A DNA stretch of 64,000 nt from Candidatus Micrarchaeota archaeon. GTDB lineage: Archaea > Micrarchaeota > Micrarchaeia > Anstonellales > Bilamarchaeaceae. The stretch is taken from the NCBI GenBank assembly GCA_043821365.1, contig JBDRCX010000006.1, positions 711,417-775,416 of the forward strand. The letters run 5' to 3'. The translations under genes were made by a program, and so were the position numbers. Under the pieces are notes generated by a model. That model did not search any database and was not told the DNA's origin. It saw only the letters and a list, made by a program, of their open reading frames with translations. How positions within the stretch are numbered: the first letter of the stretch is position 1; each line of letters begins with the position of its first letter. Shown here piece after piece: positions 1 to 64,000 of the stretch.

Positions 1-1254
1 ATTGTCTAAACCACAAATCCAGCGCAATACTCTCTCTACTCCGATCCCATACCCGCTGTGTGGGACACTACCATACTTTCTAAGGTCAAAATACCAATCA
101 TAGTCCTTTGGGTCCCCGTCTTCTTTTTCTATTCTTTTCATCATGTCTTCCACATCTATGCTTCTTTGCGATCCTCCTACTATTTCACCATAGCCTTCTG
201 GTGCAAGCATGTCAAAACATAAAGCAGTTTTAGGATCGTTTTTGTCTCTTGGCTTGTAGAATGCCATGATATCAGCAGGATAGTGGGTTACTACAATTGG
301 TGTGCCAAAATGTTCCATAATCTTCTCTTCTTCTATTGTTCTAAGGTCTTCCCCCCATGGGTGTTCCATTCCTTCCTTTTCCTTGAGTATCTTCAACACA
401 TCGGTGTAGGTGATTGTTGGAAATGGTTTTGAAATTGCAGTTTTTAATTTTGCAACATCTCTTCCTAGGAATATAAGGTCTTTTTCATGTTTTTCAAGGA
501 CTTTTTCAACTAAAAATTTTATCTCATCCTTTGCAACTTGTACTACCTCGTCAAGTTCCATCCAGGGAGCTTCCATTTCTGCCATCCAGAATTCAGCCAA
601 ATGCCTTGATGTTTTACTTTTTTCTGCTCTGAATGTGGGTGCAACGTCATATATCTTACCCAAACTAAAAATTGCTGCTTCTGCATAAAGCTGCCAGCTT
701 TGTGTTAGGTACATTTTTTCATCAAAATATTGCACTTCAAAAAGAGTCATCTTTCCTTCACATGCATTCGGAGATAATATGGGCGGATCAAACAAAGTAT
801 AGCCTTTTTTCTGGAAAAATTCATGTATCGCCAGAATCATTGTGCTTCTTATCTGAAGTATTTTTGTGAGTTTTTGGCTTCTGATCCAGAGATGACGGAC
901 ATCTAGCAAAAATTCGTCTGAAAGGTCCTTTGCAATTGGGAATGGTTCTCCTCTCGTAACAGTTTCAAATTTTTTGACATCAAGTTCATATCCACCTGGA
1001 GCCCGTTCATCTTTTTTTACTATACCTGAAACAATAACTGAACTCTCAATATAGGCTTCATTCGAATCCTTCCAGGAATTTTCGTCAACCTTGTCTTTTT
1101 TGATGGTTGTTTGAAGCACACCACTAGAATCTCTTAGTACTGCAAAAACCATATTCCCAGCACTACCAATTCTATGCCTATAAATCCAACCACGAATAGT
1201 GATTTCACTACCTTCTAACTTCTCAGTAAAAACAGTATTAATATCAGTAATCAT
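1..1254 (-). CDS. asnS: Asparaginyl-tRNA synthetase (class IIb), C-terminus cut by window edge
   Basis: Manual translation from ATG (rc of 1252-1254) gives MITDINTVFTEKLEGSEITIRGWIYRHR... with an OB-fold N-terminus, the class II motif FRAEKSKTSRHLAEFWMAEME, and GGSQR / GYGIGVERV near the end. The frame is open to position 1. This ORF is not in the supplied track because it is truncated. Confidence 0.85.
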   Translation of the reverse strand, partial: MITDINTVFTEKLEGSEITIRGWIYRHRIGSAGNMVFAVLRDSSGVLQTTIKKDKVDENSWKDSNEAYIESSVIVSGIVKKDERAPGGYELDVKKFETVTRGEPFPIAKDLSDEFLLDVRHLWIRSQKLTKILQIRSTMILAIHEFFQKKGYTLFDPPILSPNACEGKMTLFEVQYFDEKMYLTQSWQLYAEAAIFSLGKIYDVAPTFRAEKSKTSRHLAEFWMAEMEAPWMELDEVVQVAKDEIKFLVEKVLEKHEKDLIFLGRDVAKLKTAISKPFPTITYTDVLKILKEKEGMEHPWGEDLRTIEEEKIMEHFGTPIVVTHYPADIMAFYKPRDKNDPKTALCFDMLAPEGYGEIVGGSQRSIDVEDMMKRIEKEDGDPKDYDWYFDLRKYGSVPHSGYGIGVERVLRWICGLDN

Positions 1255-1370
1255 GTATCGAATTAGTTTAAAAAGAAATAAAAAGAAATGTTAGTTTCAA
1301 ATAACGGCCAATACCGTAATAAATAACTATTCTCATATTTTTTCTTGTCACCATCTTTTTTGGTGATAAA

Positions 1371-1847
1371 ATGAAAAATTCATTGCTGGTTTGTTTGTTA
1401 ATGGTTTTTGCATTTATGCAAAATATAAATGCAACCGAGCCATTGAGTACATACCCTGGCGTGGTTGTAAGTTCAAATTATGGAGTAAGTAATCTATCTG
1501 TTGTCCCTTCAGTCATATCTACTTGTCCTGCAGCTCCAATGTATGAACTTATTTGTCAGGATGGGTATCATGTTGAGATACAATATGATGAAAACGGATG
1601 CGAAATCGGACAGATTTGTGTAGCAGATTCAACCTGCCCCCCGGTTCCCATGTCCCAGCTAATATGTGAAGACGGCTATCATGTTGAATTGCAGTATGAT
1701 GCAAACGGGTGTGTGATTGGTCAGGTTTGTGTAATTGATTCTACGTGTTCTTCAACTACAATGGATGATTTAGCTAAAGAAATCAATGAGAATAACAACT
1801 TAATCCGGGAACTAATAGATTTGTTAAAACAAATTTTCTCTCTCTAA
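1371..1847 (+). CDS. Secreted Cys-rich protein with two tandem ~38-aa repeats
   Basis: N-terminal signal-like segment MKNSLLVCLLMVFAFMQNINA. Internal duplication CPAAPMYELICQDGYHVEIQYDENGCEIGQICVADSTC / CPPVPMSQLICEDGYHVELQYDANGCVIGQVCVIDSTC. Confidence 0.7.
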   Translation: MKNSLLVCLLMVFAFMQNINATEPLSTYPGVVVSSNYGVSNLSVVPSVISTCPAAPMYELICQDGYHVEIQYDENGCEIGQICVADSTCPPVPMSQLICEDGYHVELQYDANGCVIGQVCVIDSTCSSTTMDDLAKEINENNNLIRELIDLLKQIFSL

Positions 1848-1885
1848 TTTTTTTTATTTTAAAAATAGAAAATAAAAAGGAGATT

Positions 1886-1908
1886 AAAAAAGGACCTTGG
1901 TCCTTTTT
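1886..1908. terminator. Bidirectional hairpin aaaaaGGACCttGGTCCttttt between convergent genes
   Basis: Perfect palindrome flanked by A5 and T5 runs. It abuts the EF-1alpha stop codon (1907-1909). A near-identical element lies at 51611-51634. Confidence 0.5.
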
Positions 1909-3181
1909 ATGCTGCTGCTTTTGGTACAACGTCCAACACAACCCCAGCTGCGACTGTTTGACCCATATCTCTAAGGGCAAATCTGCCGAGTGGTGGGAAG
2001 TCGGAGAACTTCTCAATAACCATTGGTTTTAATGGTTGGATTCTAACAACTGCAACATCTCCAGTCTTAATAAAGTCTGGTTTTGCTTGGGCTGTTTGTC
2101 CTGTTTTCGGATCTTTCTTCTCCAAAATTTCTACAACCTTACCTGCAAATTGTGCTGTGTGAATGTGGAATACTGGCGTATAACCAATTGAAATTGCAGT
2201 TGGGTGGTTCAATACAACAATCTGTGCAGTAAATGTCTCTGCAACTTTTGGTGGATTTGAAGAAGGACCAATAACATCTCCTCTTTTAATGTCCTTTTTA
2301 TCAACACCCTTGAGGTTGAAACCAACATTATCTCCTGGCATTGCCTCAGTAAGCTCCTGGTGATGCATTTCGATTTTCTTAACTTCACCTTTAGCATTTG
2401 ATGGCATAACTACGATGCTGTCTCCTGGTTTCATCTTTCCAGTTTCAACTCTTCCTACTGGAACAGTACCGTGGCCAGTGATTGTAAAGACATCTTGAAT
2501 TGGAAGTCTCAATGGTTTGTCAACTGGTTTTGGAGGTATTTTGAATGTGTCTATAATCTCCAATAAAGTTGGACCGGTATACCATGGCATGTTTGCTGAT
2601 TTCTTTGTTAAGTTGTCACCAGCATATCCAGAACATGGAACAAACTTTACTTCTTCTAACTTGTATCCAATTCCTTTGAGTAGTTTTTCAACTTCTGCTT
2701 TTATCTTGTCGTATTCTTCTTGTTTGTAACCAACTGCATCCATCTTGTTCATGTTGACTGCAAATTGATTAATACCAAGAACTTTTGCAAGAAATGCGTG
2801 TTCTTTTGTCTGTGGTTGAACACCGTCCTTAACAGAAACTTGAAGTACTGCAGCATCTGCTTGGCTTGCACCTGTAATCATGTTTTTAACAAAATCACGG
2901 TGGCCAGGAGCATCGATAATTGTACAATAGTACTTTGGTGTTTCGAATTCCCTGTGAGAGATATCGATAGTAACTCCTCTTTCTCTTTCTTCTTTCAAAG
3001 CATCCATAACGAATGCAAATTCGAATGTTGCTTTACCAACCTTGGAAGCTTCCTCCTTGAGCCTGTTGAGCACCTGTTCTGAGATTGCTCCAGTTTCGTA
3101 GAGAATTCTACCAACTGATGTTGACTTACCTGAGTCAACGTGTCCTATAAACACTAAATTTAGGTGTTCTTTCTTTGCCAT
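1907..3181 (-). CDS. tuf: Translation elongation factor EF-1 alpha
   Basis: [21 protein letters not shown] (G1), DAPGHRDF (G3), NKMD (G4). The ORF track extends to 3223, but the ATG at 3181 has a GGAG motif 8 nt upstream and gives the canonical N-terminus. Confidence 0.95.
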
Positions 3182-3300
3182 AAATTCATCTCCTTTTATT
3201 TTTTTTCTTTTAATAATAGCCAACCTTTAATAGAAAAAGGTAAACGTGAATTTATTCCAAGATGTTTTTAAAGCTAACTATTATTCCCCTGTCGTTTTTT

Positions 3301-3783
3301 TTACACTTTTGCCAATATTACGGTGTAATTTTGTCCATAATGTTTAGCACAAGAAGGACACATCGTATAGAAAAAGTACATTTTACTCATCTTCTTTTTC
3401 TTTGATTTTGTGTATTCTTCCATTTCGCTTACCCACCTACCCATATTTTGATAGGACCCCTCAAAGACTTTAGTTAGAAATGTACCTGAGATTTTCTCCA
3501 TCTTGGCTCCAGGTATCTCTTTATTCACTGCAATGTAAATATCAGAACCAAATAATGAATTTTCATCTGAAAGCATAAGTTGTTCTCCAAGTGCATCAGC
3601 TGATTTTATTTTTTCTATATTTTTTACAATAACCTGACCAAAATTCAAAGGTATGTGGAAAAAACTCATCACATGGTCTTTAATAAATAATTTGTTCTTC
3701 CACTTAATTTCCTTTTCATTCCATGGTGTTGAGTTAAATCTGTTACAACAACCAGTTTCAGATTCTTCATATAATTTGTCCAT
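3301..3783 (-). CDS. Conserved hypothetical protein with N-terminal CC and C-terminal CPSC motifs
   Basis: 160-aa ORF: GCCNRFNSTPW ... FFHIPLNFG ... YTMCPSCAKHYGQNY. A TATA-like tttataaaaa lies about 25 nt upstream on the minus strand, suggesting a leaderless transcript. No function recognised. Confidence 0.6.
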   Translation of the reverse strand: MDKLYEESETGCCNRFNSTPWNEKEIKWKNKLFIKDHVMSFFHIPLNFGQVIVKNIEKIKSADALGEQLMLSDENSLFGSDIYIAVNKEIPGAKMEKISGTFLTKVFEGSYQNMGRWVSEMEEYTKSKKKKMSKMYFFYTMCPSCAKHYGQNYTVILAKV

Positions 3784-4092
3784 ACTTATCCCATCTAAAC
3801 TATTCGTTATATGGTTTTTTATAAATTAGTTTTCTTAACGATTAGAATTTCTAAAAAGAAGGGAGATGGTACACCAATAGGCTCCATCCCGCCTCCCACT
3901 CTTAATCTCCATTGTGGAGGAAAAGACTTTGTACTAAAAAAATTTATATAGCTGAATCTTTGTCTCTAAAAGTCAACATCACAAAATTTCTCTTTTTCCA
4001 ATCAAAACAAAAAGAACTTCTATACCCAGAGCTCTCCCTTTCGAGTGTACAAATAAAATTTCGTTTTTAAATCTTGTCATCGTGATACACAT

Positions 4093-5364
4093 ATGGTCAA
4101 GAATAAATCCTACCGTTTCAAGAAAAAAGATGATTCACTTCTTCCTTTGGCAGTTTCAAATCCAAAAAAAAATCCATACAGATTCAGAAAAAAAGATGAA
4201 AGCACTACAGTAGTAATTGCAGTGAGTTTATTGTTGATCCTAGTAATACTTTTTGGTGGTGCACTTCTATTTGTATTAAGTCAGAAAAGTGACCAACCAG
4301 TAATCATCCCATCTAATAATTCAACTTCTAATCTCACGAATACAACTAACACAACAATTGAATGTGGTGATGATTGCATTTACTTGAATGCAATTAATGG
4401 CAACAATTACTCAGCATGTCTACCTATAATGAATTCAACTATTACACAAATGTGTTTTGAATATTTTTCCAACGAATCACTTGATGCATGTAAACTTGTT
4501 ACTGATATGGAAAAGAAAAAAGTTTGTGTTACTAAGTTTGCTATGGAAGACGATAATGCATTGCTATGTGATCTCCTCTTAAGTGAAGGATATTTGGAAT
4601 GTAAAGTACAAGTAGATCCATGTTATGCAGAGTTAGACCAAAATCTTTGTCATGCAGTAAATGAAAACGATCCTTCAAAATGTAAGTCAAATGATGAATG
4701 TTTATTGAATTATAGTGTTACTAACTCAGATGTTGATGGATGCGAACTTATTTCAGACGAAGTTATATCACTTGCATGTCTTTCAACAACTTCTGATGAG
4801 GATTATTGCAAAACTCTAACAGAAGGTCCAAAAACAGAATACTGTTATCAGCTTTACAGTGTTTTTGAAGATGATTATTCTTATTGTAGTAAAATAACAA
4901 ATCTTGAAGGTCCATACGCTCTAGATTGTTATTCTAATTATGCAATTAGTGAGGAAGATCATATAATTTGTAATGTATTGACTTTAGATCAAAGGTGGAA
5001 ATGCTATACAAACTATTCACTTGCAACTGGTGATCTTGATGGTTGCGAGGATATTCATCTGCTTGCTGATACCAATCGTTTCAATTGTGTTTTTACATAT
5101 GCAAATAAGTATGGTAATCCATCTGCTTGTAATATTCTTGAAGATACAAGTTCCAAATCAGTTTGTTACCAAGGTCCAATAATTTATTCCCCACAGAATC
5201 TTGATTGGCAATACTGTGAAGATGTTTCAAACTCAGACTGGTCTAATAAATGTTTCAATGAGGCTGCAAAATTAAACCAAGATATCTCTATTTGCAATTA
5301 TATAGCTGTGGATTATGCAAAAGAAGCATGTAAAATAGCCTATGAAGTAAATAAAACAAAATAA
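4093..5364 (+). CDS. Membrane-anchored extracellular protein with ~12 tandem two-cysteine repeats
   Basis: Duplicated basic N-terminus (YRFKKKDDS / YRFRKKDES), one TM helix (VVIAVSLLLILVILFGGALLFVL), and an N-x-S/T-rich linker. This is followed by repeated ~25-aa units of the form D-x(1-3)-C-x(9-14)-C. Confidence 0.7.
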   Translation: MVKNKSYRFKKKDDSLLPLAVSNPKKNPYRFRKKDESTTVVIAVSLLLILVILFGGALLFVLSQKSDQPVIIPSNNSTSNLTNTTNTTIECGDDCIYLNAINGNNYSACLPIMNSTITQMCFEYFSNESLDACKLVTDMEKKKVCVTKFAMEDDNALLCDLLLSEGYLECKVQVDPCYAELDQNLCHAVNENDPSKCKSNDECLLNYSVTNSDVDGCELISDEVISLACLSTTSDEDYCKTLTEGPKTEYCYQLYSVFEDDYSYCSKITNLEGPYALDCYSNYAISEEDHIICNVLTLDQRWKCYTNYSLATGDLDGCEDIHLLADTNRFNCVFTYANKYGNPSACNILEDTSSKSVCYQGPIIYSPQNLDWQYCEDVSNSDWSNKCFNEAAKLNQDISICNYIAVDYAKEACKIAYEVNKTK

Positions 5365-5369
5365 AAAAA

Positions 5370-6017
5370 TTATTCTTTTGGTTGCTCTTCTTTAGGATCT
5401 TCTTCTACTGATATTTGTTCAAAGTAGTTTAGATCATAAGTGAATTCTTCGTATGATTTTATCTTACCCTGAGCCATCATCAATTCTCTTGAGAGAATGT
5501 AGAATATAAGTGCAAGAGATCGTTTTCCTTTGTTGTTTATTGGGATTATATGATCAATGAATTTTGTTTCATTATCAGTATCACACAATGCAATAACAGG
5601 AACACCATTTTTTGCACTTTCTATTAATGCCTCATGTTCACCTTTTGGATCACATACCATCACAATTTTTGGTTCCATGAATTTTTCTACATTCATGTTT
5701 GTCATTGTTCCAGGTACAAATCGTCCTTTGACTAGGTTGACTCCAGTGAGTTCAGCAAATTTACTTGCAGGGTTGCTAGAATAGACACGGGAAGCAACTA
5801 TGCACACTTCTTCTGGTTTGTATCTTGCTAATATTTTTGCTGCACTTACCAGTCTTTCTGCACTTTTTCTCAAATCAAGTATGTAGAGGCCATCGTCTCT
5901 TCTTTTGAAGATATAGTCTCTCATATCACTTGTTCTTATCTTGGTGCCAATGTGTACACCGGCTTCAAGAAAGATTTCCTGTTTTACAGGCATTCCAGTT
6001 TTATCTGTTGTTGTCAT
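5370..6017 (-). CDS. rps2: Ribosomal protein uS2
   Basis: LEAGVHIGTKIRT, YIFKRRDDGLYILDL, and VCDPKGEH...ALCDTD are typical of archaeal S2. Confidence 0.95.
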   Translation of the reverse strand: MTTTDKTGMPVKQEIFLEAGVHIGTKIRTSDMRDYIFKRRDDGLYILDLRKSAERLVSAAKILARYKPEEVCIVASRVYSSNPASKFAELTGVNLVKGRFVPGTMTNMNVEKFMEPKIVMVCDPKGEHEALIESAKNGVPVIALCDTDNETKFIDHIIPINNKGKRSLALIFYILSRELMMAQGKIKSYEEFTYDLNYFEQISVEEDPKEEQPKE

Positions 6018-6034
6018 ATTTTCATCCTCCTGTT

Positions 6035-6165
6035 GTCCTTTTTAGAAAAAGGACCAAAAATCTGGTTTTGTTAAGTTTTCCTCTTCGAGGAAAAATGATT
6101 TAACTAAAATCCATCGGATTTTTCATCAACCAGTTTTTTATGTCACTTTTTTCCAAAAAAGTGAC
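6035..6165. repeat. Cluster of four palindromic hairpins between the tRNA-Pro-like gene and rps2
   Basis: The hairpins are gtcctttttagaaaaaggac (6035-6054), ttttcctcttcgaggaaaa (~6076-6095), aaaatccatcggatttt (~6108-6124) and gtcacttttttccaaaaaagtgac (6142-6165). Confidence 0.6.
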
Positions 6166-6420
6166 TGGGGCCGCTGAGATATGCTCCTCCCAACCGCAGG
6201 AATTTGTAGTTGAGAAGTTTGAATTTCTTGCGCTTTTTGGTAAAAAGCGCCCAAAAACTTAACTTGCTAATTTTTGCTCGCAAAGCTCGCAAAAATAGTG
6301 TTGCCACCAAAAACCCGATAGGGTTTTTCAACAAAGAATTTTGGAGCGCCTTTTTTCAAAAGGCGCACTCAGATAACAAGCACCCCAAGCTTGCAGGATA
6401 CCAGGTTACCTCACGGCCCC
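6166..6420 (-). tRNA. tRNA-Pro(GGG)-like gene with a ~182-nt insertion in the T-loop; possibly a pseudogene
   Basis: Minus-strand read:
- Acceptor, D-arm and anticodon arm: GGGGCCG TG AGGT AACCTGGTA TCCT G CAAGC TTGGGGT GCTTG TTAT CTGAG.
- Then a ~182-nt hairpin-rich insert.
- Then CTCAG CGGCCCC A.
The acceptor, D-arm, anticodon arm and T-stem all pair. The residual T-loop would be TGCATAT, which lacks the universal U55 and A58. Confidence 0.5.
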
Positions 6421-6604
6421 AAAGAGGGGACGGTTTTGAACTTAAAGTTCAAATCAACTGCCCCTAAACTTCTAGACATTTGGTGTGGAAGGTTTTAATA
6501 TCTATTTTAAACTCGAATGCCAATCTATTTAAATGTTAAAATGTATATTTTATTCTAAGAAATTTGTTTTAAACACAAGTTTCTAACCCACATATGGGGG
6601 TATT

Positions 6605-7117
6605 TTGTTATCATTTAACAAAAATGGTGATATATTGAAAAATAAGATAGATACTTTGGATCTTTTAATACTCAGGGAGTTAAGAGCTAATTGTAAACGA
6701 CCAGTAAGGGAGTTAGCATTAAAACTTAGGATGCATCCAAACACACTTCTACAAAGAATTAAACGACTAGAGAAATCCAAAGTAATACGTAAATATCATG
6801 CTGATATTGATTTCAAATCATTAGGATATGATATGCATTCAGTGGTTATGATAAAAATAAGAAAAAGCGGGCTAGAAGACGCAAAACTTCTCCAAGAAGT
6901 TTCTGATTTACCTGAGGTTCAATCTTTATACGCAGTTACTGGCGGTGCGGATTGCATTGCCATAATTAAAGCAAAAAACAGAGATGATCTTGTACGTATT
7001 TTGAGAATTATACAAACACAACCTTCCGTATTAAGAACAACAAGTTACTTGGTTCTAATTACTTATAAAGAATCTGCAAGTTTCAATCCACTTACTTCTT
7101 TATCTGGAAGGAGTTAA
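6605..7117 (+). CDS. Lrp/AsnC family transcriptional regulator (paralog 1)
   Basis: HTH segment VRELALKLRMHPNTLLQRIKRLEKSKVIRKY followed by a RAM-like C-terminal domain. TTG start with GGGGGT 5 nt upstream. Confidence 0.85.
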   Translation: MLSFNKNGDILKNKIDTLDLLILRELRANCKRPVRELALKLRMHPNTLLQRIKRLEKSKVIRKYHADIDFKSLGYDMHSVVMIKIRKSGLEDAKLLQEVSDLPEVQSLYAVTGGADCIAIIKAKNRDDLVRILRIIQTQPSVLRTTSYLVLITYKESASFNPLTSLSGRS

Positions 7118-8649
7118 TTCTTTTTTCTGAAACCATACAGGTAGTAAGCATTTCCGTATGATGGAATTATACCTTGTCTCAAAGCACCTTCAAATATTAA
7201 GTTTGCTTGGTGTTGTTCTATTAAAGTATTTCTAAGGTCTCTTTTTGCTATTGGATTGGTGCTAGTTGATGGGGGTGCCCATTCATCTACAAATACTATT
7301 GCTCCCCCTGGTTTTAGTGATTCTATTGCATTTCGTACAAATGTTTCTCTTTCAGCTGGTTCCATATTATGCAGTACGCATGCAACTATCACAGTATCAT
7401 ATTTATTAGCCGGGTCAATCTGTATCCCGTCTGTTCTAGTATCAAAAATTTCCCCACCATTAATTTTTCTTACTGATTTCCATACTGCTGCTTCTCCATT
7501 TATTGGAGTGTAGCAGTCTACGAACACTTCATCAACCATCTTATATGTTGCAAGTATCTTTTCCAAGGCAAGTCTTCTTGCTATCTGGACTCTGGCTAAT
7601 CTTACTGGTGCTCTTGCAGCTTCAGTTTCAGTTGATGGTAGTTCCATTTGTCTTTGTTTAAGTTTGGCTGGGTCTTTTTCATATACCATCAAACTCATTG
7701 AGTGGTAAGCGTCAATTCTTAATTTGAATTCAGCCACAAATCTTGCTCCAGTGACATTCGACATTATCCTATCTCTTAAATCTGATTTGCTTTCAACTGG
7801 TCTGAAATTTTCATCAAACTGAACCTCTATTGCAGGATCAAGAGCATTTTGACCTCGTTTTCTCGAAAGTTTTGCTGGCCATTCATCTATTAATACAAAA
7901 TAACCATGTTCTTCTAATTTTTTGAAAATCTCTTGTATAACCCTTGTCTTAATTCGCCTATGATCACTTGGTGGATCTCCATACTCATTTTCACGAAGCA
8001 GCATAACTGGGTCTGCTATTAAATGTAATGTTTGTGATAAAATTGCCATGTGTATTTGCGCATCTAATCGCAGTTCTCTAAAATCTTGTTGAGTGTACTC
8101 AACATCAATACCAAGTTCAGCAAGCTTTCTTTTTGCTTCTGCTTGCATTCCTGTTGAAATATCATTTGCAATGATTCTTAGACGTGCTATAGCTTCTGGA
8201 TCAACTTCCCCCAATCCAGTTACTATACTCTCTATAACTGTTCCAGTACCACAACTCATTTCTAGTGTTCTACCAGTAAATATATTTGTTTTACTAGTAT
8301 CCATTCTTGATGCATGAACTGCAACTAATAGTTTGAGCAGACGTCTTATTGCTTCATCATGCTCTTTCATGTGGCCATCATAATTTTTTCCAGCCCACTC
8401 ATCGAACAAATCTGCCATACTTGTTTTTGAATAACTTCTTGCAACTTGTGCCATCCCGCTTTCAGCAACTAACTTGTCTATTGTTCTTCTTCTATCTTCA
8501 TGAAGTGCTCTAAGTTGTCCATCTAGTTCAGGGTTTGCTCCTCTCTTGTGCATAGGTGGGTCTACGTGTGCTGCGCGTAATGTACCGACACGGTGGCGTT
8601 TTGTCATTCCAACATCACGTCCACCCTTTGAAAGGTCTTGTATAGCCAT
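7114..8649 (-). CDS. Two-domain class I SAM-dependent methyltransferase (paralog of 12655-13635 plus a second MTase domain)
   Basis: Domain 1: FDEWAGKNYDGHM ... LEMSCGTGT ... SQTLHLIADP ... VLIDEW. Domain 2: DTVIVACVLHNM ... LKPGGAIVFVDEW. The ORF track starts at a TTG at 8682. The ATG at 8649 has GAGGGA upstream, but the start remains uncertain. Confidence 0.75.
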   Translation of the reverse strand: MAIQDLSKGGRDVGMTKRHRVGTLRAAHVDPPMHKRGANPELDGQLRALHEDRRRTIDKLVAESGMAQVARSYSKTSMADLFDEWAGKNYDGHMKEHDEAIRRLLKLLVAVHASRMDTSKTNIFTGRTLEMSCGTGTVIESIVTGLGEVDPEAIARLRIIANDISTGMQAEAKRKLAELGIDVEYTQQDFRELRLDAQIHMAILSQTLHLIADPVMLLRENEYGDPPSDHRRIKTRVIQEIFKKLEEHGYFVLIDEWPAKLSRKRGQNALDPAIEVQFDENFRPVESKSDLRDRIMSNVTGARFVAEFKLRIDAYHSMSLMVYEKDPAKLKQRQMELPSTETEAARAPVRLARVQIARRLALEKILATYKMVDEVFVDCYTPINGEAAVWKSVRKINGGEIFDTRTDGIQIDPANKYDTVIVACVLHNMEPAERETFVRNAIESLKPGGAIVFVDEWAPPSTSTNPIAKRDLRNTLIEQHQANLIFEGALRQGIIPSYGNAYYLYGFRKKN

Positions 8650-8768
8650 TTGTATTCCCTCAATTCGACCATCCCACCTCAACTTAATTAACAGTCTTTA
8701 CCCTAATCTATTATGCAAAGCAAATATTTAAAAGGTATTGTTTTAGTTTATGGCAATTAACGTAAGTT

Positions 8769-8963
8769 CTAAACACGTGGATAACGTAACACATTTTGCA
8801 CAATATCCACATGAGACATAAACATACGTCTACAACAATAACGATCAACACCAAGTTCATCCATTATCACATCTGGTTTTTTGTCATTTAAAGACATCTT
8901 ATATTGTTCATACAAGTGTCCAATGACAGAACCACACGTGAAACATCTTACTGGAAATTCCAT
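8769..8963 (-). CDS. rpoN: DNA-directed RNA polymerase subunit N (Rpb10 homolog)
   Basis: MEFPVRCFTCGSVIG ... RYCCRRM zinc motif, 64 aa. GAGGTGA Shine-Dalgarno upstream. Confidence 0.95.
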   Translation of the reverse strand: MEFPVRCFTCGSVIGHLYEQYKMSLNDKKPDVIMDELGVDRYCCRRMFMSHVDIVQNVLRYPRV

Positions 8964-8976
8964 TTTTATTCACCTC

Positions 8977-9090
8977 ATCGAAATTCCTATTTCGATTAAG
9001 TAAAAATGTACATGCATTTTTACACTGCGCTTTTTAGAAAAAAGCGCGCAAAAATTTTTTATTTATTTTGGGGTGTGGGGTCTCCCCCAC
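8977..9090. repeat. Four consecutive hairpins filling the rps9-rpoN spacer
   Basis: The hairpins are atcgaaattcctatttcgat (8977-8996), gtaaaaatg-tacatg-catttttac (9000-9023), gcgctttttagaaaaaagcgc + gcaaaaa (9027-9054) and gtggggtctcccccac (9075-9090). Confidence 0.6.
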
Positions 9091-9103
9091 AAACAAACCA
9101 AAA

Positions 9104-9829
9104 TCACCTGTATGATTTTTGGAACCTGGCCCTTGCCTTTGGTCCACGGAACTTCTTTGGTTCAACCCGTCTTGTATCATCAACTATTAATGAACGATCG
9201 ATTGTAATGAATTTTTCCTTAAGGTTCATCTCATCAAAGTATGCTACTAGTGCGTTTGCTATTGCTGTTCTTGCTGCTTGTGCTTGGCCCATCACTCCAC
9301 CGCCATTAACATTGACTGCAATGTCTATGTTATTTGCTTCTGGACCAACGTACTTTATTGGCTCTCTTATTATTTCTCTTATGTAAGAATTGTTAATTGA
9401 TTCAATGTTTCTGCTGTTCAATCGTATTACTCCTTTGCCTTTAGTTATTGTTGCACGTGCTACGCTCTCTTTTCTTTTTCCTCTTGTAACAAAAACTTTT
9501 GTTTCTATTTTTTTCGATGGTTTCTTTCTTTTCTTTTTTGGACTTGGTTTTTTCTCTTCTGTTTTGTGTTCGTGAGTTTCTTTTTTCTCTTCGTGTTTAT
9601 GTTCTACATGGGTGTGTGCCTTTTTCTCAGGTACTTCGTGTTTATGTTCTGTGTGTTTGTGCTCTTCTTTCTTTTCATGCTCCTCATGCTTTTTTTCATG
9701 AACATGTTTATGTTCTACATGAGTGTGCGCTTCCTTCTTTTCATGAGCTTCTTTTTTCTCATGTTTAGTGGTGTGAGTTCCTTCCTTCTTTGTTCTTTTC
9801 TTTTTTCCTTCTTTAGTCATGATCATCAA
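9104..9829 (-). CDS. rps9: Ribosomal protein uS9 with a ~105-aa His/Glu/Lys-rich N-terminal extension
   Basis: The C-terminal ~135 aa (GKRKESVARATI ... GGGVMGQAQAARTAIANAL ... DDTRRVEPKKFRGPKARARFQKSYR) is canonical S9. The N-terminus is HEKK/EHKH repeats. The start overlaps the rpl13 stop. Confidence 0.9.
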   Translation of the reverse strand: MMIMTKEGKKKRTKKEGTHTTKHEKKEAHEKKEAHTHVEHKHVHEKKHEEHEKKEEHKHTEHKHEVPEKKAHTHVEHKHEEKKETHEHKTEEKKPSPKKKRKKPSKKIETKVFVTRGKRKESVARATITKGKGVIRLNSRNIESINNSYIREIIREPIKYVGPEANNIDIAVNVNGGGVMGQAQAARTAIANALVAYFDEMNLKEKFITIDRSLIVDDTRRVEPKKFRGPKARARFQKSYR

Positions 9830-10251
9830 CCCGAATAACCTATACTTTTACAGATCTCGTAGATAGTAACATGCTTGGAAATGCCATCATAGTCTGCATT
9901 TTCTATTTTCATGTTTACTTCCATGTTCTTTGGATTACCAGTATGAACTCTTAGTCTTCCCAAAGCAATCTTTCCTCTGCTACTTTTCATTGGTAGCATT
10001 CCTCTTATCATTCGTTTAACAAATAAGTGTGGAATTTTTGGCCAAGTCGGAGACTTCTCAGGTGTACCTTTGTGCTTAAGACCTCTTTTTGTCAAATATC
10101 TTTGTGTTATTTCTTTTGGATTTCCATTTATCACTATTTTCTCAGCATTTATTAAATGGATTTCATCTCCGTTTATGAGTTTCTTTGCAATCTGACTTGC
10201 AAGCCTTCCAAAAATCATATTCTCTCCATTAATGACATTCATGAATATCAC
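9826..10251 (-). CDS. rpl13: Ribosomal protein uL13
   Basis: GRLASQIAKKL ... VINAEKIVI.G ... MLP...RG motif pattern. Located inside the L18e-L13-S9-RpoN operon. Confidence 0.9.
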   Translation of the reverse strand: MIFMNVINGENMIFGRLASQIAKKLINGDEIHLINAEKIVINGNPKEITQRYLTKRGLKHKGTPEKSPTWPKIPHLFVKRMIRGMLPMKSSRGKIALGRLRVHTGNPKNMEVNMKIENADYDGISKHVTIYEICKSIGYSG

Positions 10252-10604
10252 TTTAGTATGACAACTCCCTTTCCATCGGGGTTAGTCTTTTTTAGGCTTT
10301 CAATTGTAATCGCCTGTCCGCCAGCCATGCTGATCAACTGTCTTGCACTTTCGCTAAAAGCAAATGCTGCCACAGTGATCTTTTTTGAAACATTTCCAGA
10401 ACCAAGTACTTTTCCTGGAACAAGAATTGTTTCATCTCCTTCTGCATACGCATCAATCTTACTTAGATTTACCTCTATCTTCTTTCGCCTTGGTTTTGAA
10501 AGCTCATAAGCTACCTTTTTCCAAAGCGGTTTGTCAGTTTTCATCAGATCTACAATCAAAGATTTAAGGATCTGATTATCTTTTTGTCTTTTCATATTCG
10601 CCAC
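10248..10604 (-). CDS. rpl18e: Ribosomal protein eL18 (L18e)
   Basis: PLWKKVAYELSKPRRKKIEVNLSKI ... ILVPGKVLG. Conserved operon position. Confidence 0.9.
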   Translation of the reverse strand: MANMKRQKDNQILKSLIVDLMKTDKPLWKKVAYELSKPRRKKIEVNLSKIDAYAEGDETILVPGKVLGSGNVSKKITVAAFAFSESARQLISMAGGQAITIESLKKTNPDGKGVVILK

Positions 10605-10738
10605 CTACGGCTCGCCCCTGTTTTAGAGCAGGGACTCTACCTTGAATAAGCGTTATTATAACGTTAGGGAACATTTAAAATGCTAATGATAACTCGTTTA
10701 TGTCCTAATTATATAAAAAAGAAAATAAAATAAAGAAA

Positions 10739-11125
10739 TTATGCTGGTCTTGCCAGGTCATATATTTGTTTCAATGCAACCACGAACGCTGCCGGAGCAA
10801 CGAATACGCTAAGTGCACTTAGGAACTGATATACAAAGACTCCTAAAGGACCCGTCATACCGCCAGTTACCTCGCTCATCTTAGCCACAACTTCGTTAAT
10901 AGAATTCATTACCATCAGGAGGGCTATGGTCGCGACGAGGAATTGCATAATTTCTTTGTCCGATATGTTCATAAGGCCTACAATAATACCCAACAAACCC
11001 AATACTGCAAGTACCAATGGCAATGCAGTTCCAAGCATGTTTGAGGCTAGACCTATCACAATGGCAATAACAAATCCACCAAGGAATGCATATTGGCCAT
11101 AGTTAACTGTTGTTGATTTTCCCAT
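10739..11125 (-). CDS. Small integral membrane protein, function unknown
   Basis: 128 aa with 3-4 hydrophobic helices. GGTGA SD upstream. Confidence 0.6.
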   Translation of the reverse strand: MGKSTTVNYGQYAFLGGFVIAIVIGLASNMLGTALPLVLAVLGLLGIIVGLMNISDKEIMQFLVATIALLMVMNSINEVVAKMSEVTGGMTGPLGVFVYQFLSALSVFVAPAAFVVALKQIYDLARPA

Positions 11126-11207
11126 TTTACTATCACCTCGATTGACCAGTAAAACGATAACTAGATTTTAAAATCCTCCGATTGCCCTTCGTCAATTGTA
11201 CTGGTTT

Positions 11208-12050
11208 TTATAGTAAAATTGCTAGAAATAGACCAGACATTCCCAACAAAAACGACACCAAGCTTGCATCTCTTGCAAATTTTAGTTTGTTGTTTATTGC
11301 TTTGTAACAAATCAACAGTATGATAATATCGGCTATAACGATGAGTGTACCTGGTATAATGCTCATCGTCAGCCCAACTAAAAACGGTGCCGCGCTTAGG
11401 GGTATAAATAAAATATATAATATTGCTGCAATCAACAATGCAGGTTGTTTTCCAATCACTATGGGGAGTGTTTTTGATTTTCTTGCTTTTCTATCTCCTT
11501 CCATATCCTGTATTGATTTTATTATTTCCCTTGCTAGACCAGCTACAAAACCTAATAGTGCCAGAATAATTGCAAGAAGAGATAAAGAATTTGAAACCAC
11601 AAAATTTCCAAAGATAAATGGTATTGCCATTGTTAATGCGATGTAAACATTTCCAAGTAATGGCAAGTCTTTCAATTTCCAATTATATAATATGGCAAAA
11701 AGATTGAATAGAATGACAATCGCAAATACTATATAGTTAATATAATATGCAAATACCACTGATGCTATTAGCGAGAGTATCGAGAAATACAATGCAAATT
11801 CCTTTGTTATTGTACCATCAACTAAAGGCCTGTTCTTTGCTTTGTTTAATCTATCTGTTTCAATATCAAAATAGTCATTCAATGCAAAAGAACCCATCTC
11901 ACTGAAGATTGGAACCAATAAAGATAGGATTATTATAGGGGATACTAGGGGTAAGGAACCAAGAACAATGGTTTCTGCTATCAAAACTGCAAAAGCAAGC
12001 ATTATTGCATGCTCGAATCTTGTGAGTTTTATGAATTCCTTTAGGAACAT
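11208..12050 (-). CDS. UbiA-family prenyltransferase, likely digeranylgeranylglyceryl phosphate synthase
   Basis: Polytopic membrane protein with NDYFDIETDRLNKAKNRPL and a second D-rich motif, IQDMEGDRKA. Confidence 0.8.
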   Translation of the reverse strand: MFLKEFIKLTRFEHAIMLAFAVLIAETIVLGSLPLVSPIIILSLLVPIFSEMGSFALNDYFDIETDRLNKAKNRPLVDGTITKEFALYFSILSLIASVVFAYYINYIVFAIVILFNLFAILYNWKLKDLPLLGNVYIALTMAIPFIFGNFVVSNSLSLLAIILALLGFVAGLAREIIKSIQDMEGDRKARKSKTLPIVIGKQPALLIAAILYILFIPLSAAPFLVGLTMSIIPGTLIVIADIIILLICYKAINNKLKFARDASLVSFLLGMSGLFLAILL

Positions 12051-12181
12051 AATCTTACCTTGTTGTTTTAGTTTAAAACATTATCCACTTTCAAATCAAT
12101 CACATCTTTTGATTCAGTTAATTGTTGGTTCACACACTTTTTTATAATTATTTCTGTGTAATATCATTCCAGGGGGATTTT

Positions 12182-12658
12182 ATGAAAGAGATTATAGACG
12201 AAATCGATAAGAAAATTTTGGCTGTTTTGATTGACAATTCAAAAACACAGTTGAAAAAACTGTCAAAAACTTTGAGAATACACCCAAATACTCTGTTACA
12301 ACGCATCAAAAAATTGGAGCATGAAAATATTTTGATGAAATATTCTGCAGTTGTTAATTTTACAAAAATTGATAGAAGAATGCAAGCTTTGATGTTTTTA
12401 GATGTTGATATGACAAAAGGCTGGGAGGAAGCAATTAGGCCATTGGCTAAATTACCAGAGGTTGTTTCTTTTTTACTAATCACTGGGGATCATGATGTTT
12501 TGATAATTGCAAGAGTTAAGGATGAATATCATTTGGGGGATTTGATGAGAAGATTTCAGGCAACTAAAGTTGTGAAAAAAACAACAACTCATTTGATTGT
12601 AGATACTTATAGGGAACCATACGAGTATAATCCTTTGAGGGATGAATTGAGGTTTTAA
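12182..12658 (+). CDS. Lrp/AsnC family transcriptional regulator (paralog 2)
   Basis: LKKLSKTLRIHPNTLLQRIKKLEHENILMKY. The ATG at 12182 is preceded by AGGGGGA. The ORF track start at 12122 is probably too long. Confidence 0.85.
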   Translation: MKEIIDEIDKKILAVLIDNSKTQLKKLSKTLRIHPNTLLQRIKKLEHENILMKYSAVVNFTKIDRRMQALMFLDVDMTKGWEEAIRPLAKLPEVVSFLLITGDHDVLIIARVKDEYHLGDLMRRFQATKVVKKTTTHLIVDTYREPYEYNPLRDELRF

Positions 12659-13635
12659 TTTTTCACAAATAAATGCAATCTCATGGAATGGAATTCATCA
12701 ATTGGAGCTACTGCTCTTTCTTCTAGTTTTGTGAAACCATTTGTTATAAAGTGACCTATTAACTCTCCCGGGTGTTTTAGGGGTCTAACTATTGCATCAA
12801 GAAATAATGCTATGTCTAATGGTAAAACTGGAGAAATCCTAAATGGATCTTCTTCAATCACAACTGCAATTCCACCAGTAACCAAAGCATCTTTAATAGC
12901 CCTAACCATTCTGGGTTTATCATCATTACTAATCAAATGAAACGTTTGTGAACAAACAACTGTTCTAAATCCTCCAATAGAAAAATCATAAGCACTCATG
13001 TTTGTGTGTCTAATATCTATTCCTAATTTCTCCCGTGCTTTTTCAAGCATCTTTGGTGAAACCTCATTAATATGAACAGGTTGAATTTCCTGTTCTGGTG
13101 CTAACAATGCATGGTCAATACCAGCAGCTCTCATAATTCTACTTCGTTCTAAAATCTCTTGAACATATCTCATTGGTTCTCCAGTTCCTGCTGTCAAATC
13201 AACTATTGGAGTTCTAAGAAAAGGGGCAGCATATTGCAAAACAGTTCTTATTGCCTGGTAATGTCTTGTTTCTATTCCCATGTGCTGATCATACCTATCT
13301 GAAAACTGATCATAAAGCATTGCAAAAAATCTTACTCTCTGTGCAAGATTAAAACTATCATAAATTTGTTTTATTGCAGCCTGCGCTTTTTCGATCACAA
13401 TATCTCTTTTTCTTTTTTCAACTGCAAATTCATTTACTAATCTGAATAAGTTTGGGACACTTACTGTTCTTGGGTCAGCTGCTAATAATTCTAAAATTGG
13501 TCGAGGTAATCTTTCCTGTTGTCTTTGTACTCGTCTCCCACCCATCACTACTACTGTTGTTATGGAAGGTTTAAAATGGTTATAATTAACATGACTATCT
13601 AAAAATCTAATCATCGATTTATATCCATGGACCAA
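12655..13635 (-). CDS. Class I SAM-dependent methyltransferase (paralog of domain 1 of 7114-8649)
   Basis: LYDQFSDRYDQHM ... VDLTAGTGE ... SQTFHLISND ... AVVIEEDP ... IDEFHSMRLHLF. The start is uncertain: TTG at 13635, or an internal ATG at 13614. Confidence 0.75.
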   Translation of the reverse strand: MVHGYKSMIRFLDSHVNYNHFKPSITTVVVMGGRRVQRQQERLPRPILELLAADPRTVSVPNLFRLVNEFAVEKRKRDIVIEKAQAAIKQIYDSFNLAQRVRFFAMLYDQFSDRYDQHMGIETRHYQAIRTVLQYAAPFLRTPIVDLTAGTGEPMRYVQEILERSRIMRAAGIDHALLAPEQEIQPVHINEVSPKMLEKAREKLGIDIRHTNMSAYDFSIGGFRTVVCSQTFHLISNDDKPRMVRAIKDALVTGGIAVVIEEDPFRISPVLPLDIALFLDAIVRPLKHPGELIGHFITNGFTKLEERAVAPIDEFHSMRLHLFVKN

Positions 13636-14574
13636 TACAAAGTTGAAATAATTTCAAGAGAAGAAAAAAATCAATTAATGGAAAAACATGTTTCAAAAAA
13701 TCTCCACGAAAGAAAAGCAATTATTCATGGAACATGTGTGAAATTCTTTACTGATAATCATGAGTTCAAAGACATGTGGGAAGATAATTTTGATCTAATG
13801 CCTGATTGGATAAGACCACACGCAAGGCTATTTGCAATTTCTGGTCCAAAGCTAAAAGTATTATACGAACCATTTTCAAAAACAGTTATCATTGAAGGTT
13901 GCAACTACTATGGCTGGGTAAAAAGTATTGCATTAGCACTAGTAGCAGATTTTATGGAAGATTTTACCTCTGAACATCGAAGATATTCAGTCCATGGTTC
14001 TTTTGTTGATGTTGGTGGGAGAGGTTTAGCCATAATCGGTCCTTCTGGAAGTGGAAAAACAACCTTAACATATGGTCTTCTTCTAGATAAAAAATCAAAC
14101 TTTGTTACTGATGATTGGTTTTTTGTTAGGCTAGCACAAAATGAAACATCGGTATATTCATCTGAAAAGAATTCCTATATTCGTGGAGATCTTGAAAACA
14201 GCTGGCCAGAATACAAAAATAAACTCAAAGGAATAAAGAAAGACAAACAGGATCGTGCAATTGTTGATGTAAAACAATTAATTGGCGGAGATCGAATAAA
14301 ACAAGAATCAATTCTTTCACTGACTATTCTTTTAACAAGAGACAAAAAGTTGCCAGTTGAAACAAAACTAGACAAATATGAGGCACTTGAATTTATGATG
14401 GATAATGACTTTTGCAATCCGCATCAATTAATTAGAAACGAAGAAAAATCAAAACAAAGAATAAGCTTTTTCCGTGAATTATTTAGCCGTACTCCTGTTT
14501 ATTTACTAAACACAATAGAAACACCAGAACAAAGTTTAACAAGACTTAAAACACTTATAAAAAAAGAGGTCTAA
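13627..14574 (+). CDS. HPr-kinase-like (HprK C-terminal fold) P-loop protein with an unknown N-terminal domain
   Basis: HGSFVDVGGRGLAIIGPSGSGKTTLTYGLLL..SNFVTDDW matches the HprK/PEPCK-like Walker-A core. The first ~125 aa are unrecognised. Confidence 0.65.
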   Translation: MDQYKVEIISREEKNQLMEKHVSKNLHERKAIIHGTCVKFFTDNHEFKDMWEDNFDLMPDWIRPHARLFAISGPKLKVLYEPFSKTVIIEGCNYYGWVKSIALALVADFMEDFTSEHRRYSVHGSFVDVGGRGLAIIGPSGSGKTTLTYGLLLDKKSNFVTDDWFFVRLAQNETSVYSSEKNSYIRGDLENSWPEYKNKLKGIKKDKQDRAIVDVKQLIGGDRIKQESILSLTILLTRDKKLPVETKLDKYEALEFMMDNDFCNPHQLIRNEEKSKQRISFFRELFSRTPVYLLNTIETPEQSLTRLKTLIKKEV

Positions 14575-14575
14575 T

Positions 14576-15412
14576 ATGAAAATCGCATTAATCCAAATGA
14601 GTATGACGGACAACCAAGACGAAAACCTTTCAAAAGCATTACAATTTATCAAAGAAGCATCAGAAAAAGGTGCAAAAATTATTTGTCTCCCCGAACTTTT
14701 CACATCAACTTATTTTCCACAAGAAGAAAATGTAAATACAGAAAAATTTACTGAATCAATTCCAGGGAAGAGTCATGATCTACTTTCAAAAGCAGCAAAA
14801 GATAATCAAGTTGTCATAATAGGCGGTTCAATATTTGAGAAAGCAGACAAACTTTACAACACTTCAATGGTTTTCGATGAAAATGGAAAACTTCTTGGAA
14901 ATTATAGAAAAATACACATCCCATATGATGAAAAATTCTATGAAAAAAATTATTTTGAAAAAGGAGATCTTGGTTACAAAGTTTTTGAGACAAAATATGG
15001 CAGAATAGCTGTTCTAATCTGCTATGATCAATGGTTTCCAGAGGCAGCAAGAATTGTTTCCTTAATGGGGGCGGATATGATATTCTATCCAACTGCAATT
15101 GGTATTTGTGATTCAATCAAACAAACAGAAGGAAATTGGCAAGAAGCTTGGGAAGGTGTCCAAAGAGGGCATGCAATTGCAAACGGGGTTGTAGTTGCAG
15201 GGGTTAACAGAGTTGGAAAAGAAGGCGAAACTAATTTTTGGGGAGGTTCCTTTGTATATTCTCAGTTTGGTACATTGATTACCAAAGCAGATGATACTGA
15301 AGGAGTTGTCATTGCAGAAATAAACACAGAACTTGGAAAAGAGGTCAAAGAAGGATGGGGGCTTTTCCATAATAGAAGACCAGAAACTTATCAAAAAATA
15401 ACCGAGAAATGA
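14576..15412 (+). CDS. aguB: N-carbamoylputrescine amidase (carbon-nitrogen hydrolase)
   Basis: Nitrilase-superfamily layout (CLPELF ... YRKIHIP ... ICYDQWFPE) with a Glu-Lys-Cys triad. Adjacent to agmatine deiminase. Confidence 0.85.
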   Translation: MKIALIQMSMTDNQDENLSKALQFIKEASEKGAKIICLPELFTSTYFPQEENVNTEKFTESIPGKSHDLLSKAAKDNQVVIIGGSIFEKADKLYNTSMVFDENGKLLGNYRKIHIPYDEKFYEKNYFEKGDLGYKVFETKYGRIAVLICYDQWFPEAARIVSLMGADMIFYPTAIGICDSIKQTEGNWQEAWEGVQRGHAIANGVVVAGVNRVGKEGETNFWGGSFVYSQFGTLITKADDTEGVVIAEINTELGKEVKEGWGLFHNRRPETYQKITEK

Positions 15413-15431
15413 TTATAATCATTCTTTACAA

Positions 15432-16457
15432 ATGAGATTTATGGATAAATACCGAATGCCTGCGGAATGGGAACAACATGAAGCAACCTGGCTATCCTGG
15501 CCAAAAGATCCTGAGACATTCCCCGATCAAATCTTGCCTAAAGTTGAGAAAATCTACATTGAAATGATAAAAGCACTTCATGAAAAAGAAAAAGTGCATG
15601 TTCTTGTTAATGATGAAAAAACTCAAATAAAAGTTCAAAAACTATTAGATGAAGCAGGAGTTAAAAATAATGTTATTATCCATAAAATCAAAACAGTTGA
15701 CGTGTGGATGCGTGATTATGGCCCTATTTTCGTAAAAAACAATAGCAAAATAAAAATGACAAAATGGATTTTCAATGCATGGGGTGGAAAATACGAACAA
15801 CTTATGCATGATAATTCTGTTGTTGATCAAATGATTCCTCTACTTGGAGATATTGAAGTTACCAAACCAGGAATCATTTTAGAGGGTGGTTCAATTGAAG
15901 TAAATGGTAATGGAACTTTACTAACAACAGAACAATGTTTACTCAATCAGAATAGAAATAAACACCTAAACAAAGAACAAATTGAAGATTATCTTAAACA
16001 ACATCTTGGGGTTTCACATATAATTTGGTTGAAAGAAGGAATAGCTGGTGATGATACTGATGGTCATATAGATGACATTGCAAGGTTTGTTGGACCAAAC
16101 ACAATTCTATGTGCAACTGAACAAACAAAATCAGATGACAACCACCAGATCCTGAATCATAATTTAGAAACACTGAAAAATGCAAAAAATGAAAAAGGCG
16201 AACCGTTCGAAGTTAAAGAACTTCCTATGCCAGGCCGGGTTGATTCACCATACGGAAGATTACCTGCAAGTTATGCTAATTTCTACATAGGAAATGGTGT
16301 GGTCTTACTCCCAACCTTTAATCATAAAAATGATCAAAAGGCAATCTCAATTCTTGAGGAAAATTTTCCTAATCGTAAAGTTGTTCCAATCTATTGCGAA
16401 CCATTGGTGTGGGGACTAGGCGCAATCCATTGCGTTACGCAGCAGCAGCCCATTTAA
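15432..16457 (+). CDS. aguA: Agmatine deiminase
   Basis: RMPAEWEQHEATWLSWP, VWMRDYGP, GGSIEVNG, TDGHIDD, and a C-terminal GAIHCVTQQQP catalytic Cys motif. Confidence 0.9.
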   Translation: MRFMDKYRMPAEWEQHEATWLSWPKDPETFPDQILPKVEKIYIEMIKALHEKEKVHVLVNDEKTQIKVQKLLDEAGVKNNVIIHKIKTVDVWMRDYGPIFVKNNSKIKMTKWIFNAWGGKYEQLMHDNSVVDQMIPLLGDIEVTKPGIILEGGSIEVNGNGTLLTTEQCLLNQNRNKHLNKEQIEDYLKQHLGVSHIIWLKEGIAGDDTDGHIDDIARFVGPNTILCATEQTKSDDNHQILNHNLETLKNAKNEKGEPFEVKELPMPGRVDSPYGRLPASYANFYIGNGVVLLPTFNHKNDQKAISILEENFPNRKVVPIYCEPLVWGLGAIHCVTQQQPI

Positions 16458-16489
16458 ATATTAGTGTTGTTAGTGTCACAGGTGAAAGA

Positions 16490-16768
16490 ATGGTAGCGAA
16501 AAAAACAAAAAAAGTAGAGAAAATTGAAGAATGTTGCTGCGAAGATCCATCTTGTTTAAATACAGTAGAACGTCCACCTATGAGTGGTATGTGTTATGCT
16601 ATAGGGGGCATTCTTGCAATGTTTGCCGGGGTAGTCTTTCTCCTTGGAGCTTTCGGGAGTGTTGATACTATGACAGTTTACATAGCTGCAGGTATTCTTC
16701 TTGTATTCCATGGATTGGGGGGAGTTCTTCACGTTATTCGCGGATGTCCAATGTGCAAACCTAAATAA
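16490..16768 (+). CDS. Small two-TM protein with Cys clusters at both ends
   Basis: The ATG at 16490 is preceded by AGGTGA. Contains CCCEDPSC ... two hydrophobic helices ... RGCPMCKPK. The ORF track start at 16394 overlaps aguA and is unlikely. Confidence 0.55.
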   Translation: MVAKKTKKVEKIEECCCEDPSCLNTVERPPMSGMCYAIGGILAMFAGVVFLLGAFGSVDTMTVYIAAGILLVFHGLGGVLHVIRGCPMCKPK

Positions 16769-16773
16769 TTTTT

Positions 16774-17547
16774 TTATTTCTTATGCATTTTGAAATAATC
16801 TTCAACATGCATTTGTAATTCTTTATTTGTTTCAAAGCCAAATTTTTGGTGTAACTGAAGCAGGTATGGGTGTGGAGAAAAATGAGGGACTGTTATTGCA
16901 TATCCTTCCATATCCATTGATGCTGACTTTGCATCTGCTCCAATATATTTATCATAAACATTTCTGAATCTAGAAGAAGTTGCCGCTTGTTCTCTTGAGA
17001 CTATCTTACCTTCGATCTTTTGGTTTAGAAAAGCAAATGCAATTTGTTTTTTCTCAGGTTTTCCTGTGATAAGATTAAGCAATGGTTTTTCGATCCGAAC
17101 AACTATCTTTATCTCACCATCGTTTATAGTCATATCATACTCATTTTTTTCAAGATGCAGTAGTAAGAATGATGTAAAAAATTCCTTTGAATCATGGAAA
17201 CTTGTTGCTTTGGAAAGTAGGACCAGTCGTTCTCCATGGAAAAAAATCGAACGCATGGCTCCGTGTGCAAATGAGTTCCCCAATCTTTCTTCACCAATAC
17301 TGACATTTTGGAAATAATTATTTGGTACTGCATATGCTGCTCTTGTTTCAAACATAGGGGAAATAAATTTCACCGGCCAGGTCATTGAGGAATAAAGACT
17401 TCTCGATAATGAAGAAAAACTCTGCGCCATTATCTTTGAATATTCCATCCTTTCTTTGTCTTCTCTATGCATCTTCTCTATGAATTCCACATATTCTGGT
17501 ATATTCTTGGCAGTTTCACAAAATTGGCACATAACTAAAAAAATCAA
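16774..17547 (-). CDS. Hypothetical protein
   Basis: 257-aa ORF with no recognised motif. Divergent from 17603-18673. Confidence 0.5.
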   Translation of the reverse strand: MIFLVMCQFCETAKNIPEYVEFIEKMHREDKERMEYSKIMAQSFSSLSRSLYSSMTWPVKFISPMFETRAAYAVPNNYFQNVSIGEERLGNSFAHGAMRSIFFHGERLVLLSKATSFHDSKEFFTSFLLLHLEKNEYDMTINDGEIKIVVRIEKPLLNLITGKPEKKQIAFAFLNQKIEGKIVSREQAATSSRFRNVYDKYIGADAKSASMDMEGYAITVPHFSPHPYLLQLHQKFGFETNKELQMHVEDYFKMHKK

Positions 17548-17602
17548 GCTTGGTTTTTAAGTTTATTTATTCTATTATCAATACTTTTTAAGGGTTTTAA
17601 AC

Positions 17603-18673
17603 ATGAAGAAATCTGATATTATCAAAATAGTAGTCATATTAATCGTAATTGGTTTTCTGACCGAACCATTATGGTTCGGTGGTGGGTTGCAGAATCTTTT
17701 CCAATCTCCCATACAGGCAGCTACCAATGTAACTGGTACTGCAATTTTTAATGGAACCATACGAACATACGATCCCCTCTTATTCATACAAGGATCTGTT
17801 CCTCAGGCTGTTGTAGATAAGCTAAATCTTCGTACAGATGTTACTAGTATGGAACAAACAACAGAAGGAATGCTTATCACAGTTGATAGTAGGGATAGTG
17901 TATATCCATTGGCGGTTTTCTTAAGAACCCTTAACGTTACTTCATACTCAAGGGCAAATATTGTTGTTGATCAAAATATAGAAGTACAAACACTTACAGG
18001 TACAGTAAAAACATTTCTTCCAAATGGGGTAATCCAAGTTATTTGTGAGCCATTGGTTGATGCAGATAATGAGGTTCCTGTTGTTATGACTGCAGTTTTG
18101 CGCAATGACCAAATTGTTGGGTATCAATCTACTAACATTCTAGTGAACAAATCAAATCTGACACTTGATGCTGAAATTTATTCTCTAAACCAAACAACAT
18201 ACTCATATACAATACCTTGGGAAAGCAGAAATTCTATTGGAAATTTATCTGATTATGGTCTTGCAACATATAAAAAAGTCGATTCAATTCTGTTTACTCA
18301 ACCACTCACAACTGATCAAATATTAACAAAGAAATTCTATTCATCTGTTATTTATATCGATTCCAACACTGCCCAAATGGAATCACTATTTGATGATATT
18401 GACCAATTGGAACAAATATTCTATGATGTTGATTACATATTACCATCATCTACACTCACTATAATATCTGAAGATGAACCTGATCTTGAATATAACCACA
18501 CTTCAACATACAGCTACGTTATTCTTGTCAATTCAAGTTCTTTAACAGAAAATTATTTTTTAGTTAATTCAACTAATTACTACCAGATCGGTGATACATT
18601 AAAAATAGAAATAGAAACACTATCATTGGGGGATAAAGTTATTGAGATTAAACGTGTCTCCCTCCCATCCTAA
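17603..18673 (+). CDS. N-terminally anchored extracellular protein, sequon-rich
   Basis: TM segment IIKIVVILIVIGFL, then about 10 N-x-S/T sequons. No recognised domain. Confidence 0.6.
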   Translation: MKKSDIIKIVVILIVIGFLTEPLWFGGGLQNLFQSPIQAATNVTGTAIFNGTIRTYDPLLFIQGSVPQAVVDKLNLRTDVTSMEQTTEGMLITVDSRDSVYPLAVFLRTLNVTSYSRANIVVDQNIEVQTLTGTVKTFLPNGVIQVICEPLVDADNEVPVVMTAVLRNDQIVGYQSTNILVNKSNLTLDAEIYSLNQTTYSYTIPWESRNSIGNLSDYGLATYKKVDSILFTQPLTTDQILTKKFYSSVIYIDSNTAQMESLFDDIDQLEQIFYDVDYILPSSTLTIISEDEPDLEYNHTSTYSYVILVNSSSLTENYFLVNSTNYYQIGDTLKIEIETLSLGDKVIEIKRVSLPS

Positions 18674-19178
18674 CTATTTTTTTAAGTCGTTGTTCTGCTT
18701 CAATTAATTCAAGGTATTTAATTACCTGCTTTGGCAGATGCTTTCTCCATTCACTATTTCCTTCACCCATCAGTTTCCTTATGTTGGTGCCTTCTTTTGG
18801 CCCACGGTCATAATAAGCCACTGGATTTACTAATATCCCATGCTTTGAGAAAAGCATCTTAACTAGTGCATTGTTTGAATAAACAGACTCAATGTCAATA
18901 GGGGGAATATGCATGTATATATGGTCCACCCATATTCTATTGTCATTTACATCTGGTACTGGTACTATTACTAATTTGGTAAGTTCGCTTTTATTAAAAC
19001 AAAGACGTATCATCTCAATTCTTTCACCACATGTGAATGGATTCTCAGTGGTGAATCCGTCTTCGGAACTCCCAATAACAATAACTACTTCTTTGTATTT
19101 TCTGAGTAATTTTTTAATAGCATGATAGTGCCCATGGTGAAATGGTTGGAACCTTCCAATAAATAAAGCTCGCTTCAT
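18648..19178 (-). CDS. nadM: Nicotinamide-nucleotide adenylyltransferase (archaeal NMNAT)
   Basis: ALFIGRFQPFHHGHYHAIKKLL (the H-x-G-H nucleotidyltransferase motif). The ATG at 19178 has AGGTGG 6 nt upstream. Confidence 0.85.
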   Translation of the reverse strand: MKRALFIGRFQPFHHGHYHAIKKLLRKYKEVVIVIGSSEDGFTTENPFTCGERIEMIRLCFNKSELTKLVIVPVPDVNDNRIWVDHIYMHIPPIDIESVYSNNALVKMLFSKHGILVNPVAYYDRGPKEGTNIRKLMGEGNSEWRKHLPKQVIKYLELIEAEQRLKKIVRMGGRHV

Positions 19179-19190
19179 CAAATACCACCT

Positions 19191-22100
19191 TTATGTTTCT
19201 TTCATTACCTGCTTAAGTTTTATACCTACTAGTTTTGATACTCCGTCTACTTTTGTGACACCAATCACAGAGTCTGCGTTGGCCATTACGGTATCGTTGT
19301 GGCTTACCATAATGAATTGACTGTCCTTGCTCATACCATTTACAAGGTCAGCCAGGTTTTTACTGTTGGATTTGTCAAGTGCAGCATCAACCTCATCAAG
19401 TATGTAGAATGGTGCTGGTTTGAACATCTGTAAAGCAAAAACAAACATCATTGCAACCAGTGTTTTTTCACCACCAGACAAAGCATCTAATGAGTGTTCC
19501 TGGTTATTTCTTCTTAATTTTATAAACAACCCACTTTCAAACGGCTCTGAAGGATTGCTTAGGTAGAGATGTCCGTGCCCAACATTTATATATTTGAACA
19601 TTTTGCCGAAATTATCACTCACTGCATTGAATGTCTCGAAAAATGCCTCTTTTTTGTGTTCTTCTATCTCTCCTATCATCAACAGGATTGCCTCTCGTTC
19701 TCGGTCTAATCTTTCTATTTTCTCTTCTACATCCATAATTTCTGCTTTTTTCTTATCATACATTTCTACTGCTGCCATATTGACATTTCCAATGGTGGCA
19801 AGAATCTCTTCTGCGTCTTTCATCATTTTTGTTAATTCTTCTTTCGCTAGCTCTAAATGTTCTATATTAGTATAAGCTGCATATTCTATCTTTATATCTT
19901 CCAATCTTGTTTGTGCTGTTGCTGTTTTCACATTTATTTGGTTCATATCTTTTATTGCCTTGTCCAATTCAATTCTAATGTGGCCTCGTTTCTTCCCAAT
20001 TTCTTGAATTTCATCTTCGTATGATTTCATTTGTTCAAAAAGCTTTTCGATTGCCTTACTAACTGATTTCATATTTTCTTCTGTTTGTGCAAGTTCTTTT
20101 TCTTCTTCTATAATTTGCTTTTTCACTTCTTTTATCCTTTCAAAAGCTTCTTTTTCTTCATTACCTAATTTCTTCAGTCTTTCAAGTTTTGATGAATGTT
20201 CTTTCTTTCTAATGTCAACTTCGCTTAATTTCCCTTCAATGGTAGCTTTCAATGATGATACGGCTGCGCTCATGTCTGCTCTTTTCTTACTGCTTTCTTC
20301 AGAACTTCTCTTGAATTCATTTTCTGCAGCTTTAAGTCTTTCTTTTATGCCAGCTATTTTCCCTCCTGCTTCGGCAACTTTCTTAGCAAGATGTTCTCTT
20401 ACGCCTGTTCTTTCTTTTACTGAAGTTTCTAATTTTTCTATTTCATCTTTTATCTGTTCTTTTCTCTTTAACAAGTGTTCAATTTCTTTTCTTCTTTCCT
20501 GCTCCATCTTGTCCTTTACTTCAGCTGTTTTGATTGTAATCTCTAATTTGGCTTTTTCTGCTCTCATTTTTGATTCTTCTTCCCGTATGGAATAAAGTTC
20601 TTGTAATAATGAATCCTTTGTGCTCTTTACATCATTGAATTCGTTTTCAATTTTCTTAAGCTGGTTGTTAGCAAACAATCCAGATTGGGATCTTCCACCA
20701 CTTATGATGCCGGATCTTTCAAATATCTCTCCATCAATTGTTACCATTCTTGCAGTTCCAATACCAAGTTTTTTTGCATCATTTGCCGTATCAATTAAAA
20801 GTGTATCTGCAAACACATACTCCATTGCTCTCCGTAAATTTGATTTACAATTTATTACCTCAAGAATCGATGAAAATTTACCTAATTTTACTTGTGATGG
20901 TGTTCGTATCGAATCAAGAGGTATGAAAGTCACTCTTCCTACTTTTGCTTTTTTCAATTTATCTATTGCTTCTGTTGCAGTGTCAATACCATCAACAATA
21001 ACATAAAGTAAACGTGATCCTCCAGATGCCTCAACAGCACTACTGTATTCCGGATCAAATGTTATAAGGTCCATTACAGTTCCATAAATTCCATCATTCA
21101 CCCTTTTTAGTTCATTGACAAAACTCAATGCAGGGTTTGCCAATTGGGGTGAACTTCTAACTCTGAATATTGAAAGTTTTTCTTTAAGTTCAAGCATCTG
21201 CTTGTCAAGTTCATTCATTTGAGCGTTGATGTCCTTGGTTTTATTGAATGATCTGTCAATTTCTTTTGTTATCTTCTCGATTTCCCTTCTAAGGTGATTA
21301 ATATCTTCTTTTTCTTCTGTTTCTCCATCTTCACCCGGTAGTGTATTCTCATGTTCTGCTTTTTTTGCTTCTATAAGCTGTCGTTTTGCTTCTAATTCAG
21401 TATTTAATGATGAAAGTTTCTCTTTAAGAGATAAAAGTTCGGATTCATGAGTGTCTAAGGTTTTTCTCAGTTCATCTATCTCATCATCATCTCCCCCACC
21501 GCCATATTTCATCAAGTCTTCTTCTGCTTTTTTTAGTTGGTGTTTGAGTGTACCGAGTTCCTTTTCAAGAGCTGCTAAAATTTCCTTTTCTTTTATTGTT
21601 TCTTTTTCTGTTTCTTCTATCTCTTTTTTTGTTTCTCTCACAAATGCTTCTTTATCATCAACTAGTTGTTTCTTTGATCCACCTGATGCTCGTAGTTCTT
21701 CGAGCCTTCTTATCATTGCGTTGGTCTTTTGCTTGGATTGGAGTTCCCCACTGGTTTTTGCTCTTTTAGCATCAATTTCTCCTATTGTTGCTTCGACTTC
21801 TTCTATTTCTTGTTCTTTAGTTTTTCTTATCTGGTTTAATTTTTCTTCTTGTTTTGTTATATTTGTCAATTCTTTTTCCAATTTCTGCATCTCATTTTTG
21901 AGCAATGTACCTTTTGCATTTGTAAGATTCTTCTTTGCACCAGAATATCTTATTGCCGTTTCTTTTTCTCTTTCTAATTCGTCAAGAAATGCTTTTCTTT
22001 CGCCGAGTACTAGTTTGGCTTCTTTTATTCTTGTTTCTACCATTCCAAGTTCATTGAGTGCTTCTTTTTTCTTTTCTTCAAAATCAGCAATACCAGCAAC

Positions 22101-22556
22101 ACTATCGATAATCTGTCTTCGTTCCTTACCGTTCATATTTATAATTCGTTGAACTTCTCCCTGTGCAATTGTGTTACGACCACTGCTGTCTAAGTTGTAT
22201 TTTTTTAATGCTTCAACAACACTTCCACGTGTTGTTCTTTTATCATTCAACATGTATTTTATTTTTCCATCTTCTCTTATGGCACGTTTTATTTCGTAAC
22301 CTTTACCATCATTTTCATTTTGTAAAACTAGTGAAACTTCTGCTGTTCTTGATCCTGCATATATCAAATCGGTGACTTTTTTTGCACGAAGTGATTTTAG
22401 GCTAATTTCTCCCATCACAAAACGAATTGCATCGCATAGATTACTTTTCCCAGAACCATTGGGTCCGGCAAAACAAACGAATGTATCTGGAAGTTCAACA
22501 TTAGCTGCTTTGAATGATTTGAAATTTTTTAATTTGAGACGGGAGATAAAAACCAT
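19191..22556 (-). CDS. smc: Chromosome segregation protein SMC
   Basis: N-terminal Walker A FAGPNGSGKSN, long coiled coils, a hinge region, and C-terminal LSGGEKT ... FYILDEVDAALD. Confidence 0.95.
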   Translation of the reverse strand: MVFISRLKLKNFKSFKAANVELPDTFVCFAGPNGSGKSNLCDAIRFVMGEISLKSLRAKKVTDLIYAGSRTAEVSLVLQNENDGKGYEIKRAIREDGKIKYMLNDKRTTRGSVVEALKKYNLDSSGRNTIAQGEVQRIINMNGKERRQIIDSVAGIADFEEKKKEALNELGMVETRIKEAKLVLGERKAFLDELEREKETAIRYSGAKKNLTNAKGTLLKNEMQKLEKELTNITKQEEKLNQIRKTKEQEIEEVEATIGEIDAKRAKTSGELQSKQKTNAMIRRLEELRASGGSKKQLVDDKEAFVRETKKEIEETEKETIKEKEILAALEKELGTLKHQLKKAEEDLMKYGGGGDDDEIDELRKTLDTHESELLSLKEKLSSLNTELEAKRQLIEAKKAEHENTLPGEDGETEEKEDINHLRREIEKITKEIDRSFNKTKDINAQMNELDKQMLELKEKLSIFRVRSSPQLANPALSFVNELKRVNDGIYGTVMDLITFDPEYSSAVEASGGSRLLYVIVDGIDTATEAIDKLKKAKVGRVTFIPLDSIRTPSQVKLGKFSSILEVINCKSNLRRAMEYVFADTLLIDTANDAKKLGIGTARMVTIDGEIFERSGIISGGRSQSGLFANNQLKKIENEFNDVKSTKDSLLQELYSIREEESKMRAEKAKLEITIKTAEVKDKMEQERRKEIEHLLKRKEQIKDEIEKLETSVKERTGVREHLAKKVAEAGGKIAGIKERLKAAENEFKRSSEESSKKRADMSAAVSSLKATIEGKLSEVDIRKKEHSSKLERLKKLGNEEKEAFERIKEVKKQIIEEEKELAQTEENMKSVSKAIEKLFEQMKSYEDEIQEIGKKRGHIRIELDKAIKDMNQINVKTATAQTRLEDIKIEYAAYTNIEHLELAKEELTKMMKDAEEILATIGNVNMAAVEMYDKKKAEIMDVEEKIERLDREREAILLMIGEIEEHKKEAFFETFNAVSDNFGKMFKYINVGHGHLYLSNPSEPFESGLFIKLRRNNQEHSLDALSGGEKTLVAMMFVFALQMFKPAPFYILDEVDAALDKSNSKNLADLVNGMSKDSQFIMVSHNDTVMANADSVIGVTKVDGVSKLVGIKLKQVMKET

Positions 22557-22639
22557 GATTTATCGAATGCTAATCTCAGATTAGATTAAAAAGCATTTCT
22601 GCAGTTTCTTGAAAAATAGGCATACACTAACTTCATTCA

Positions 22640-22754
22640 TGGACACGGAGGGATTTGAACCCCCAGCCTTCCACAGTTTGGCAAACTAGTTTTGATCAAA
22701 CTTTTACTAAAAGTTTGGCGCCAAGCGGATGCTCTACCGTTGAGCTACGTGCCC
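22640..22754 (-). tRNA. tRNA-Ala(GGC) with a 43-nt canonical-position intron
   Basis: Minus-strand read: GGGCACG TA GCTC AACGGTA GAGC A TCCGC TTGGCG [intron] GTGGA AGGCT GGGGG TTCAAAT CCCTC CGTGTCC A. The G3:U70 alanine identity pair is present. The intron contains the hairpin CAAACTTTTAGTAAAAGTTTG and is bounded by a CCAAAC direct repeat. Confidence 0.85.
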
Positions 22755-22794
22755 GTGCAACTTTTTAGTAAAAAGTTGCTCAAAAATAGTCAAT

Positions 22795-23019
22795 TTAAGA
22801 TGGCGATATAAAAGTTACTGAGTCACCGCGCAACAAAACTGTGCCGACTCCTCTTTTGACTTCACCATTGACCATCTGTTCTGCTTTTTCAAGAACAATG
22901 TTCATGTGTACATCGTATGCTACCATCACGCCTCGGAATTCATTTCCTCCTTTCATACCGATTATGACGGTGTTGTTCAATGAGCTATTCAATACATCAA
23001 ATGGTCTTCTTTCTGGCAT
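22795..23019 (-). CDS. Sm-like archaeal protein (SmAP/LSm)
   Basis: PFDVLNSSLNNTVIIGMKGGNEFRGVMVAYDVHMNIVLE ... LLRGDSVTFISP (Sm1/Sm2 motifs). The ATG at 23019 has GAGGTGA 7 nt upstream. The ORF track start at 23079 is probably too long. Confidence 0.85.
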   Translation of the reverse strand: MPERRPFDVLNSSLNNTVIIGMKGGNEFRGVMVAYDVHMNIVLEKAEQMVNGEVKRGVGTVLLRGDSVTFISPS

Positions 23020-23075
23020 AAAAAATTCACCTCTAAAAATAAACTCTTTTAATCTATCATCATAGGTTTTAAAAG

Positions 23076-23549
23076 TCATTCGTTATTTACAATTGTTTCT
23101 ATTTTTCCTGGTCCTTTGAATATAATTATTCTATCTGCAGTGTTTCTAAGTGCGGCACTGAATGCAACATCAGTTGCAATGATCATAGTTCTTTTGCCCT
23201 TTGCCTTTGCCTTTCTTAAGACGGGTAAATAATCAGTATCTCTGGTCATGAGTGCAATTGTGTCTATATCTTTGTCAATAACATACTCCATTGCTTCAAT
23301 GGCCATAGTAACATCAACATCGCCAGTGGTTATCTCAGTTTGAAAACCTTGATTTACCATAGCCTCAATCAGCTTGTCAGATGCAAACTGATCAAGATAT
23401 ATTTTTGCAACACGGATATTACCAAAACGTGAAATCTCTTTTCTAAGTTCATGGAGATCCACATTGAATGCTTTCCTTAAAATATTTGGACCGTCAACCA
23501 AAAGTGCAATATCTGGTCGTTCCTTTTTTCTTTTTAAAAAATCAAACAT
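23076..23549 (-). CDS. NYN/LabA-like domain protein (predicted RNase)
   Basis: IALLVDGPNI ... IALMTRDTDYLPVLRKAKAKGKR is the LabA/NYN pattern. Confidence 0.8.
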   Translation of the reverse strand: MFDFLKRKKERPDIALLVDGPNILRKAFNVDLHELRKEISRFGNIRVAKIYLDQFASDKLIEAMVNQGFQTEITTGDVDVTMAIEAMEYVIDKDIDTIALMTRDTDYLPVLRKAKAKGKRTMIIATDVAFSAALRNTADRIIIFKGPGKIETIVNNE

Positions 23550-23605
23550 TTAATCTACTCCAGGTGGCAATCGTGTTCGTCGCAACGAACGCGATACATA
23601 TGGAA

Positions 23606-24340
23606 CTATTGTTCCATACTGAAATTAAAAAATTTCATCGCATTTTCGCTAGTTGCATTCGCAACTTTAACAGTTTCTATATTCTTTACTTCTGCAATAT
23701 ACGCAATAGCTTCGCGTATAACTTCCGGTGTTCTACCAACATATGGCGAATCACTTTCCACCAAAAGTCTATTCAGTGGTACAATATTAATAACCTTTCT
23801 ACGCTCCTTCGACCTAAGGTGGGTTATTGATATATACCCACCACTATCTACAATTTTTTTTGCCTGTTCTTCAGAACCACAATAAAAGTGCATTAGTACT
23901 CTCATCTCAGTTGTCATGCTAATGATGTCATCAACAGCATTTTTTGGAAGGTTATTTTCATTAGGATTATTTCTCGAATGTATTACAAGAGGAAGATCAA
24001 ATTCCTTCGCAAGGTCAATCATCTTTTGAAACACGATTTTTTCATTTTCAACGTGTTCGTTTGTTTGTGCCCACTTATAGTCTAAACCAACTTCACCGAT
24101 TGCATTTGGTTTGTTATTTCTAATAAATTCCACCCACTCGTCTACTTTTGTTATTCCCTCCTTTACAGTACTCTGCGGTGCAATCCCCAATATGAAAGGA
24201 TAATTATGCTCCTTTGCAAAATCAACTACTTTTTTGTTTGCGCCATGCGAGTATCCTGCAACTACTGGGTAAATATCTGGAGGCAGAACATAGTCTTTTT
24301 TCATTTCAAAAAGATGGGTATGTGAGTCCACAAGTTTCAT
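23606..24340 (-). CDS. tatD: TatD-family metal-dependent hydrolase/DNase
   Basis: MKLVDSHTHL ... GEVGLDY ... VIHSR ... ESDSPY. Confidence 0.85.
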   Translation of the reverse strand: MKLVDSHTHLFEMKKDYVLPPDIYPVVAGYSHGANKKVVDFAKEHNYPFILGIAPQSTVKEGITKVDEWVEFIRNNKPNAIGEVGLDYKWAQTNEHVENEKIVFQKMIDLAKEFDLPLVIHSRNNPNENNLPKNAVDDIISMTTEMRVLMHFYCGSEEQAKKIVDSGGYISITHLRSKERRKVINIVPLNRLLVESDSPYVGRTPEVIREAIAYIAEVKNIETVKVANATSENAMKFFNFSMEQ

Positions 24341-24511
24341 GTTTTTTGGTTAATCGTTTCATGTTATAAATGCTTTGTGGTTTATCTCTGGTACTTTCAC
24401 CAGGTGGGGGTGAGGGGAAAGTTTAGTTTAAAAACCCTAATGTCTTATAAGTATACCTCTGTCCGAATTATCAGATGTAAATTGAAATCGGAATTCCAAT
24501 AAGGTGTATTA

Positions 24512-24904
24512 ATGGTTGACAAAATTTTTGCTATTGCAAAGGAATTAAGAGTAGGCAAGTATGTCATGATTGATGACATACCCTGCAAGGTTGTTGAGAT
24601 TGAAAGTTCAAAACCAGGTAAGCATGGTTCAGCTAAGATGAGGATTACAGGAATTGGTGTTTTCGGAGGACAGAAAAAGACACTCCTAAGTCCTGGTGAT
24701 GCTGATGTTGTAATCCCAATAATCGAAAGAAAAAATGTTCAAATAATGTCAGTAAGCGGAAATAATGCTCAGGTTATGGATCAACAATCATATGAAGTTT
24801 ATGATCTTGAGATTCCAGAAGAACTTCTTAGTCAAATAGCACCTGGGAAAGAGGCTGAAATTTTAGAAACAATGGGTAGGAAAATGATGGAGAGGATAAA
24901 ATGA
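24512..24904 (+). CDS. eif5a: Translation initiation factor aIF5A
   Basis: SKPGKHGSAKMRI contains the hypusine-site motif (KPGKHG). AAGGTG SD upstream. Confidence 0.9.
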   Translation: MVDKIFAIAKELRVGKYVMIDDIPCKVVEIESSKPGKHGSAKMRITGIGVFGGQKKTLLSPGDADVVIPIIERKNVQIMSVSGNNAQVMDQQSYEVYDLEIPEELLSQIAPGKEAEILETMGRKMMERIK

Positions 24905-25224
24905 ATGTTAATATCGTTTCGAACACTGATAATAAATTATTAGACAGGAAAGAAGTGAAAGCAGAAATAAGCTTTACTGGTTCTACACCAAATCGGACAC
25001 AGCTCAAAGAGGCAGTTGGACAAAAAATAGGTGCCAACCCAGAACTAATTGCTTTGAGGCAAGTTACAAGTAATTTCGGTAGGCACTCTGTGAAAGTTAC
25101 TGCCTATGCATATTCATCAAAAGAGAGTTTAATGGGAGTCGAACCAGTTCACATAAAAGTAAGGGAAGGACTCATACAAAAACCAGAAAAAAAGAAAAAA
25201 ACATCTGGTTCAGCTAAGAAGTGA
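24901..25224 (+). CDS. rps24e: Ribosomal protein eS24
   Basis: NKLLDRKEVKAEISFTGSTPNR pattern. Conserved S24e-S27ae pairing. Confidence 0.9.
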   Translation: MNVNIVSNTDNKLLDRKEVKAEISFTGSTPNRTQLKEAVGQKIGANPELIALRQVTSNFGRHSVKVTAYAYSSKESLMGVEPVHIKVREGLIQKPEKKKKTSGSAKK

Positions 25225-25228
25225 TTAA

Positions 25229-25393
25229 ATGGCTGACGATAAGAAAAAACCTGCACCAGCAGCAAAAAAGAAAGAAAAACCAAAGGCCTACAAACCATCA
25301 AAATCATGTCCAAAATGTGGGGCAGGAGTAAGATTGGCAGAACACAAAGATAGGCGTTCTTGCGGTAAGTGTGGCTACTTTGAGAAAAAATGA
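25229..25393 (+). CDS. rps27ae: Ribosomal protein eS31 (S27ae), 54 aa
   Basis: Manual translation: [54 protein letters not shown], a C4 zinc ribbon. The ORF is below the 60-aa track cutoff. Its stop overlaps the next start (ATGA). Confidence 0.85.
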
Positions 25394-26055
25394 AACAATT
25401 TTTTCTTTTTCTTGCACTTTTTTCAATTATTCTACTTTTATTCGTTTTAATTTCTAATTCACTTGATTTATTTCCTTCATTAGTTCAACATTATTCTCTT
25501 CTTGGTTCATTGGCAATTCAAATGTTCATCTTTTTTACGGCATTGTTCTTTCTTTGGAAGAAAGACCTCAGATCAACATTACATTCGATTGGTTTCCCAG
25601 GTTCGCCAATTAATACAGTAATCTTTACTATTGTTGGTCTGCTTTTGATGTTCTTACTATTGGTTGTTCTCGGTGTTTTGGCAACTTTTGGAGGGTTCAA
25701 TGATCAAGAAAAAATATCTGATAAGGTTGCTTCATTACCATTGGTTGTTCTTTTGTTCGCTGTTCTTCTAGCTCCAATAGGAGAGGAACTTTTTTTCCGT
25801 GCATTATTAGTTCCAAGATTCGATAACTTTTTTTTAAAACTAATTAAAATTCCCCATCTTGGTATTTTTTTCTCATCAGTTGTTTTTAGTATATCTCATT
25901 TTGCTTATGGTTCAATTGTTGAAATACTTGGCGTGTTTGTGATTGGCATTCTTTTGGCAGTTATTTTCAAGGCATCTAAAAGCATAACTCCCTGTATAGT
26001 TATTCATATGATTTATAATGGAATTTCAATATTAGCTATGAAGTTGTTGGAGTAG
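25390..26055 (+). CDS. CPBP (CAAX) family intramembrane glutamic protease
   Basis: [16 protein letters not shown] and HMIYN motifs in a polytopic membrane protein. Confidence 0.8.
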
Positions 26056-26060
26056 GTATT

Positions 26061-27032
26061 ATGATAACACTTGGGATAGAAGCAACTGCACACACACTGT
26101 CAATAGGCATTGCCAAAAACAACAAAATTCTATCTAATATTATTGATACCTATTCTGGTGGTGGGGAAGGTCTAATCCCCAGAAAAATGGCAGATCATCA
26201 TTCAAATGTTTTCTCAGATGTTCTTTCAGGGAGTTTGTCTGCTGCTGATGTTTCTATTGAAGAGATAGATCTGATTGCTTTTTCTCAAGGGCCTGGAATT
26301 GGTGCTCCATTGTCAGTTGGTGTTTCAGCAGCAAAATATCTTGCAAGTAAATACAAAAAGAAAATTATCGGGGTTAATCATTGTTATGCCCATGTGAAAA
26401 TAAGCGAATTTTGTTGTAAAGTAAAAAATCCACTTATTCTTTACATTTCTGGTGGCAACAGTCAAATATTAGTTGAATCTGGTTCCTTTTATCATGTTCT
26501 TGGAGAAACATTGGACATTGGCATTGGAAATCTTTTTGACAGCTTTGCTAGAGCGATAAATATGAAACATGCACATGGTTCAGCACTTTCAAAACTTGCA
26601 GAAGGTGGGAAATATGTTGAATTGCCATATTCAGTAAAGGGTATGAATTTAGTTTTTTCAGGGCTACTCACTGCAGCAGAAAAAGCAGCAAAGACCAATG
26701 AACATAAAGATGTTGCATATTCATTGATGGAAACTGCATTTGCAATGACTTGTGAAGTTACTGAAAGAGCATTATTTTTAACTAAGAAAAAAAATCTTGT
26801 TGTTTGTGGTGGAGTTGCACAGAATAGAAGGCTTCAGCAGATGCTCAAGACAATGTGTGAAGAAGATGGAATCAAATTCGGTGTTGGACCAGATGAATAT
26901 AATCGTGATAATGGTGCTATGATTGCATATGCAGGATGGTTACAATACAAAAAATATGGGGATTTTTCAATAGAAAATTGTGTTCCTGTTACTAATTATC
27001 GTATAGATCGTATGGGGGAAATTCTAGGGTAA
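26061..27032 (+). CDS. kae1: tRNA N6-adenosine threonylcarbamoyltransferase Kae1 (not fused to Bud32)
   Basis: LGIEATAHTLSIGI ... GPGIGAPLSVG ... NHCYAHV ... CGGVAQN in an ASKHA fold. Confidence 0.9.
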   Translation: MITLGIEATAHTLSIGIAKNNKILSNIIDTYSGGGEGLIPRKMADHHSNVFSDVLSGSLSAADVSIEEIDLIAFSQGPGIGAPLSVGVSAAKYLASKYKKKIIGVNHCYAHVKISEFCCKVKNPLILYISGGNSQILVESGSFYHVLGETLDIGIGNLFDSFARAINMKHAHGSALSKLAEGGKYVELPYSVKGMNLVFSGLLTAAEKAAKTNEHKDVAYSLMETAFAMTCEVTERALFLTKKKNLVVCGGVAQNRRLQQMLKTMCEEDGIKFGVGPDEYNRDNGAMIAYAGWLQYKKYGDFSIENCVPVTNYRIDRMGEILG

Positions 27033-27053
27033 ATTTTAATTATTTAATGGATA

Positions 27054-27824
27054 ATGATATTCATGAAATTACTCAAACTTGGCGGTTCTTTAATCACAAA
27101 CAAATCAGGATGGAAAGAAGCAAATCCAGAGAACATAAATGCTCTTGCAAAGGCAGTTGCCTCTGCATGGAAAAAATCTCCACGGGATTGGATTATTGTT
27201 CATGGGGCAGGTTCTTTTGGTCATCCTTTGGTAGTTAAATATGGTATAAATAATGGAGTGAAAAACACTCAACAAAAACTCTCATTTGCATTAACCCACA
27301 ATGCATGTATGGAATTATCTGCTCTTGTTTGTTCAGCTTTAAATGCAGTAGGAATTCCGGCAGTTTCAATACCTCCAGCTATGATTATTACATCAAAAAA
27401 TAAGAGGATTCATTCTTTTGATATGAAAATTGTTGAAGATTATTTAGAATCCGGATTTGTCCCAGTTCTTTTTGGGGACATGGTTCCTGATTTGGACCTG
27501 GGTGGTTCTGTTTGTTCTGGTGATCAAATCATCTCATACCTAGGTAAATCAGCAGAGCAAATCATTCTTGCAACTGATGTTGATGGTGTTTTAGACGATA
27601 AAAACAATGTGATTACAGAAATTAATGAACAAAATTTTACTGAGATTTCAAAACATCTAAAAGATTCTGATAGAAAAGACGTTACTGGTGCGATGGCCGG
27701 TAAACTAAATGAACTATTACAATTGGATACTCCTTCGTACATTGTTAATGGACTAAAACCAGAAAGAATAGAATCTCTTATGTTAGGGAAACAAACAATC
27801 TCTACAAAAGTTTCTAAAAAATAG
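27054..27824 (+). CDS. Isopentenyl phosphate kinase
   Basis: Amino-acid-kinase fold: KLGGSLITNK ... VHGAGSFGH ... SGDQI ... TDVDGV. Confidence 0.85.
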   Translation: MIFMKLLKLGGSLITNKSGWKEANPENINALAKAVASAWKKSPRDWIIVHGAGSFGHPLVVKYGINNGVKNTQQKLSFALTHNACMELSALVCSALNAVGIPAVSIPPAMIITSKNKRIHSFDMKIVEDYLESGFVPVLFGDMVPDLDLGGSVCSGDQIISYLGKSAEQIILATDVDGVLDDKNNVITEINEQNFTEISKHLKDSDRKDVTGAMAGKLNELLQLDTPSYIVNGLKPERIESLMLGKQTISTKVSKK

Positions 27825-27829
27825 AATTT

Positions 27830-28234
27830 TCAATCTTCTTGGATAGTTACTGTTCCCTCATTCCCATTAACCTCTACTGTCATACCATCTGTTAATATTT
27901 TGTATAAATCAGTTTCTGGCTTGTCAACCATTGGAATTTTTGATATAATTGCTCCAACAGATATTATTGGTTCTGCTTCAACATTAACTATTGCAGATGG
28001 TGCTTTTTTGTTTTTAGCAAGCTGAAGCATGACATAAGATCCAACTGTTGATCCTTTCCCTCTTGGAAATACTAATACTGTGTCTGCTATACATTTACCT
28101 TGAATGGAATGACCTTCTTCCATGACAATTCCAGTTTCTGGGTCAACTCCTCCTAGAAATGAAATTGGGTCCTTTGATAAAAGCACTTTCCCAGTTGCAG
28201 TTCCTTTAGAAATAGTTCTGCATTTTATTTCCAT
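27830..28234 (-). CDS. Aconitase X swivel-domain protein (DUF126); putative phosphomevalonate dehydratase small subunit
   Basis: GTATGKVLLSKDPISFLGGVDPETG ... FPRGKGSTVGS ... APSAIV. Sits among mevalonate pathway genes. Confidence 0.8.
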   Translation of the reverse strand: MEIKCRTISKGTATGKVLLSKDPISFLGGVDPETGIVMEEGHSIQGKCIADTVLVFPRGKGSTVGSYVMLQLAKNKKAPSAIVNVEAEPIISVGAIISKIPMVDKPETDLYKILTDGMTVEVNGNEGTVTIQED

Positions 28235-28266
28235 AATATCAAATCATATAATTATAAGGGAAAAAA

Positions 28267-29601
28267 TTAATATTCTAAGTACTGTCTAAGCTCCCACTGA
28301 GAAACTTGAGTAAGATACTGCCTCCATTCGTCTTTTTTTGCAGCTACATATACCTCAAATAAATGCTCTCCTAAAACTTCTCTCCCTAGTTTGCTTTCTT
28401 CTAAAAACATAATTGCTTCATGTAAAGATCCAGGTACAATTTTAATTCCATTTTCTGTTCGTCTTTGTTCTCCCATTTCAAATACATTTTCATCAACTGG
28501 TTCTGGTGCATTCAGTTTTCTTTTTACGCCATCAAGTCCTGCGCGTAGCATTGCAGCCAATGCAAAATATGGGTTAAAAGTAGGGTCCGGGACTCGTAAT
28601 TCTACACGTACTGCATTGGCGTTTGAAGTGTGTGGAACCCGAAGTAATGCTGATCTATTTGTCCTTCCCCAGCATGCATTTACAGGAGCTTCATACCCCG
28701 GGACAAGTCTTTTGTACGAATTAACAGTTGGATTTAACAATGCACACAACCATCCGATATGTTCAAGTTGTCCTGCAATAAATTGTCGTGCTGTTTCAGA
28801 AAGACCATGCACTCCGCTTGGATCTGCAAATATATTCCCATCTCCTTTCCATAAACTCTGGTGTACATGGGATCCACTTCCATTTACGCCTGCAATCGGT
28901 TTTGGCATAAAAGTAGCATGATAACCATACTTTGCTGCAATTGCCTTTACCACCATCTTAAATGTCATGGCATTGTCTGCTGTTTGCAAAGCATCTGCAT
29001 ATTTGAAACTTACTTCATGCTGGCTTCCAGCTACTTCTGAATGTATCATTTCTGACTGTATTCCAAATGATGATAATGCAACTGCAATTTCCATCCTCAT
29101 ATTCCATCCAGGACTACCTGCATCATTGCTGAAGTATGTTCCATTTCCAGATGATGCAATAATGGGTTTGCCATCTTCACCTAATTTAAATAAGAAGAAT
29201 TCAAGTTCTGGTCCAGTCTTATATGTAAGTCCTAATCCTTTTGCAACTTCAAGTGCTCTTTTCAGTACGAATCTTGGATCATGTAATGATGGTTGTCCTT
29301 CCATATCATGAACATCACAAATTAATCTTGCAGTCTTTTTTTCTGGGTCAGTTACCCATGGAAGAACTGCGTAGGTACTCTCATCAGGTACAAGTACCAT
29401 ATCGCTTTCACAAATACGTGAGTATCCCTTTACTGACGAGCCATCAAAACCAACACCGCTTTTCAGTGCAACTTCAATTCTGTCAAAAGGTACAAACCCA
29501 GCTCTGGTGCAACCATGTATATCTGAGAATTGTACAGCAACAAATTTTACTCCATCTTTTTTTACTCGTTCTACTAGTGATTGTTTTGTTTGTCTTGTCA
29601 T
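28267..29601 (-). CDS. glnA: Glutamine synthetase type I
   Basis: FDGSSVKGY, GPELEFFLF, MPKPIAGVNGSGSHVH and NSYKRLVPGYEAP signatures. Confidence 0.95.
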   Translation of the reverse strand: MTRQTKQSLVERVKKDGVKFVAVQFSDIHGCTRAGFVPFDRIEVALKSGVGFDGSSVKGYSRICESDMVLVPDESTYAVLPWVTDPEKKTARLICDVHDMEGQPSLHDPRFVLKRALEVAKGLGLTYKTGPELEFFLFKLGEDGKPIIASSGNGTYFSNDAGSPGWNMRMEIAVALSSFGIQSEMIHSEVAGSQHEVSFKYADALQTADNAMTFKMVVKAIAAKYGYHATFMPKPIAGVNGSGSHVHQSLWKGDGNIFADPSGVHGLSETARQFIAGQLEHIGWLCALLNPTVNSYKRLVPGYEAPVNACWGRTNRSALLRVPHTSNANAVRVELRVPDPTFNPYFALAAMLRAGLDGVKRKLNAPEPVDENVFEMGEQRRTENGIKIVPGSLHEAIMFLEESKLGREVLGEHLFEVYVAAKKDEWRQYLTQVSQWELRQYLEY

Positions 29602-29678
29602 CTTCCCGCCTCTTGGTTTTCCACTTTGCTAACAAATAATTATAAATAATTACATGGGTTTTATACCTGGCAATACCA

Positions 29679-30851
29679 TCAAATCAATTCCTCTATATCC
29701 TTAAAAACAACTTTCTGTTTGCACAACCCAGGTAGGTATTTTGCTGCTTTTCCAGAATTAACACCAGTTGTTTTGTAACCAATTGCTTCGATAGGACAAA
29801 CAACCATGCAGGTATCTGCAACTATTCTTCCACCGGCATCTTCTATTTTTTTTGTCAATCCAATAGTATCTGCAATTTTCTTATTTGCTCTGGCAGTACA
29901 AATCCACAATTCTTTTTTCAATTTTTTTCCTTCAACCAATTCTGCCACTTCTTTGATTTCATCTATTGAAGCATGTGGGCATCCAATTGTTATTAAATCA
30001 GCATCTTCACCAGTAATTAGTTTTTCTTTTGCTTCTTTGATATCTTTTTCTTCTATTGTGATTTTCTCAGGTTTGTCACTAATTTTCCATTCTGGTGTGA
30101 TTCCTTGAACATAATAAAGTGCAACAGAGCCGCTTGCTGCCATAGATGCACCTAATGACTTCATCCTATCCTCATTTGCGTCTTTTTTATCTAATCCAGT
30201 AAAAGCCGGAATTTTATTCTTTACAGTTGATCCAACTAGGTTTCCAAGTGCACCATAGTCTGTCATTTTGTTTAGTGGGCATTTTACTTCCACTAAATAT
30301 TCTGCAACTCTATTCTCATCAAGGTGCAATCCATATTCTGGCGTAACTCCGCAAATTGCAGCTGCAAGTGCTGATGGCCCACCTTCCCGGTTTGTCCTTG
30401 CGCCAAGAACTGAATTACAAAAAGAAACTGCACTTGATTCTGCCCATGCAACATGTTCACCAACTTTTGGTCGTATTCCTATGAAATATGGGGTACATGT
30501 GCACGTGTTCATTATTCCCATTTTTGTATAACTTTCCAAGACTTGAATCTGTTTTTTTGCAAAATCTTCTGGAATTCTCATCTCTTTCCATTGTTCAACA
30601 TCCATTCCAGCAGGATTGAGAAATGTTGGAACAGTAACCTTTGCTCCTTTTTTTACTAAGTCATCTAGATATTCCAAACCAGCATTGCCAATTGTTTTGA
30701 ATGATACTCCTGCAATTTGCGCATTTGTTATTTTTATCATTTTTTTAGCATCATAAATCTTTCCAAGTGCAACTAGAATCTCAATTGATTGTTGGTTTGC
30801 TTCCCCCATTTCTCCATTGAACATTTTCTCTTCTTTTTCAGTAAGTTGCAC
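29679..30851 (-). CDS. Aconitase X catalytic-domain protein (DUF521); putative phosphomevalonate dehydratase large subunit
   Basis: MFNGEMGEANQQSIEILVALG ... NAQIAGVS ... TCTPY ... IGCPHAS. Paired with the DUF126 gene two ORFs away. Confidence 0.85.
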   Translation of the reverse strand: MQLTEKEEKMFNGEMGEANQQSIEILVALGKIYDAKKMIKITNAQIAGVSFKTIGNAGLEYLDDLVKKGAKVTVPTFLNPAGMDVEQWKEMRIPEDFAKKQIQVLESYTKMGIMNTCTCTPYFIGIRPKVGEHVAWAESSAVSFCNSVLGARTNREGGPSALAAAICGVTPEYGLHLDENRVAEYLVEVKCPLNKMTDYGALGNLVGSTVKNKIPAFTGLDKKDANEDRMKSLGASMAASGSVALYYVQGITPEWKISDKPEKITIEEKDIKEAKEKLITGEDADLITIGCPHASIDEIKEVAELVEGKKLKKELWICTARANKKIADTIGLTKKIEDAGGRIVADTCMVVCPIEAIGYKTTGVNSGKAAKYLPGLCKQKVVFKDIEELI

Positions 30852-30860
30852 TAAACCACC

Positions 30861-32180
30861 TCACAAATACTCCATCAGATCAATTTTTTTCCATTGTGCT
30901 TTTGTGAAGTTTTTTCCCTTTAAAGAACTACTGTTATCGACATGCTGAATCAATGGTTTTGTTGCATCAACTCCCATCTTTGAAGTTTCATATGTATGTG
31001 AATCAGCACTTGGATCTAAAGATGATCCTTTTTGATTTGTTTTTATCACCACATCTTTGTCTGCCTGTACTCTTGTTGCTATTGCCCATTCAACTTCCAT
31101 TGAATTATCAATATCTATATCCTCATCAACAATCACTACATGCTTCAATGATTTGTGTCCTGCAAAAGCAGCTTCAATTGCTTTTTTGCCATCATCTTCA
31201 TTTTTCTTTTTAATAGAAACAACTGCATGAAGCCAAGAACATCCACCTGGAGTGATATTCACCCCGTTGCATTCACATACTTTATTCACTTCTGTGAAAA
31301 TGGTTGGTTCTCTTGGCATTCCCATCAGTATTTTATGTTCTAATCCGCCTGGCGGTAATACATGCCAAAGAGCATCATTTCTATGGTACATTTTTGTGAT
31401 TTTCATAACCTGTTGTTTCCTTACAACGTCATAAGTCTCTGTTAAATCTACAAATGGTCCTTCATCATGAAGCTCTTTTGTTATTTTTCCTTCAAATGCA
31501 AATTCAGCGTCTGCAGGTACTTCAATTCCATTGCTTAATTTCACTGTCTTGACCGGCATCAAAGTGTTTGCAAATTCAAGTTCATCTTGGCCAACTTGTA
31601 CTGACATTGCAGCAGAAAGCAAAACATTTATTGGTGCTCCAACAACAAAAGCAACGTCAAGTTCTCCGCCAGCCCTGTTTATGAATTCCTGAAGATGCCT
31701 GTTTAATATTCTCACTACAACCTTATCTTTGTCAATAACCATCATCCTGTGAAAAGATAGGTTCCTCCCATATTCTTTGTCTTTTGAAATTACAATTGCA
31801 GATGAAAGATATGGCCCTCCATCTTTTTCAAAATGCAATGGAATTGGTAATTTGCCTAGATCAATATCAGTTGTACTATTCTCAAGAACAGGGCCACTCT
31901 CTACTAAAGTTGGTTTTGTTGGATTCTTTATCGCATGAACGAGTTTTGGTATCAGCTCTTCTTTTTTAACTCCAAGATACTCACAAACAAGATCCTTTGT
32001 TGAAAAAACATTTCCAACTGCTTTGAAATCTGATCCTTTTATTTCTGGTGCATAAACAATATTTCCATCAATAGAATACATTAAACCTGCCAAATCAAGA
32101 TTTTTTGATATTGGTTTTTTGATTTCTTTTACTTTTCCCTGTTTTCTTAATCTTTCAATAAATTCACGAAAAGAAAGCAT
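30861..32180 (-). CDS. UbiD-family decarboxylase; putative trans-anhydromevalonate-phosphate decarboxylase
   Basis: The 439-aa sequence reads as a UbiD-type decarboxylase by eye (N-terminus FREFIERLRKQGKVKEI, central HRMMV). In a cluster with UbiX, AcnX and IPK. Confidence 0.8.
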   Translation of the reverse strand: MLSFREFIERLRKQGKVKEIKKPISKNLDLAGLMYSIDGNIVYAPEIKGSDFKAVGNVFSTKDLVCEYLGVKKEELIPKLVHAIKNPTKPTLVESGPVLENSTTDIDLGKLPIPLHFEKDGGPYLSSAIVISKDKEYGRNLSFHRMMVIDKDKVVVRILNRHLQEFINRAGGELDVAFVVGAPINVLLSAAMSVQVGQDELEFANTLMPVKTVKLSNGIEVPADAEFAFEGKITKELHDEGPFVDLTETYDVVRKQQVMKITKMYHRNDALWHVLPPGGLEHKILMGMPREPTIFTEVNKVCECNGVNITPGGCSWLHAVVSIKKKNEDDGKKAIEAAFAGHKSLKHVVIVDEDIDIDNSMEVEWAIATRVQADKDVVIKTNQKGSSLDPSADSHTYETSKMGVDATKPLIQHVDNSSSLKGKNFTKAQWKKIDLMEYL

Positions 32181-32243
32181 TATTTCACCGATACTAATTC
32201 TTCTGGAGGATTTAAAATTAGTAGTAGTTGGTTGCGGTAAAAA

Positions 32244-33368
32244 TTATACAAGATTTTCAAAATCCAATGCATATACCCTTTTTGAACCATCTTTAAGGCT
32301 TGTTTGAATGTAAATCGATCCCTCTGCTCTTATATCAAAAGCCTTGACACCATGTTCTGCCATAATTTTATTTAATAGTTGTATATCATCCTGGTATTCT
32401 CCATGCAATTCTGGTGGAATTAATCTTACATTGCATTGAATACAAAGTAAACGTGCATTTCCACCCTTTGTTATATCAGTCATTACAATTCCGGCATCTT
32501 CCACTCCACCAAAAACTGCAAAAACATCAGGGATATGCAAGACTTTTCTTGGTTGGTTGCGTGCAATTTCATAAAGTTCAGCTTCTTTTTTCATAATAGT
32601 TAAAAATGCAGCAGCATTTCCCCCTCTAGCATCTTCCATCCCTATTAGCATCACTGCATTTTTGCCATCATATTGTACTCTATATGCATATCTCTTCTTT
32701 CCATGATCAATATATTGTGCAGTTCCTAAATCAATTTTTGATCTTACTTCATCTGGTAAGGTATCTAAAAATTCTCTTAATCTTGTATGTGCCATCTGAT
32801 TTGTTGCATCTATACTTCTAAGAAGATCACAAGTTGCGTCTGAAAGTTTTATTGTTTGCCTTCCATCAAAATCTGTGTTCAATGCAAAAGTAAATGTAAA
32901 TTGTTTTCTAATATGTTCAGTTCTAATTGCTTTTGTGACCACTGTTTCATCCAAGAAATCCTCTAATAATGAAAAAATAACTTGTCTTCTTAAGTTTTCA
33001 ATCGCAGAATTTGGGTCAATGCCGGTAGGATGAAGTAGTAACAATAATCTGCATTTGGTTGGAAGGTCATCTTTTTCTATTTTTCCTTTCATTTCTGCAT
33101 GAGTTCTGTAGAGCATGGTTTCTTCTGCTATTTTATTTCCATTCCCATAATTTGCAGCTTCGAGTCGTGTTAATTGACTTACAAAAGAACCAGCAATGTT
33201 GGCCCTTTCTGGTAACAGAGAAGTTTCTCTTGTTTTCTCCTCACCTTTCTCATGTGGTCTTTTTCCAATCAAATGATCATAAGGGTCAGTTGCAGCAGAA
33301 CGAAAATTTGGTCTAGTAATTTCATTAGTACTTGGTCTACATGTACTTGTTTTTTGCTTCCTGACCAT
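32244..33368 (-). CDS. Hypothetical protein with a C-terminal protein-kinase-like region (degenerate catalytic loop)
   Basis: C-terminal ~140 aa: YAYRVQYDGKNAVMLIG ... KKEAELYEIA ... GIVMTDI ... AFDIRAEGSIYIQ (compare HRDLKPENIL, with Asn replaced by Gly) ... VYALDFENL (compare the DFG motif). The N-terminal ~230 aa are unrecognised. Confidence 0.5.
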   Translation of the reverse strand: MVRKQKTSTCRPSTNEITRPNFRSAATDPYDHLIGKRPHEKGEEKTRETSLLPERANIAGSFVSQLTRLEAANYGNGNKIAEETMLYRTHAEMKGKIEKDDLPTKCRLLLLLHPTGIDPNSAIENLRRQVIFSLLEDFLDETVVTKAIRTEHIRKQFTFTFALNTDFDGRQTIKLSDATCDLLRSIDATNQMAHTRLREFLDTLPDEVRSKIDLGTAQYIDHGKKRYAYRVQYDGKNAVMLIGMEDARGGNAAAFLTIMKKEAELYEIARNQPRKVLHIPDVFAVFGGVEDAGIVMTDITKGGNARLLCIQCNVRLIPPELHGEYQDDIQLLNKIMAEHGVKAFDIRAEGSIYIQTSLKDGSKRVYALDFENLV

Positions 33369-33405
33369 AAAAATAATGTGTAAGTATATGTTTAAATATA
33401 GATAT

Positions 33406-33942
33406 TTATTGGCTCCCCCAACGTTTTCCTATTTCGTTTTTGATTCCAACCTGATCTAAAATTCGTGCAACAACAAAATCAATCATATCATCTATTGTTT
33501 TTGGTTTTCCATAAAATCCAGGGGTTGCAGGTAATACAATCCCACCTGCCAATGTAACCAATTCCATATTTTTTATTGTAATAAGAGAATATGGGGTTTC
33601 TCTAACAACTAAAATTAATTTTTTCCTTTCCTTCAACACAACTTCAGCTGCCCTTGTGATTAATGCATCTCCAACTCCATTTGAAATTTCACCTAAGCTT
33701 TTCAATGAACACGGGACAACAATCATTGCATCTGGTGGATTTGAGCCTGAAGCATATGGGCAAGAAAAATCAATTTCTTCATAGTCTGCTTTAGGTAAGT
33801 TTACACCTTCAGCATCTGCAACTTTTTTTGCCCCTGAACTAACAATCACTTTAATATCCTGCTTCATTTCTTTTAGTGTTTGGACTAGTTTCACTCCATA
33901 TTGCAGTCCAGATGCACCAGTGATGGCAACTAAAATTCGCAT
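33406..33942 (-). CDS. ubiX: Flavin prenyltransferase UbiX
   Basis: MRILVAITGASGLQYG ... VVPCSLKSLGEISNG ... RETP. The ORF track start at 33975 adds 11 aa and is unlikely. Confidence 0.9.
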   Translation of the reverse strand: MRILVAITGASGLQYGVKLVQTLKEMKQDIKVIVSSGAKKVADAEGVNLPKADYEEIDFSCPYASGSNPPDAMIVVPCSLKSLGEISNGVGDALITRAAEVVLKERKKLILVVRETPYSLITIKNMELVTLAGGIVLPATPGFYGKPKTIDDMIDFVVARILDQVGIKNEIGKRWGSQ

Positions 33943-34003
33943 AATCCTATTCAGTGCCAATAGAATTTTAAACAATCTATGTTATTAGAAATTTGGTGAA
34001 TTT

Positions 34004-34138
34004 ATGTCTCAAAGTTGTAGAAGATGCGGAAGTGGTTCTAAACCAGTTATCAAAATGATTGGGAATGGTGCAAGTGGCATCTCATCAAGTGACGAATCAT
34101 GGGTTTGCACTGCGTGTTTCAGGAGTTATTATCTCTGA
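34004..34138 (+). CDS. 44-aa CxxC...CxxC zinc-ribbon protein (candidate)
   Basis: Manual translation: MSQSCRRCGSGSKPVIKMIGNGASGISSSDESWVCTACFRSYYL. GGTGA lies 3 nt upstream of the ATG. Below the ORF-track cutoff. Confidence 0.45.
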   Translation: MSQSCRRCGSGSKPVIKMIGNGASGISSSDESWVCTACFRSYYL

Positions 34139-34512
34139 AATTCTTCTATTTTTTTCCCAAGACTAACTGCCGTTTCCCAATTTATTGCAAAAGATTTATT
34201 GTTTTCTTTAAATATCCCCAAAGGCAAGAAAATCCATGGTTTTCTACTTCTTCTCCAGCCAACATAGCAGGTTATTCCACTGATTTCTTCCCATTTTTTT
34301 AAGTTTAAGAACTGGTCTCTGTCAATGTTTAGATTTTCTTTTTCCCAGGCCTTTGCTTCTATACCAATCTGTACCCCTCTTCTGAAAACAAGAATATCTG
34401 GACTAAGTGAATTGACTCCACTCCCAGCAGCTCGTATTACACAAAATTCTTTAGTTGAAAAATAGTCAATAAGTTCGCGTTCAGCACGGGAACCTTTACG
34501 ATAGGTAAGCAT
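34129..34512 (-). CDS. hjc: Holliday junction resolvase Hjc
   Basis: RKGSRAERELIDYF ... VIRAAGSG ... PDILVFR ... IEAKA is the archaeal Hjc catalytic pattern. Confidence 0.85.
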   Translation of the reverse strand: MLTYRKGSRAERELIDYFSTKEFCVIRAAGSGVNSLSPDILVFRRGVQIGIEAKAWEKENLNIDRDQFLNLKKWEEISGITCYVGWRRSRKPWIFLPLGIFKENNKSFAINWETAVSLGKKIEEFQR

Positions 34513-34546
34513 GATCTATTTACTTTTAGTTACTTTAAATAGTTGT

Positions 34547-35005
34547 TTACTCCATTAAAGGTTCGACTGCACATTCTCTTTGAAGGGCTTCTGTTACTTT
34601 GTTTTTCACTACTTGACTATCAAATGGCTTCATGATGACGTCAATTGCACCTTCATTCATAACCTTTCTAACCTCTTCTGCACCAATACCACCACTTATA
34701 AAAATTACTTTTTGGGTCGGATTAAGCTTTTTCAATTCTCTCAAGAATTGAACCCCATCCATTCCTGGCATATGAAAATCACTAATAACAAGATCAAAAC
34801 CACCTTTTCTGTAAATATCTAAGGCTTCAGTACGCGTAAGTGCTGTTACCACTTCGCGATCGTCCTTCCTAATTAGTCTTTCATTCATCCTTAGTATCGC
34901 TGGTTCATCATCTACAACTAATATTCTATGTCTTTTTTGAGTTGGTCCTGATCCATCTCTCCTATTTGACGGTCCACCAGCTCTTGGTATTTGTGCAATT
35001 GTCAT
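34547..35005 (-). CDS. Stand-alone CheY-like receiver domain protein
   Basis: ILVVDDEP ... DLVISDFHMPGMDG ... VIFISG ... KPF. Has a disordered Arg/Gly-rich N-terminus, no output domain, and no histidine kinase in the window. Confidence 0.85.
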   Translation of the reverse strand: MTIAQIPRAGGPSNRRDGSGPTQKRHRILVVDDEPAILRMNERLIRKDDREVVTALTRTEALDIYRKGGFDLVISDFHMPGMDGVQFLRELKKLNPTQKVIFISGGIGAEEVRKVMNEGAIDVIMKPFDSQVVKNKVTEALQRECAVEPLME

Positions 35006-35035
35006 AATTTATATATTTCTACAACAGGTTAAAAC

Positions 35036-35791
35036 TTACATCTCTGGTGCTTCCATCATGGCGCGTATCAAACTCCTAGCTGCTTCCTGAAGATTCAGTT
35101 CTCCACCTTTGATGTACCATCTTCTTCTTTCTGCTATTTTTTCTAAAACTCCTTGGGAATCAGAAACATTTTCTAAAGAAATATCATATTTTTCTTCAAG
35201 CCATTTTTTTAGTTCATTAGATTTGAGTATTTTTTCTGCAAAATCATAAGCATAAAGATCCTCATTTCCCTGAACATTCAGTGCACCCTTTCTTACAAGT
35301 TCATTTTTTTTCTCATACTTTGGAAAAATTCCCCTATAATCAGTAATACTAAGTTCTGGGGTGATATTTATCCACTGGAGATTTTTTGTTGTGCCTGCAA
35401 CTGCAGAAACCTTTGCTGCTTTTCGTTGTGCAAGCATGTTTACTAATGTGCTTTTTCCTACATTTGGATAGCCAACTAATATTGCTCTAACTGGCCTTTT
35501 GCTTGTTCTTGATAAAATTGCCTTGATTATTCTACTTCGTTCATCTGTATCCTTTGCCGATATAAAGATTCCTTTATTTTCTAATTTTGGCAATTCCATA
35601 TCTTTTGGAAGAAGATCTGATTTGTTTGCAACTAATAGCAATCGTTTTGACCCAGCCCATTTTTCTGCCAAGGTTAAACGGGTGCCTTTTATGTCTCTTG
35701 CATCAACAACTTCAATAATAACATCTGCACTATGGATCATGTTTTTCAAAAATGACCAAGGATTCATGTTCCCTTTTTCTCTTCCCTTCAT
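35036..35791 (-). CDS. Circularly permuted GTPase (YlqF/RbgA-like ribosome biogenesis GTPase)
   Basis: G4 (ANKSD) precedes G1 (GYPNVGKST) and DYRG, which is the permuted motif order. Confidence 0.8.
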   Translation of the reverse strand: MKGREKGNMNPWSFLKNMIHSADVIIEVVDARDIKGTRLTLAEKWAGSKRLLLVANKSDLLPKDMELPKLENKGIFISAKDTDERSRIIKAILSRTSKRPVRAILVGYPNVGKSTLVNMLAQRKAAKVSAVAGTTKNLQWINITPELSITDYRGIFPKYEKKNELVRKGALNVQGNEDLYAYDFAEKILKSNELKKWLEEKYDISLENVSDSQGVLEKIAERRRWYIKGGELNLQEAARSLIRAMMEAPEM

Positions 35792-35843
35792 GTATTGATC
35801 TTAACTAATTGGTTTAATAAGTATTTTTAGTAAAAGGAAAAAT

Positions 35844-36599
35844 ATGCTTGAACATACTTTTATCCATCTCCCAAATTTTGGTCCGAGGCGTGAACGTAGA
35901 CTTTGGAGTAGTGGGATATCAGATTGGGATGATTTTCTCGATAATTTTGGTTCATCTAAATTCCACAAAATGTTCTGTTCGAAACTTGCAAGTTCTAAAC
36001 ACGCTCTTAATGTTGGTGATGCAGAATATTTTGCAAATGCGTTGCCTTCAAATGAAGCCTGGCGTTCTTTCCCCCATTTCAAAAAAACAGTATATCTTGA
36101 CATTGAAACTACTGGACTTGGAAAAAACAGTGACTATGTAACAGTTATTGGTTTATTTGATGGCAAAGAGGTCAAAAGCTATGTTCATGGTCAGAATCTT
36201 AATGATTTTAGGGGGGATATACGCAACTATGATTCAGTGGTGACTTTCAACGGTTCAATTTTTGATCTTCCATTTATACGTAAAAGTATGCCAGGGATAA
36301 AACTTCCAAAATTACATGTTGATTTACGTTTTACTCTTGCATCTATCGGAGTTCGTGGCGGTCTTAAAAAAATAGAAACTCAGTTTGGCTATGAAAGAGA
36401 GGATGATCTCAAAGGATTGAATGGTTATGATGCTGTCTTACTTTGGCAAGCATACAAAAAGAGAAATGACAAACACGCTCTTGATAAGCTTATTCGCTAT
36501 AATGCAGCTGATATCTCCAATCTGAAAAAACTAATGGAATGGGCCTATAAGGAAAAGAGAATAAGAACAGGGTTTGATGAATTAAGACAAACAAATTAG
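35844..36599 (+). CDS. RNase H-like (YprB/DEDD-type) exonuclease-domain protein
   Basis: VYLDIETTGL ... TFNGSIFDLPF ... YNAADI. Confidence 0.7.
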   Translation: MLEHTFIHLPNFGPRRERRLWSSGISDWDDFLDNFGSSKFHKMFCSKLASSKHALNVGDAEYFANALPSNEAWRSFPHFKKTVYLDIETTGLGKNSDYVTVIGLFDGKEVKSYVHGQNLNDFRGDIRNYDSVVTFNGSIFDLPFIRKSMPGIKLPKLHVDLRFTLASIGVRGGLKKIETQFGYEREDDLKGLNGYDAVLLWQAYKKRNDKHALDKLIRYNAADISNLKKLMEWAYKEKRIRTGFDELRQTN

Positions 36600-36640
36600 A
36601 CTATAGTTAGGTTTTAATATTTATAAATAGAATTTGCACC

Positions 36641-37687
36641 ATGAGAATTTTCTATGTATTGCTTTTAGCATTGTTTATATTTGGTTGCACTGAACCACCA
36701 ACTGATCTAAATCAATCAAACACTACAAATATTACAAATTGCACTGGTCCAGTCTGTGGTGTTGATGACATTACATATGCCACTGATTGTGATGCTGAAC
36801 AGGCAAACGTTTCTATTGCCTACAAAAAAGAATGTCTTGTTATAGAAACCTGTATGGATAGTGATGGTGGCCAGGTCATTGATATGGTCGGTACAATCTC
36901 ATTTGGTAATGAAACATATATGGATTATTGCATAAGTAACAGTCAACTTGGTGAATATGTTTGCGATGGGGGTGAAATATCTCTCATGGGTGTTAATTGC
37001 GGTGAAGGAAACATGTGTTTAGGTGGCATCTGCACCACAGATCCAAATTATCAAAATAATACTATCTACCAAGCATGTGTTGGCCCAACAGAAGTAGATC
37101 TTTTTTCATCTTCTAATGTGACATTTGAAGGAAAAACATATTCTGATAATTGTGTTGAATCCACTACTGTGAGAAAATATTTCTGTAATAATGATGCTCT
37201 TGATTCAACTATTCTTAATTGTGCTTCTGATTATTCTTGCAATTTAGGTAGATGTGAGCCAAAACAATACAGTTGTACTGATACTGATGGTACAAATCTA
37301 TCATCAAAAGGAAAAGTAACTGTTGTCTATGGTTCAATTATTTCATCTGAAAACTGGGATGAATGTGAGAATATCACTACTGTAGTTGAATATTCCTGTT
37401 CAGTGAATAACACCATGGTTTCAGAAAAGATTGATTGCGGGATAGGTTTCAAGTGCAATGCAGCAACCTGCGTTCCAAGTAAATGTAATGATAGTGATGG
37501 TGGGGTGAACATCTATAAAGTTGGGACTGTTGTCAAAGAAGAAGAATCAGAAACTGACTGGTGTGAAGGCCTACAGAAAATAAAAGAATTCACCTGTGTT
37601 GGCGACGATATAGTTTCCAAAACAATCAACTGTGGTGTTGGTTATTTCTGCGATGTTGATCATTGTGTTGAAGGTTCTGTTACATGA
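36641..37687 (+). CDS. Putative lipoprotein: Kazal-like module plus four ~65-aa six-Cys repeats
   Basis: Signal/lipobox-like LLLALFIFGC. CTGPVCGVDDITYATDC...C matches the Kazal core PVCG-x-D-x2-TY-x3-C. This is followed by four units of C-x-D-[ST]-D-G ... D-x-C ... E-[YF]-x-C ... C-x2-G-x2-C-x3-C. Confidence 0.7.
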   Translation: MRIFYVLLLALFIFGCTEPPTDLNQSNTTNITNCTGPVCGVDDITYATDCDAEQANVSIAYKKECLVIETCMDSDGGQVIDMVGTISFGNETYMDYCISNSQLGEYVCDGGEISLMGVNCGEGNMCLGGICTTDPNYQNNTIYQACVGPTEVDLFSSSNVTFEGKTYSDNCVESTTVRKYFCNNDALDSTILNCASDYSCNLGRCEPKQYSCTDTDGTNLSSKGKVTVVYGSIISSENWDECENITTVVEYSCSVNNTMVSEKIDCGIGFKCNAATCVPSKCNDSDGGVNIYKVGTVVKEEESETDWCEGLQKIKEFTCVGDDIVSKTINCGVGYFCDVDHCVEGSVT

Positions 37688-38322
37688 TTTTGAAGAATCT
37701 AGGTAACATCCTTAAACAAATGCAGTTTCTGGCAAAAAAAAGAAAAGCGCCAGTTATATCTGCAGAGGATTCAACAAAAGGAAACAAATTCAAGATACTT
37801 GTTTTTACAATGCTTTCAGCACGTACTAAAGATCAAACTACAATTGCGGTAGTAAATCGTCTTTTTTCACAAGCAAAAGGTCCTAAAGAAATTATTAAAT
37901 TAGGGCCGAAAAAACTTGAAAAAATTTTATATGGAGTTGGTTTTTACCGCGTTAAAACTAAGAATCTCTTGAAGATGTGTAATCTTTTAAAAGATGGCCA
38001 AGTTCCAGATAGTTTGGAAGATTTACTCAAAATCCCAGGGGTTGGAAGAAAAACTGCCAATATTGTTTTGGCCAGGGCATTTGGTAAAAATACTCTTGGT
38101 GTTGATGTGCATGTTCATCGAATTTCGAATCGTCTTGGTCTTGTTAAAACAAAAAAACCAGAAGAAACTGAAGAAAAACTTATGAAAATTATTCCTGATA
38201 AATATATTAGGAAACTGAACAAAACATTTGTTTCTTTTGGTCAAACTGTCTGTCTGCCAAGAAATCCTGATTGTTTAAATTGTCCAATTTCTGATTGTTG
38301 TCCAAAAATAGGAATTTTTTGA
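37684..38322 (+). CDS. nth: Endonuclease III
   Basis: HhH-GPD motif LLKIPGVGRKTANIVL and an Fe-S cluster motif C-x6-C-x2-C-x5-C (CLPRNPDCLNCPISDCC). Confidence 0.9.
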   Translation: MILKNLGNILKQMQFLAKKRKAPVISAEDSTKGNKFKILVFTMLSARTKDQTTIAVVNRLFSQAKGPKEIIKLGPKKLEKILYGVGFYRVKTKNLLKMCNLLKDGQVPDSLEDLLKIPGVGRKTANIVLARAFGKNTLGVDVHVHRISNRLGLVKTKKPEETEEKLMKIIPDKYIRKLNKTFVSFGQTVCLPRNPDCLNCPISDCCPKIGIF

Positions 38323-38436
38323 TTATCTTGAACGTTTCGACGTTCAAGGACATGTCCAAAAATAGGAAGGACAAATTATTGAAATTTGTCCTGTTTGTAA
38401 CTTATCAAATTTACAATACAATTAAAAAATAAAAAA

Positions 38437-39360
38437 TTATTTAGATTTTTTCTTTGGCAATGGTGTTATCCCAGCTGTTTCAGATATTATTGCTGAAATA
38501 TCTGTACCTTCTGCAATGATGTACTTTGTGTTTTCACTCAATGAGTTCTGGGCAACCTGTAATTTCTTCAATGTTTGTGCGTCTCCTTTGAAATATTTCT
38601 GTGCAGCTTCATTCACAAGTTGAATTGCTTTTGCTTCTGCCTGAGCTTTCATCTCAACTGCATGCGCATCTGCCAAAGCTCTCAGTTCTATTGATTTTGC
38701 GTCTCCCTCGGCAACTTTTATTGCAGATCTTCGTTCACCATCTGCTCTTGTTTCTACTGCAGAAGCAAGATCAACAGCAGCAATTTTCTCATTTTCTGCT
38801 TTAACAACATTGTTCATTGCTTGCTGAACATCGTGTGGTGGGTCTATTCTTTGAAGTTCAACTCTGATAATGTTAACTCCCCACTGATTAGTTTCTTTAT
38901 CTAGTTGGTTTTCTACCTCTGTGTTTATTCGTTGTCTGTTTTCATTTGCTTCTGTAAGTGTCATCTTACCCATAAGAGCCCTAAGTGTTGTCTGTGCAAG
39001 TGATGGAATTGCGGTTCTGTAATTATCTATTTGGTAAACTGCCTTATTTATGTCGTCTATTTTGTAATAAACAATTGCATCAACCACTGCATTAAGATTA
39101 TCTTTTGTAATGACTGTTTGTTGGTCAACATCAACTCTCATCTCAGTTGTTGGAACTTTTATCACATTCTCAACAAATGGTATTACCACCAAAAGTCCTG
39201 GATCTGCGAGTCTATTAAATTTACCAAATCTTTCTACAAGTGCCTTTTCCACTGGTCTTATTATTCTAAGTCCAGCAAAGAGCAAGAAAACTAATAAAAC
39301 TAAACCCCCCATCAAAAGTACTGGTAGACAAGCTCCCAAACCTAATAATTCGACTGCCAT
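38437..39360 (-). CDS. SPFH/band-7 (stomatin/prohibitin-like) membrane protein
   Basis: N-terminal TM, then RIIRPVEKALVERFGKF ... and a coiled Ala/Glu-rich C-terminus. Confidence 0.85.
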   Translation of the reverse strand: MAVELLGLGACLPVLLMGGLVLLVFLLFAGLRIIRPVEKALVERFGKFNRLADPGLLVVIPFVENVIKVPTTEMRVDVDQQTVITKDNLNAVVDAIVYYKIDDINKAVYQIDNYRTAIPSLAQTTLRALMGKMTLTEANENRQRINTEVENQLDKETNQWGVNIIRVELQRIDPPHDVQQAMNNVVKAENEKIAAVDLASAVETRADGERRSAIKVAEGDAKSIELRALADAHAVEMKAQAEAKAIQLVNEAAQKYFKGDAQTLKKLQVAQNSLSENTKYIIAEGTDISAIISETAGITPLPKKKSK

Positions 39361-39385
39361 ATTTGATCTATGGCATATTGATTAT

Positions 39386-40285
39386 TTAAATTATACTAGT
39401 TGCAAAAGAATCGAACTTTTTTTCTGTTAATTTTACTGCTATTTTTTTTGCATGGTCTTGGTCTTTAGCAAGTGCAATGCAGCACCCTCCTCCTCCTCCA
39501 CCAGTTACCTTTGCACCCAAAGCACCTTCTTCTATTGCTATTTTATTTATCTCATCATTTTTTTCATTGGAAACTCCTATTTCTGATAAAAGTTTCTGAT
39601 TATTGTTCATAAGAATTCCAATCTTTTCTAAACTGCCGTCTTCAATGGCCTTTTTTCCTTGAGCTTCAATATCCAAATATTCATCCAAAAGTTGCTGAAA
39701 TTGTTCCCCATCATCATCCTTTAATTTTTGAACTCCTGCAACCATTTTTGCGGTTTCACTATATTTTCCGCTAAAAGCAATTACAATGTCTAATGTTTTT
39801 TTTGGTTTTAAGAATGTTAATCTGTTTTCATTTGAAGCATTTCCTCTTATATATTCTGCAATACCTCCATATGTTGCTATGGTATTGTCTACTCCACTTG
39901 GATTTCCGTGAAAAGCTTTTTCTCCATCATAAGCATGTTTGTTTATCTGTTCATCAGTTAGCTTTAGCTTTTTCTCATCTGCAAATGCCCTTACCATACC
40001 AACACAAAAAGCTGCAGACGATCCAAGGCCTCCATATGTTGGAAGGTCACCCGTAAGATGAACGTGGTATTTTTCCTTGATATTCATACTTTCAATAACT
40101 GCGTTTATACCACCCAAACTCATATCTGGCACAACTACCATTTTTGTTATTATTTTGTTTTCATTTGCTTTATCAACTTTAACAATTGCTTTGTTTGCTA
40201 TCCCTCCTGCTATTGCAGGTGCTCCATGAACAACAAAGTGCTCACCAAAAAGAATTACTTTACCATGGCCAGTACCTTCTCCCAA
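39386..40285 (-). CDS. mvk: Mevalonate kinase
   Basis: GHGKVILFGEHFVVHG, PTYGGLGSSAA and KVTGGGGGG are GHMP kinase motifs. Confidence 0.9.
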   Translation of the reverse strand: MGEGTGHGKVILFGEHFVVHGAPAIAGGIANKAIVKVDKANENKIITKMVVVPDMSLGGINAVIESMNIKEKYHVHLTGDLPTYGGLGSSAAFCVGMVRAFADEKKLKLTDEQINKHAYDGEKAFHGNPSGVDNTIATYGGIAEYIRGNASNENRLTFLKPKKTLDIVIAFSGKYSETAKMVAGVQKLKDDDGEQFQQLLDEYLDIEAQGKKAIEDGSLEKIGILMNNNQKLLSEIGVSNEKNDEINKIAIEEGALGAKVTGGGGGGCCIALAKDQDHAKKIAVKLTEKKFDSFATSII

Positions 40286-40289
40286 AAAT

Positions 40290-41069
40290 TCACCCTTTCG
40301 GTTTCCTGCCCTTTACTTTTGGTGGTTTAATGTCTGGGTGTGCGTCGGTAAGCATTCCAGGACTTGCATATGGTTTGTATCCAATAGTTTCAAAGACTTT
40401 GCAAATAAGGTAGGCATCTTCAGGACCGTTTGTTAATTTTGGTTCCAGCTCCTTTAATGCAACAAGAAGATTTGTGTATGCTTTTCGTTTTCCTTTTGTT
40501 ACATTTTCAACTAGGGTGTCATCCTTATTGATGCCAGCAAACTCAAATGCTTTATTCACTATGGAATGATTAACTCCAGATAAAATAGCAGAAACTTCGT
40601 AATCTTGAACTTTTTCTATTCCTAATTTTTTTACTGAAACCCATTCATTGTATTTCCCCATAAATCCGATGAAATCTTCTATTTTTTCATTAGCTGGTTT
40701 TGGTGCATTTGTTGGCATTATTTTGAATTGTACATTTGCTTGCGTAAGTAGTTTATTGAATAAATAACACTCAGCAACACAAATTAGTTTTGGATTATCT
40801 ACACAAGTTCCAAGTGTATCTCTTAGTTTTGCTGCATTTTCAATAAATTCAATAACTGCTTTCAAACCAGTTCCTTTTAGTTTCACCATCTCATCTATTT
40901 TTTTGGTATTAATACCTGAAAATTCATATGCTGGTTGTTCTATGTTTGAACTGATAAAAGCAAGAACCTGTGCAACTTCTTTTGGTTCTTTATCTTTAAG
41001 GTCAAATGCAACACCCAATCGAAATCCCTTATATTCTCCCGTAAATATCACTTCATTTTTTCCATACAT
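40290..41069 (-). CDS. Hypothetical protein, apparently co-transcribed upstream of mvk
   Basis: 259-aa ORF ending 4 nt before the mvk start. Basic C-terminal tail KPPKVKGRKPKG. No motif recognised. Confidence 0.5.
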   Translation of the reverse strand: MYGKNEVIFTGEYKGFRLGVAFDLKDKEPKEVAQVLAFISSNIEQPAYEFSGINTKKIDEMVKLKGTGLKAVIEFIENAAKLRDTLGTCVDNPKLICVAECYLFNKLLTQANVQFKIMPTNAPKPANEKIEDFIGFMGKYNEWVSVKKLGIEKVQDYEVSAILSGVNHSIVNKAFEFAGINKDDTLVENVTKGKRKAYTNLLVALKELEPKLTNGPEDAYLICKVFETIGYKPYASPGMLTDAHPDIKPPKVKGRKPKG

Positions 41070-41130
41070 ATTGATAACCCAGAATTTCTTATCTAAATAA
41101 GTTATTAAAGCTTAAATCAAAACTAACTAC

Positions 41131-42321
41131 ATGCGCAGAAGAATGCACATGGTTCAGATTAAAAAACCTCCATCTCCTCCAACACTGATAGGTAAGGCAT
41201 ATTCACCCGAAATGATCCAAAAACTTGTCTCAGAACTTTCCAGTGGAAGTTCTGATAGAGAAATAAAAGCATTTAGCGAGTTTGTAGATCATCAGGAGCA
41301 AGTCTTTTCAAGTATTTCAGATATTCCAGATCTTACAAATACTGAAGTTATTGAACTAATTCTTGCAACTGTTATGCGTTATGATGATGAGATTATAAAA
41401 AATCTGGAAGCTGAAAAAAAGAAAAAACAACTCCAATTCCTTGCAACTACTCCATATATTCCATTTCCAATACAAGAAAAAGCAAAAGCAGCAGTAAAGC
41501 GTTTGCACACTGGAAAATTTCAAGAAAAAGTTACAATTCCTCCTCTGCATGTTAATACATACAGTCCTAAAAGAGTAGAATTACTTGTGCAAAATTTGAA
41601 TTCAGAAAGAAAAGAACAAAAAATTCCAGCAGCAGTTGAATTTATTCATAATTATCCCCGTATTACTCCAACAGTTTCAAAAATGCCAATGCTCACCGTA
41701 ACCCAGGTGACTACAAAAGCAATCGAAATCATAGATCAAAATCCAAAGGAAGTTATACGTATAATGGTAAGTAAAAAAATGGTTTCTGAATTGTTTTTTC
41801 TGGCTTCCCTTTCTCAAGCGCCACCTAAAATCAGAGATATGGCTAGAAAAGCAGCAGAGACTCTACAATTAAAGTTACGTTTGCCTTCTCAAAAACCGCC
41901 AACCCAAATGCCAAAACAAAGTCCAAAGCCTACAGATGTACGAGTTCAAACACTGAAATTACAAAAATCTTATATGCCATTGGAATTGGAAGCTTTAGTT
42001 AGTGGTCTTGGAAGTGTGGAGAGTGTCAGGTCAGTAAAAGCAGCGATAGAATTTTTGAAAAACTATCAAATTATAGCTGAGACAATTGCTAAAACACCAC
42101 AGATTACTATAACTGAGGTTACTACTAAAGTCGCACAAGTAGTTGATAATAACCTAGACGTGATCCTCAAAGAATTGGAAAGACAAAAAGCAGTTCATGC
42201 GGTGAATTTCTTAGCAAATTCTGAAAAGTTTTCAATGGCAGTACGAGAGCAAGCAAAGAAATTATTGGAAAGAATGCAGAACCCATTTTACACTGCGAAA
42301 AAAAGTGCTGAGAAAAAGTAA
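41131..42321 (+). CDS. Hypothetical protein made of three ~105-aa tandem repeats
   Basis: The repeats begin YSPEMIQKLVSEL, YSPKRVELLVQNL and YMPLELEALVSGL. Each continues with a conserved A-x-EF-[IL]-x-N-Y ... T-x-T-[EQ]-V-T-T-K and ends with A+KAA/LL-E. Confidence 0.6.
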   Translation: MRRRMHMVQIKKPPSPPTLIGKAYSPEMIQKLVSELSSGSSDREIKAFSEFVDHQEQVFSSISDIPDLTNTEVIELILATVMRYDDEIIKNLEAEKKKKQLQFLATTPYIPFPIQEKAKAAVKRLHTGKFQEKVTIPPLHVNTYSPKRVELLVQNLNSERKEQKIPAAVEFIHNYPRITPTVSKMPMLTVTQVTTKAIEIIDQNPKEVIRIMVSKKMVSELFFLASLSQAPPKIRDMARKAAETLQLKLRLPSQKPPTQMPKQSPKPTDVRVQTLKLQKSYMPLELEALVSGLGSVESVRSVKAAIEFLKNYQIIAETIAKTPQITITEVTTKVAQVVDNNLDVILKELERQKAVHAVNFLANSEKFSMAVREQAKKLLERMQNPFYTAKKSAEKK

Positions 42322-42354
42322 TTATAAATGTGATCTATCATTACTTTCAACTAC

Positions 42355-42582
42355 GCCCCTGTAGCGCAGTCCGCTTTTTAGGAAAAAGCTTGGCAAAAAC
42401 TGGTTGTTGTTTTTGTAGTTTTCTAATAAAAAGCAGGTGTTAAGGTAGCGCGCGTCCTTGGTATCGCACCTTTTTTCAAAAAGGTGCGCCAAAAACTTTT
42501 GTAAATAGTGACCCAGTTTTGGGCCGCCTTTTACCAAAAGGCGGAGAGGACGAGGCCGCGAGTTCAATTCTCGCCGGGGGCT
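42355..42582 (+). tRNA. tRNA-Thr(GGU) with two introns (D-loop ~70 nt, canonical 37/38 position 83 nt)
   Basis: Read: GCCCCTG TA GCGC AGT [42371-42440] TAAGGTA GCGC G CGTCC TTGGTA [42464-42546] A GGACG AGGCC GCGAG TTCAATT CTCGC CGGGGGC T. The exons sum to 75 nt and all four stems pair. Confidence 0.75.
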
Positions 42583-42592
42583 TCTTATTGTT

Positions 42593-42614
42593 TGTGGAAA
42601 CCACGGTTTCCACA
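42593..42614. terminator. 10-bp palindromic hairpin TGTGGAAACC-ac-GGTTTCCACA downstream of tRNA-Thr
   Basis: Perfect inverted repeat 11 nt after the tRNA 3' end. Confidence 0.4.
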
Positions 42615-42685
42615 CCTTTCGTTATCCTTTGGCTAGCACCCTCAGATCGTCTCTAATCATTTATGGCTATTTAGCTATATTTATA

Positions 42686-42703
42686 AATTAGGTGCACCTA
42701 ATT
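42686..42703. promoter_or_regulatory. 18-bp perfect palindrome AATTAGGTGCACCTAATT, candidate DtxR/MntR operator
   Basis: Lies between the TATA-like tatatttataaa (about 42678-42689) and the ATG at 42710 of the DtxR-family gene. The half-site TTAGGT resembles DtxR-box half-sites. Confidence 0.5.
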
Positions 42704-42709
42704 CCGCTC

Positions 42710-43090
42710 ATGAAGCATAGTAAGCAGGTTAGTGCCAGTATTGATGAATATATCGAAGAAATGTATCGCTGCAATCTAAACAAAAAACCAATCACCACTA
42801 AAAATCTAGCTCAAAAATTAAAAATATCAATGCCATCAGTAAGTGAAATGCTTCCTAAATTAAGAGAAAGAAACCTCATATTATACCAACCAAGAAAAGA
42901 AATCAAACTTACCAAAAAAGGGAAAAAATTAGGCTTAAATATATATAAAAAACACGAAACAATAAAGAAATTTTTTATAATGCTCGGACTTGGGAAAAAG
43001 AAAGCAACAGAGCAGGCATGTAGAATTGAACACGAACTTAGTGATGTGGCACTTAAGAAACTCGAACTTTTTTTGAAAAAATTAAAATAG
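42710..43090 (+). CDS. DtxR/MntR-family metal-dependent transcriptional repressor
   Basis: IDEYIEEMYR ... TTKNLAQKLKISMPSVSEMLPKLRERNLI ... LTKKG ... RIEHELS. The ATG at 42710 is preferred over the GTG at 42692. Confidence 0.85.
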   Translation: MKHSKQVSASIDEYIEEMYRCNLNKKPITTKNLAQKLKISMPSVSEMLPKLRERNLILYQPRKEIKLTKKGKKLGLNIYKKHETIKKFFIMLGLGKKKATEQACRIEHELSDVALKKLELFLKKLK

Positions 43091-43098
43091 GTGTTGCA

Positions 43099-43314
43099 TT
43101 GAACCTGCTTGATGTGAAAGAAGGAATAGAATTATCTGTAAAAAAAGTTGATGGGGGTCAGGCTCTCTCACTTCGATTAAGTGAGCTTGGAATCTTTGAA
43201 GGTTCAAAGATCAAAGTTCTGAAAAACAAAAGGGGTCCAGTTATCTTGTGTGTCTTCGGATCAACACTTGCAATTGGAAGAGGCCAGGCAAAAAAGATAG
43301 AGGTAAGCAAATGA
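43099..43314 (+). CDS. feoA: Ferrous iron transport protein A
   Basis: FeoA SH3-like pattern LSLRLSELGIFEGSKIKVL. TTG start with AGGTG upstream. Confidence 0.85.
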   Translation: MNLLDVKEGIELSVKKVDGGQALSLRLSELGIFEGSKIKVLKNKRGPVILCVFGSTLAIGRGQAKKIEVSK

Positions 43315-45104
43315 TTCGTGTTGCATTGCTTGGGAATCCAAATGTTGGAAAATCAAGTCTATTCAATTCATTAACTGGTCAGAAACAGAAAGTTGCCAAC
43401 TGGCCAGGAAAAACAATAGAATGCAAAAAAGGAATTTGCAAGGTTGGAGGTGACGACATTGAAATTTTCGACCTTCCTGGAACATATAGCCTTTCTCCAT
43501 TCTCAGATGATGAAAAAATTGTTGATGAAACATTAAAATCAGTTGATTTTGATGTTATTATACAAATTGCAGACAGTTCCAATATTGAAAGAAATCTTTA
43601 CCTTACTCTTGAACTTCTAGAAAGAACCAGGAAAGTGGTTGTAGCATTGAATATGGATGACATTGCGACTAAAGAAGGGATGAAAATAGACGAAAAAAAA
43701 CTTTCAAAAATTTTTGGAATTGATTTTGTAAAGATAGATGCAAGAAAGAAAAATACACTCGGTAATCTTTTGTTGCATGCAATTAACGTTGCCAAACATC
43801 CAAAATCAAAATCAGAAGCGTTACAGTCACCCAAAGCCCGTTACAAACTTATACAAAAAGCAGTGCAGGAATCAGTCAGCTGCAAATCAAAAATAAATGA
43901 AAATTGGTTTGATAAAATTGCACTTAACCAGTATCTTGGTCCGATTCTTTTCCTTCTAATAATGTTTTCTGTTTTCCATCTAACATTTATTCTATCAGAA
44001 CCATTGTCTGTTCTTGTTGATTTTGTTTGGGGATTACCCACATCGTATTTTGTTGAAATCATAGAGTCAATAGATTCTCTTCCTAACTGGATCGTGTCTC
44101 TATTGGAAGATGGAATTATTGCAGGTGTTGGTAGTATAATCTCTTTTTTCCCACCGATTGCAGTAATGATGTTCCTTCTTTATTTTCTTGAAGACTCAGG
44201 ATATTTGGCACGGGCAGTTGTCGTCTTAGACAGTCTCTTGAAAAAATTTGGGCTTGGAGGAAAAGCGTTTATACCTCTTCTTCTTGGTACAGGATGCAAT
44301 GTCCCTGCAATCATGGCTACAAGAATTATAAAAGACACGAAAACAAAGCTTATTACGATATTCAGTATCCCTTTTATGTCTTGTTCTGCACGTTTACCTG
44401 TTTATGTTCTTTTTGCAGGTGTATTCTTCCCAAATAATGAGGCAAACATAATATTCTTCATGTATATTCTTGGTTTTGTTGTTGCAATTTTGAATGCATT
44501 ACTCCTGAAAACATTTGTGTTCAAGAAAGAAGATGAAGAGCTTTTAATTGAACTTCCAAAATATCATTGGCCATACCTAAAGAATCTTTTTATCGAGACA
44601 AAGATGAGCGTAGAACATTTTGCTAGAAGAGCAGGTACAGTTATCCTCATCGCATCAGTTGCGATCTGGTTTCTTTCCAGTGCTCCATATGGTGTTGATT
44701 ACGGTTCAAAGGAAAGTGTTGCAGGTATCATAGGCAGTACAATTGCACCACTATTCTCTCCACTTGGTTTTGATTCATGGCAGTCTGGTCTTGCATTATT
44801 CAATGGAATGGTTGCCAAGGAAATAGTTATAAGTTCATTTGCAACGACTTATGGTGTTGGTGAAGAAGCTGAACTCTCCTCTTTGATATTACAAGATTTT
44901 AGTACACCTTCTGCATTGGCATTTATGGTTTTTGTTCTCTTATACGTTCCATGTTTTGCTGCTATGGGAACCATAAAGAGCGAAACAAAGTCATGGAAAA
45001 TGACTATATTATCCGCAATCTACTATATTGTTGTTGCATATGGAATCTCATTTCTGATATATTCTTTAGCCTTGAATTTCTGGGGTGATTTTAATGGATT
45101 ATGA
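43311..45104 (+). CDS. feoB: Ferrous iron transport protein B
   Basis: MIRVALLGNPNVGKSSLFNSLTG (G1), DLPGTYS (G3), then a polytopic gate domain. The ORF track start at 43248 overlaps feoA. Confidence 0.95.
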   Translation: MIRVALLGNPNVGKSSLFNSLTGQKQKVANWPGKTIECKKGICKVGGDDIEIFDLPGTYSLSPFSDDEKIVDETLKSVDFDVIIQIADSSNIERNLYLTLELLERTRKVVVALNMDDIATKEGMKIDEKKLSKIFGIDFVKIDARKKNTLGNLLLHAINVAKHPKSKSEALQSPKARYKLIQKAVQESVSCKSKINENWFDKIALNQYLGPILFLLIMFSVFHLTFILSEPLSVLVDFVWGLPTSYFVEIIESIDSLPNWIVSLLEDGIIAGVGSIISFFPPIAVMMFLLYFLEDSGYLARAVVVLDSLLKKFGLGGKAFIPLLLGTGCNVPAIMATRIIKDTKTKLITIFSIPFMSCSARLPVYVLFAGVFFPNNEANIIFFMYILGFVVAILNALLLKTFVFKKEDEELLIELPKYHWPYLKNLFIETKMSVEHFARRAGTVILIASVAIWFLSSAPYGVDYGSKESVAGIIGSTIAPLFSPLGFDSWQSGLALFNGMVAKEIVISSFATTYGVGEEAELSSLILQDFSTPSALAFMVFVLLYVPCFAAMGTIKSETKSWKMTILSAIYYIVVAYGISFLIYSLALNFWGDFNGL

Positions 45105-45246
45105 GATTATTTCATTCTATGTGTTTGGATCTGTTATTCTCCTACTCATAATCTTTTATGTGAGGGGGTCTCTTTTCAAATATGGAAGTTGTAGTGGATG
45201 TCCATCTAGTGGAAATTGTATCATCGAGAAAAAATTCAAATCATAA
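45094..45246 (+). CDS. FeoB-associated Cys-rich small membrane protein (50 aa)
   Basis: Manual translation: MDYEIISFYVFGSVILLLIIFYVRGSLFKYGSCSGCPSSGNCIIEKKFKS. One TM plus a C-x2-C-x5-C cluster. Overlaps the feoB end by 11 nt. Confidence 0.6.
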   Translation: MDYEIISFYVFGSVILLLIIFYVRGSLFKYGSCSGCPSSGNCIIEKKFKS

Positions 45247-45252
45247 TCTTTC

Positions 45253-45277
45253 GTCACCTGTCGTTTCGAAAGGTGAC
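45253..45277. terminator. Hairpin GTCACCT-gtcgtttcgaa-AGGTGAC after the feo operon
   Basis: 7-bp inverted repeat followed by a TATA-like atttataaat (45281-45290) for the acn operon. Confidence 0.4.
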
Positions 45278-45346
45278 AACATTTATAAATTACCAATTCA
45301 ATCTTGTACTCTAATTCTAATACCATCAGATTAATGGCGGGATTTA

Positions 45347-47263
45347 ATGACGAATCTAACTGAAAAAATTATCAAAGAACATCTAAAAGAAGGAGAAATG
45401 AAAACTGGCCAGGAAATTGGAATAAAAATCGACCAAACACTAACCCAAGATGCTACAGGAACTATGGCTTTTTTAGAATTTGAAGCTATAGGTCTACCGA
45501 GGGTTAAAACTGAGACAGCAGTTAGCTATGTTGATCATAATACTCTTCAAACTGATTTTAGAAACCAGGATGATCATCTTTATCTTCAAAGTGTTGCAGC
45601 AAAATTTGGTGTTAATTTTTCAAGAGCAGGTAATGGTATCTGTCACCAAGTTCATTTAGAAAGATTTGCAGTTCCTGGAAAAACAATTCTTGGAAGCGAT
45701 TCACACACACCAACTGCAGGTGGCATTGGTGCAATTGCAATTGGTGCAGGTGGTCTTGATGTTGCAATTGCAATGGGGGGCGGTTCATTCTATTTAGAGA
45801 TGCCTAAGGTTATAGGTGTAAAATTAATCGGCAAACTCCCAGAATGGAGCTCTGCAAAAGATGTTATCTTAGAATTATTACGAAAACTCACAGTGAAGGG
45901 CGGGGTTGGTAAAGTATTCGAATATTTTGGTCCTGGAGTTGAAACATTGTCTGTTCCTGAACGTGCAACAATAACCAATATGGGTGCAGAACTTGGTGCA
46001 ACAACAAGCATTTTTCCAAGTGATCAAATAACTTTTAAATATTTGAAAATGCAACAACGTGAAAAATTCTGGAAAGAATTGAAGGGAGATGGTAGTGAAG
46101 ATTATTCTGAAATAATAGAACTTGATCTAAGTAAAATCGAACCACTTTTAGCAAAACCACACTCTCCAGATGCAGTTGTTTCTGCAAAAGAACTGAAAGG
46201 TACAAAAGTTACTCAAGTGATCGTTGGTTCATGTACTAATAGTTCATACAAGGATCTTATGACAGTTGCAGCAGTTGTAAAAGGTAAAAAGGTTCATCCA
46301 GATGTTAGTTTTGCAATTGTTCCTGGTTCAAAACAAGTTTATGAACAAATAGCTAGAAATGGTGCGCTTGCAGATCTTATTGCAGCAGGTGCGAGGATTC
46401 TTGAAAGTGCATGTGGTCCTTGCATTGGTATGGGTCAGGCACCATCAAGCGAAGGAGTCAGTATACGTTCGTTCAACAGAAATTTCAAAGGAAGATGTGG
46501 AACTCCGAATGCATTTGTCTATCTTGCATCACCAGAAGTCTGTGCTGCATGTGCATTAAAAGGAGAAATTACAGACCCAAGAGAACTTGGTGCTGCACCA
46601 AAAATAGAATGGCCGGAAAAAATAGATGTAGATGATTCAATGATTATCCCTCCATCAAATGGCAGTGTTGAAGTGGTCAGAGGACCAAACATTAAACCAT
46701 TACCAGATATGAAGCCATTAGAAAACTCTTTCCAAAAAGAAGTTTTGCTAAAACTTGGAGATAATGTAACTACTGATCACATTATGCCAGCAGGTGCAAA
46801 AATTCTTCCATTAAGAAGCAACATCCCAGCAATAAGTGAATTCGTCTTCAGTGCTGTTGATCCAGAGTTTGTTTCAAGAGCAAAAGAAAAACAAGGAGGA
46901 ATAATTATTGGTGGAGATAATTATGGTCAGGGAAGTTCTCGCGAACATGCTGCAATTGCTCCTCTTTATCTTGGCATTAAAGCAGTTATAGTGAAGAAAT
47001 TTGCAAGAATCCATAAAGCTAATTTAGTTAATTTTGGAATTTTGCCATTAACATTTGCAGATCCTGCTGATTATGATAAAATAGAGCAGGGCGATGTGCT
47101 TGAACTTGATGGTATTGTGGATGGAGTGAATCGCGGTACAATAAAAGTAAAAAACACCACCAAAAATTACGAGTTTTCAACAAAATTTGATGCTACTAAA
47201 AGAAATACTGAAATGCTTTTAGCAGGCGGGTTAATTAACCTGACAAAAAACAAAGGAGAGTGA
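45347..47263 (+). CDS. acn: Aconitate hydratase (single-chain, ~640 aa)
   Basis: [23 protein letters not shown] and CGPCIG (Fe-S cluster ligands), plus a swivel domain with [14 protein letters not shown]. Confidence 0.9.
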
Positions 47264-47267
47264 AATT

Positions 47268-48509
47268 ATGGTAGAATTTTCTGATTTGAAACCACTAGAA
47301 GGAAGTATTATTTCGATGAAAGATGGCAAGCTACATGTTCCGGACGATCCAATCATTCCAGTAATTGAAGGGGATGGAGTTGGAATTGATATTTCACCAG
47401 TTATGAAAAAAGTTGTTGATGCTGCAGTTCAAAAAGCATATGATGGCAAGAAAAAAATTGTCTGGTTTAAAATTCTTGCAGGAGATGAAAGTTTTAACAA
47501 ATACAAAAACTATCTTCCAGATGATACGGTTAATGCAGTAAGACACTACCTTGTAGCAATCAAGGGTCCACTTACAACACCAGTTGGTGGTGGTCATAGA
47601 AGTTTGAATGTCACATTGAGACAATTATTGGATTTGTATTGCTGTGTTCGTCCTGTTCGTTATTTTGATGGTGTTCCAGCTCCAGTAAAAGATCCAAAAA
47701 AACTTGATATTGTAGTTTTCCGTGAAAATACTGAAGATGTTTATGCAGGTATTGAATGGAAAGAAGGAACAGAAGAAGCAAAAAAAGTAATTGATTTTCT
47801 TAATACAACAATGGGAAAGAAAATTGCTGCAGATTCTGGTATTGGTGTAAAACCAATAAGTATTACCAGAACAAAAAGGCTTGTTGAAGCAGCAATTAAC
47901 TATGCAATCAAATACAATAGAAAAACAGTTACACTTATGCACAAAGGAAACATAATGAAATTCACCGAAGGTGCATTCCGTGAATGGGGCTATGAAGTTG
48001 CAAAAGAAAAATTCAGAGACAAAATTGTCACTGAAGAAGAAGTAAATAATGGTGCAAGTAAAGAAGGGAAAATCCTAATTAATGATAGAATAGCAGATAG
48101 CATGTTCCAGCAAGTTTTGTTAAGGCCTGATGAATATGATGTGATTGCAACAACCAATTTGAATGGTGATTATATAAGTGATGCTGCAGCAGCTCAAGTT
48201 GGTGGTCTTGGAATTGCTCCAGGTGGAAATATCAATTACAAGACAGGCCATGCATTCTTTGAAGCAACTCATGGCACTGCACCAAAACACGCAGGCCAGG
48301 ATAAAGTGAACCCTGGTTCATTGATTCTTTCTGCAGTCATGATGCTTGAGTACATGGAATGGACCGAAGCTTCAAATCTTATTCTGAAAGGTTTTGAAGA
48401 AACAATAAAACAGAAAATTGTCACCTATGATCTTGCACGCCAGACTGAAGGTGCAAAAGAAGTGAAATGTTCTGAATTTGGGGATACAATAATCAAGAAT
48501 ATGAGCTAA
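47268..48509 (+). CDS. icd: Isocitrate dehydrogenase (NADP-type)
   Basis: [46 protein letters not shown] and [11 protein letters not shown]. Confidence 0.95.
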
Positions 48510-48518
48510 AGTGATCAT

Positions 48519-49778
48519 ATGTCAAGAAAAAAAATCAGAGAATATGATGCAAAGAAATTACTATCAAATAATCTGGCAAACTATGGCTACGAAATGAAGT
48601 TGGAAGTTGCACTTGCTGATCAAACATCAATTGATGATAATTTCACAAAACTCTCTGCTGAAAATCCCTGGCTTAAAACAAAAAAACTTGTTATCAAGCC
48701 AGATCAACTGATAGGCAAGAAAGGAAAGCACAACCTTGTTCTTTTGAATGCAGATTTTGATGCTGCTAAAAAATTCATAAAAGAAAACATGGGAAAAACA
48801 CTCGAAGTTCAGAAGATTAATGGTGTACTCACTCATTTTATTATTGAGCCATTTGTTGAGCATGGCGATGAGTATTTCTTGGCAATAATGTCAAAAAGAG
48901 ACCATGATGTTATTCTGTTTTCTGAGAAAGGTGGAGTTGATGTTGAAGAAAATTGGGATGCCGTCATGCATTTTGAAGTGCCAATTGATTCTGATGCCGA
49001 TTCAATTGAAATAAATATCCCTCTTCAAGGAGATAAAAAAGCAAAGATGATTTCATTTATCAAAGCACTTTACAAATATTCTGTTGATTTTGGCTGTACA
49101 TATATTGAAATGAATCCAATTTCATTTGACAAAAACAATGAACTAAAACCACTTGGTTTTGTTTGCGAACTTGATGATTGTGAATATTTCAAATGCGAAA
49201 CTAAATGGGATGGTTTAGAGTTCCCAGAACAGTTTGGAAGGAAAAAATACCAAGAAGAAGAATTTGTGACACAACTTGATGATAAAACAGGCGCATCACT
49301 CAAACTAACCGTAATCAATCCCGAGGGGAAAATCTGGCTTTTAGTTGCAGGTGGAGGTGCAAGTGTAATTTACACTGATACAGTTGTAGACCTTGGTTAT
49401 GGTAATGAGCTTGGTAATTACGGTGAATACAGTGGAGATCCTAATGAGGAAGAAACCTATCAATATTCAAAAACAGTTCTTGATCTTGCAACAAGGAAAA
49501 ACGGAAAAATTCTTCTAATTGGTGGTGGAGTTGCAAACTTCACCAACGTGGCTAACACATTCAAAGGAATAATCCGTGCATTAAGAGAAGCAAAAGAAAA
49601 ACTCAAGAAAAATAAAATGCAAATTTATGTTCGTAGGGGCGGTCCAAATTTTGAAGAAGGACTAAAAATGATGAAAGAACTTGGAAAAGAACTTGAAATT
49701 CCAATAGAAGTTTATGGTCCTGAAACACACATGACCAAGATAGTTGATCTTGCAGTAAATCATCTGAAGAGTGGTTAA
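48519..49778 (+). CDS. aclB: ATP-citrate lyase, ATP-grasp (beta/small) subunit
   Basis: MSRKKIREYDAKKLL, an ATP-grasp core and a CoA-ligase-like C-terminus. Translationally coupled to aclA by an 8-nt overlap. Confidence 0.85.
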   Translation: MSRKKIREYDAKKLLSNNLANYGYEMKLEVALADQTSIDDNFTKLSAENPWLKTKKLVIKPDQLIGKKGKHNLVLLNADFDAAKKFIKENMGKTLEVQKINGVLTHFIIEPFVEHGDEYFLAIMSKRDHDVILFSEKGGVDVEENWDAVMHFEVPIDSDADSIEINIPLQGDKKAKMISFIKALYKYSVDFGCTYIEMNPISFDKNNELKPLGFVCELDDCEYFKCETKWDGLEFPEQFGRKKYQEEEFVTQLDDKTGASLKLTVINPEGKIWLLVAGGGASVIYTDTVVDLGYGNELGNYGEYSGDPNEEETYQYSKTVLDLATRKNGKILLIGGGVANFTNVANTFKGIIRALREAKEKLKKNKMQIYVRRGGPNFEEGLKMMKELGKELEIPIEVYGPETHMTKIVDLAVNHLKSG

Positions 49779-51582
49779 TATGGATTTATTTTCAAAAAAC
49801 ACCGAAGCATTTGTATATAATCTCAAATCAAATCCAATTCAAAGGATGCTTGATTTTGACTTTATATGTAAAAGGGAAAAGCCAAGCGTAGCTGGAATTA
49901 TACAACCAGGAAATGATGGTTATCATAAGGCATTTTTCGGAACAAAAGAGATTCTCATTCCTATTTATTCAAACATATCAAAAGCCACTGCAGCACATCC
50001 AAATACAGATGTCATGGTTAATTTTGCGTCTTTTCGATCGGCCTATTCGTCTTCAAAAGAAGCTCTGGAATCAAAAACAATCAGAACAGTTGCCATAATT
50101 GCAGAGGGAATGCCAGAAAGAGAAGTAAGGCAGTTAATTACACTTGCAAAGAAAAATAATAAATTAATAATTGGGCCAGCAACTGTTGGCGGAATATCCG
50201 CAGGTGCATTTAGAATTGGAAATACTGCTGGAACAATAGACAATATAATTTCATGCAAACTTTATCGTCCTGGTCATGTTGGTTTTGTCTCAAAAAGTGG
50301 TGGATTGACAAACGAAATGTGCAATGTAATCGGAAGAACAACAGATGGAGTTTACGAGGCAATTGCAATTGGTGGCGACCGCTATCCAGGTTCAACTCTT
50401 CTTGAGCATATGTTGAGATTTGAAGGCAATCCGGAAATTAAAATGATTGTTGGTCTTGGAGAACTTGGTGGAGATGAGGAGTATGCAATAATTGATGCTA
50501 AGAAAAAAGGCCTTCTTACAAAACCAATAGTCATGTGGGTTGCAGGAACATGTGCAAAAATGTTCCCAGGTGAAGTCCAATTTGGTCATGCGGGTGCAAA
50601 AACAGGAAAACAGAGGGAAAGTGCTGATGCAAAAAATAAAGCATTGAAAGAAGTTGGCATCATAGTTCCAAATTCCTTCGAAGATTTTGACAAAACAATT
50701 GCAAACACCTTCAAATCACTTAATCTTCCTCCAATAAAAGAACCAGAAGTTCCAAAACTTCCAGTTGATTATTCAGTTGCAATGAAGAATTCAATGATCC
50801 GAAGACCGACAAATTTCATTTCATCAATAACTGATGATCGGAAAGATGAACCATACTATGCCGGTATTCCAATGAGCAAACTTGTTGAGGATAATTATAC
50901 AATTGGTGATGTAATTTCATTGCTTTGGTTCAAGAAAAAACTTCCCAAATATGCAACTAAATTCATTGAAACTTGTATAATCATAGCAGCTGATCATGGT
51001 CCAGCAGTTAGTGGTGCGCACAATTCAATAATAGCTGCACGTGCAGGTAAGGATACTGTTTCTGCACTATGTAGTGGTCTTCTTACTATTGGTCCGAGAT
51101 TTGGAGGTGCAATTGATGATGCCGCAAGATATTTCAAGGATGGATGTGATAGTAAGGTTCCTCCAGAAAAATTTGTTGAAAATATGAAGAAAAAAGGAAT
51201 TCATATACCTGGTATTGGACATAGGATCAAATCCGCCAAAAATCCAGATAAGAGAGTTGAGCTATTGAAGGAATATGTGAAGAAAAACTTCCCAACCCAC
51301 AAATATCTGGATTATGCACTTGCAGTTGAACAGGTAACTTTGAAAAAAGCAGATAATCTTATTTTGAATGTTGATGGCTGTATCGGAGTGTTATTTGTTG
51401 ACATGTTTGATTCATGTGATGAATTTTCAAAAGAAGAAGTTAATGAAATTGTGGATATTGGTTATCTCAACGGAGTGTTTGTTCTGGCACGAAGCATAGG
51501 CCTTATGGGGCATGTATTTGATCAGAAAAGATTGAAACAACCACTGTACAGGCATCCATGGGATGATATTCTATTTTTATAA
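49771..51582 (+). CDS. aclA: ATP-citrate lyase, alpha/large subunit (CoA-binding plus citryl-CoA lyase domains)
   Basis: SKSGGLTNE, the phosphohistidine loop QFGHAGA, and a citrate-synthase-like C-terminus GIGHRIKS ... LARSIGL.GH. Confidence 0.9.
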   Translation: MVNMDLFSKNTEAFVYNLKSNPIQRMLDFDFICKREKPSVAGIIQPGNDGYHKAFFGTKEILIPIYSNISKATAAHPNTDVMVNFASFRSAYSSSKEALESKTIRTVAIIAEGMPEREVRQLITLAKKNNKLIIGPATVGGISAGAFRIGNTAGTIDNIISCKLYRPGHVGFVSKSGGLTNEMCNVIGRTTDGVYEAIAIGGDRYPGSTLLEHMLRFEGNPEIKMIVGLGELGGDEEYAIIDAKKKGLLTKPIVMWVAGTCAKMFPGEVQFGHAGAKTGKQRESADAKNKALKEVGIIVPNSFEDFDKTIANTFKSLNLPPIKEPEVPKLPVDYSVAMKNSMIRRPTNFISSITDDRKDEPYYAGIPMSKLVEDNYTIGDVISLLWFKKKLPKYATKFIETCIIIAADHGPAVSGAHNSIIAARAGKDTVSALCSGLLTIGPRFGGAIDDAARYFKDGCDSKVPPEKFVENMKKKGIHIPGIGHRIKSAKNPDKRVELLKEYVKKNFPTHKYLDYALAVEQVTLKKADNLILNVDGCIGVLFVDMFDSCDEFSKEEVNEIVDIGYLNGVFVLARSIGLMGHVFDQKRLKQPLYRHPWDDILFL

Positions 51583-51610
51583 TTTTTATCTAATTATAAA
51601 AGGAGATTCA

Positions 51611-51634
51611 AAAAGAACCTTGGTTCTTTTTATT
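51611..51634. terminator. Bidirectional hairpin aaaaaGAACCttGGTTCttttt
   Basis: Near-copy of the 1886-1908 element. Lies between aclA (+) and a small minus-strand ORF. Confidence 0.5.
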
Positions 51635-51770
51635 TTACTGAATGGAAGTTCCCTTCTTTATCCCTTGTAAATATGTGTTGCTTATTTGCTTTACAGACAA
51701 AAACTCCTTTCTTTTCATTCATTGGAGACCAAAGTCCCTGAAATATATGACAATCCGGACATGCTGGCAT
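51630..51770 (-). CDS. 46-aa CPxC zinc-ribbon protein (paralog of 52587-52736)
   Basis: Manual translation: MPACPDCHIFQGLWSPMNEKKGVFVCKANKQHIFTRDKEGNFHSVK. GAGGTG lies 7 nt upstream of the ATG. Confidence 0.5.
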   Translation of the reverse strand: MPACPDCHIFQGLWSPMNEKKGVFVCKANKQHIFTRDKEGNFHSVK

Positions 51771-51885
51771 GGTTTAACACCTCATAAATTATTAAGTAAA
51801 AATGCACGGCATTTTTACACTTCAATTACTGGCCAAGAGTACTATTTCAATTACATTTAAAACATTTTCTAACCTGTTTGTTAGT

Positions 51886-52590
51886 ATGAGAGGCATTTTC
51901 GCTATTCTGGTTTTGGTTGTTTTATTCGGATGTTTAGTTCAGGAACCGTCAGTTCCACCTTCTGTACCTAACTCTACTATTCAACCTCCGGTACAGCAAG
52001 TAAATAATTCTCCAGCACAACTAACGTGCGAAGAATACTGTTATTCTGCAATTACTCCATCTTGTGATGGCAATTGGTCAATTAGCGGTGTTTATCCTAA
52101 TTGCAATTGTAATTTCGATTGTGTTGTTATATCAAATACAACTGAACCAAATATTACTGAACCAATTGAAGTGCCAGAAGCAAATTTTTCAGAACTTCTT
52201 GATATTGCTCTAGATAAAATAAGTGATGGATTTTATCTAAATCACAGCGGAACTTTTACTGAGAATAAATACACTTGGAGGAGAATGATTACCGATGGCA
52301 CAATCATTGATACAAGTACTCCCGAAGTTAAATTTAATGGAGTTTCAATGGATTCACTTCAATCATCAGGTTATTTCATTTTCCATGGTGATGATCTAAA
52401 AGAAGTTTATGGGGTTGCAATTTTCAATGATGAAGATCCATTTGAAGAATATGGTATTAATGATGGATTTGATGTTTATTATGTGCCAAAATTAATACAG
52501 AGAACTCTAATTGATTGTACTGTTTATAATAAAGAAAATCCGACTACTTTAGTAGTCGCATACTACTTCAAATGTGAAAATGAAGATTAA
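51886..52590 (+). CDS. Putative lipoprotein with an N-terminal Cys-rich segment
   Basis: MRGIFAILVLVVLFGC is lipobox-like. A Pro/Gln linker is followed by CEEYCYSAITPSCDGNWSISGVYPNCNCNFDC. The ORF track start at 51802 is unlikely. Confidence 0.6.
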   Translation: MRGIFAILVLVVLFGCLVQEPSVPPSVPNSTIQPPVQQVNNSPAQLTCEEYCYSAITPSCDGNWSISGVYPNCNCNFDCVVISNTTEPNITEPIEVPEANFSELLDIALDKISDGFYLNHSGTFTENKYTWRRMITDGTIIDTSTPEVKFNGVSMDSLQSSGYFIFHGDDLKEVYGVAIFNDEDPFEEYGINDGFDVYYVPKLIQRTLIDCTVYNKENPTTLVVAYYFKCENED

Positions 52591-52736
52591 ATTGATTTTA
52601 GGAATCCATCATTGCTTAATGTGAATTTGTGTGCTGGATTCGCACTGCATCTGAATTCATTCTCTGCTTTAGCCAAAGGTGAATTCATACCGAAACTCAT
52701 ACAACATTCCGGGCAACCTTTTACATATTCGCTCAT
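52587..52736 (-). CDS. 49-aa CPxC zinc-ribbon protein (paralog of 51630-51770)
   Basis: Manual translation: MSEYVKGCPECCMSFGMNSPLAKAENEFRCSANPAHKFTLSNDGFLKSI. GGTGGAG lies 9 nt upstream. Shares the pattern CP[DE]C-x4-G-x2-SP-x7-F-x-C-x-AN-x2-H-x-FT with the other copy. Confidence 0.5.
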   Translation of the reverse strand: MSEYVKGCPECCMSFGMNSPLAKAENEFRCSANPAHKFTLSNDGFLKSI

Positions 52737-52845
52737 GGGTATCTACTCCACCGATTGGGTTATCGGCATTCTACTGGTCATATTTTCCAACGAATATAAA
52801 CTATTTAAATCTATGTAATTTTTTATTAAATGTTAAGAAGTGTGT

Positions 52846-53550
52846 TTAGTTGCTTTTTCTGATACCATCCTCTAATTTTCTTAAGTTCTCCAAAATTACT
52901 CTTTTGGTATCATCTAAAAACCTTAAAACAAAATCAGTGTGTTCTGTTCCTTTGAATGCTCTGAAAACAGGACTGAGATGCAGTATCGTTTTGTGTATTA
53001 ATCTCAATACTCCTAACTCTAAAAATGTGGTTGCCCCAAACCAAAAATCAGATGCTAAATATGCTGCTAAAGTAGATAATGCTGCACAACAAACAAATGC
53101 ATATTTTGAAATTTTATCTTCGATTCTTCTGCGTTTTAATTTTTTATAATCATCATTCGGAATCGCTACAACTTCAAATTCTCCTTTTTCATTTCTTCTT
53201 GTCATTGTTGTTACATCTTTTGTTAATTGAACTGTAAAACCAAGTGAGGTTTCACCACTTGGTCCTTCACAAACAAAAAATTCTCTAGTTAAAGCACCTC
53301 TTTGCATACTTTGTTCTATGTCTTTTTCTAACGTTTTCTTTTTTTGATCAATCTCATCGATGGCCGTTGTTCTAGTTCTTTTTATATCCTCTACTATCCA
53401 TGTTGGGTAGTTGCGCATCTCACCTAATCTTTTCCACGTTCTAAGTCGTTGCCTAATGGTATCAAGTTTAACTCCTGTTTCTGGTAGATTTGCAAATCTA
53501 GCAACAGTGCTAGCACCTTCCACACGACCGAAAAAAATTGCTCTAACCAT
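52846..53550 (-). CDS. Hypothetical protein: possible N-terminal HTH plus a C-terminal hydrophobic segment
   Basis: GASTVARFANLPETGVKLDTIRQRLRTWKR is HTH-like by eye only. Also has a coiled central part and the TM-like segment YAFVCCAALSTLAAYLASDFWFGATTFL. Lies immediately downstream of tRNA-Arg. Confidence 0.5.
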   Translation of the reverse strand: MVRAIFFGRVEGASTVARFANLPETGVKLDTIRQRLRTWKRLGEMRNYPTWIVEDIKRTRTTAIDEIDQKKKTLEKDIEQSMQRGALTREFFVCEGPSGETSLGFTVQLTKDVTTMTRRNEKGEFEVVAIPNDDYKKLKRRRIEDKISKYAFVCCAALSTLAAYLASDFWFGATTFLELGVLRLIHKTILHLSPVFRAFKGTEHTDFVLRFLDDTKRVILENLRKLEDGIRKSN

Positions 53551-53591
53551 TTTAATCTATTTAATATAACTGAGTAGAAGTATTTAAAAAA

Positions 53592-53791
53592 CGCCCCAAC
53601 CGCGATTTGAACGCGGACTACAACCTTTCCTCCCCGAACCTTTTACAATCTTGAGGAAAACTATATTAAAAGGTCCGATCCAAAACAAATTATCAAAAAC
53701 AATCATCGTTTTACGACAATAGGTTCCAGTTCCATTCTTCCTAAAAACGGGGTCGCAGGGTCGTGTCATATCCAGGTTAGACTATTGGAGC
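53592..53791 (-). tRNA. tRNA-Arg(GCG) with a 126-nt canonical-position intron
   Basis: Minus-strand read: GCTCCAA TA GTCT AACCTGGATA TGAC A CGACC CTGCGA [126 nt] . GGTTG TAGT CCGCG TTCAAAT CGCGG TTGGGGC G. The intron ends pair (CCCCG...CGGGG). Confidence 0.8.
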
Positions 53792-53886
53792 ACCAACGAA
53801 CATATTTAAATATATAGCTTTTAAATTATTCCTGCATTTCATGTAGAGAAATCTATAGTTCTTAGAATGCTATAACCTTAGGTGGT

Positions 53887-54036
53887 TTGTTGAAACGATG
53901 TATAACATGTGGTAGAAATACTAAAGACTTTGCTGAATTTCCGTGTGCAGATTGTGGTGAAAAAGTAATTCGCTGTCATTACTGCAGAGAGAATAAAAAC
54001 AAATATAGCTGCAAGTGCGGCTTTGCTGGTCCGTAG
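53887..54036 (+). CDS. Small double zinc-ribbon protein upstream of EF-1 beta
   Basis: Manual translation from TTG: (M)LKRCITCGRNTKDFAEFPCADCGEKVIRCHYCRENKNKYSCKCGFAGP. Four CxxC-type pairs. AGGTGG immediately upstream. Archaea often have such a gene before EF-1 beta. Confidence 0.6.
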   Translation: MLKRCITCGRNTKDFAEFPCADCGEKVIRCHYCRENKNKYSCKCGFAGP

Positions 54037-54044
54037 GTGTATTA

Positions 54045-54311
54045 ATGTCTGACGATGAATATAATGTTGCTGCTCAAGTAAAAATATATGTTGAAAATCC
54101 AACGTTACTTGAAACTGTGAAAGTTGATATTGAAAAAGTAACCAAAGTCCAGAAATTCTGGGAGGAAGATCTTGGTTTTGGTATAAAAGTTTTGAAAGCA
54201 AATCTGCTTCTTAAAGACTCCGAGGGTGGAATGGATAAGCTTGAACAAAGCATCCGTGAAGTTAAAGGAGTTAGTGAATTGGAAGTTGAGAGTGTTACAA
54301 GGTTGGTGTGA
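54045..54311 (+). CDS. Translation elongation factor EF-1 beta
   Basis: 88 aa: MSDDEYNVAAQVKIYVENPT ... EDLGFGIKVLKANLLLKDSEGGMDKLEQSIREVKGVSELEVESVTRL. AGGTG SD upstream. The ORF track start at 54015 is too long. Confidence 0.85.
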   Translation: MSDDEYNVAAQVKIYVENPTLLETVKVDIEKVTKVQKFWEEDLGFGIKVLKANLLLKDSEGGMDKLEQSIREVKGVSELEVESVTRLV

Positions 54312-54313
54312 TC

Positions 54314-54922
54314 ATGGCAAAAAAAACAGAAAAAAAGCCTATTAAGAAAAAAGAAGAAAGTGATTCTTTTAGAGGTATAGTTCGTATTGCAGGTAAGGAT
54401 GTTAAAGGTGAAGTAAAACTTCAACGTGCTCTTTGTAGTGTAAGGGGAATTAGCCATACATTATCTGTTGCAGCAGCTCGTTTAATTGAAAAAGAACTTT
54501 CAATAGCCCCAACTCACAGAGTTGGTGACCTAACTGAAGAACAAATAGAAAAAATTGATCAACTTCTTTATTCTCTTCAAGATCATAATGTTCCTAAATA
54601 TTTAATGAACAGAAGAACTGATTTCAATAGCGGTAATGATAGACATGTTATTATGAATGATCTTATATTCGAAAACACACAAGACATAGAAAGAGAAAAG
54701 AAAGCATACAGCTGGACTGGCTATAGACATAACTATGGTCAAAAAGTTCGCGGTCAGAAAACCAGAAATACAGGCAGAACAGGTATGGCAGTCGGTGTGT
54801 TAAGAAAGGCAATTATAGCAGCTCAAGGTGGTGCTGCGGCTGCTGCTAAGCCAGCAGAAAAATCAGCAAAACCAGCAGAAAAAGCAAAACCAGCTGCTAA
54901 AGCAGCAGCAGATAAGAAGTGA
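54314..54922 (+). CDS. rps13: Ribosomal protein uS13 with Lys-rich N-terminal and Ala/Lys/Pro-rich C-terminal tails
   Basis: IVRIAGKDVKGEVKLQRALCSVRGIS ... YRHNYGQKVRGQKTRNTGR. The ATG at 54314 has GGTG 5 nt upstream. A GTG at 54308 is an alternative start. Confidence 0.9.
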   Translation: MAKKTEKKPIKKKEESDSFRGIVRIAGKDVKGEVKLQRALCSVRGISHTLSVAAARLIEKELSIAPTHRVGDLTEEQIEKIDQLLYSLQDHNVPKYLMNRRTDFNSGNDRHVIMNDLIFENTQDIEREKKAYSWTGYRHNYGQKVRGQKTRNTGRTGMAVGVLRKAIIAAQGGAAAAAKPAEKSAKPAEKAKPAAKAAADKK

Positions 54923-54926
54923 TTAA

Positions 54927-55640
54927 ATGGGCGATCCTAGAAAACTCCGGAACAAATACGAACGTCCCAAAAAATTGTGGGATGTAGACAGATTAAGACA
55001 TGATAAAGCGTTGGAATCTGAATATGGACTTAAGAACATGCGGGAGCTTTGGAGGGCAACTGCAGAACTTAAAAAATACAGACGTGAAGCAAGGCGTCTT
55101 CTTTCACTTACTGAAGAAGAAAGAAAAGATGATGCAAAAAAAATTCTTGTCAAGCTTGCTAAGTTCGGTATTCTTAAAGAAGGATCTGCTATTGATGATG
55201 TGCTTTCTTTAGAAGTCAGAGCAGTTTTGGAAAGAAGACTTCAAACAATGGTTCTTAGAAAAGGACTTGCAGTTTCTTCAGCACAATCAAGACAACTGAT
55301 TACTCATGGTTTCATTGCAATAAAAGGAAAAATAGTTACAAGACCAGGTTATCTTGTAAATGTTGCAGAAGAGTTGGTTCTTTCACATGCTAAACCAATT
55401 GAGTTACAAGCAAAAATAGTTGAAGAATCAACAGAAACTGAAAAACCAGAAGAAGCTGAAAAACCAAAAGAAACCAAGCCAAAAGAGATCGAGAAACCAA
55501 AAGAAGAAAAACCAAAAGAAAGTGAGAAACCAAAAGAAACTGAAAAACCAGAAGAAACCAAACCAGCAGAAGCTGAAGAAACTAAGCCGAAAGAAGCTGA
55601 AAAACCAGCAGAAGCTGAAAAACCAAAAGGGTCTTCTTAG
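54927..55640 (+). CDS. rps4: Ribosomal protein uS4 with a ~65-aa (E/K)KP(E/K)E repeat C-terminal tail
   Basis: MGDPRKLRNKYERPKKLWD ... S4 domain RRLQTMVLRKGLA.S..QSRQLITHGFI. The tail reads EKPEEAEKPKETKPKEIEKPKEEKPKESEKPKETEKPEE... Confidence 0.9.
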   Translation: MGDPRKLRNKYERPKKLWDVDRLRHDKALESEYGLKNMRELWRATAELKKYRREARRLLSLTEEERKDDAKKILVKLAKFGILKEGSAIDDVLSLEVRAVLERRLQTMVLRKGLAVSSAQSRQLITHGFIAIKGKIVTRPGYLVNVAEELVLSHAKPIELQAKIVEESTETEKPEEAEKPKETKPKEIEKPKEEKPKESEKPKETEKPEETKPAEAEETKPKEAEKPAEAEKPKGSS

Positions 55641-55649
55641 GGTGTACTT

Positions 55650-56237
55650 ATGACTGATCACAAAACTGAAACTAAAAAAGAAGAAAAAACCACGAAGGAA
55701 GAGACATCAAAAAAAGATGAAACACCTAAGAAAGTAGAAACTGCAAAAACTACCAAAAAAGAAACTAAAACTGAAGAAACAAAAGAAGAGACTGCAAAGA
55801 AAGAAGCGACACCACCTGAAACACCTCCTAAAGAAGAGGTTAAAAAACAAAGAAAAACTCGTTTAGCTGTTGTTCATGTTTTTTCATCAAAGAATGATAC
55901 TATAATAACTGCAACTGATGTAAGTGGTGCTGAAACTCTTGCATGGGCAAGTGGTGGTATGGTAGTCAAGTCTCATAGAGAAGAAGGGAGACCATATGCT
56001 GCAATGCAAGCTGCATTAAGAGTTGTAAATGTTCTTAAAGATAAAGGGATTACACATGTTCATGTTAAGATTCGTGCACCTGGTGGAGTTGGAACAAAAA
56101 CTCCTGGTTCTGGTGCACAGGCAGTTGTAAGAACAATTGCAAGAACTGGTGTTCGTATTGGAAGAATTGAAGATGTGACTCCGGTTCCAACTGACTCTAT
56201 GAAGAGAAAAGGTGGAAGAAGAGGAAGAAGAGTATGA
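55650..56237 (+). CDS. rps11: Ribosomal protein uS11 with a ~65-aa Lys/Glu/Thr-rich N-terminal extension
   Basis: Core: [21 protein letters not shown] ... HVKIRAPGG ... [39 protein letters not shown]. Confidence 0.9.
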
Positions 56238-56896
56238 AACTCACTCTTGATAAAAAACATGCAAATAGGATCGTTGTTATTGCAAATGATACATCATCAA
56301 GTTTTGCAAATGTAGTCAGGCGTTATGGTATGTCCAGAGTTCCAGTTATGGCTATAGAGGGTGTAACATTTTATGATAACTCTAGTGCTTTTTGGGATGA
56401 ATATTTGGCACATAGACTTGGTTTAGTGCCTTTACTTACCCCAGAAAATACACAAGCAGATACAGAAGTTACATTTTCACTTGATGCGCAGGGCCCTAAG
56501 ATAGTTCATTCATCTGACCTTGTTAGTTCTGATAAGGAAATTGTTGTTGCACAAGGAAAAATACCACTTGTGACTTTAGGTGAAAACCAACATCTGAGAT
56601 TTGAATGCAAAGCTATTGTGGGTACTGCGGTTACTCATGCTAAATTCCAAGCTGGTTTGATAAGTTATGGAATTGAAAATGATTCTGTTAGGTTTTTGTT
56701 TGAAAGTTTCTTCCAAATGGAACCAACTGATCTTGTTTCACGAACCTGCGATCTAATATTGGATGATCTTGAAAATATAGAAGCAGTTCTTGGAAAGAAA
56801 TCAGCTAAAAAAGCAAAAGCAGAGAAAAAAGAAAAACCAGTTAAGGTTGCAAAACCTAAAAAAGAAAAAAAACCTAAGAAAGAAAAAGAAGAGTAA
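56234..56896 (+). CDS. rpoD: DNA-directed RNA polymerase subunit D with a Lys-rich C-terminal tail
   Basis: [21 protein letters not shown] ... [13 protein letters not shown]. Conserved position after S13-S4-S11. Start overlaps the rps11 stop (ATGA). Confidence 0.9.
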
Positions 56897-56978
56897 CTCT
56901 CAAACTCTTTTGGAGGTTAGGTTGTCCTTGAAAGCGGACGCTTTCAAGACAGTAAAAATTATTTTCTAATTTTTACAC

Positions 56979-56993
56979 GCAGGGGTGGCAGAG
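56979..56993 (+). other. Orphan 15-nt copy of the tRNA-Leu 5' end (GCAGGGGTGGCAGAG)
   Basis: Identical to 57061-57075 and located 67 nt upstream of the intact gene. Followed by the hairpin TTGAACAAGTTCAA. Confidence 0.6.
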
Positions 56994-57060
56994 TTGTTTT
57001 GAACAAGTTCAAAGCCTCCGCCACATTCATTCGGTTATTCGACTGAAATAACTTTCATAA

Positions 57061-57144
57061 GCAGGGGTGGCAGAGCGGTCAAATGCGCCAGCTTGAGGGG
57101 CTGGTGGGTTAGTCCCTTCGAGTGTTCGAATCACTTCCCCTGCA
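57061..57144 (+). tRNA. tRNA-Leu(GAG), class II, intron-less
   Basis: GCAGGGG TG GCA GAGCGGTCAAA TGC G CCAGC TTGAGGG GCTGG [15-nt variable arm] GAGTG TTCGAAT CACTT CCCCTGC A. Confidence 0.9.
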
Positions 57145-57172
57145 TAGTCATTTTCTCTCAGTGCACTACCGA

Positions 57173-57284
57173 ATCATCACTGAGCTATTCCTAATTATCA
57201 CTGGATTTTGATTAATTCTGAACTCAGTTATAACTTTGGCAAGTTATCACCGAAAAGAATATATATCTATTTTCAGTGATAACT
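57173..57284. promoter_or_regulatory. Four copies of a TTATCAC(T/C)G-like motif upstream of and overlapping the Fic start
   Basis: Copies: atcatcactgag (57173-57184), aattatcactgg (57193-57204), agttatcaccga (57242-57253), and inverted tcagtgataact (57273-57284). A TATA-like aatatatat lies at about 57259-57267. Confidence 0.35.
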
Positions 57285-57287
57285 ACT

Positions 57288-58262
57288 ATGGCAAGAATAG
57301 TAAAAAGGATCGTTAAAGGAAAGGTTTACTATTACTTGGAAGAATCCATAAAAAAAGGAACTAAATGGATCAAAGAAAGCGTGTATTTGGGTAAAGATTT
57401 ACCCGATAACATAAAACTGACTAAAATTTACAAAAAATTCGAGGAAACGCTTAAGCTGAAAGGCATTTCTGGGATTACCCCTCCGTTTACGGAATTCATA
57501 ACCCGTCATCTCGCCCTAAAAATAGAAAAAGCAGCTAAGGATAAGTTATTGTTCTTGAATTCACTTTCTTCCAAACAGAGAATTGAATTTATCAGAAGAG
57601 AAAGAATAACATTTGTTACGGACTCAAATGCTATCGAGGGGTCAACTTTAGACTACTGGCTGACGGAAAGAATTCTCTCGGACCAAAAAAGAATTGAAAT
57701 GCTGCAGAAACGAGGAGTAATCGTTACGAATATGGATAAGGAAGAACAAGAGGCACTCAATCTAAACAAGTGCTTAGATATCTATGAAAAACTTCTTAAA
57801 AACAAAAGAGAGTTAACTGGTGAAATGATTCTACAATTTCATTGTGTGCTCCTTTCGAAAATAGATGGCTATGAACGGTACTGTGGCATTTGGAGACCGG
57901 TGAATGTAAGAATCCGCGGTTCGGATTATGTTTTCCCACATCACCAAGAAGTCCCAAAGCTTATGAATGAACTGTTTGGCTGGTATTCCAAAAATAAAGA
58001 TTTGATCCACCCGGTAGAACTTGCTGCAAAGTTCCACACTAAATTCACTACAATTCATCCATTCGCTGATGGAAATGGGAGGATGGCAAGACTGCTTATG
58101 AATTATATACTTCAAGTAAATAAAATCCCATTCACAAATATTCCTCTTAGCAAACGAAGCAAATATATGCGAACTCAGGAGGCTGGCAATCGCGGCAACC
58201 AAAAACTGTTTGTTCTTTTCTTAGCCCAAGAGATAATCAAACAGAACCAAAAATTGAACTGA
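57288..58262 (+). CDS. Fic-domain protein (AMPylase family) with an N-terminal inhibitory-helix motif
   Basis: Active site HPFADGNGRMARLL. Upstream SNAIEG matches the [S/T]xxxE[G/N] autoinhibition motif. The ATG at 57288 is preferred over the GTG at 57276. Confidence 0.9.
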   Translation: MARIVKRIVKGKVYYYLEESIKKGTKWIKESVYLGKDLPDNIKLTKIYKKFEETLKLKGISGITPPFTEFITRHLALKIEKAAKDKLLFLNSLSSKQRIEFIRRERITFVTDSNAIEGSTLDYWLTERILSDQKRIEMLQKRGVIVTNMDKEEQEALNLNKCLDIYEKLLKNKRELTGEMILQFHCVLLSKIDGYERYCGIWRPVNVRIRGSDYVFPHHQEVPKLMNELFGWYSKNKDLIHPVELAAKFHTKFTTIHPFADGNGRMARLLMNYILQVNKIPFTNIPLSKRSKYMRTQEAGNRGNQKLFVLFLAQEIIKQNQKLN

Positions 58263-58329
58263 CGTTAGTTAATCCCCTAACTCCGTTTCGGCCAGCCTTT
58301 ATATAGAACAGCTGCTAGACCAACCTCCA

Positions 58330-58513
58330 ATTGATCGAGTATAGATCAATGGACCATAAATTGATGCGTCAATTTATCGGTCGATAAGAAGGGCAAGAGA
58401 AAGGCGAAAAATGGCAGAGCGTCCGATGGAACGTCGCAACGTTCCATGGACCACAGAACGGAACGCCGTTTTGTAGGTCCTCAGATCGGCTCTGAGATTC
58501 CTTCCCCTGCATA
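58330..58513 (+). ncRNA. Hairpin-rich tRNA-Leu-related region (candidate structured RNA or decayed tRNA/att remnant)
   Basis: A TATA-like ctttatata (58297-58305) lies upstream. Five stem-loops follow:
- TTGATC-gagtata-GATCAA
- ATAAATTGA-tgcg-TCAATTTAT
- ATGGAACGT-cgca-ACGTTCCAT
- AACGG-aacg-CCGTT
- CTCAGA-tcggc-TCTGAG
Contains TGGCAGAGCG (the tRNA-Leu D-arm) and ends with CTTCCCCTGCATA (the tRNA-Leu 3' end). Confidence 0.3.
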
Positions 58514-58552
58514 CTGATCTGAGGGTTATTCCCCTTCATCTTTCTAATTTTA

Positions 58553-59167
58553 TCAAATTCTATCAATTTTAATTCCACTAATATAAAAAATCGCAATAAT
58601 AGTATATATCAAGTAACCAAGAACAACAAGTATGAAATTAAATGATATGCCCATATCTGACTGTCCAGGTACAAAGTTTATTGCATCTATGGCAAAAGTT
58701 ATGGGACCTAACACTATTCCAAACAGGAGATACAAAGAGAACGCCCCGTTCAATAGTATGCTAATGAATAGCATGAATATCTTTACTAATTTTGGTATGA
58801 TTTTAATCTCTCTATGCTGAATGGAAATAATTAACCATGCACTAATGAAACTAATGATTGCACTAGCAAAAAGTGCAGGTCCAGTTTTTTCACTTCCCAT
58901 TAATGAAATCAAATCATTTTGGAATGTTGGTTGAATAATATAAAGAAAGATAAAAAATGCAATCATAACTAAGAATACTAAAGGGTTCTGAGCAGATTTA
59001 ACAGCTTCATCCATCCAATTCTTCTCTTCACATGAAATTTCAAAACTTCCAATTTTTAGTTTGGTTTTATTTTTTTGTAATGCCCCAACTGACAGAAATA
59101 AAAAAACCAAAAAGAACAACCATATCACAATACAAGGCAGACATATGATCGGAATACTCTGAACCAT
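58553..59167 (-). CDS. Polytopic membrane protein, function unknown
   Basis: 204 aa with about 5 hydrophobic helices. Confidence 0.6.
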   Translation of the reverse strand: MVQSIPIICLPCIVIWLFFLVFLFLSVGALQKNKTKLKIGSFEISCEEKNWMDEAVKSAQNPLVFLVMIAFFIFLYIIQPTFQNDLISLMGSEKTGPALFASAIISFISAWLIISIQHREIKIIPKLVKIFMLFISILLNGAFSLYLLFGIVLGPITFAIDAINFVPGQSDMGISFNFILVVLGYLIYTIIAIFYISGIKIDRI

Positions 59168-59270
59168 AACGTATACCTACACACTCCTTTTTTTATTCCT
59201 TTTTACTATCTGCTTTATTTTGGTGGTATTACAGTTTATTTTTAATAACTAGCCTAGTTATTATGTTGTG

Positions 59271-60515
59271 ATGTATGTACAAAAAAGGCAACCACAACCT
59301 ACTAATTTAACTGCACGGATTAGACTGTTTGCAGAACGTATTCTAGAAGAAAGAATTCGCAAAACATCATTACATAATAGAACTCAAGAGTTAAACAGGG
59401 AAATACTATTTCTAGTAAATGCATTTGTTAATGGTTATTGGAGTGCAACTTCTTCTCCTCTTGGTGCAACGCTCCATGATTATGGGGGATACTATCCAAA
59501 TAGAGAATTCCAGTCAAGAGATGCAATTGCGCATCTTAGAACATTAGCTGAGCGAGGAGTAGATTGTAGTGCTGCAATTCAAGCTTTAGGAACTCATCTT
59601 CAAGACAATAGAACTCCACATCTCATTTCTAATAATATTATCGAAGCAATTCGTGTGCTAGCATTAAGTGGTGCAGATTTTAGTCATTTAGTTCCATTTC
59701 TAGAAAAACAAACTGATAATGCACGTAGTAGGTTTTGTGAATCTGCACCTGGCGTATTGGATATAATTAAACGTCGTGATCAAATTCTTCATTCACAAAC
59801 AACATATAGAATACAAATGGAACAAAGACTCACTGCATTATCAAGCAGATTTGAAGAAGCATGGTCTATGCCTTTACCTTTCATGACTCTAGTTACTGAT
59901 GCCACTACTTCTTCTAGATTTGTTCGTAGAGAAATATTTGAATCCGACACAGTCACTGATTTTACTGGCTATGCTCTTCCATCTGCTTTAGTAACTGCTA
60001 CTGCCGAAAGGCATAGACTTTATGGTAGAATTGTTCTTTGGAGAACATCAATGGGAGATCCTCATTTTGATGCAATTGTTTTTCATGAGTTTGCTCATTT
60101 ACTCAAAGAACCTGGAAAATGTTTCGATTGCATGAAAAAAACACTATTCAGAACATGCAATGACAAATCTCAAGCAGATTATCTCACTCGTATCTTAAGT
60201 GAAGGATTTGCAGAATTCTGTTCCCATTTAACTACAGATACGCCAATTTTACGAAATCAAGATTCCAAACACCTTGATGAAGTAATTCATGAAGCAGAAA
60301 TCAAGGGCTGGGAGCATATTGCTACTTCTGATAGGTATCATTTCTATGTTTATGAAATTGGTCTAAATTTCTTTACTCTAGCACATTCATTATTACGGTA
60401 TTCTCCTCTGGATTATGCATTATTACTTTCAAAAACACCACCAAGTCCTGAAGAATTACTCTCACATAATGGAGGAATGAGATGGGCAGAACGAGTTCGA
60501 TTTTCAAAAGCATGA
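59271..60515 (+). CDS. Putative HEAT-like repeat plus HExxH (MA-clan-like) metallopeptidase
   Basis: VFHEFAHLL followed about 40 aa later by SEGFAEF (a gluzincin-type third ligand pattern). The N-terminal helical repeats are AIAHLRTLAERG / AIQALGTHL / AIRVLALSG. Confidence 0.55.
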   Translation: MYVQKRQPQPTNLTARIRLFAERILEERIRKTSLHNRTQELNREILFLVNAFVNGYWSATSSPLGATLHDYGGYYPNREFQSRDAIAHLRTLAERGVDCSAAIQALGTHLQDNRTPHLISNNIIEAIRVLALSGADFSHLVPFLEKQTDNARSRFCESAPGVLDIIKRRDQILHSQTTYRIQMEQRLTALSSRFEEAWSMPLPFMTLVTDATTSSRFVRREIFESDTVTDFTGYALPSALVTATAERHRLYGRIVLWRTSMGDPHFDAIVFHEFAHLLKEPGKCFDCMKKTLFRTCNDKSQADYLTRILSEGFAEFCSHLTTDTPILRNQDSKHLDEVIHEAEIKGWEHIATSDRYHFYVYEIGLNFFTLAHSLLRYSPLDYALLLSKTPPSPEELLSHNGGMRWAERVRFSKA

Positions 60516-60549
60516 TATGTCTTACTACTAAAAAACAAACTATGATTTT

Positions 60550-62193
60550 TTGTCCATATCTAATTCTTTAAATCTTGCTAGGGATAATGTACTGATGTTC
60601 ACGTGGGAATTGTGGTTTGCCATCGTACCAGGATTAATTCTGTTTCTTTATGGTATTGATCACTTCAGCAAAGAGATACAACGTGTTGCAGGTGAACGTT
60701 TCCGTTCTGTACTTGGAAAGCTTACTAAACATCCACTTGGAGGAACCACACTCGGTGCTATAGTAACAGCAATAATACAATCAAGTACTGCTACAACTGT
60801 CATAGCAGTTGGTCTTGTTGATGCAGGAACTATCTCATTTGCACAGAGTTTGGGCATAATGTTTGGAGCCAATATAGGTACTACAGTGACAGCACAGCTT
60901 GTTGCCTTTAAATTGACTATTTTTGCACCATTCTTTATTCTTCTTGGTTTTGTTATTAGTCTTTTTGGAGGGAGATATAAGTTTTTGGGGAAACCTATTT
61001 TCTATTTTGGTTTAGTCTTCTTTAGTCTTGCACTTATATCTGAAGCTATAATCCCATTTAAGGATAACCCTGAATTTCTTTCAATGTTTTCACATCTTTC
61101 AAATGTGTTTGTTGCCATTTTTGTTGGCATAATAGCAACTCTTATTCTTCAATCTAGTTCAGTCACTACAGGTATTGTTGTGTTACTTGCAGGGACTGGC
61201 TTGCTTACTCTGGGTCAAGGAATCCCAGTTATATTAGGAGCCAATATAGGTACAACTGCAACTTCACTTCTGGCGGCTTCAAGAATGGATCTTCATGCAA
61301 GAAGAGCATCCATAGCACACTTTCTCTTTAATGTTGGTGGCGTGTTGATATTCCTACCATTCATTACAATTTTCACATCATTTGTGGAAGGTATAGGTGG
61401 AAATCTTGCTCAACAAGTTGCAAATGCTCATTTAATCTTCAATCTATCTGCTGCCACTATCTTTCTCCTTATGCTGAATCATTTCAAACTATTAATTGAA
61501 AAGCTTGTGCCAGGAACAGAGGACGAGATCATTTTCAAAACAAATTATCTTGAAAACGGACCACCAATCAATAATCGGCAAGCTTTTGATTTTATAGAAA
61601 AAGAATTAGTACATTCCATTGATGTTACTTTAAAACTTTTTGACGAATCTATCGGATTTTTAAAAAATAATAAAGGCAGGTCATTTCAACGTGTTACAAA
61701 GCTTGAAGCATTCAATGATTTTCTTGATGAAAAGATAGAACAGGCCATTCTCAAATTATCTGGAAAAAAACTTAGTGAAAAAGAAGCCAGAAAAACAGTC
61801 CTGCTTGTTCGTATGTCGAATATGGTAGAACAACTTGGAGATCGCGCAGACGATCTTGCATATCTATCTGTCGAGTTAAATGAACGTGGAGGGTCTCTTT
61901 CTCCCGAATCTATGGTAGAACTAGATCAATTATATGAGCAATTTTGTAAAAATATTCTAATCCTTAGAGAATCAATTCCAAAAATAAGTTTGGCGAACAT
62001 AAAGAAAATGAGGAAAAATGATATTGCATTCAGATTGTTGCTGAATGTAAGTTATCAGAAACATCTTGAAAGGCTCTACTTACAAAAAGCGTATGCAGGA
62101 ACATTTTTTGTTGAAACATTATCCACACTAGAGCAAGCAAATGCTCATGTACGTGAAATCAGAAAACTTTCTGAGCTTTACAGAAAATCATAG
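60550..62193 (+). CDS. Na+/phosphate cotransporter (NptA-like) with a PhoU-like C-terminal domain
   Basis: Duplicated GANIGTT(V/A)T motifs in the membrane domain and a helical C-terminus. TTG start, uncertain. Confidence 0.85.
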   Translation: MSISNSLNLARDNVLMFTWELWFAIVPGLILFLYGIDHFSKEIQRVAGERFRSVLGKLTKHPLGGTTLGAIVTAIIQSSTATTVIAVGLVDAGTISFAQSLGIMFGANIGTTVTAQLVAFKLTIFAPFFILLGFVISLFGGRYKFLGKPIFYFGLVFFSLALISEAIIPFKDNPEFLSMFSHLSNVFVAIFVGIIATLILQSSSVTTGIVVLLAGTGLLTLGQGIPVILGANIGTTATSLLAASRMDLHARRASIAHFLFNVGGVLIFLPFITIFTSFVEGIGGNLAQQVANAHLIFNLSAATIFLLMLNHFKLLIEKLVPGTEDEIIFKTNYLENGPPINNRQAFDFIEKELVHSIDVTLKLFDESIGFLKNNKGRSFQRVTKLEAFNDFLDEKIEQAILKLSGKKLSEKEARKTVLLVRMSNMVEQLGDRADDLAYLSVELNERGGSLSPESMVELDQLYEQFCKNILILRESIPKISLANIKKMRKNDIAFRLLLNVSYQKHLERLYLQKAYAGTFFVETLSTLEQANAHVREIRKLSELYRKS

Positions 62194-63138
62194 AACCTTC
62201 TTTTTCTGATTTGGAAATCCTACTATATCTATTGTCTGAGATGCAAAGTGAATGTCTTTAGTTTTTCCTAAACCTTCAAGAAGTTTGTGGCTTAGTGCAT
62301 TTGAAACAAGCCTTCTAGACCGAACTTCAGTAACATATCTTATATTCATAGACACCCAATTGTCTGTTAGTTTGATAAATACCTGAGGTTCAACATCCTT
62401 TCTACGAAAAAAATATTTTTCCCCCATCCTGGCTAGTTCCTGCGAAGCCTTTTTTACAGTTTCATTTGTTTCTTTCTTTGTAATTTCTAAAAGAAGTTTC
62501 TCAGCTTTTTTCCAGTTGCTGCCATAAGTTATAGGAATCCAGATTTCATCCCATATGAATTCGTGGTCTTTAGTATAATTTTTTATGGTTCCAGAGATTG
62601 CATATCCATTAGGTATAACAACTAATCTACCAGTTACTTGATCTCCTTCAATCCATTCCCGTGTTTCTAATAATGTAGTGTAAAAAATACCAATATCGAT
62701 TACATCTCCATAAGTAGTGTTTATTTGAATTCTATCTCCAACAGCGTATGTCCGTGTAATAAGGAGTATAATGCCCCCAGCTAAGTTCTTGAAAATATCT
62801 TGAAGTGCTATGGCAATTGCAGCTGCTATAAGACCATATGCAACCAAAATGGTTTCTGGATTCGGTATCCATACTGTTATGACAATAGCAATAACAACAA
62901 CAGCATTGATAATTGAAATTACCTTACGGAGTTCAAATTTTCTACGGTTATCTTTTATCCTTTTTGTAACTGCTTCTTCTATTACAATCTTGAATATAAG
63001 ATATATCGCTGCTAGTGCGGAAAAAGTATAGAAAATTGCCAACAAATAATAATTTTGGTATATTGTGTTTGCATACCAAAGCGTTCCTGATACGATTAAC
63101 AAAATAAGTAAAACAAATATTTTTCCTATTGGAATCAA
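62188..63138 (-). CDS. Small-conductance mechanosensitive channel (MscS family)
   Basis: TM3-like AIALQDIFKNLAGGIILLITRTYAVGDRI, then a beta domain. Confidence 0.85.
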   Translation of the reverse strand: MIPIGKIFVLLILLIVSGTLWYANTIYQNYYLLAIFYTFSALAAIYLIFKIVIEEAVTKRIKDNRRKFELRKVISIINAVVVIAIVITVWIPNPETILVAYGLIAAAIAIALQDIFKNLAGGIILLITRTYAVGDRIQINTTYGDVIDIGIFYTTLLETREWIEGDQVTGRLVVIPNGYAISGTIKNYTKDHEFIWDEIWIPITYGSNWKKAEKLLLEITKKETNETVKKASQELARMGEKYFFRRKDVEPQVFIKLTDNWVSMNIRYVTEVRSRRLVSNALSHKLLEGLGKTKDIHFASQTIDIVGFPNQKKKVL

Positions 63139-63247
63139 ACATCAACACCTCATCTTTCAAATTTAATATCAAAGTGAGAATTTAAAAATGATATATTGGT
63201 ATATGAAAAATAACTAACTTTATATAACTAATCTGAAAACACTAATT

Positions 63248-63583
63248 ATGTATCCACAGATAGTTGTTGATTTTCTCAATTATTCTGCCATTGCAATAAG
63301 TGCAATTGGTATTCTAATCATGCTCCATGCATGTATTGTAACACTAGCTAGTATTATCAAAATAGAACTTGCAAGAAAAAAGACATTCAGAGCATATGAG
63401 AATCGAAAAAGAGTTTTCATACAAAGAATAATTTTATCTTTAGACTTTTTTGTGGCAGCCGATCTATTACGACTGGTTTTAGTTACATCGATGGAAGAAA
63501 TTCTTTTCCTTTCAGTCATTGTTGGTATACGTACAATTCTAAATTGGTCTTTAAGTAAGGAAATTCATTTGCACGAAGAATAA
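63248..63583 (+). CDS. DUF1622-like small membrane protein
   Basis: Two to three TM helices with the LDFFVAADLLRLV pattern. Confidence 0.6.
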   Translation: MYPQIVVDFLNYSAIAISAIGILIMLHACIVTLASIIKIELARKKTFRAYENRKRVFIQRIILSLDFFVAADLLRLVLVTSMEEILFLSVIVGIRTILNWSLSKEIHLHEE

Positions 63584-63625
63584 TTTTTATATTTATTTTC
63601 ACTTCAAACATATTCTATTAAAAAC

Positions 63626-63647
63626 ATTATGAATATATATTCATAAT
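63626..63647. promoter_or_regulatory. 22-bp perfect palindrome ATTATGAATAT|ATATTCATAAT abutting the DUF134 start codon
   Basis: Verified base by base. Ends one nt before the ATG at 63648. Confidence 0.4.
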
Positions 63648-63944
63648 ATGGTTAGGCCAAAAAAATGTAGGTGCATTTCCAGAGAGCCTGGAGTTACATA
63701 TTTCAAACCAGTTGGTGTGCCACTAAAACAACTCAAAGAAATAGAACTAAGTATTGATGAATTTGAAGCAATCAGACTTGTCGACTTTCTTGATCAAGAA
63801 CAAATATCTGCTGCTGAAAAAATGAAAGTTTCTCAACCAACATTAAACCGCTTGCTTAAATCAGCCAGAAAAAAATCAGCAGAATATTTAGTAAATGGTT
63901 ATTCTTTGAAAATTAATGGAGGAAATTATTATATTTCGAGGTGA
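63648..63944 (+). CDS. DUF134 (UPF0251) predicted DNA-binding protein
   Basis: MVRPKKCRCI...P.V.YFKP.G ... EFEAIRLVD ... Q.EAA..M.VSQPT..R.L..ARKK. Confidence 0.8.
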   Translation: MVRPKKCRCISREPGVTYFKPVGVPLKQLKEIELSIDEFEAIRLVDFLDQEQISAAEKMKVSQPTLNRLLKSARKKSAEYLVNGYSLKINGGNYYISR

Positions 63945-63948
63945 TACG

Positions 63949-64000
63949 ATGCCAAATAAAGATGGAACTGGACCAAGATGGTCAAGCGGAAATTGGAGAT
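63949..64000 (+). CDS. DUF5320-like small protein, N-terminal fragment (window edge)
   Basis: MPNKDGTGPRWSSGNWR matches the MP-x-x-DGTGP start typical of genes following DUF134. Confidence 0.45.
   Translation, partial: MPNKDGTGPRWSSGNWR

Follow-up and report, generated by a model that had tools for sequence, protein, structure and literature searches.

A hairpin-plus-tail module in tRNA introns and tRNA flanks of a Micrarchaeota archaeon, a probable folding unit of pre-tRNAs

In a 64-kb stretch of Micrarchaeota DNA (hereafter the window), a short hairpin followed by an A-rich tail recurs at the ends of tRNAs and at the borders of tRNA introns, and the evidence inclines us to regard this module as a conserved RNA folding unit of Micrarchaeota pre-tRNAs, being neither a free-standing gene nor a terminator. 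The reading that fits best, which we hold with moderate confidence, is that of an RNA structural clamp for pre-tRNA processing: most likely, the module builds a helix which presents the splice sites to the splicing enzyme, and it thus adds a new detail to a known kind of intron, rather than representing a new kind of element. Loci from relatives, with which the window was compared, are given here as L-numbers (L001, L002 and so on).

Architecture and strand orientation of the module

The initial annotation had listed ten hairpins, and perfect stems of 7-11 bp are present at all ten positions. Defined as a pattern (a core of at least 3 nt with at least two G/C, T4-8, a loop of 0-6 nt, A4-8 and the core complement), the architecture occurs 9 times in the window versus a mean of 0.46 in 200 dinucleotide-preserving shuffles (shuffle maximum 3), and the mirror architecture, in which the A-run comes first, occurs once. 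The copy at 42373 stands outside this count, its GC core being only 2 nt long. GC-rich cores, named as a hallmark from the start, are found except in two copies with AT-rich cores (CAAAC and GCAAC) and one whose core is merely GC. A covariance model of hairpin plus tail, derived from a hand-regularised alignment (A4) that included four window copies as well as six rows with the linker altered by 1 nt for register, and run without filters on both strands of the window, returned exactly ten matches (24-44 bits, E <= 0.006), namely the ten listed copies; the next scores belonged to the same hairpins read on the reverse strand (at most 19.6 bits) and then to noise (at most 14 bits). When all copies were aligned with MAFFT (A1), the rows did not keep structural register, and this alignment was left out of the model.

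Considering the window together with 64 related loci, a tail of the form N0-4-C-A3-7 flanks exactly one side of 39 out of 61 hairpins, against a background of 0.03 per side. The loop is of a purine type (AGG, AGT, GG, AG, GGT, G, GT or GGG) in 36 of the 39 tail-oriented copies, and the module is strand-oriented, since the purine loop (AGG/AGT/GG) and the C-A(4-6)-C tail share one strand. Similarity between the window copies ends with the module of 25-29 nt, the best pair being identical at 26 of 29 positions (at most 90%). Rfam gave no match for the module: only two tRNA matches reached the gathering score over the window, and none did over 18 AT-rich module-bearing loci.

Sequence conservation extends to the U-run, the A-run, the loop purines and the tail, and holds even in genomes at 55-59% GC, whereas the core alone covaries; such strict U5/A5 and C-A5-C conservation exceeds the needs of a generic helix and is a point against the clamp. 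It would suit a site at which the U5/A5 stem and the C-A5-C tail (G-U5-G on the opposite strand) are bound by a dedicated RNA-binding protein, such as the Sm-like protein whose gene adjoins tRNA-Ala, chaperoning or regulating pre-tRNA and r-protein transcripts. Directly 5' of the hairpin, the RNA of antisense copies reads AUUUUUGA or GUUUUUGG, both resembling an Sm site, and one of these copies lies 15 nt past the LSm gene. However, pairing with a distal CU explains the conservation of the loop purines, and both orientations occur within one transcript, so that a single-strand motif would be presented in only half of the copies. As a prediction from sequence, the protein-binding site is in our judgement quite improbable; the dedicated recognition hairpin, which had been offered as the second choice, nevertheless comes closer to the evidence than the mobile element that was then preferred.

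Placement of the copies in tRNA genes and spacers

In silico removal of the inserts gives canonical cloverleaves (ARAGORN) for tRNA-Pro(GGG), tRNA-Thr(GGU), tRNA-Ala(GGC) and tRNA-Cys(GCA), three of the five tRNA genes of the window having been missed by standard ARAGORN and Rfam; the placement of copies in the Pro, Thr and Ala inserts, in both orientations, is thereby borne out. The tRNA-Pro gene (6166..6420, minus strand) consists of exon 1 (6368-6420), the 144-nt intron A at 53/54 (6224-6367), the micro-exon TTCAA (6219-6223), the 38-nt intron B (6181-6218) and exon 3 (6166-6180), and the window sequence of intron B can be read as a BHB (GUUC/GAGC, bulges AA↓A and AU↓A). Intron A is framed by two copies. 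The first, hpA (copy 4; 6338..6367, minus strand; GCGCC-T4-G-A6-GGCGC with a TCCAAAA tail; 29.7 bits), is sense to its host and starts 1 nt past the 5' splice site, and the second, hpB (copy 3; 6229..6258, plus strand; GCGC-T5-GGT-A5-GCGC with a CCAAAAAC tail; 39.9 bits), is antisense, its 3' arm being followed on the RNA strand by AAGA (H2') and the 3' splice bulge AA↓T. Past the tRNA, copy 2 (6134..6165, minus strand; GTCAC-T6-GG-A6-GTGAC with a ATAAAAAAC tail; 25.7 bits) is sense and starts 0 nt past the discriminator base, and copy 1 (6034..6061, plus strand; GTCC-T5-AG-A5-GGAC with a CAAAAA tail; 24.3 bits) is antisense to the minus-strand host transcript, its hairpin ending 3 nt before the rps2 Shine-Dalgarno AGGAGG. 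Together they form a composite element of the tRNA-Pro/rps2 spacer (6035..6165, minus strand) with the layout hpA-tail...tail'-hpB, in which the tails pair (AAAAAACUGGUU with AACCAGAUUUUU) and enclose two inner hairpins; the same composite layout is found in this spacer of L003, L006, L012 and L030.

The tRNA-Ala gene (22640..22754, minus strand; exon 1 22719-22754, exon 2 22640-22675) has a 43-nt intron at 37/38 (22676-22718), whose BHB, read from the sequence, is canonical (H2 UUGG/CCAA, bulges CG↓C and AC↓U, inner helix CAAACU/AGUUUG). Copy 6 (22689..22718, minus strand; CAAAC-T4-AGT-A4-GTTTG with a ATCAAAAC tail; 27.5 bits) starts 1 nt past its 5' splice site and is sense, and copy 7 (22757..22787, plus strand; 44.2 bits), situated between the LSm stop codon (22795) and the 5' end of tRNA-Ala, is antisense, with the hairpin ending 2 nt before position +1. 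Two introns interrupt tRNA-Thr (42355..42582, plus strand; exons 42355-42372, 42444-42463 and 42547-42582): intron 1 in the D-loop (71 nt, 42373-42443), with borders inferred from the cloverleaf only, begins with the first nucleotide of the copy 8 hairpin (42367..42400, plus strand; GC-T5-AGG-A5-GC with a TTGGCAAAAAC tail; 32.7 bits; sense), and intron 2 at 37/38 (83 nt, 42464-42546) carries copy 9 (42465..42496, plus strand; CGCACC-T6-C-A5-GGTGCG with a CCAAAAAC tail; 32.8 bits; sense), starting 1 nt past the 5' splice site, and copy 10 (42516..42545, minus strand; CCGCC-T4-GGT-A4-GGCGG with a CCCAAAAC tail; 35.8 bits; antisense), whose hairpin on the RNA strand ends 2 nt before the 3' splice site. 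The 126-nt intron of tRNA-Cys (53592..53791, minus strand) follows a degenerate form of the module plan (CCCCG-T5-AGG..., then GTTTTGG, then GGACC-T4-(23-nt loop)-A4-GGTTC, then CGGGG); this relative was missing from the initial list, the ten entries of which all stand. In both Thr introns and the Cys intron, the borders of which come from the cloverleaf, half-motifs (helix, 3-nt bulge, helix) can be drawn, and a search of these three for a convincing canonical BHB found none. An ARAGORN intron search on the 64 relatives yielded few further tRNAs, so the Thr, Ala and Cys orthologues were not comparable, and an Ala-like candidate fragment in L002 proved to be no tRNA.

The tenth copy (copy 5; 9026..9055, plus strand; GCGC-T5-AG-A6-GCGC with a GCAAAAA tail; 38.5 bits) lies in the rps9-rpoN spacer antisense to the operon and adjoins no known RNA end; the assignment of both spacers holds, Pfam identifying rps2, S9 and RpoN as the neighbours. 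The remaining nine of the ten window copies keep a bracket rule: the hairpin adjoins a functional RNA (0-2 nt from a tRNA end, 1 nt past a 5' splice site, or 2-6 nt before a 3' splice site) and the tail points toward the interior, removable RNA, a sense copy sitting after an upstream exon or tRNA end and an inverted one before a downstream exon, tRNA or mRNA leader. Clustering at RNA genes, as had been suspected, is pronounced, since pre-tRNAs with 30 nt on either side make up 15% of the noncoding DNA and contain 8 of the 10 copies (binomial P = 8e-6). When the covariance model was applied to 979 kb from the 64 relatives, 35 of 38 matches fell into the tRNA-Pro intron or the tRNA-Pro/rps2 spacer, with plus-strand matches at the 5' side and minus-strand matches at the 3' side. 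The layout hpA-tail...tail'-hpB is shared by Pro intron A, Thr intron 2 and the tRNA-Pro/rps2 spacer and recurs in L001, L003, L026, L028, L030 and L042; the module is further present in a Ser(GGA) tRNA of L066 and at 53/54 of another tRNA in L125, these two being the only clear tRNA-intron matches of a metagenome pattern scan that otherwise hit mostly unrelated hosts (GC-rich bacteria and giant viruses). No BHB was found at the copies outside introns (Pro trailer, rps2 leader, LSm/Ala junction, rps9/rpoN spacer, and the small-RNA copies of L002 and L031), and a role can therefore be assigned to them by analogy only.

Several other explanations of this placement were considered and rejected. 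One was a promoter, with T5-N-A5 as a symmetric TATA box and the tail as a proximal element: the hairpin centre lies 14 nt from tRNA-Ala +1, and at the rps2 copy the Shine-Dalgarno sequence downstream leaves no room for a transcription start. The tail CCAA could act as the H2' that pairs with UUGG (32-35) of tRNAs with a GGN anticodon, as would fit Thr intron 2 and, at its very end, the Ala intron, but the H2 of Pro intron A is UCUG, and the pairing also fails in those relatives that have AUCAAAAAC as their tail. A 'split tRNA in cis' needs a promoter and a terminator for each exon; the introns hold no convincing TATA boxes and the T5 runs are not terminators.

A signal for transcript 3' ends, that is termination or 3'-end formation after stable-RNA segments, would account for sense copies directly following tRNA-Pro, a small RNA (L002 and L031) and 5'-exon ends. 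Its model would be the giant-virus 'hairpin rule' sites, palindromes which are cleaved by an RNase III-type enzyme. Giant-virus MAGs, assigned as such by NCLDV marker domains, are rich in exact GCGC-T5-N-A5-GCGC-(G/C)CAAAA with AG or AGG loops, and in 54 of 92 copies an ORF stop lies within -12 to +60 nt upstream (mode 0-4 nt), as does a stop codon 0-29 nt upstream in 52 of 106 copies on GC-rich bacterial contigs. In the window, however, the module is found downstream (within 60 nt) of only 2 of 66 protein genes, other gene ends bearing A5-core-loop-core-T5 and CTTGAA..TTCAAG hairpins, and half of the copies run antisense to the transcript of their host. T5-8 runs number 123 in 56 kb of coding sense strand, so that a T5 run cannot be an efficient terminator in this genome, and a terminator within every intron would abort the tRNA. 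Moreover, the tRNA-Pro/rps2 spacer of most relatives, 17-70 nt long and containing a Shine-Dalgarno sequence, could not accommodate a promoter, which implies read-through. We therefore give a 3'-end signal very little credence, and the suggestion that the hairpins might be simple terminators at gene ends is not supported either. Arrays of terminators acting in the antisense direction (GTTTTTG repeats) were dismissed as well, because the downstream gene in L002 is co-oriented and leaves nothing to terminate. It should be recorded separately that the same 28-nt motif marks gene ends in giant-virus MAGs and GC-rich bacterial contigs.

Two partners for one arm in intron A of tRNA-Pro

The same hairpin occupies the same intron position of tRNA-Pro in about 25-30 related genomes (35-59% GC) and its core covaries, stem pairs 2-4 each showing 3-4 Watson-Crick types across 20 species. 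The 5' arm of intron A (core, U-run and first loop purines) begins 1 nt past the 5' cleavage site and has two conserved, mutually exclusive partners: the adjacent A-run arm, giving the local hairpin, and a second arm copy directly 5' of CAGA, giving the inner helix h' of a strict hBHBh'. When the BHB forms, a small inner hairpin (core'-tail-core) arises with the tail as its loop; in introns with two modules, the tail pairs instead with its inverted counterpart. The loop purines pair with the distal CU mentioned above. H2 comprises 4 bp in 29 of 30 species, with 3-nt bulges, and is replaced in L031 by a compensatory UCCC/GGGA.

The BHB fold is the one chosen by RNAalifold, with double changes in 6 pairs. 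The long-range helix is 94.1% paired and has a covariation of 0.272 versus 0.164 when shuffled (0 of 500 shuffles reach it), a score that collapses when the partners are slid; the local hairpin is 89.8% paired, which is a lower bound as a few rows of alignment A3 (loops of 2 or 4 nt) are out of register, with a covariation of 0.211 versus 0.116 (0 of 500). Since the 3' arms duplicate each other, covariation with both partners could partly stem from repeated duplication and not from selection on both. When folding was constrained, 17 of 25 species came out in favour of the BHB fold (median -17.6 versus -11.1 kcal/mol), and in two-module introns the two folds are near iso-energetic. Wobble pairs, counted on the transcribed strand as a test for the strand under selection, are G-U in 5 cases versus A-C in 1. 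A U.A-U triple helix of the 5' U-tail with the stem, considered for the antisense copies, is implausible, as a linker of 2 nt would have to span the 4-5 bp core.

Intron A forms a length series: its minimal forms have 36-38 nt, those with one module 48-59 nt and those with an inverted pair 68-144 nt. The presence of the module goes with this expansion, and to this extent the idea that it expands tRNA introns stands. The intron lacks the module in L029, L035 and L046; an intron can thus exist at 53/54 without it.

According to the proposed clamp, the brackets would fold an intron or spacer into a self-contained A/U-rich domain, setting the splice-site bulges beside a rigid helix for the broad-specificity epsilon2 splicing endonuclease and, likewise, the 5' and 3' ends of the tRNA for RNase P and RNase Z, and shielding the G+C-rich body of the tRNA from mispairing with a long insert. 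The local hairpin, being transcribed first, may hold the RNA co-transcriptionally until the long-range helix replaces it. New copies might originate on the spot, arm-plus-tail units being duplicated in tandem or inverted form, and introns would lengthen in this way. A splicing endonuclease is absent among the 66 window ORFs scanned with Pfam.

Gain and loss of copies and comparison with known systems

Copies come and go between relatives, and they may thus have originated by duplication or insertion. Presence at orthologous sites varies: the rps9/rpoN copy is missing from the closest relative, L001, and an extra module-bearing insert of ~85 nt follows a small RNA in L002 and L031, with none at that site of the window. 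An 18-nt segment of arm plus tail distinguishes L037 from L043, and L062 has a GCGC-type hairpin within an AAAC-type context, as if swapped as a unit. The inverted-pair brackets with their inward conserved tail resemble terminal inverted repeats, and one module is found in different tRNAs and at different positions (D-loop, 37/38, 53/54; also in L066 and L125). All this could be expected of a REP/REPIN- or MITE-like mobile palindromic repeat of ~29 nt, or of a transposing BHB-intron cassette like that proposed for Thermoproteales, inserting as inverted pairs, with copies in tRNA genes surviving because they are spliceable. Against it speak the tRNA-Pro copy, which is orthologous in about 25-30 genomes and carries compensatory substitutions, the limit of copy-to-copy similarity at 25-29 nt and at most 90%, and the low density outside tRNA loci (3 of 38 covariance-model matches in 979 kb). 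No direct repeats indicating a target-site duplication flank any window copy, the flanks of intron A being complementary (UCUG/CAGA) and not duplicated; no transposase, RAYT/IS200-type included, was found among the 66 ORFs of the 64-kb window scanned with Pfam, nor were many near-identical copies, the window containing ten in 64 kb with no similarity past the module. A mobile repeat or cassette thus appears unlikely, and the currently proliferating MITE-like element originally favoured is not supported, given the orthologous, covarying Pro copy, the end of similarity at 25-29 nt and the lack of target-site duplications and transposase in the window.

A combined possibility, more doubtful still, is that the hairpin-plus-tail is the terminal repeat of a self-propagating palindromic cassette which makes and enlarges BHB introns and tRNA spacers in Micrarchaeota, and which after insertion became, by domestication, a bistable clamp at splice sites. 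Local hairpin and long-range h' helix would in this case interconvert; such switching could gate the removal of several introns or set its order, and two-module introns would, once excised, be circular, rod-shaped RNAs of 70-150 nt.

Returning to the splice-site clamp, the closest known system is ARMAN-2 (Ca. Micrarchaeum acidiphilum), in which 56% of the tRNA genes are disrupted (PMC3239211), two introns with strict BHB interrupt pre-tRNA-Pro(GGG) at 53/54 and 59/60 (Fujishima et al. 2011, PMC3239211), and the epsilon2 endonuclease cuts BHB as well as bulge-helix-loop substrates (PMC3239211; PMC12397907). The likeness comprises the phylum, the same tRNA-Pro(GGG) with two T-loop introns, the positions 53/54 and 58/59 or 59/60, a micro-exon of 5-6 nt and the strict hBHBh'; the consulted parts of these papers contain no mention that we found of a U-run/A-run hairpin with an A-rich tail, of two alternative partners or an inverted twin, of spread to other introns or tRNA flanks, or of the 36-144 nt series. 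Sequence-related tRNA intron families of Thermoproteales have been proposed to transpose (cited in PMC3239211, reference 29). In such families, related intron sequences likewise occupy different positions and different tRNA genes of one genome; the window, in contrast, shares only the structural module of 25-29 nt and not whole introns, and at least one of its copies is ancient and orthologous. Bacterial REP/REPIN (BIME) elements are similar in being short imperfect palindromes with a conserved short flanking motif, single or in inverted pairs able to fold into one long hairpin, extragenic in transcribed spacers and variable between relatives, but the window lacks hundreds of near-identical copies and a visible RAYT-type transposase, and the module is concentrated in tRNA introns and flanks with a stem kept by covariation at an orthologous site. 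With the mRNA 3'-end signals of the Mimiviridae 'hairpin rule', as documented in PMC4402537, the module is linked by the identical GCGC-T5-AG(G)-A5-GCGC-(G/C)CAAAA directly past stop codons in giant-virus MAGs; it differs in not being located at ORF ends in the window and in implying no polyadenylation or RNase III step, and this resemblance is most likely convergent.

The open question touched by these data is how archaeal tRNA introns arise, reach non-canonical positions and grow. If mobile, the module would constitute a new class of archaeal repeat, and the cassette, if true, an archaeal, RNA-gene-targeted counterpart of the bacterial REPINs; if not, it is a tidy structural rule in a known system. 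Micrarchaeota are the lineage where the broad-specificity epsilon2 endonuclease was found, and the enzyme has already been crystallised. One orthologous site here offers a graded natural series, from no intron over the minimal 36-38 nt and one module to two inverted modules of up to 144 nt, and together with the covarying helix of two partners, it makes the RNA features needed by this endonuclease testable in vitro, as it does the guidance of multi-intron pre-tRNA folding by a transient hairpin. For the heavily disrupted tRNA genes of DPANN genomes, the module provides a concrete annotation signature.

An oriented hairpin at tRNA exon borders

The window, with a G+C content of about 35%, encodes the archaeal ribosomal proteins S2, S9, L13, L18e, S13, S4 and S11 as well as RpoN, an RpoD-like subunit, aEF-1alpha, an Sm-like protein, SMC and Hjc. 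Standard tools detected two tRNA genes; an intron search and manual reading raised this to five, Pro(GGG), Ala(GGC), Thr(GGU), Cys(GCA) and Leu(GAG), four of them interrupted and yielding canonical cloverleaves once the inserts are removed in silico. For tRNA-Cys (53592-53791, minus strand), a canonical anticodon loop requires a 126-nt intron within the anticodon, after position 35, other candidate borders giving a GCG anticodon. The start of tRNA-Leu (first 15 nt, GCAGGGGTGGCAGAG) recurs 80 nt upstream of the gene (56981-56995 versus 57061-57075), a duplicate that could have been left by an integration event or by an earlier, disrupted copy of the gene.

The ten hairpins listed by eye in the initial annotation are real, each forming a perfect stem of 7-11 bp, and their order, T-run first, occurs nine times in the window against 0.46 in shuffles, the mirror order with the A-run first only once; in the relatives the two orders count 33 versus 5. 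A C-A(3-7) tail stands on exactly one side in 39 of 61 hairpins (background 0.03 per side), and 36 of these 39 tail-oriented hairpins have a purine-type loop; the module is asymmetric. A covariance model covering the hairpin and its tail, trained on a set which included four window copies and in which the linker was changed by one nucleotide in six rows to keep register, returned exactly the ten copies at 24-44 bits, followed after a clear step down (19.6 bits or less) by reverse-strand readings of the same hairpins. The module is genuine, non-random and specific in its placement.

The expected clustering at RNA genes was borne out: eight of the ten copies lie inside a pre-tRNA or within 30 nt of one, a compartment making up 15% of the noncoding DNA of the window (P = 8e-6). 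Comparison of the sequences with the exon borders revealed a bracket rule, the hairpin touching functional RNA and the tail being directed into removable RNA. Copies in sense to the host transcript directly follow tRNA-Pro and Thr exon 1 (gap 0 nt) or stand 1 nt after Pro exon 1, Ala exon 1 and Thr exon 2, and antisense copies precede the Pro micro-exon by 6 nt (H2' and two bulge nucleotides), Thr exon 3 and the 5' end of tRNA-Ala by 2 nt each, and the rps2 Shine-Dalgarno sequence by 3 nt. The copy in the rps9/rpoN spacer is the sole one in the window without a neighbouring known RNA end. Searching species-representative genomes with S2 as the query gave 64 loci (L001-L064; G+C 33-59%, closest S2 match 92% identity), labelled nearly all Micrarchaeota or Micrarchaeia, in which 35 of 38 model matches fall within the tRNA-Pro intron or its spacer to rps2, plus-strand matches on the 5' side and minus-strand ones on the 3' side.

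Genes for a TatD-like nuclease, an NYN-domain ribonuclease and the Sm-like protein (22795-24340, minus strand) directly precede the same-strand tRNA-Ala, the spacer from the LSm stop codon being merely 40 nt with the module inside. If translation of the S9 ORF (9104-9829, minus strand) begins at the first possible start codon, the protein gains roughly 110 N-terminal residues in which His, Lys and Glu abound (...HEKKEAHEKKEAHTHVEHKH...), the Pfam S9 domain being restricted to residues 117-241.

Intron A of tRNA-Pro and its two pairings

In most of the 64 genomes rps2 is preceded by the tRNA-Pro gene. This gene is uninterrupted (73 nt) in some cases and contains the T-loop intron B alone (about 37 nt) in others, but in the majority it has intron A at 53/54 together with intron B, separated by the 5-nt micro-exon UUCAA. 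For ARMAN-2, published accounts already describe a two-intron tRNA-Pro layout with a strict bulge-helix-bulge (BHB) motif and the epsilon2 endonuclease (PMC3239211; PMC12397907). The loop of intron B, ACAAAYACCUGCG, is near-invariant across Micrarchaeota on a covarying stem (6181-6218, minus strand; orthologues in about 35 loci). Intron A forms a length series: minimal forms of 36-38 nt, in L043 one long U-run/A-run hairpin with CAGAAG after it; mid-length forms of 48-59 nt, which besides hairpin and tail repeat the 3' arm once; and long forms of 68-144 nt, which contain a whole second module in inverted orientation (L042, L028, L026, L003, the closest relative L001 and the window). The module is missing from intron A in three lineages (L029, L035, L046).

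The central BHB helix UCUG/CAGA, with 3-nt bulges, is preserved in 29 of the 30 species, and L031 carries the compensatory version UCCC/GGGA. RNAalifold, run on 16 orthologues, picks the canonical BHB with an inner helix in which the 5' arm of the hairpin, including the loop purines AG, pairs with a distal CU-A5-core' directly 5' of CAGA. This fold is 94.1% paired with double changes at six pairs and collapses once the partners are slid; the local hairpin in the same alignment is 89.8% paired with double changes at four. As both helices are supported, a single 5' arm has two partners that are conserved and exclude each other. A protein-binding site, for instance of an Sm-like protein, is a less likely rival reading of the module and is unnecessary for explaining the loop conservation. 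Across 20 species, three or four kinds of Watson-Crick pair occur at each of stem positions 2-4, and the pair adjoining the U-run is always C-G. For 17 of 25 species constrained folding preferred the BHB fold; in two-module introns, including that of the window, the alternatives differ by no more than about 2-4 kcal/mol. The BHB fold either puts the tail into the loop of a small hairpin (core'-tail-core) or pairs it with its inverted counterpart. Sense-strand wobble pairs are G-U five times versus A-C once, a bias pointing to selection at the RNA level.

Similar palindromes in viruses, bacteria and the window

At least 120 metagenome stretches matched the pattern GCGC-T5-N1-4-A5-GCGC-N0-3-CAAAA. 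Among the matches listed, most lie in contigs of 58-69% G+C, one of them a bacterial rRNA operon, which bear a near-invariant longer element with a stop codon 0-29 nt upstream in 52 of 106 copies; AT-rich matches listed come largely from giant viruses, on contigs encoding EsV-1-7 repeats, an XRN exonuclease and eukaryote-type ubiquitin. A scan over viral contigs yielded 76 stretches, mainly from giant-virus MAGs, with an ORF stop -12 to +60 nt upstream in 54 of 92 copies (mode 0-4 nt) and AG or AGG loops. The compact palindrome is thus not unique to Micrarchaeota, and its likeness to the viral hairpin is regarded as convergent. The viral gene-end palindromes agree with the 'hairpin rule' published for mimivirus mRNA 3' ends (PMC4402537).

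Their position at giant-virus gene ends keeps a terminator or 3'-end role among the rivals for the module, but half of the window copies are antisense to the host transcript, T5-8 runs are frequent within genes, and short tRNA-Pro/rps2 spacers with a Shine-Dalgarno sequence imply read-through. Simple terminators, which hairpins at all convergent gene ends would have indicated, are not supported by the window, where other gene ends bear different palindromes.

The GC-rich element reads (A/G)AAGNAAGNA-GCGCT5-6GA6-7GCGC-GCAAAAAACTTTTG, followed by one of several GC-rich stem-loops, and occurs about once per 2-3 kb just past stop codons (about 100 loci within L065-L184 among the matches listed, e.g. 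L085, L116, L086, L100); one L100 copy lies between both tRNAs of a bacterial 16S-23S spacer. The giant-virus motif GCGC-T5-AG(G)-A5-GCGC-(G/C)CAAAA, often overlapping a stop codon or 0-4 nt past it, recurs in L185-L260 (mostly GVMAG-...) and in L070, L080, L104, L111, L124, L153, L176 and L183, with at least ten copies in GVMAG-M-3300023184-88; its 3' arm and tail are tandemly repeated downstream in several loci (L120, L153, L183).

Within the window, a 34-nt sequence, AAAAGGAGATT(A/C)-AAAAAG(G/A)ACC-TT-GGT(C/T)CTTTTT, stands twice at gene ends (1875-1908, 51598-51631), shaped like a bidirectional terminator (A5-core-loop-core-T5), and (C)TTGAA...TTCAA(G) hairpins (38327-38348, 56927-56948, 43192-43211, 6435-6453) lie directly past protein-gene ends and just upstream of tRNA-Pro. 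The palindrome GTAAAAAT-N7-9-ATTTTTAC, which could be a regulator-binding site, is found beside the rps9/rpoN module copy (9000-9023), overlapping the start of ORF 51802-52590 (51796-51818) and about 85 nt upstream of tRNA-Leu (56952-56976). A hairpin ACC-U5-CU-A4-GGU (3223-3241, minus strand; also L004 12409, L005 4510, L007 12496, L013 12426, L019 12922, L028 13801) follows a BRE/TATA (GAAACCTTTAAAAATA) at a distance of about 25 nt, precedes the aEF-1alpha start codon by about 45-60 nt and is probably located at the extreme 5' terminus of the mRNA. A candidate small RNA gene (3858-3950, minus strand) comprises a TATA box (TATATAAA, 3943-3950) and an RNA of about 65 nt that finishes with a long hairpin (GUGGGAGGCGGGAUGGAGCC...ACCAUCUCCC) and then a T5 run; the gene had no Rfam match at E <= 0.3 and is kept in L002 (2250-2320), L004 (around 12290), L005, L013 and L031 (5840-5880), L002 and L031 having a module plus arrayed CCAAAAAC-N15-20 units downstream.

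Origin and role of the module

Mobility, initially proposed as proliferation of a small MITE-like element, has some evidence in its favour: modules are laid out as inverted pairs, copies are gained and lost at orthologous sites, the hairpin is replaced as a unit in L062, and the module recurs across several tRNAs and sites, to which metagenome contigs among the matches listed add Ser(GGA) and a further 53/54 intron. Against current activity stand the lack of target duplications and of a transposase within the 64-kb window, the dissimilarity of copies beyond 25-29 nt, deep orthology with covariation, and the near absence of copies off the tRNA locus in 979 kb of the relatives.

BHB introns and the double T-loop intron of tRNA-Pro(GGG) are already known; as far as the searchable literature shows, the recurrent oriented hairpin plus tail, the bracket rule, the dual pairing and the intron length series are new. 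The best-supported reading of the module is that of a structural clamp, which would provide the helix flanking the splice-site bulge, its inverted twin playing the same part on the 3' side, so that both together would turn the insert into an autonomous A/U-rich fold. The local hairpin may then be a co-transcriptional intermediate, the bracket beside tRNA 5' and 3' ends may aid RNase P and RNase Z or insulate the tRNA from neighbouring mRNA, and duplication of an arm-plus-tail unit would have driven the growth of the intron.

Follow-up and report, generated by a model that had tools for sequence, protein, structure and literature searches.

A tRNA-Pro(GGG) gene with two predicted T-arm introns, one of them related to a four-hairpin element, in a genome of the Micrarchaeota

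The closest described counterpart of the gene that we analyse here comes from ARMAN-2 (Candidatus Micrarchaeum acidiphilum), an archaeon in which 56% of the tRNA genes are disrupted (PMC3239211). Its pre-tRNA-Pro(GGG) has introns at positions 53/54 and 59/60, both of which form strict hBHBh′ motifs (Fujishima et al. 2011, Nucleic Acids Res 39:9695, PMC3239211, Fig. 1C), and its epsilon2 endonuclease cleaves strict as well as relaxed bulge-helix-bulge (BHB) motifs in vitro (PMC3239211). In the crystal structure of the ARMAN-2 endonuclease (EndA) in complex with RNA, the cut falls after the second nucleotide of the bulge (PMC12397907). Another point of comparison is provided by Thermoproteales and other Crenarchaeota, in which tRNA genes with multiple introns at non-canonical positions have been described and a spread of these introns by transposition has been proposed, according to the works cited as references 1, 2 and 29 in PMC3239211.

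The tRNA-Pro(GGG) gene of interest is located in a stretch of 64,000 nucleotides from a Candidatus Micrarchaeota archaeon (GenBank assembly GCA_043821365.1, contig JBDRCX010000006.1, positions 711,417 to 775,416), which we call the window and to which all simple coordinates refer. Its layout, with two T-loop introns, is of a known kind, namely the one published for ARMAN-2. The two genes encode the same isoacceptor, both have two adjacent T-loop introns that flank a mini-exon, the first of them at 53/54, and both organisms belong to the class Micrarchaeia, within the DPANN archaea, and have an epsilon2 endonuclease of three units. However, the window's genome represents another order (Anstonellales, family Bilamarchaeaceae), and the second intron, which is strict and located at 59/60 in ARMAN-2, appears relaxed and shifted in register by one base, to 58/59, in the window's genus. 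Moreover, the first intron is here 144 nt long and is made up of four hairpin modules. With the Thermoproteales and Crenarchaeota, the window's genus and its relatives have in common that a tRNA gene can contain as many as three introns, that some introns interrupt the T-loop, that relaxed motifs go together with a broad-specificity endonuclease, and that different tRNA genes carry related introns. The enzyme differs, being (alpha-beta)2 there and epsilon2 here, and the intron family found here consists of palindromic modules (GC-stem, T-run, A-run) and also has a copy that is not an intron, in an mRNA leader or spacer. A first-pass annotation of the window had considered the locus unusual whether it was spliced or inactivated. 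Given the ARMAN-2 layout, which dates from 2011 (PMC3239211), this was an overstatement, and the known picture of archaeal tRNA splicing is unchanged.

The gene occupies positions 6166 to 6420 on the minus strand (255 nt, of which 73 nt are exonic), and all of its parts are given here in the direction of that strand. Exon 1 (6368 to 6420) corresponds to tRNA positions 1 to 53, from the 5′ strand of the acceptor stem through the T-stem half CTGAG. It is followed by intron A (6224 to 6367; 144 nt, four hairpins, position 53/54) and by the T-loop mini-exon TTCAA(A) (6218 to 6223), which supplies U54, U55, C56, A57 and A58, as well as A59 if the next cut is at 59/60. Intron B (6180 to 6217) is 38 nt long in 59/60 notation, and lies one base further to the left if the cut is at 58/59. 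Finally, exon 3 (6166 to 6179) consists of U60, the T-stem half CTCAG, the acceptor strand CGGCCCC and the discriminator A73, and does not encode CCA. The lengths of these parts account for the whole gene (53 + 144 + 6 + 38 + 14 = 255). The acceptor stem is GGGGCCG/CGGCCCC with discriminator A, and its 5′ strand is followed by UG. Next come the D arm (AGGU-AACCUGGUA-UCCU), G26, the anticodon arm (CAAGC-TTGGGGT-GCTTG, with anticodon GGG) and the variable loop TTAT. The T-stem halves CTGAG (6372 to 6368) and CTCAG (6178 to 6174) are separated by 188 nt. The acceptor, D arm, anticodon arm and T-stem had already been recognized as intact in the first-pass annotation, and all of them are indeed present on the minus strand.

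In-silico removal of both introns yields a canonical tRNA of 73 nt, whose T-arm is CTGAG-TTCAAAT-CTCAG. The mature T-loop had been read before as TGCATAT, lacking U55 and A58; the loop that results from removing both introns is instead TTCAAAT, with U54, U55, C56 and A58 in place. ARAGORN calls the spliced 73-mer tRNA-Pro(ggg), and across positions 1 to 73 it is 93 to 99% identical to the uninterrupted genes of sister genera, with 72 of 73 positions identical in the case of G148 (L031). Another uninterrupted orthologue, in G102 (L032), scores 54.2 bits against the Rfam tRNA family RF00005. The spliced T-arm also agrees in every letter with that of the tRNA-Pro(UGG) gene of the same genome, which is uninterrupted (C2:2712-2787). 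In its unspliced form, the locus yields no tRNA with ARAGORN, run with and without introns, or with Rfam, either at the gathering cut-off or among matches with E-values up to 10. The weak Rfam matches at the locus (rli49, snoRNAs) are chance matches that arise from the A/T-rich hairpins. An alternative T-arm within the insert, AGAA-ATTCAAAC-TTCT, was dropped because of its 8-nt loop and its lack of conservation. The exon/intron anatomy, the conservation and covariation described below and the presence of genes for the processing enzymes are direct observations. Based on them, we infer, with a probability of roughly 0.88, that the locus is a functional, single-copy tRNA-Pro(GGG) gene with two BHB-type T-arm introns that are removed by protein enzymes.

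We compared 52 orthologues of the gene, of which 29 are from genomes of the window's genus; the latter are related to one another, and counts across them are not independent. To place the splice junctions, we relied on the BHB rule that each 3-nt bulge is cut by the endonuclease behind its second nucleotide. In intron A, the 5′ strand of the central helix H is formed by U48 C49 U50 G51 (6370 to 6373, minus strand), and is followed by the bulge A52 G53/U. Its partner H′, AAGA (6226 to 6229, minus strand), is followed by the 3′ bulge A A/U54 (6225 to 6223). The 5′ strand of the inner helix h′, GCGC (6363 to 6366, minus strand), pairs with GCGC at 6230 to 6233, and the same two strands form the outer arms of the intron's two terminal hairpin modules.

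We aligned concatenated junction pieces, whose fixed lengths we chose ourselves, from 28 orthologues (24 distinct). In this alignment 93.2% of the cells in the intron A junction helices are paired, compared with a mean of 75% in shuffled alignments, and none of 500 shuffles reached as high a value. When the partner is slid by a single column, pairing drops to 44 to 45%. In the 24 distinct sequences, 97.9% of the cells of the central helix H are paired, and L051 and L052 carry the compensatory variant UCCG/CGGA. The inner helix h′ is paired in 88.5% of cells, and all four of its pairs have changed on both sides across the orthologues, giving variants such as GCGC/GCGC, GAGC/GCUC, AAAC/GUUU and UGC/GCA. 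H′ generally reads CAGA; in the window's own gene it is AAGA, so that G51 stands opposite A, and three of the four positions pair while one is a mismatch. Helix h, on the outer side, is weak, and the motif is nearer to HBh′ on the 3′ side. An unconstrained minimum-energy fold of the T-arm region pairs the h′ strands across the whole of intron A, and enforcing H costs only 3.3 kcal/mol in the fold model. Intron A is thus predicted to form a BHB motif, in which 3-nt bulges flank a 4-bp helix that has one mismatch in the window. The first-pass annotation had raised the presence of such motifs at the junctions as a point to check: intron A has one, with a covarying inner helix, whereas intron B has only a relaxed version.

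Intron B contains an 8-bp helix h′ (6216 to 6209 with 6194 to 6187), a 14-nt loop (6208 to 6195) and the tail GAGC-AU-A. Within this tail, GAGC (6183 to 6186, minus strand) would serve as strand H′ of the central helix, facing G53 (6368) and U54 U55 C56 (6223 to 6221), and is followed by A U/A59 U60. In this register, which corresponds to a cut at 58/59, helix H (G53 to C56, opposite GRRY) is paired in 99% of cells among 27 aligned genus members, and G53 stands opposite C or U in all 27. The intron B motif as a whole is paired in 96% of cells, and h′ in 93%, with double changes at all eight of its pairs. The support for H takes the form of compatibility, without double changes, because no variation is possible on the exon side. 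Throughout the genus the 3′ bulge measures 5 nt, and in the window the 5′ bulge measures 4 nt, because of one extra base. Since the bulges that accompany the 4-bp helix and the covarying 8-bp h′ are not 3 nt long, the motif is relaxed rather than strict. In the fold model, the intron B motif (-9.4 kcal/mol) is less favourable than a plain T-stem together with a 10-bp helix and a 6x7 internal loop (-17.9 kcal/mol). Attempts to draw a strict motif by hand failed; these used H = U54 to A57 with 4 nt positioned 3 nt before the T-stem, H = U55 to A58, and the mirrored layout with the bulges 5′ of H. We also considered that the tail of intron B might pair with intron A (GCUCC/GGAGC) or with the variable loop, but L002 and L006 do not conserve such pairing.

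The exact cut sites of intron B require a choice between two registers. A 7-nt T-loop is obtained only if both cuts are placed as in the 58/59 register, with A57 A58/ at the 5′ cut and N N/A59 U60 at the 3′ cut. In addition, the last base of intron B before U60 is A in all 27 genus members, and the base that follows UUCAA varies (A, C or T); the 58/59 register accounts for both patterns, in that A59 comes from the 3′ exon. It is possible, though on balance unlikely, that the anatomy is the same and intron B is instead cut at 59/60, with a central helix of U54 to A57, an intact T-stem and the same product, TTCAAAT. In favour of this register, other genera of the order have a strict intron B motif at exactly this place (UUCA/UG[AG]A, with bulges AA/N and NN/U; for example in L033, L037, L038, L043, L046 and L048-L050, of which L046 has the compensatory pair UCCA/UGGA), and 59/60 is also the position annotated in ARMAN-2. 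However, A57 finds a partner in only 5 of the 27 genus sequences, the 3′ cut would come 2 nt too early, resulting in a 9-nt loop, and the constant A before U60 next to a variable base after TTCAA better fits an A59 contributed by the 3′ exon. We therefore infer a cut at 58/59 in the window's genus. In the window's own gene, cuts at 58/59 and at 59/60 give an identical product, because of the run of A nucleotides at this place.

The genome encodes the enzymes expected for this type of splicing. A protein of 391 amino acids aligns from end to end with the ARMAN-2 epsilon2 EndA (4FZ2, E = 4.5e-132), and retains the residues for catalysis (Y236, H251, K282) and for bulge binding (R275, W384), as well as Y160/K161 of the ARMAN-specific loop. 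A ligase of the RtcB family is encoded as well (PF01139, E = 1.1e-141). The genome has 1.2 Mb and a G+C content of 36%, and only about 18 tRNAs score above the Rfam cut-off, a number that first suggested that interruption is the norm for its tRNA genes.

Based on these sequence features, we propose the following processing. Transcription of the minus strand would give a 255-nt precursor with both introns. In intron A, AAGA would pair with U48 to G51 and the GCGC/GCGC arms would pair with each other, so that the splice sites come to lie in 3-nt bulges around the 4-bp helix. Once intron A is removed, G53-U54-U55-C56 could pair with the GAGC near the 3′ end of intron B, with the 8-bp helix next to it. 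The epsilon2 EndA would cut after the second bulged nucleotide on both sides, and RtcB would ligate the exons. Intron A is probably removed before intron B. One reason is that the motifs draw on overlapping sets of T-stem nucleotides (U48 to G51 in H of intron A, C49 to A52 in the outer helix of intron B) and cannot form together; the other is that intron A splits the central helix of intron B.

The four hairpins that make up intron A comprise two perfect modules (6346 to 6366 and 6230 to 6250) and two imperfect ones, in agreement with the hairpin modules that the first-pass annotation had noticed in the insert. A perfect module consists of a GC-rich stem strand, T4-6, 2 to 4 nt, A4-6 and the other stem strand. 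The GCTCGCAAA repeat that was reported along with the modules is likewise real and lies at 6276 to 6293; its sense strand is UUUUGC-GA-GC-UUU-GC-GA-GCAAAA, and we read this apparent tandem as a predicted hairpin whose internal loop is a symmetric GA/GA. This arrangement also occurs in the tRNA-Ile intron of the relative G022. The genome contains 51 perfect modules, compared with 0 to 2 in shuffled versions, and 28 of the 51 are at most 150 nt from known tRNA spans, an incomplete set that covers 1.3% of the genome.

Introns related to intron A are found at several other sites (identities are counted over aligned positions). Its identity is 85% to the orthologous intron in G024, 85% to the 53/54 intron of tRNA-Ile(UAU) in the same genome (G000), and also 85% to the 53/54 intron of tRNA-Ile(UAU) in G022, whose tRNA-Pro gene does not have intron A. 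The anticodon-loop intron of tRNA-Thr(UGU) is 78% identical. Most genus members have an intron A of about 55 nt with the same ends as in the window, which suggests that, in the lineage of the window and G024, the short intron either received an insertion or was replaced, giving rise to the long form. Recombination via the shared T-arm exon sequence may have been the route of this change.

A further relative of the element is located downstream of the gene. As the first-pass annotation had stated, rps2 lies on this side: the gene for ribosomal protein S2 (5370 to 6017, minus strand; Pfam PF00318, E = 5.4e-28) is on the same strand as the tRNA gene, and the two are separated by a spacer of 148 nt (6018 to 6165, minus strand). 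Relatives share the gene order tRNA-Pro(GGG)-rps2. The spacer sequence is a diverged copy of the four-hairpin element and collinear with it. It begins with the hairpin GTCAC-T6-GG-A6-GTGAC (6165 to 6142) and stops just before a GGAGG ribosome-binding site. A global alignment of spacer and intron A scores 89, compared with 24.5 +/- 6.2 in 300 shuffles (z of about 10). By inspection, no BHB motif is found at the ends of the spacer copy, so we do not claim that it is spliced.

These observations raise the idea, which we consider doubtful, that the element of about 140 nt is a self-propagating RNA or DNA cassette and not a passive intron. The hairpins at its two ends are palindromes that are nearly identical to each other. 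If such a cassette landed beside a suitable 4-nt complement, its outer arms could pair to form the inner helix of a BHB motif, which would enable it to colonise various tRNA genes and to persist there harmlessly. Among tRNA genes, those of tRNA-Pro and tRNA-Ile contain the element at 53/54, and that of tRNA-Thr has it in the anticodon loop. Copies outside tRNAs, such as that in the rps2 leader, would remain unspliced.

The orthologues provide a view of the gene with and without each of its interruptions. Within the window's genus, both introns are present in 25 of 29 members, three have only B and one has only A. A third intron, at 37/38, occurs in L026-L028, two of which are members with both introns and one a member with only B. 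Over all 52 orthologues, the gene is found with no intron (L031 and L032, with the T-loop TTCAAAT or TCCAAAT), with A only (L007, L051, L052), with B only (L006, L024, L033-L049), with both (the 25 genus members and L050) or with three introns. The other genera of the order have an uninterrupted gene, only B (10 to 225 nt), only A (21 nt) or both. Intron A is thus absent from L006, L024, L027 and most other genera, and is 21 to 144 nt long where it is present; intron B is absent from L007, L031, L032, L051 and L052. Among the 27 aligned genus members, intron B is 37 to 38 nt long in 25, 36 nt in L013 and 41 nt in L025.

The exon borders follow from these comparisons. In orthologues that do not have intron A (L006, L024, L031-L049), the mini-exon TTCAA comes directly after CTGAG, and in those without intron B (L007, L031, L032, L051, L052), TCTC[AG]G comes directly after the mini-exon. 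For example, the gene in G021 (L007) reads CUGAG, a 68-nt insert and then UUCGAAU-CUCGG-CGGCCCCA, which amounts to a lone intron ahead of a canonical T-loop. Conversely, in G006 (L006) and G022 (L024), CUGAG-UUCAA is contiguous, and is followed by a 37-nt insert and then (A)U-CUCAG. The window carries the inserts of both kinds of relatives, so what had been described as a single 182-nt insertion resolves into intron A, the mini-exon and intron B, followed by exon 3. The earlier suggestion of a T-loop intron thus holds insofar as the T-loop is interrupted by endonuclease-type introns, but there are two of them, around a mini-exon, in place of one insert of about 182 nt.

The first-pass annotation had offered as an alternative that the tRNA gene was recently inactivated by insertion of an element. 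On this reading the locus would be a pseudogene, that is, a once-functional tRNA-Pro(GGG) disabled by a hairpin-repeat mobile element. Some properties of the locus could be taken to favour it. The four-hairpin element is also found outside introns, as in the neighbouring spacer, tRNA finders do not call the locus, and the sense strand of intron A has four T5 runs. In other archaea such runs can be partial transcription terminators, and premature termination within intron A is possible. However, the exons show no decay: exon 1 (positions 1 to 53) is 98 to 100% identical in most genus members, and the layout is not patchy, occurring in 25 of the 29. Compared with G024, the window's locus has 84% identity across about 300 nt, with the long intron and its junction pairings conserved, and the junction helices have compensatory changes. 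Furthermore, a broad-specificity endonuclease is encoded, and the tRNA appears to be needed. In long open reading frames, CCU and CCC together account for 29% of the proline codons, yet a BLAST search of the assembly (87% complete) with the exons found no second tRNA-Pro(GGG), a possibility that the first-pass annotation had listed for checking. We therefore regard inactivation as very improbable. A single T-loop intron of about 188 nt, leaving the T-loop TGCATAT, deserves hardly any credence: the T-stem halves are the sole exon pieces visible without other genomes, but the orthologues that miss one intron have TTCAA(A) joined to CTGAG or TCTCAG, the uninterrupted ones have an ordinary T-loop (TTCAAAT or TCCAAAT), and no BHB motif can be drawn at those borders.

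The reading as a functional gene with two spliced introns has practical and broader consequences. Standard tRNA finders miss the gene, and an annotation based on them would wrongly lack a decoder of CCU and CCC. The series of 52 genomes, with zero to three introns in one orthologous gene, constitutes a natural experiment on the gain, loss, one-base sliding and replacement of introns. In addition, the 5-nt 3′ bulge found throughout the genus offers a natural substrate with which the tolerance of epsilon2 endonucleases for bulges other than 3 nt could be tested. The question of bulge tolerance was raised in a crystal-structure paper of 2025, which does not include a co-crystal with a relaxed substrate (PMC12397907). 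A full-text literature search found no description of the relaxed intron B motif shifted by one base in this genus, of a four-hairpin intron family with a non-intron copy, or of an invariant intron B loop.

This loop, UACAAAUUCCUGCG (6195 to 6208, minus strand), has the core CCUGC, which is invariant in the genus, within a nearly invariant ACCUGCG, and is conserved although every pair of the adjacent helix has changed. We saw no C/D-box or K-turn motif in intron B. As (A)CCUGCG(G), the loop is identical in sequence to the 3′ strand of helix 45 of the 16S rRNA, and it might serve as a binding site or a decoy, a speculation that we rate below that of the self-propagating cassette. With regard to the likeness itself, about 7 to 9 nt are in common, and the 3′ end of the 16S rRNA (C3:~125503) reads GGGGAACCTGCGGATAGATCACCTCC. 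Since ACCTGCGG is found 15 times in the genome, we do not count this resemblance as evidence.

The four-hairpin element that forms intron A (the 144-nt intron at 53/54 of tRNA-Pro(GGG); window positions 6224-6367, minus strand) has a collinear but diverged copy in the spacer between the tRNA gene and rps2 (window 6018-6165, minus strand; alignment z about 10). This copy stops just 5′ of the rps2 ribosome-binding site, GGAGG, and a splicing motif was looked for at both of its ends and not found. The first hairpin of the spacer contains a T6 run and lies directly 3′ of the end of tRNA-Pro(GGG), and it could be the tRNA terminator. The same spacer architecture is found in relatives, for example at the orthologous tRNA-Pro(GGG) locus L009.

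A further four-hairpin intron lies outside the window, in a tRNA-Ile(UAU) gene of the same genome (G000:C6:414500-414790, minus strand), which is interrupted by three introns, at about 37/38, at 53/54 and in the T-loop after UUCAAA. The intron at 53/54 is of the four-hairpin type and is 85% identical to intron A, and the T-stem CTGAG/CTCAG is common to tRNA-Ile(UAU) and tRNA-Pro. The tRNA-Ile(UAU) orthologue in the related genome G022 (L003) has the same three-intron layout.

The sense strand of intron A carries four T5 runs, and T5-T6 runs are also present in the relative G024. Such T runs can end transcription in other archaea; in this lineage, those of intron A are evidently tolerated, and this tolerance may be informative about its termination signals.

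Intron B, the 38-nt second T-loop intron of tRNA-Pro(GGG) (window 6180-6217, minus strand), has a 14-nt loop (6195-6208) whose core, (A)CCUGCG(G), is invariant in 27 genus members (alignment A1), while every pair of the adjoining helix has changed among them. Helix 45 of 16S rRNA shares the same 7-9 nt on its 3′ strand, which reads GGGGAACCTGCGGATAGATCACCTCC in G000 (at C3:~125503); this match may be due to chance. The tRNA-Pro(GGG) gene of a single genome from a different genus (L047, G132:C38) has an intron B of ~225 nt, far above the 10-115 nt observed elsewhere.

With regard to known and candidate splicing and ligation proteins, which are encoded outside the window, a second, endonuclease-like protein of only 163 aa (G000:C6:480614-480853, plus strand) coexists with the epsilon2 enzyme, the genome's orthologue of the ARMAN-2 splicing endonuclease. 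Its closest solved structure is M. jannaschii EndA (1A79; E = 2.4e-9). An RtcB homologue is encoded in a 910-aa open frame (G000:C6:673872-676544, plus strand), in which the Pfam match falls into two pieces (positions 23-50 and 45-426) with about 460 residues between them, and this split suggests an intein or other insertion.

Other tRNA genes in the window are also interrupted, among them tRNA-Ala(GGC), with a 43-nt intron (22640-22779; Rfam 57.4 bits), and, as called by ARAGORN with introns, a tRNA-Cys(gca) with a 126-nt intron (53591-53792, minus strand). Two hairpin modules (palindromes of a GC-rich stem, T-run and A-run) are located at 42465-42544, inside a further candidate interrupted tRNA gene (42355-42582).

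Follow-up and report, generated by a model that had tools for sequence, protein, structure and literature searches.

Two gene pairs in a 64,000-nt window (the whole stretch of DNA analysed) of a Candidatus Bilamarchaeaceae (Micrarchaeota) genome of 1.2 Mb were assigned, with a probability of roughly 50%, to two old paralogous copies, types L and S, of a cassette specific to the Bilamarchaeaceae lineage, in which a ligand-sensing Lrp tunes a methyltransferase (MT) acting on an amino-acid-type substrate. The proposed cassette consists of a class I SAM-dependent MT gene and a dedicated Lrp/AsnC regulator gene, tail to tail. Each Lrp would bind DNA, regulate its own gene, sense a small ligand (probably an amino acid or amino-acid derivative) and tune the expression of the neighbouring MT; the MT would methylate a related substrate of amino-acid type. 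Ligand-sensing regulators paired with enzymes for an amino-acid-related substrate are the best reading of the data, and a regulator-plus-target relation is favoured by the genomic context. The cassette has been copied several times as a unit to different genomic sites (types L, S, T and D and tandem MT-MT-Lrp forms).

Regulators and methyltransferases of the two pairs

Table 1. Features of the two Lrp–MT pairs and of their surroundings (positions in the window)
Feature	Position	Strand	Basis
Putative TATA box of Lrp1 promoter (CTATTTAAATG), conserved CCAAC ahead	6525..6535	+	about 20 orthologous upstream regions
Palindrome TTGTTATCATTTAACAA (TTGTTA-N5-TAACAA), putative Lrp1 auto-operator	6605..6621	.	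between TATA box and SD/start
Lrp1 (clade Lrp-L), 160 aa, Lrp/AsnC regulator, recognition helix HPNTLLQRIKRLE	6635..7117	+	Pfam PF13404 + PF01037
TTAA, double stop common to Lrp1 and MT-long	7114..7117	.	palindrome
MT-long (clade L), 511 aa	7114..8649	-	Pfam, family alignment, AlphaFold, hhalign
Predicted MT-long own promoter: upstream element ACGTTAATTGCCATAAACTAAAACAA (8763-8738), then TATA TTTTAAATA (8733-8725)	8725..8763	-	conservation
Housekeeping block separating both modules: rpoN, S9, L13, L18e, 128-aa membrane protein, UbiA-family prenyltransferase	8769..12050	-	ORFs, Pfam, synteny
Lrp2 promoter region: degenerate palindrome TGTTGGTTCACACA, then TATA TTTTTTATAAT, in UbiA/Lrp2 divergent spacer	12123..12148	+	
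Lrp2 (clade Lrp-S), 158 aa, recognition helix HPNTLLQRIKKLE	12182..12658	+	Pfam, Lrp tree, signature scan
TTAA, double stop common to Lrp2 and MT-short	12655..12658	.	palindrome
MT-short (clade S), 296 aa: MGGRR basic tail, three-helix lid, one class I SAM-MT domain	12655..13545	-	
Putative TATA of MT-short (CCATTTTAAACC)	13568..13579	-	conserved in closest orthologues
HprK-like P-loop protein, first gene of aguB/aguA group	13627..14574	+	Pfam/NCBIfam, synteny

The host is a tiny symbiotic archaeon. Both pairs are convergent, and each has a TTAA double stop common to both genes (Table 1). The gene order of the housekeeping block between them was repeated in L011–L013 and in about 20 other loci, the syntenic locus being shared with these and about 20 further genomes. 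The HprK-like gene, divergent from MT-short, is a conserved neighbour of it and a putative module member at most.

The identities given by the sequence-only reading were confirmed (Pfam: HTH_AsnC and AsnC_trans_reg in both regulators; Methyltransf_25/11/12 in both enzymes). The reading frames that it gave for Lrp2 (12182–12658, +) and MT-long (7114–8649/8682, −) were kept; its starts at 6605 for Lrp1 and 13635 for MT-short were not. The Lrp1 frame is open from 6605, and TTG 6635 (MKNKID...) is the most likely start because all orthologues and the database gene call begin there (orthologues: 73–85% identity; MKNKID start preceded by a GGTGAT SD); MT-short starts at ATG 13545 (MGGRR...). Lrp1 and Lrp2 are 36% identical (E 5e-30) and have HPNTLLQRIK+LE in common, as had been noticed. 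This signature helix was found in only two Lrps of the genome, exactly those beside the two window MTs; among 14 Lrp-like matches in the genome, only the signature Lrps adjoin the MTs.

In MT-long, a basic, disordered N-tail and a helical lid are joined to one complete class I SAM-MT domain (about 7660–8421) and a C-terminal half-domain repeat (about 7117–7617); pLDDT of the AlphaFold models: 88.7 (MT-long), 88.5 (MT-short). The complete second MTase domain formerly ascribed to MT-long was not borne out: residues 351–511 form five strands only, with no GxG motif (AlphaFold), and align to the beta4–beta7 half of the enzyme's own N-domain (hhalign 98.5%, E 2.6e-15), so that only this half is copied, without the SAM-binding half. 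MT-long may have arisen when a tandem MT-MT pair fused and the second SAM-binding half was lost, which would leave a built-in pseudo-dimer; the hhalign result and the tandem full-length MT-MT-Lrp arrangements in other lineages were counted in favour of this origin.

The paralogy of the two MTs was upheld both by direct comparison (N-half of MT-long vs MT-short: 24% identity across 290 aa, E 4e-9) and at profile level (hhalign 99.9%, E 5e-35, 259 columns). The motifs listed earlier for both enzymes are invariant in the family alignments; the marks of the family are YDxHM, TGH..AI, (D/E)xxxGTG, N(D/E)xSxxM, SQTxHLI, (E/D)E(D/W)P and IDxxHxM, a conserved motif I and beta2 acidic residue, and an insert of 30–50 aa after beta1. 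The arginine richness of both also held: R/(R+K) is 0.61 and 0.67 vs a median of 0.32 for the genome (ranked 73rd and 39th of 1154), at normal GC.

The MTs, small and fast-evolving, belong to no characterised family, in agreement with the remark that the system is not a described one. A search of 1.84 billion representatives gave 376 matches at E<1e-3, the named homologues all being labelled Micrarchaeota; the family is missing from most of this phylum. No PDB sequence match was obtained for MT-short, and for MT-long only one at E of about 0.01. The nearest solved folds were NmbA (9ri2), PE N-methyltransferase (8ys9), CmoA (4gek), MM_2633 (3dtn) and Fur6 (8har); the best of them belong to N-, O- and C-methyltransferases of small molecules, and all are generic (TM 0.3–0.5, 10–20% identity), which was counted against the proposed reading. 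Like the class I MTs of Methyltransf_11/12/25/31 (UbiE/COQ5-like), the window enzymes have a seven-strand Rossmann fold, a GTG motif I, an acidic or Asn-acid beta2 end and a helical N-terminal lid; unlike them, they carry motifs and a post-beta1 insert without characterised counterpart, with TM-scores of only 0.3–0.5. MT-long resembles the di-domain phosphoethanolamine N-methyltransferases of nematodes and plants in joining a catalytic domain and a second MT-derived domain in one chain, and Haemonchus contortus PMT1 (4krg) was the only match covering both lobes (TMq 0.38, 550 columns); unlike in PMT1, the second lobe is the beta4–beta7 half of its own N-domain, identity is about 12%, and the comparison gave no evidence for phosphobase substrates.

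Conservation and co-duplication of the pair

The survey of gene neighbourhoods suggested earlier showed that the Lrp–MT pair is conserved outside this genome as well, across one GTDB family. In Bilamarchaeaceae nearly every Lrp with HPNTLLQRIK+LE has a convergent MT of the MT-long/MT-short family, and the pair was found in at least six genomic contexts (rpoN/S2, HprK/UbiA, UbiA-TM128, PurP/ACT, Cdc6 and others); the compared genomes are mostly kin, so these counts are non-independent events. Lrp-L orthologues (73% identity or more) occurred in exactly the 19 same-genus genomes with an rpoN-adjacent MT. Among 15 loci picked by an Lrp match alone, 11–12 had a convergent class-I-MT-like gene next to the Lrp, at −14 to +84 nt. 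Every cassette of type L, S, T or D is convergent.

The MT clades S, L, T and D map one-to-one onto Lrp clades (MT and Lrp trees); partner labels change 3 times along the Lrp tree, the minimum, vs 12–19 times in shuffles. Since Lrp clades match partner MT clades exactly, the two genes were duplicated together. The earlier claim of a functional unit kept after duplication stands as regards co-duplication and the pairing across the family, which is strongly supported, but not as regards a conserved overlap. Exceptions were recorded on both sides: Lrps without MT (L059, L062, L064 and L066, and extra Lrps in L012/L015/L023) and MTs without Lrp (ten clade O members between S7 and EF-2; also L039 and L042).

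Promoters, amino-acid context and known regulators

The Lrp1 palindrome is present as a single perfect copy in the 1.2-Mb genome, with relaxed matches at chance level; leaders of Lrp1 orthologues carry homologous boxes, TTGTTAT-N3-ATAACAA or TTGTNACAA, and the TATA-like stretch upstream probably acts as the Lrp1 promoter element. The window Lrp2 box has 2 mismatches vs the clade palindrome TGTGG-N4-CCACA, of which four perfect copies were counted in the fetched loci (394 kb), all at Lrp-S promoters. That the palindromes at Lrp promoters differ by clade was counted in favour of the regulator nature of the Lrps. The MT-long upstream element, kept in 19/21 orthologous rpoN–MT spacers and occurring in a promoter position once in this genome, would form the promoter together with its TATA box, and differs in sequence from the Lrp1 palindrome. 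The putative MT-short TATA lies about 25–30 nt upstream of ATG 13545, inside the 81-bp spacer that separates MT-short from the divergent HprK-like gene. No operator common to an Lrp promoter and the partner MT promoter was found, the clade-specific Lrp operators being absent from the MT promoters; this was counted against the regulator–target proposal.

At another site of this genome, a third MT paralogue carries a fused archaeal ThrRS editing domain (ED-MT); it lies 89 nt upstream of thrS, divergent from an operon of a class IV aminotransferase and tandem Lrps. Relatives show the ED-MT/tandem-Lrp link again, the orientation there being divergent or co-directional. Five loci have an ACT-domain gene that diverges from the Lrp. 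The fusion beside thrS, the operon and the ACT genes were counted in favour of the amino-acid theme.

The archaeal Lrp/AsnC (feast/famine) regulators LysM, BarR, LrpA1 and Ss-LrpB control neighbouring metabolic genes. The window Lrps share with them an N-terminal AsnC-type HTH and a C-terminal RAM ligand domain (about 160 aa), AT-rich palindromic boxes in their own promoter and an adjoining enzyme gene. Unlike them, they form a separate subfamily with an invariant HPNTLLQRIK+LE, restricted to one Micrarchaeota family; their partner is nearly always an MT and convergent, and DNA binding is putative here. All scores against NCBIfam equivalogs were far below cut-off.

Other explanations of the pairing

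A partnership at the protein level, in which the MT would methylate its cognate Lrp as a switch or the RAM domain of the Lrp would serve as a ligand-sensing enzyme subunit, adjacency reflecting co-assembly, is unlikely. It agrees with the one-to-one clades and joint duplication and with MT promoters devoid of an Lrp-type operator; the pseudo-dimer half-domain of MT-long could offer a docking surface. The DNA-reading helix is identical among Lrp paralogues coexisting in one cell while the remainder of the protein diverges, which fits such a partnership and also counts against separate, insulated regulons. Against such a partnership, loss of either partner is tolerated with the other one kept, and the partners differ about four-fold in evolutionary rate: judged by the branch lengths of both trees, Lrp-L has about a quarter of the rate of its MT (orthologue identity 73–85% vs 25–45%), which is unusual for a purely local regulator. 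Lrp-L is conserved at the level of ribosomal proteins. To our knowledge, a dedicated Lrp methyltransferase has no precedent. The helix identity, the rate gap and the broken links were counted against the proposed cassette as well.

Little credence was given to the absence of any functional coupling, i.e., a frozen accident produced by segmental duplication of two neighbours and low rearrangement in small genomes. The evidence is drawn for the most part from a single family of related genomes, close packing and overlaps are found throughout the genome, some Lrps and MTs are uncoupled, and inserts of 0.4–1.7 kb are tolerated within the MT-short/Lrp2 pair; however, the pair persists in at least six neighbourhoods and through at least three duplication rounds, only signature Lrps among the 14 Lrp-like matches adjoin MTs, and the third MT type, too, has a linked Lrp-type regulator, of another architecture and in another orientation.

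Similarly doubtful is a role of the MTs in modifying the translation apparatus (rRNA, tRNA, aminoacyl-tRNA, a ribosomal protein or EF-2), the Lrp being simply a conserved gene nearby or globally regulating the ribosomal gene region. The location of MT-long after rpoN within the L18e-L13-S9-RpoN...S2 cluster, the Lrp-less clade O between S7 and EF-2, the editing-domain fusion beside thrS, the basic, disordered, Arg-rich N-tails and the ribosomal-protein-like conservation of Lrp-L all point that way. Very fast evolution and copy-number variation set the MTs apart from housekeeping RNA methyltransferases; absence from most of the phylum, best fold matches among small-molecule enzymes and cassettes adjoining PurP, ACT or Cdc6 genes in other genera also speak against it.

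That the convergent 3' overlap is itself the mechanism, antisense or termination interference making Lrp and MT expression mutually exclusive, is improbable. Because of the TTAA double stop in both window pairs, the end of each transcript must fall within the partner gene, a T-run immediately downstream of the Lrp stop (from Lys-rich C-terminal MT codons) was read directly in the sequence, and every L, S, T and D cassette is convergent. The 4-nt overlaps described earlier are real, but neither special nor conserved: of the 216 convergent pairs in a crude gene set for the whole genome, 37 (17%) overlap by exactly 4 nt and 85 by any length, the gap in orthologous pairs ranges from −35 to +151 nt, MT-short and its Lrp are often separated in orthologues by inserts of 0.4–1.7 kb, and the third MT type retains its Lrp link though divergent. 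The antisense/termination coupling suggested earlier is therefore left without specific support, and the TTAA overlap is best explained as a side effect of genome compaction.

A defence-type or restriction-modification-like unit of a DNA methyltransferase and a controller HTH protein, already disfavoured, is very improbable: the PADLOC mad2 (MADS methyltransferase) match (MT-long E 2.7e-14, MT-short 4e-9) is generic, since unrelated bacterial class I MTs match as well or better, and MAD2 is an N6-adenine DNA MT of an eight-gene system (bioRxiv 10.1101/2023.03.30.534895); the weak mad3 match of the HprK-like neighbour and the fast evolution and variable copy number of the MTs are set against MT alignments devoid of (D/N/S)PP(Y/F) and PCQ/ENV motifs, the lack of a nuclease partner and the housekeeping sites that the cassettes occupy.

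The two pairs and their proteins

Regulators: All four open reading frames claimed in the sequence-only reading exist, with Pfam Lrp/AsnC matches for the two regulators and generic class I methyltransferase (MT) matches for their partners; PF13404 (AsnC-type winged HTH, N-terminal), E 2e-9 (Lrp1) and 1.9e-8 (Lrp2), both above the gathering score; PF01037 (AsnC_trans_reg/RAM, C-terminal), 48.5 bits (Lrp1) and 42.4 bits (Lrp2), cut-off 25. The regulators are 36% identical (E 5e-30) and share the reported helix HPNTLLQRIK+LE; as HPNT[LM][LM]QR[IL]K+LE it is present in every MT-linked Lrp and absent from other Lrps, and among 14 Lrp-like matches in the genome of the window (G000; 1.2 Mb, six contigs) it was found in the two window proteins alone. 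Position 6605, previously taken as the start of Lrp1, belongs to a palindrome; translation most likely starts at TTG 6635 (MKNKID...), which follows a GGTGAT Shine-Dalgarno sequence and is the start of every orthologue as well as of the gene as called in the database.

Coordinates of the cassette genes, the third MT paralogue and neighbouring features (window positions unless a contig is named)
Feature	Position	Strand	Length	Domains or content
Lrp1	ORF open from 6605, probable start TTG 6635	+		AsnC-type HTH + RAM
Lrp2	12182–12658	+		AsnC-type HTH + RAM (Pfam)
MT-long	7114–8649/8682	−		Methyltransf_25/11/12 (Pfam)
MT-short	12655–13545/13635; start ATG 13545 (MGGRR...)	−		Methyltransf_25/11/12 (Pfam)
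ED-MT	G000:C2:103081–104148, outside the window		355 aa	ThrRS editing domain + MT domain
rps2–Lrp1 spacer	6035–6470		590 bp	GC-rich, many hairpins
HprK-like/agu operon	13627–16457			HprK-like P-loop gene, aguB/aguA
Ribosomal protein S9	9104–9829			N-terminal extension

Methyltransferases: That the two enzymes are paralogues was borne out; MT-short aligned with the N-terminal two thirds of MT-long (24% identity, E 4e-9), and the family profiles built from the homologues of each matched with an hhalign probability of 99.9% (E 5e-35, 259 columns). The GTG loop was likewise recovered: (D/E)xxxGTG and N(D/E)xS, the predicted SAM-binding motifs, are invariant in the alignments of MT-short (A1) and MT-long (A2) homologues. 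The proteins are as Arg-rich as had been noticed (R/(R+K) 0.61 and 0.67; genome median 0.32) at unremarkable GC content. In the AlphaFold models (pLDDT 88.5 for MT-short, 88.7 for MT-long) strands beta1–beta7 form a seven-stranded Rossmann-like fold, matched at E<1e-3 by more than 1000 class I MTs of the PDB.

MT-long had been credited with a complete second MT domain, and this was not found. The full seven-strand domain occupies residues about 77–330 (AlphaFold, pLDDT 88.7); residues 351–511 are modelled as five strands with no GxG and no beta1–beta3, and this C-terminal lobe is devoid of motif I and of the acidic residue at the end of beta2 (A2, AlphaFold). The lobe is homologous to the beta4–beta7 half of the protein's own N-domain (hhalign 98.5%, E 2.6e-15), and in several related lineages two full-length family members stand in tandem before the Lrp gene. 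Because of this alignment and of the tandem MTs in relatives, MT-long is best explained by the fusion of two tandem MTs, in which the SAM-binding half of the second copy has probably decayed; it would be an example of two adjacent enzymes turning, by fusion and decay, into a pseudo-dimer. At the rpoN site of two relatives (L060 and L061, genomes G287 and G109) two tandem MTs of ~330 aa and an Lrp were found in place of the single MT-long; a split of MT-long into N- and C-halves was ruled out there, both proteins being full-length family members, and a pre-fusion state of the two-lobed enzyme is possible.

Conservation and co-duplication of the pair

3' Overlap: The 4-nt overlap is present in both modules as a palindromic TTAA double stop common to each pair. 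It is not peculiar to the module: among the 216 convergent pairs counted on a crude set of G000 genes, 85 overlap, 37 of them by exactly 4 nt; the 3' distance in orthologous cassettes varies from −35 to +151 nt, and MT-short and its Lrp are often split by inserts of 0.4–1.7 kb in orthologous loci. Of the convergent, overlapping architecture said to be conserved, the pairing thus stood, in at least six neighbourhoods and with matching clades, and the overlap did not.

Spread: Outside G000 the convergent pair is conserved among relatives, mainly of one GTDB family. Named homologues of both MTs were all labelled Micrarchaeota in a collection of 5.8 billion proteins; of the relatives with a name, Ca. 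Bilamarchaeum dharawalense stands closest (67% identity for MT-short, 85% for Lrp1), and it is placed in the family Ca. Bilamarchaeaceae of the Micrarchaeota (PMC8561730). The MT-short profile, run against 1.84 billion cluster representatives, matched 376 of them at E<1e-3 (38 at E<1e-30), the remoter matches being generic bacterial class I MTs. Both MT profiles matched about 30 of the 401 sampled genomes of the phylum, nearly all in the GTDB family of the window (27–28/75) and chiefly in its genus (20/27). Lrp1 orthologues of at least 73% identity were found in exactly the 19 genomes of the same genus that have an rpoN-adjacent MT; regulators of this type (Lrp-L) are far more conserved than their partner MTs (73–85% vs 25–45% identity).

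Gene order: On three public contigs MT-short is divergent from an HprK-like gene and, after 0–2 inserts, convergent with its Lrp; UbiA and a 128-aa membrane protein (TM128) follow, and onward L18e, L13, S9, RpoN, MT-long convergent with its Lrp, and S2. The order MT-short–Lrp...RpoN–MT-long–Lrp–S2 recurs in about 20 further loci. A third convergent pair (type T) lies between the MT-short module and UbiA in some genomes, and another (type D) after UbiA–TM128 in another genus.

Trees: The MT tree resolved clades S (MT-short), L (MT-long), T and D. The clades of the Lrp tree correspond exactly to those of the partner MTs, and the MT-linked Lrps are separate from the other Lrps of these genomes; the partner label changes 3 times on the Lrp tree, the minimum, vs 12–19 times in 300 shuffles, a contrast inflated by genome kinship.

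Loci selected by Lrp: Fifteen loci were fetched by Lrp match alone, to avoid MT-based selection. A convergent class-I-MT-like neighbour was present in 11–12 of them (−14 to +84 nt), and has often diverged almost beyond the reach of the family HMM. In these loci the genes around the cassette are PurP, ACT-domain, UppS or Cdc6 genes, not ribosomal ones; the pair is therefore kept in at least six neighbourhoods. In five loci of other genera (L054, L056, L065, L072, L073) the cassette Lrp is divergent from the gene of a small ACT-domain protein, and PurP (DUF1246/DUF1297) genes, one or two per locus, lie at its flanks.

The proposal that the pair is a functional unit is well supported by its having been conserved, moved and copied as such; since relatives retain the cassette, duplicate it whole and carry it to new sites, its two genes very likely serve one process, and it offers a clean natural case of a regulator and an enzyme diversifying jointly. 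The pairing had not been recognised as a described system, and literature searches for it found no describing paper.

Exceptions to the linkage: Four loci (L059, L062, L064, L066) have an Lrp of the signature clade and no MT beside it, and the extra Lrps of L012, L015 and L023 likewise lack one. Ten Lrp-less MT-long paralogues form a well-supported clade (O) nested in clade L; where the flanks are conserved (L024, L033, L035, L038) they are encoded on the opposite strand at the S12–S7–EF-2 cluster, next to S7 and EF-2 or between them, and they have other neighbours in L026, L028, L030, L031 and L034. MsrB adjoins the clade O MT in two loci (L024, L026). Genome G157 (locus L027) has a disrupted chromosomal MT-short, with one TGA and split ORFs, and an intact copy on a short contig. 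Bin G247 contains two different rpoN–MT–Lrp loci (L012 and L041; contigs C36 and C8), and because of this is probably a mixture of strains.

Promoters and the nature of the link

Lrp promoters: A perfect palindrome, TTGTTA-N5-TAACAA, lies in the Lrp1 promoter (6605–6621) and is the sole perfect copy in the 1.2-Mb genome. Between a conserved TATA region and the Shine-Dalgarno sequence, Lrp-L genes have boxes of the form TTGTNACAA or TTGTTAT-N3-ATAACAA. The predicted TATA boxes of Lrp1 and Lrp2 are at about 6530 and 12143, the latter within the Lrp2 promoter region 12123–12148. Lrp-S genes (partners of MT-short) have TGTGG-N4-CCACA just upstream of TATA, in the spacer common with UbiA; all perfect copies in 394 kb of loci (4/4) are at Lrp-S promoters. 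From their placement these palindromes look like putative operators by which the regulators would control their own genes. An inverted repeat in the Lrp-L leader was considered as an RNA hairpin and dropped, its complementarity not being kept across orthologues.

MT promoters: MT-long has a putative TATA of its own (about 8729), preceded by an element of ~26 nt (8738–8763) that is kept in 19 of 21 orthologous rpoN–MT spacers, is unique in G000 and differs in sequence from the Lrp palindromes; for MT-short a putative TATA (about 13574) lies about 30 nt before the ATG, in the spacer 13546–13626. An operator common to the Lrp promoter and that of the partner MT was sought, and neither Lrp palindrome was found at any MT promoter. 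A weak resemblance (AAYTGWAACAA) of Lrp-L box 1 to the BRE-proximal repeat of MT-long, seen by eye, was dropped on account of its AT-richness and because only part of the Lrp-L clade keeps box 1.

Third paralogue (ED-MT): This protein of G000 is a fusion of two parts, a ThrRS editing domain of archaeal type (PF08915, 54.5 bits) and an MT domain in which the family motifs recur (hhalign vs A1 97.8%, E 1e-12). Its gene lies 89 nt upstream of thrS and is divergent from an operon of a class IV aminotransferase and a tandem (double) Lrp (C2:101166–106651); the fused domain looks like a copy of the neighbouring ThrRS N-terminus. In three relatives (L074, L075, L077) the fusion adjoins a divergent tandem-Lrp gene, and in L076 a longer MT (520 aa), matched in its MT part only, lies between two tandem-Lrp genes of the same direction. 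The association of the MT family with Lrp-type regulators is therefore not confined to one architecture or orientation, which speaks for a link through regulation or a ligand rather than for a mechanism dependent on the 3' overlap.

Possible chemistry and neighbouring genes

The ED-MT fusion and its neighbours (thrS, aminotransferase, tandem Lrp) point to amino-acid-type or aminoacyl-tRNA-type chemistry of the MT family; the ACT, aminotransferase and ThrRS-editing-domain neighbours hint at an amino acid or other small ligand to which the Lrps may respond. The best reading is of ligand-sensing Lrps paired with amino-acid-related methyltransferases. In a bolder version, unlikely at roughly one chance in ten, the pairs would be orthogonal sensor-effector circuits, the MT covalently modifying its cognate Lrp or the amino-acid- or aminoacyl-tRNA-derived ligand of the latter, so that the regulator is reset. 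Transcription factors of a host-dependent DPANN archaeon would then adapt through a methylation loop that is coupled to its translation apparatus. If the MTs were ordinary small-molecule methyltransferases under local Lrp control, the cassette would be a new, unsurprising regulator-plus-enzyme member.

DPANN archaea, Micrarchaeota included, have tiny genomes and few lineage-specific genes with a functional handle. The cassette is a tractable entry (two small soluble proteins, predicted operators, a paralogue hinting at amino-acid/aminoacyl-tRNA chemistry), and its study could reveal what such symbionts sense and modify.

Known families: NCBIfam matches (CpaM, RquA, BioC, CmoA) were far below threshold; UbiE scored 17 bits vs a cut-off of 378, and PF01209 (UbiE/COQ5) matched neither window MT at E≤0.01. 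Searches of PDB-chain sequences with both MTs gave nothing useful. Foldseek searches of the PDB found only generic class I MTs of the small-molecule type (TM 0.3–0.5), among them NmbA, phosphoethanolamine and PE N-methyltransferases, CmoA and Fur6; with generic fold matches only, no substrate class can be named. Nematode di-domain PMT1 was the sole PDB match spanning both lobes of MT-long; enzymes of this plant/nematode type, however, have two complete MT domains per chain, whereas the second lobe of MT-long is without the SAM-binding half. A restriction-modification or MADS-type DNA methyltransferase with its controller was rejected: the (D/N/S)PP(Y/F) motif IV and the m5C motifs are absent (A1, A2), no nuclease partner lies within the cassette, and the PADLOC mad2 match is non-specific, because unrelated bacterial control MTs score as well.

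Neighbouring features: The rps2–Lrp1 spacer has a counterpart of about 0.4–0.9 kb in orthologous loci; Rfam and ARAGORN gave no match on window positions 1–20000, which include it. The HprK-like P-loop gene, a conserved divergent neighbour of MT-short, heads the aguB/aguA operon (agmatine to putrescine); in L012 the neighbouring position is taken by an arginase-family gene instead. The N-terminus of ribosomal protein S9 is extended by ~100 aa rich in His, Lys and Glu, and its orthologues range from 147 to 269 aa.
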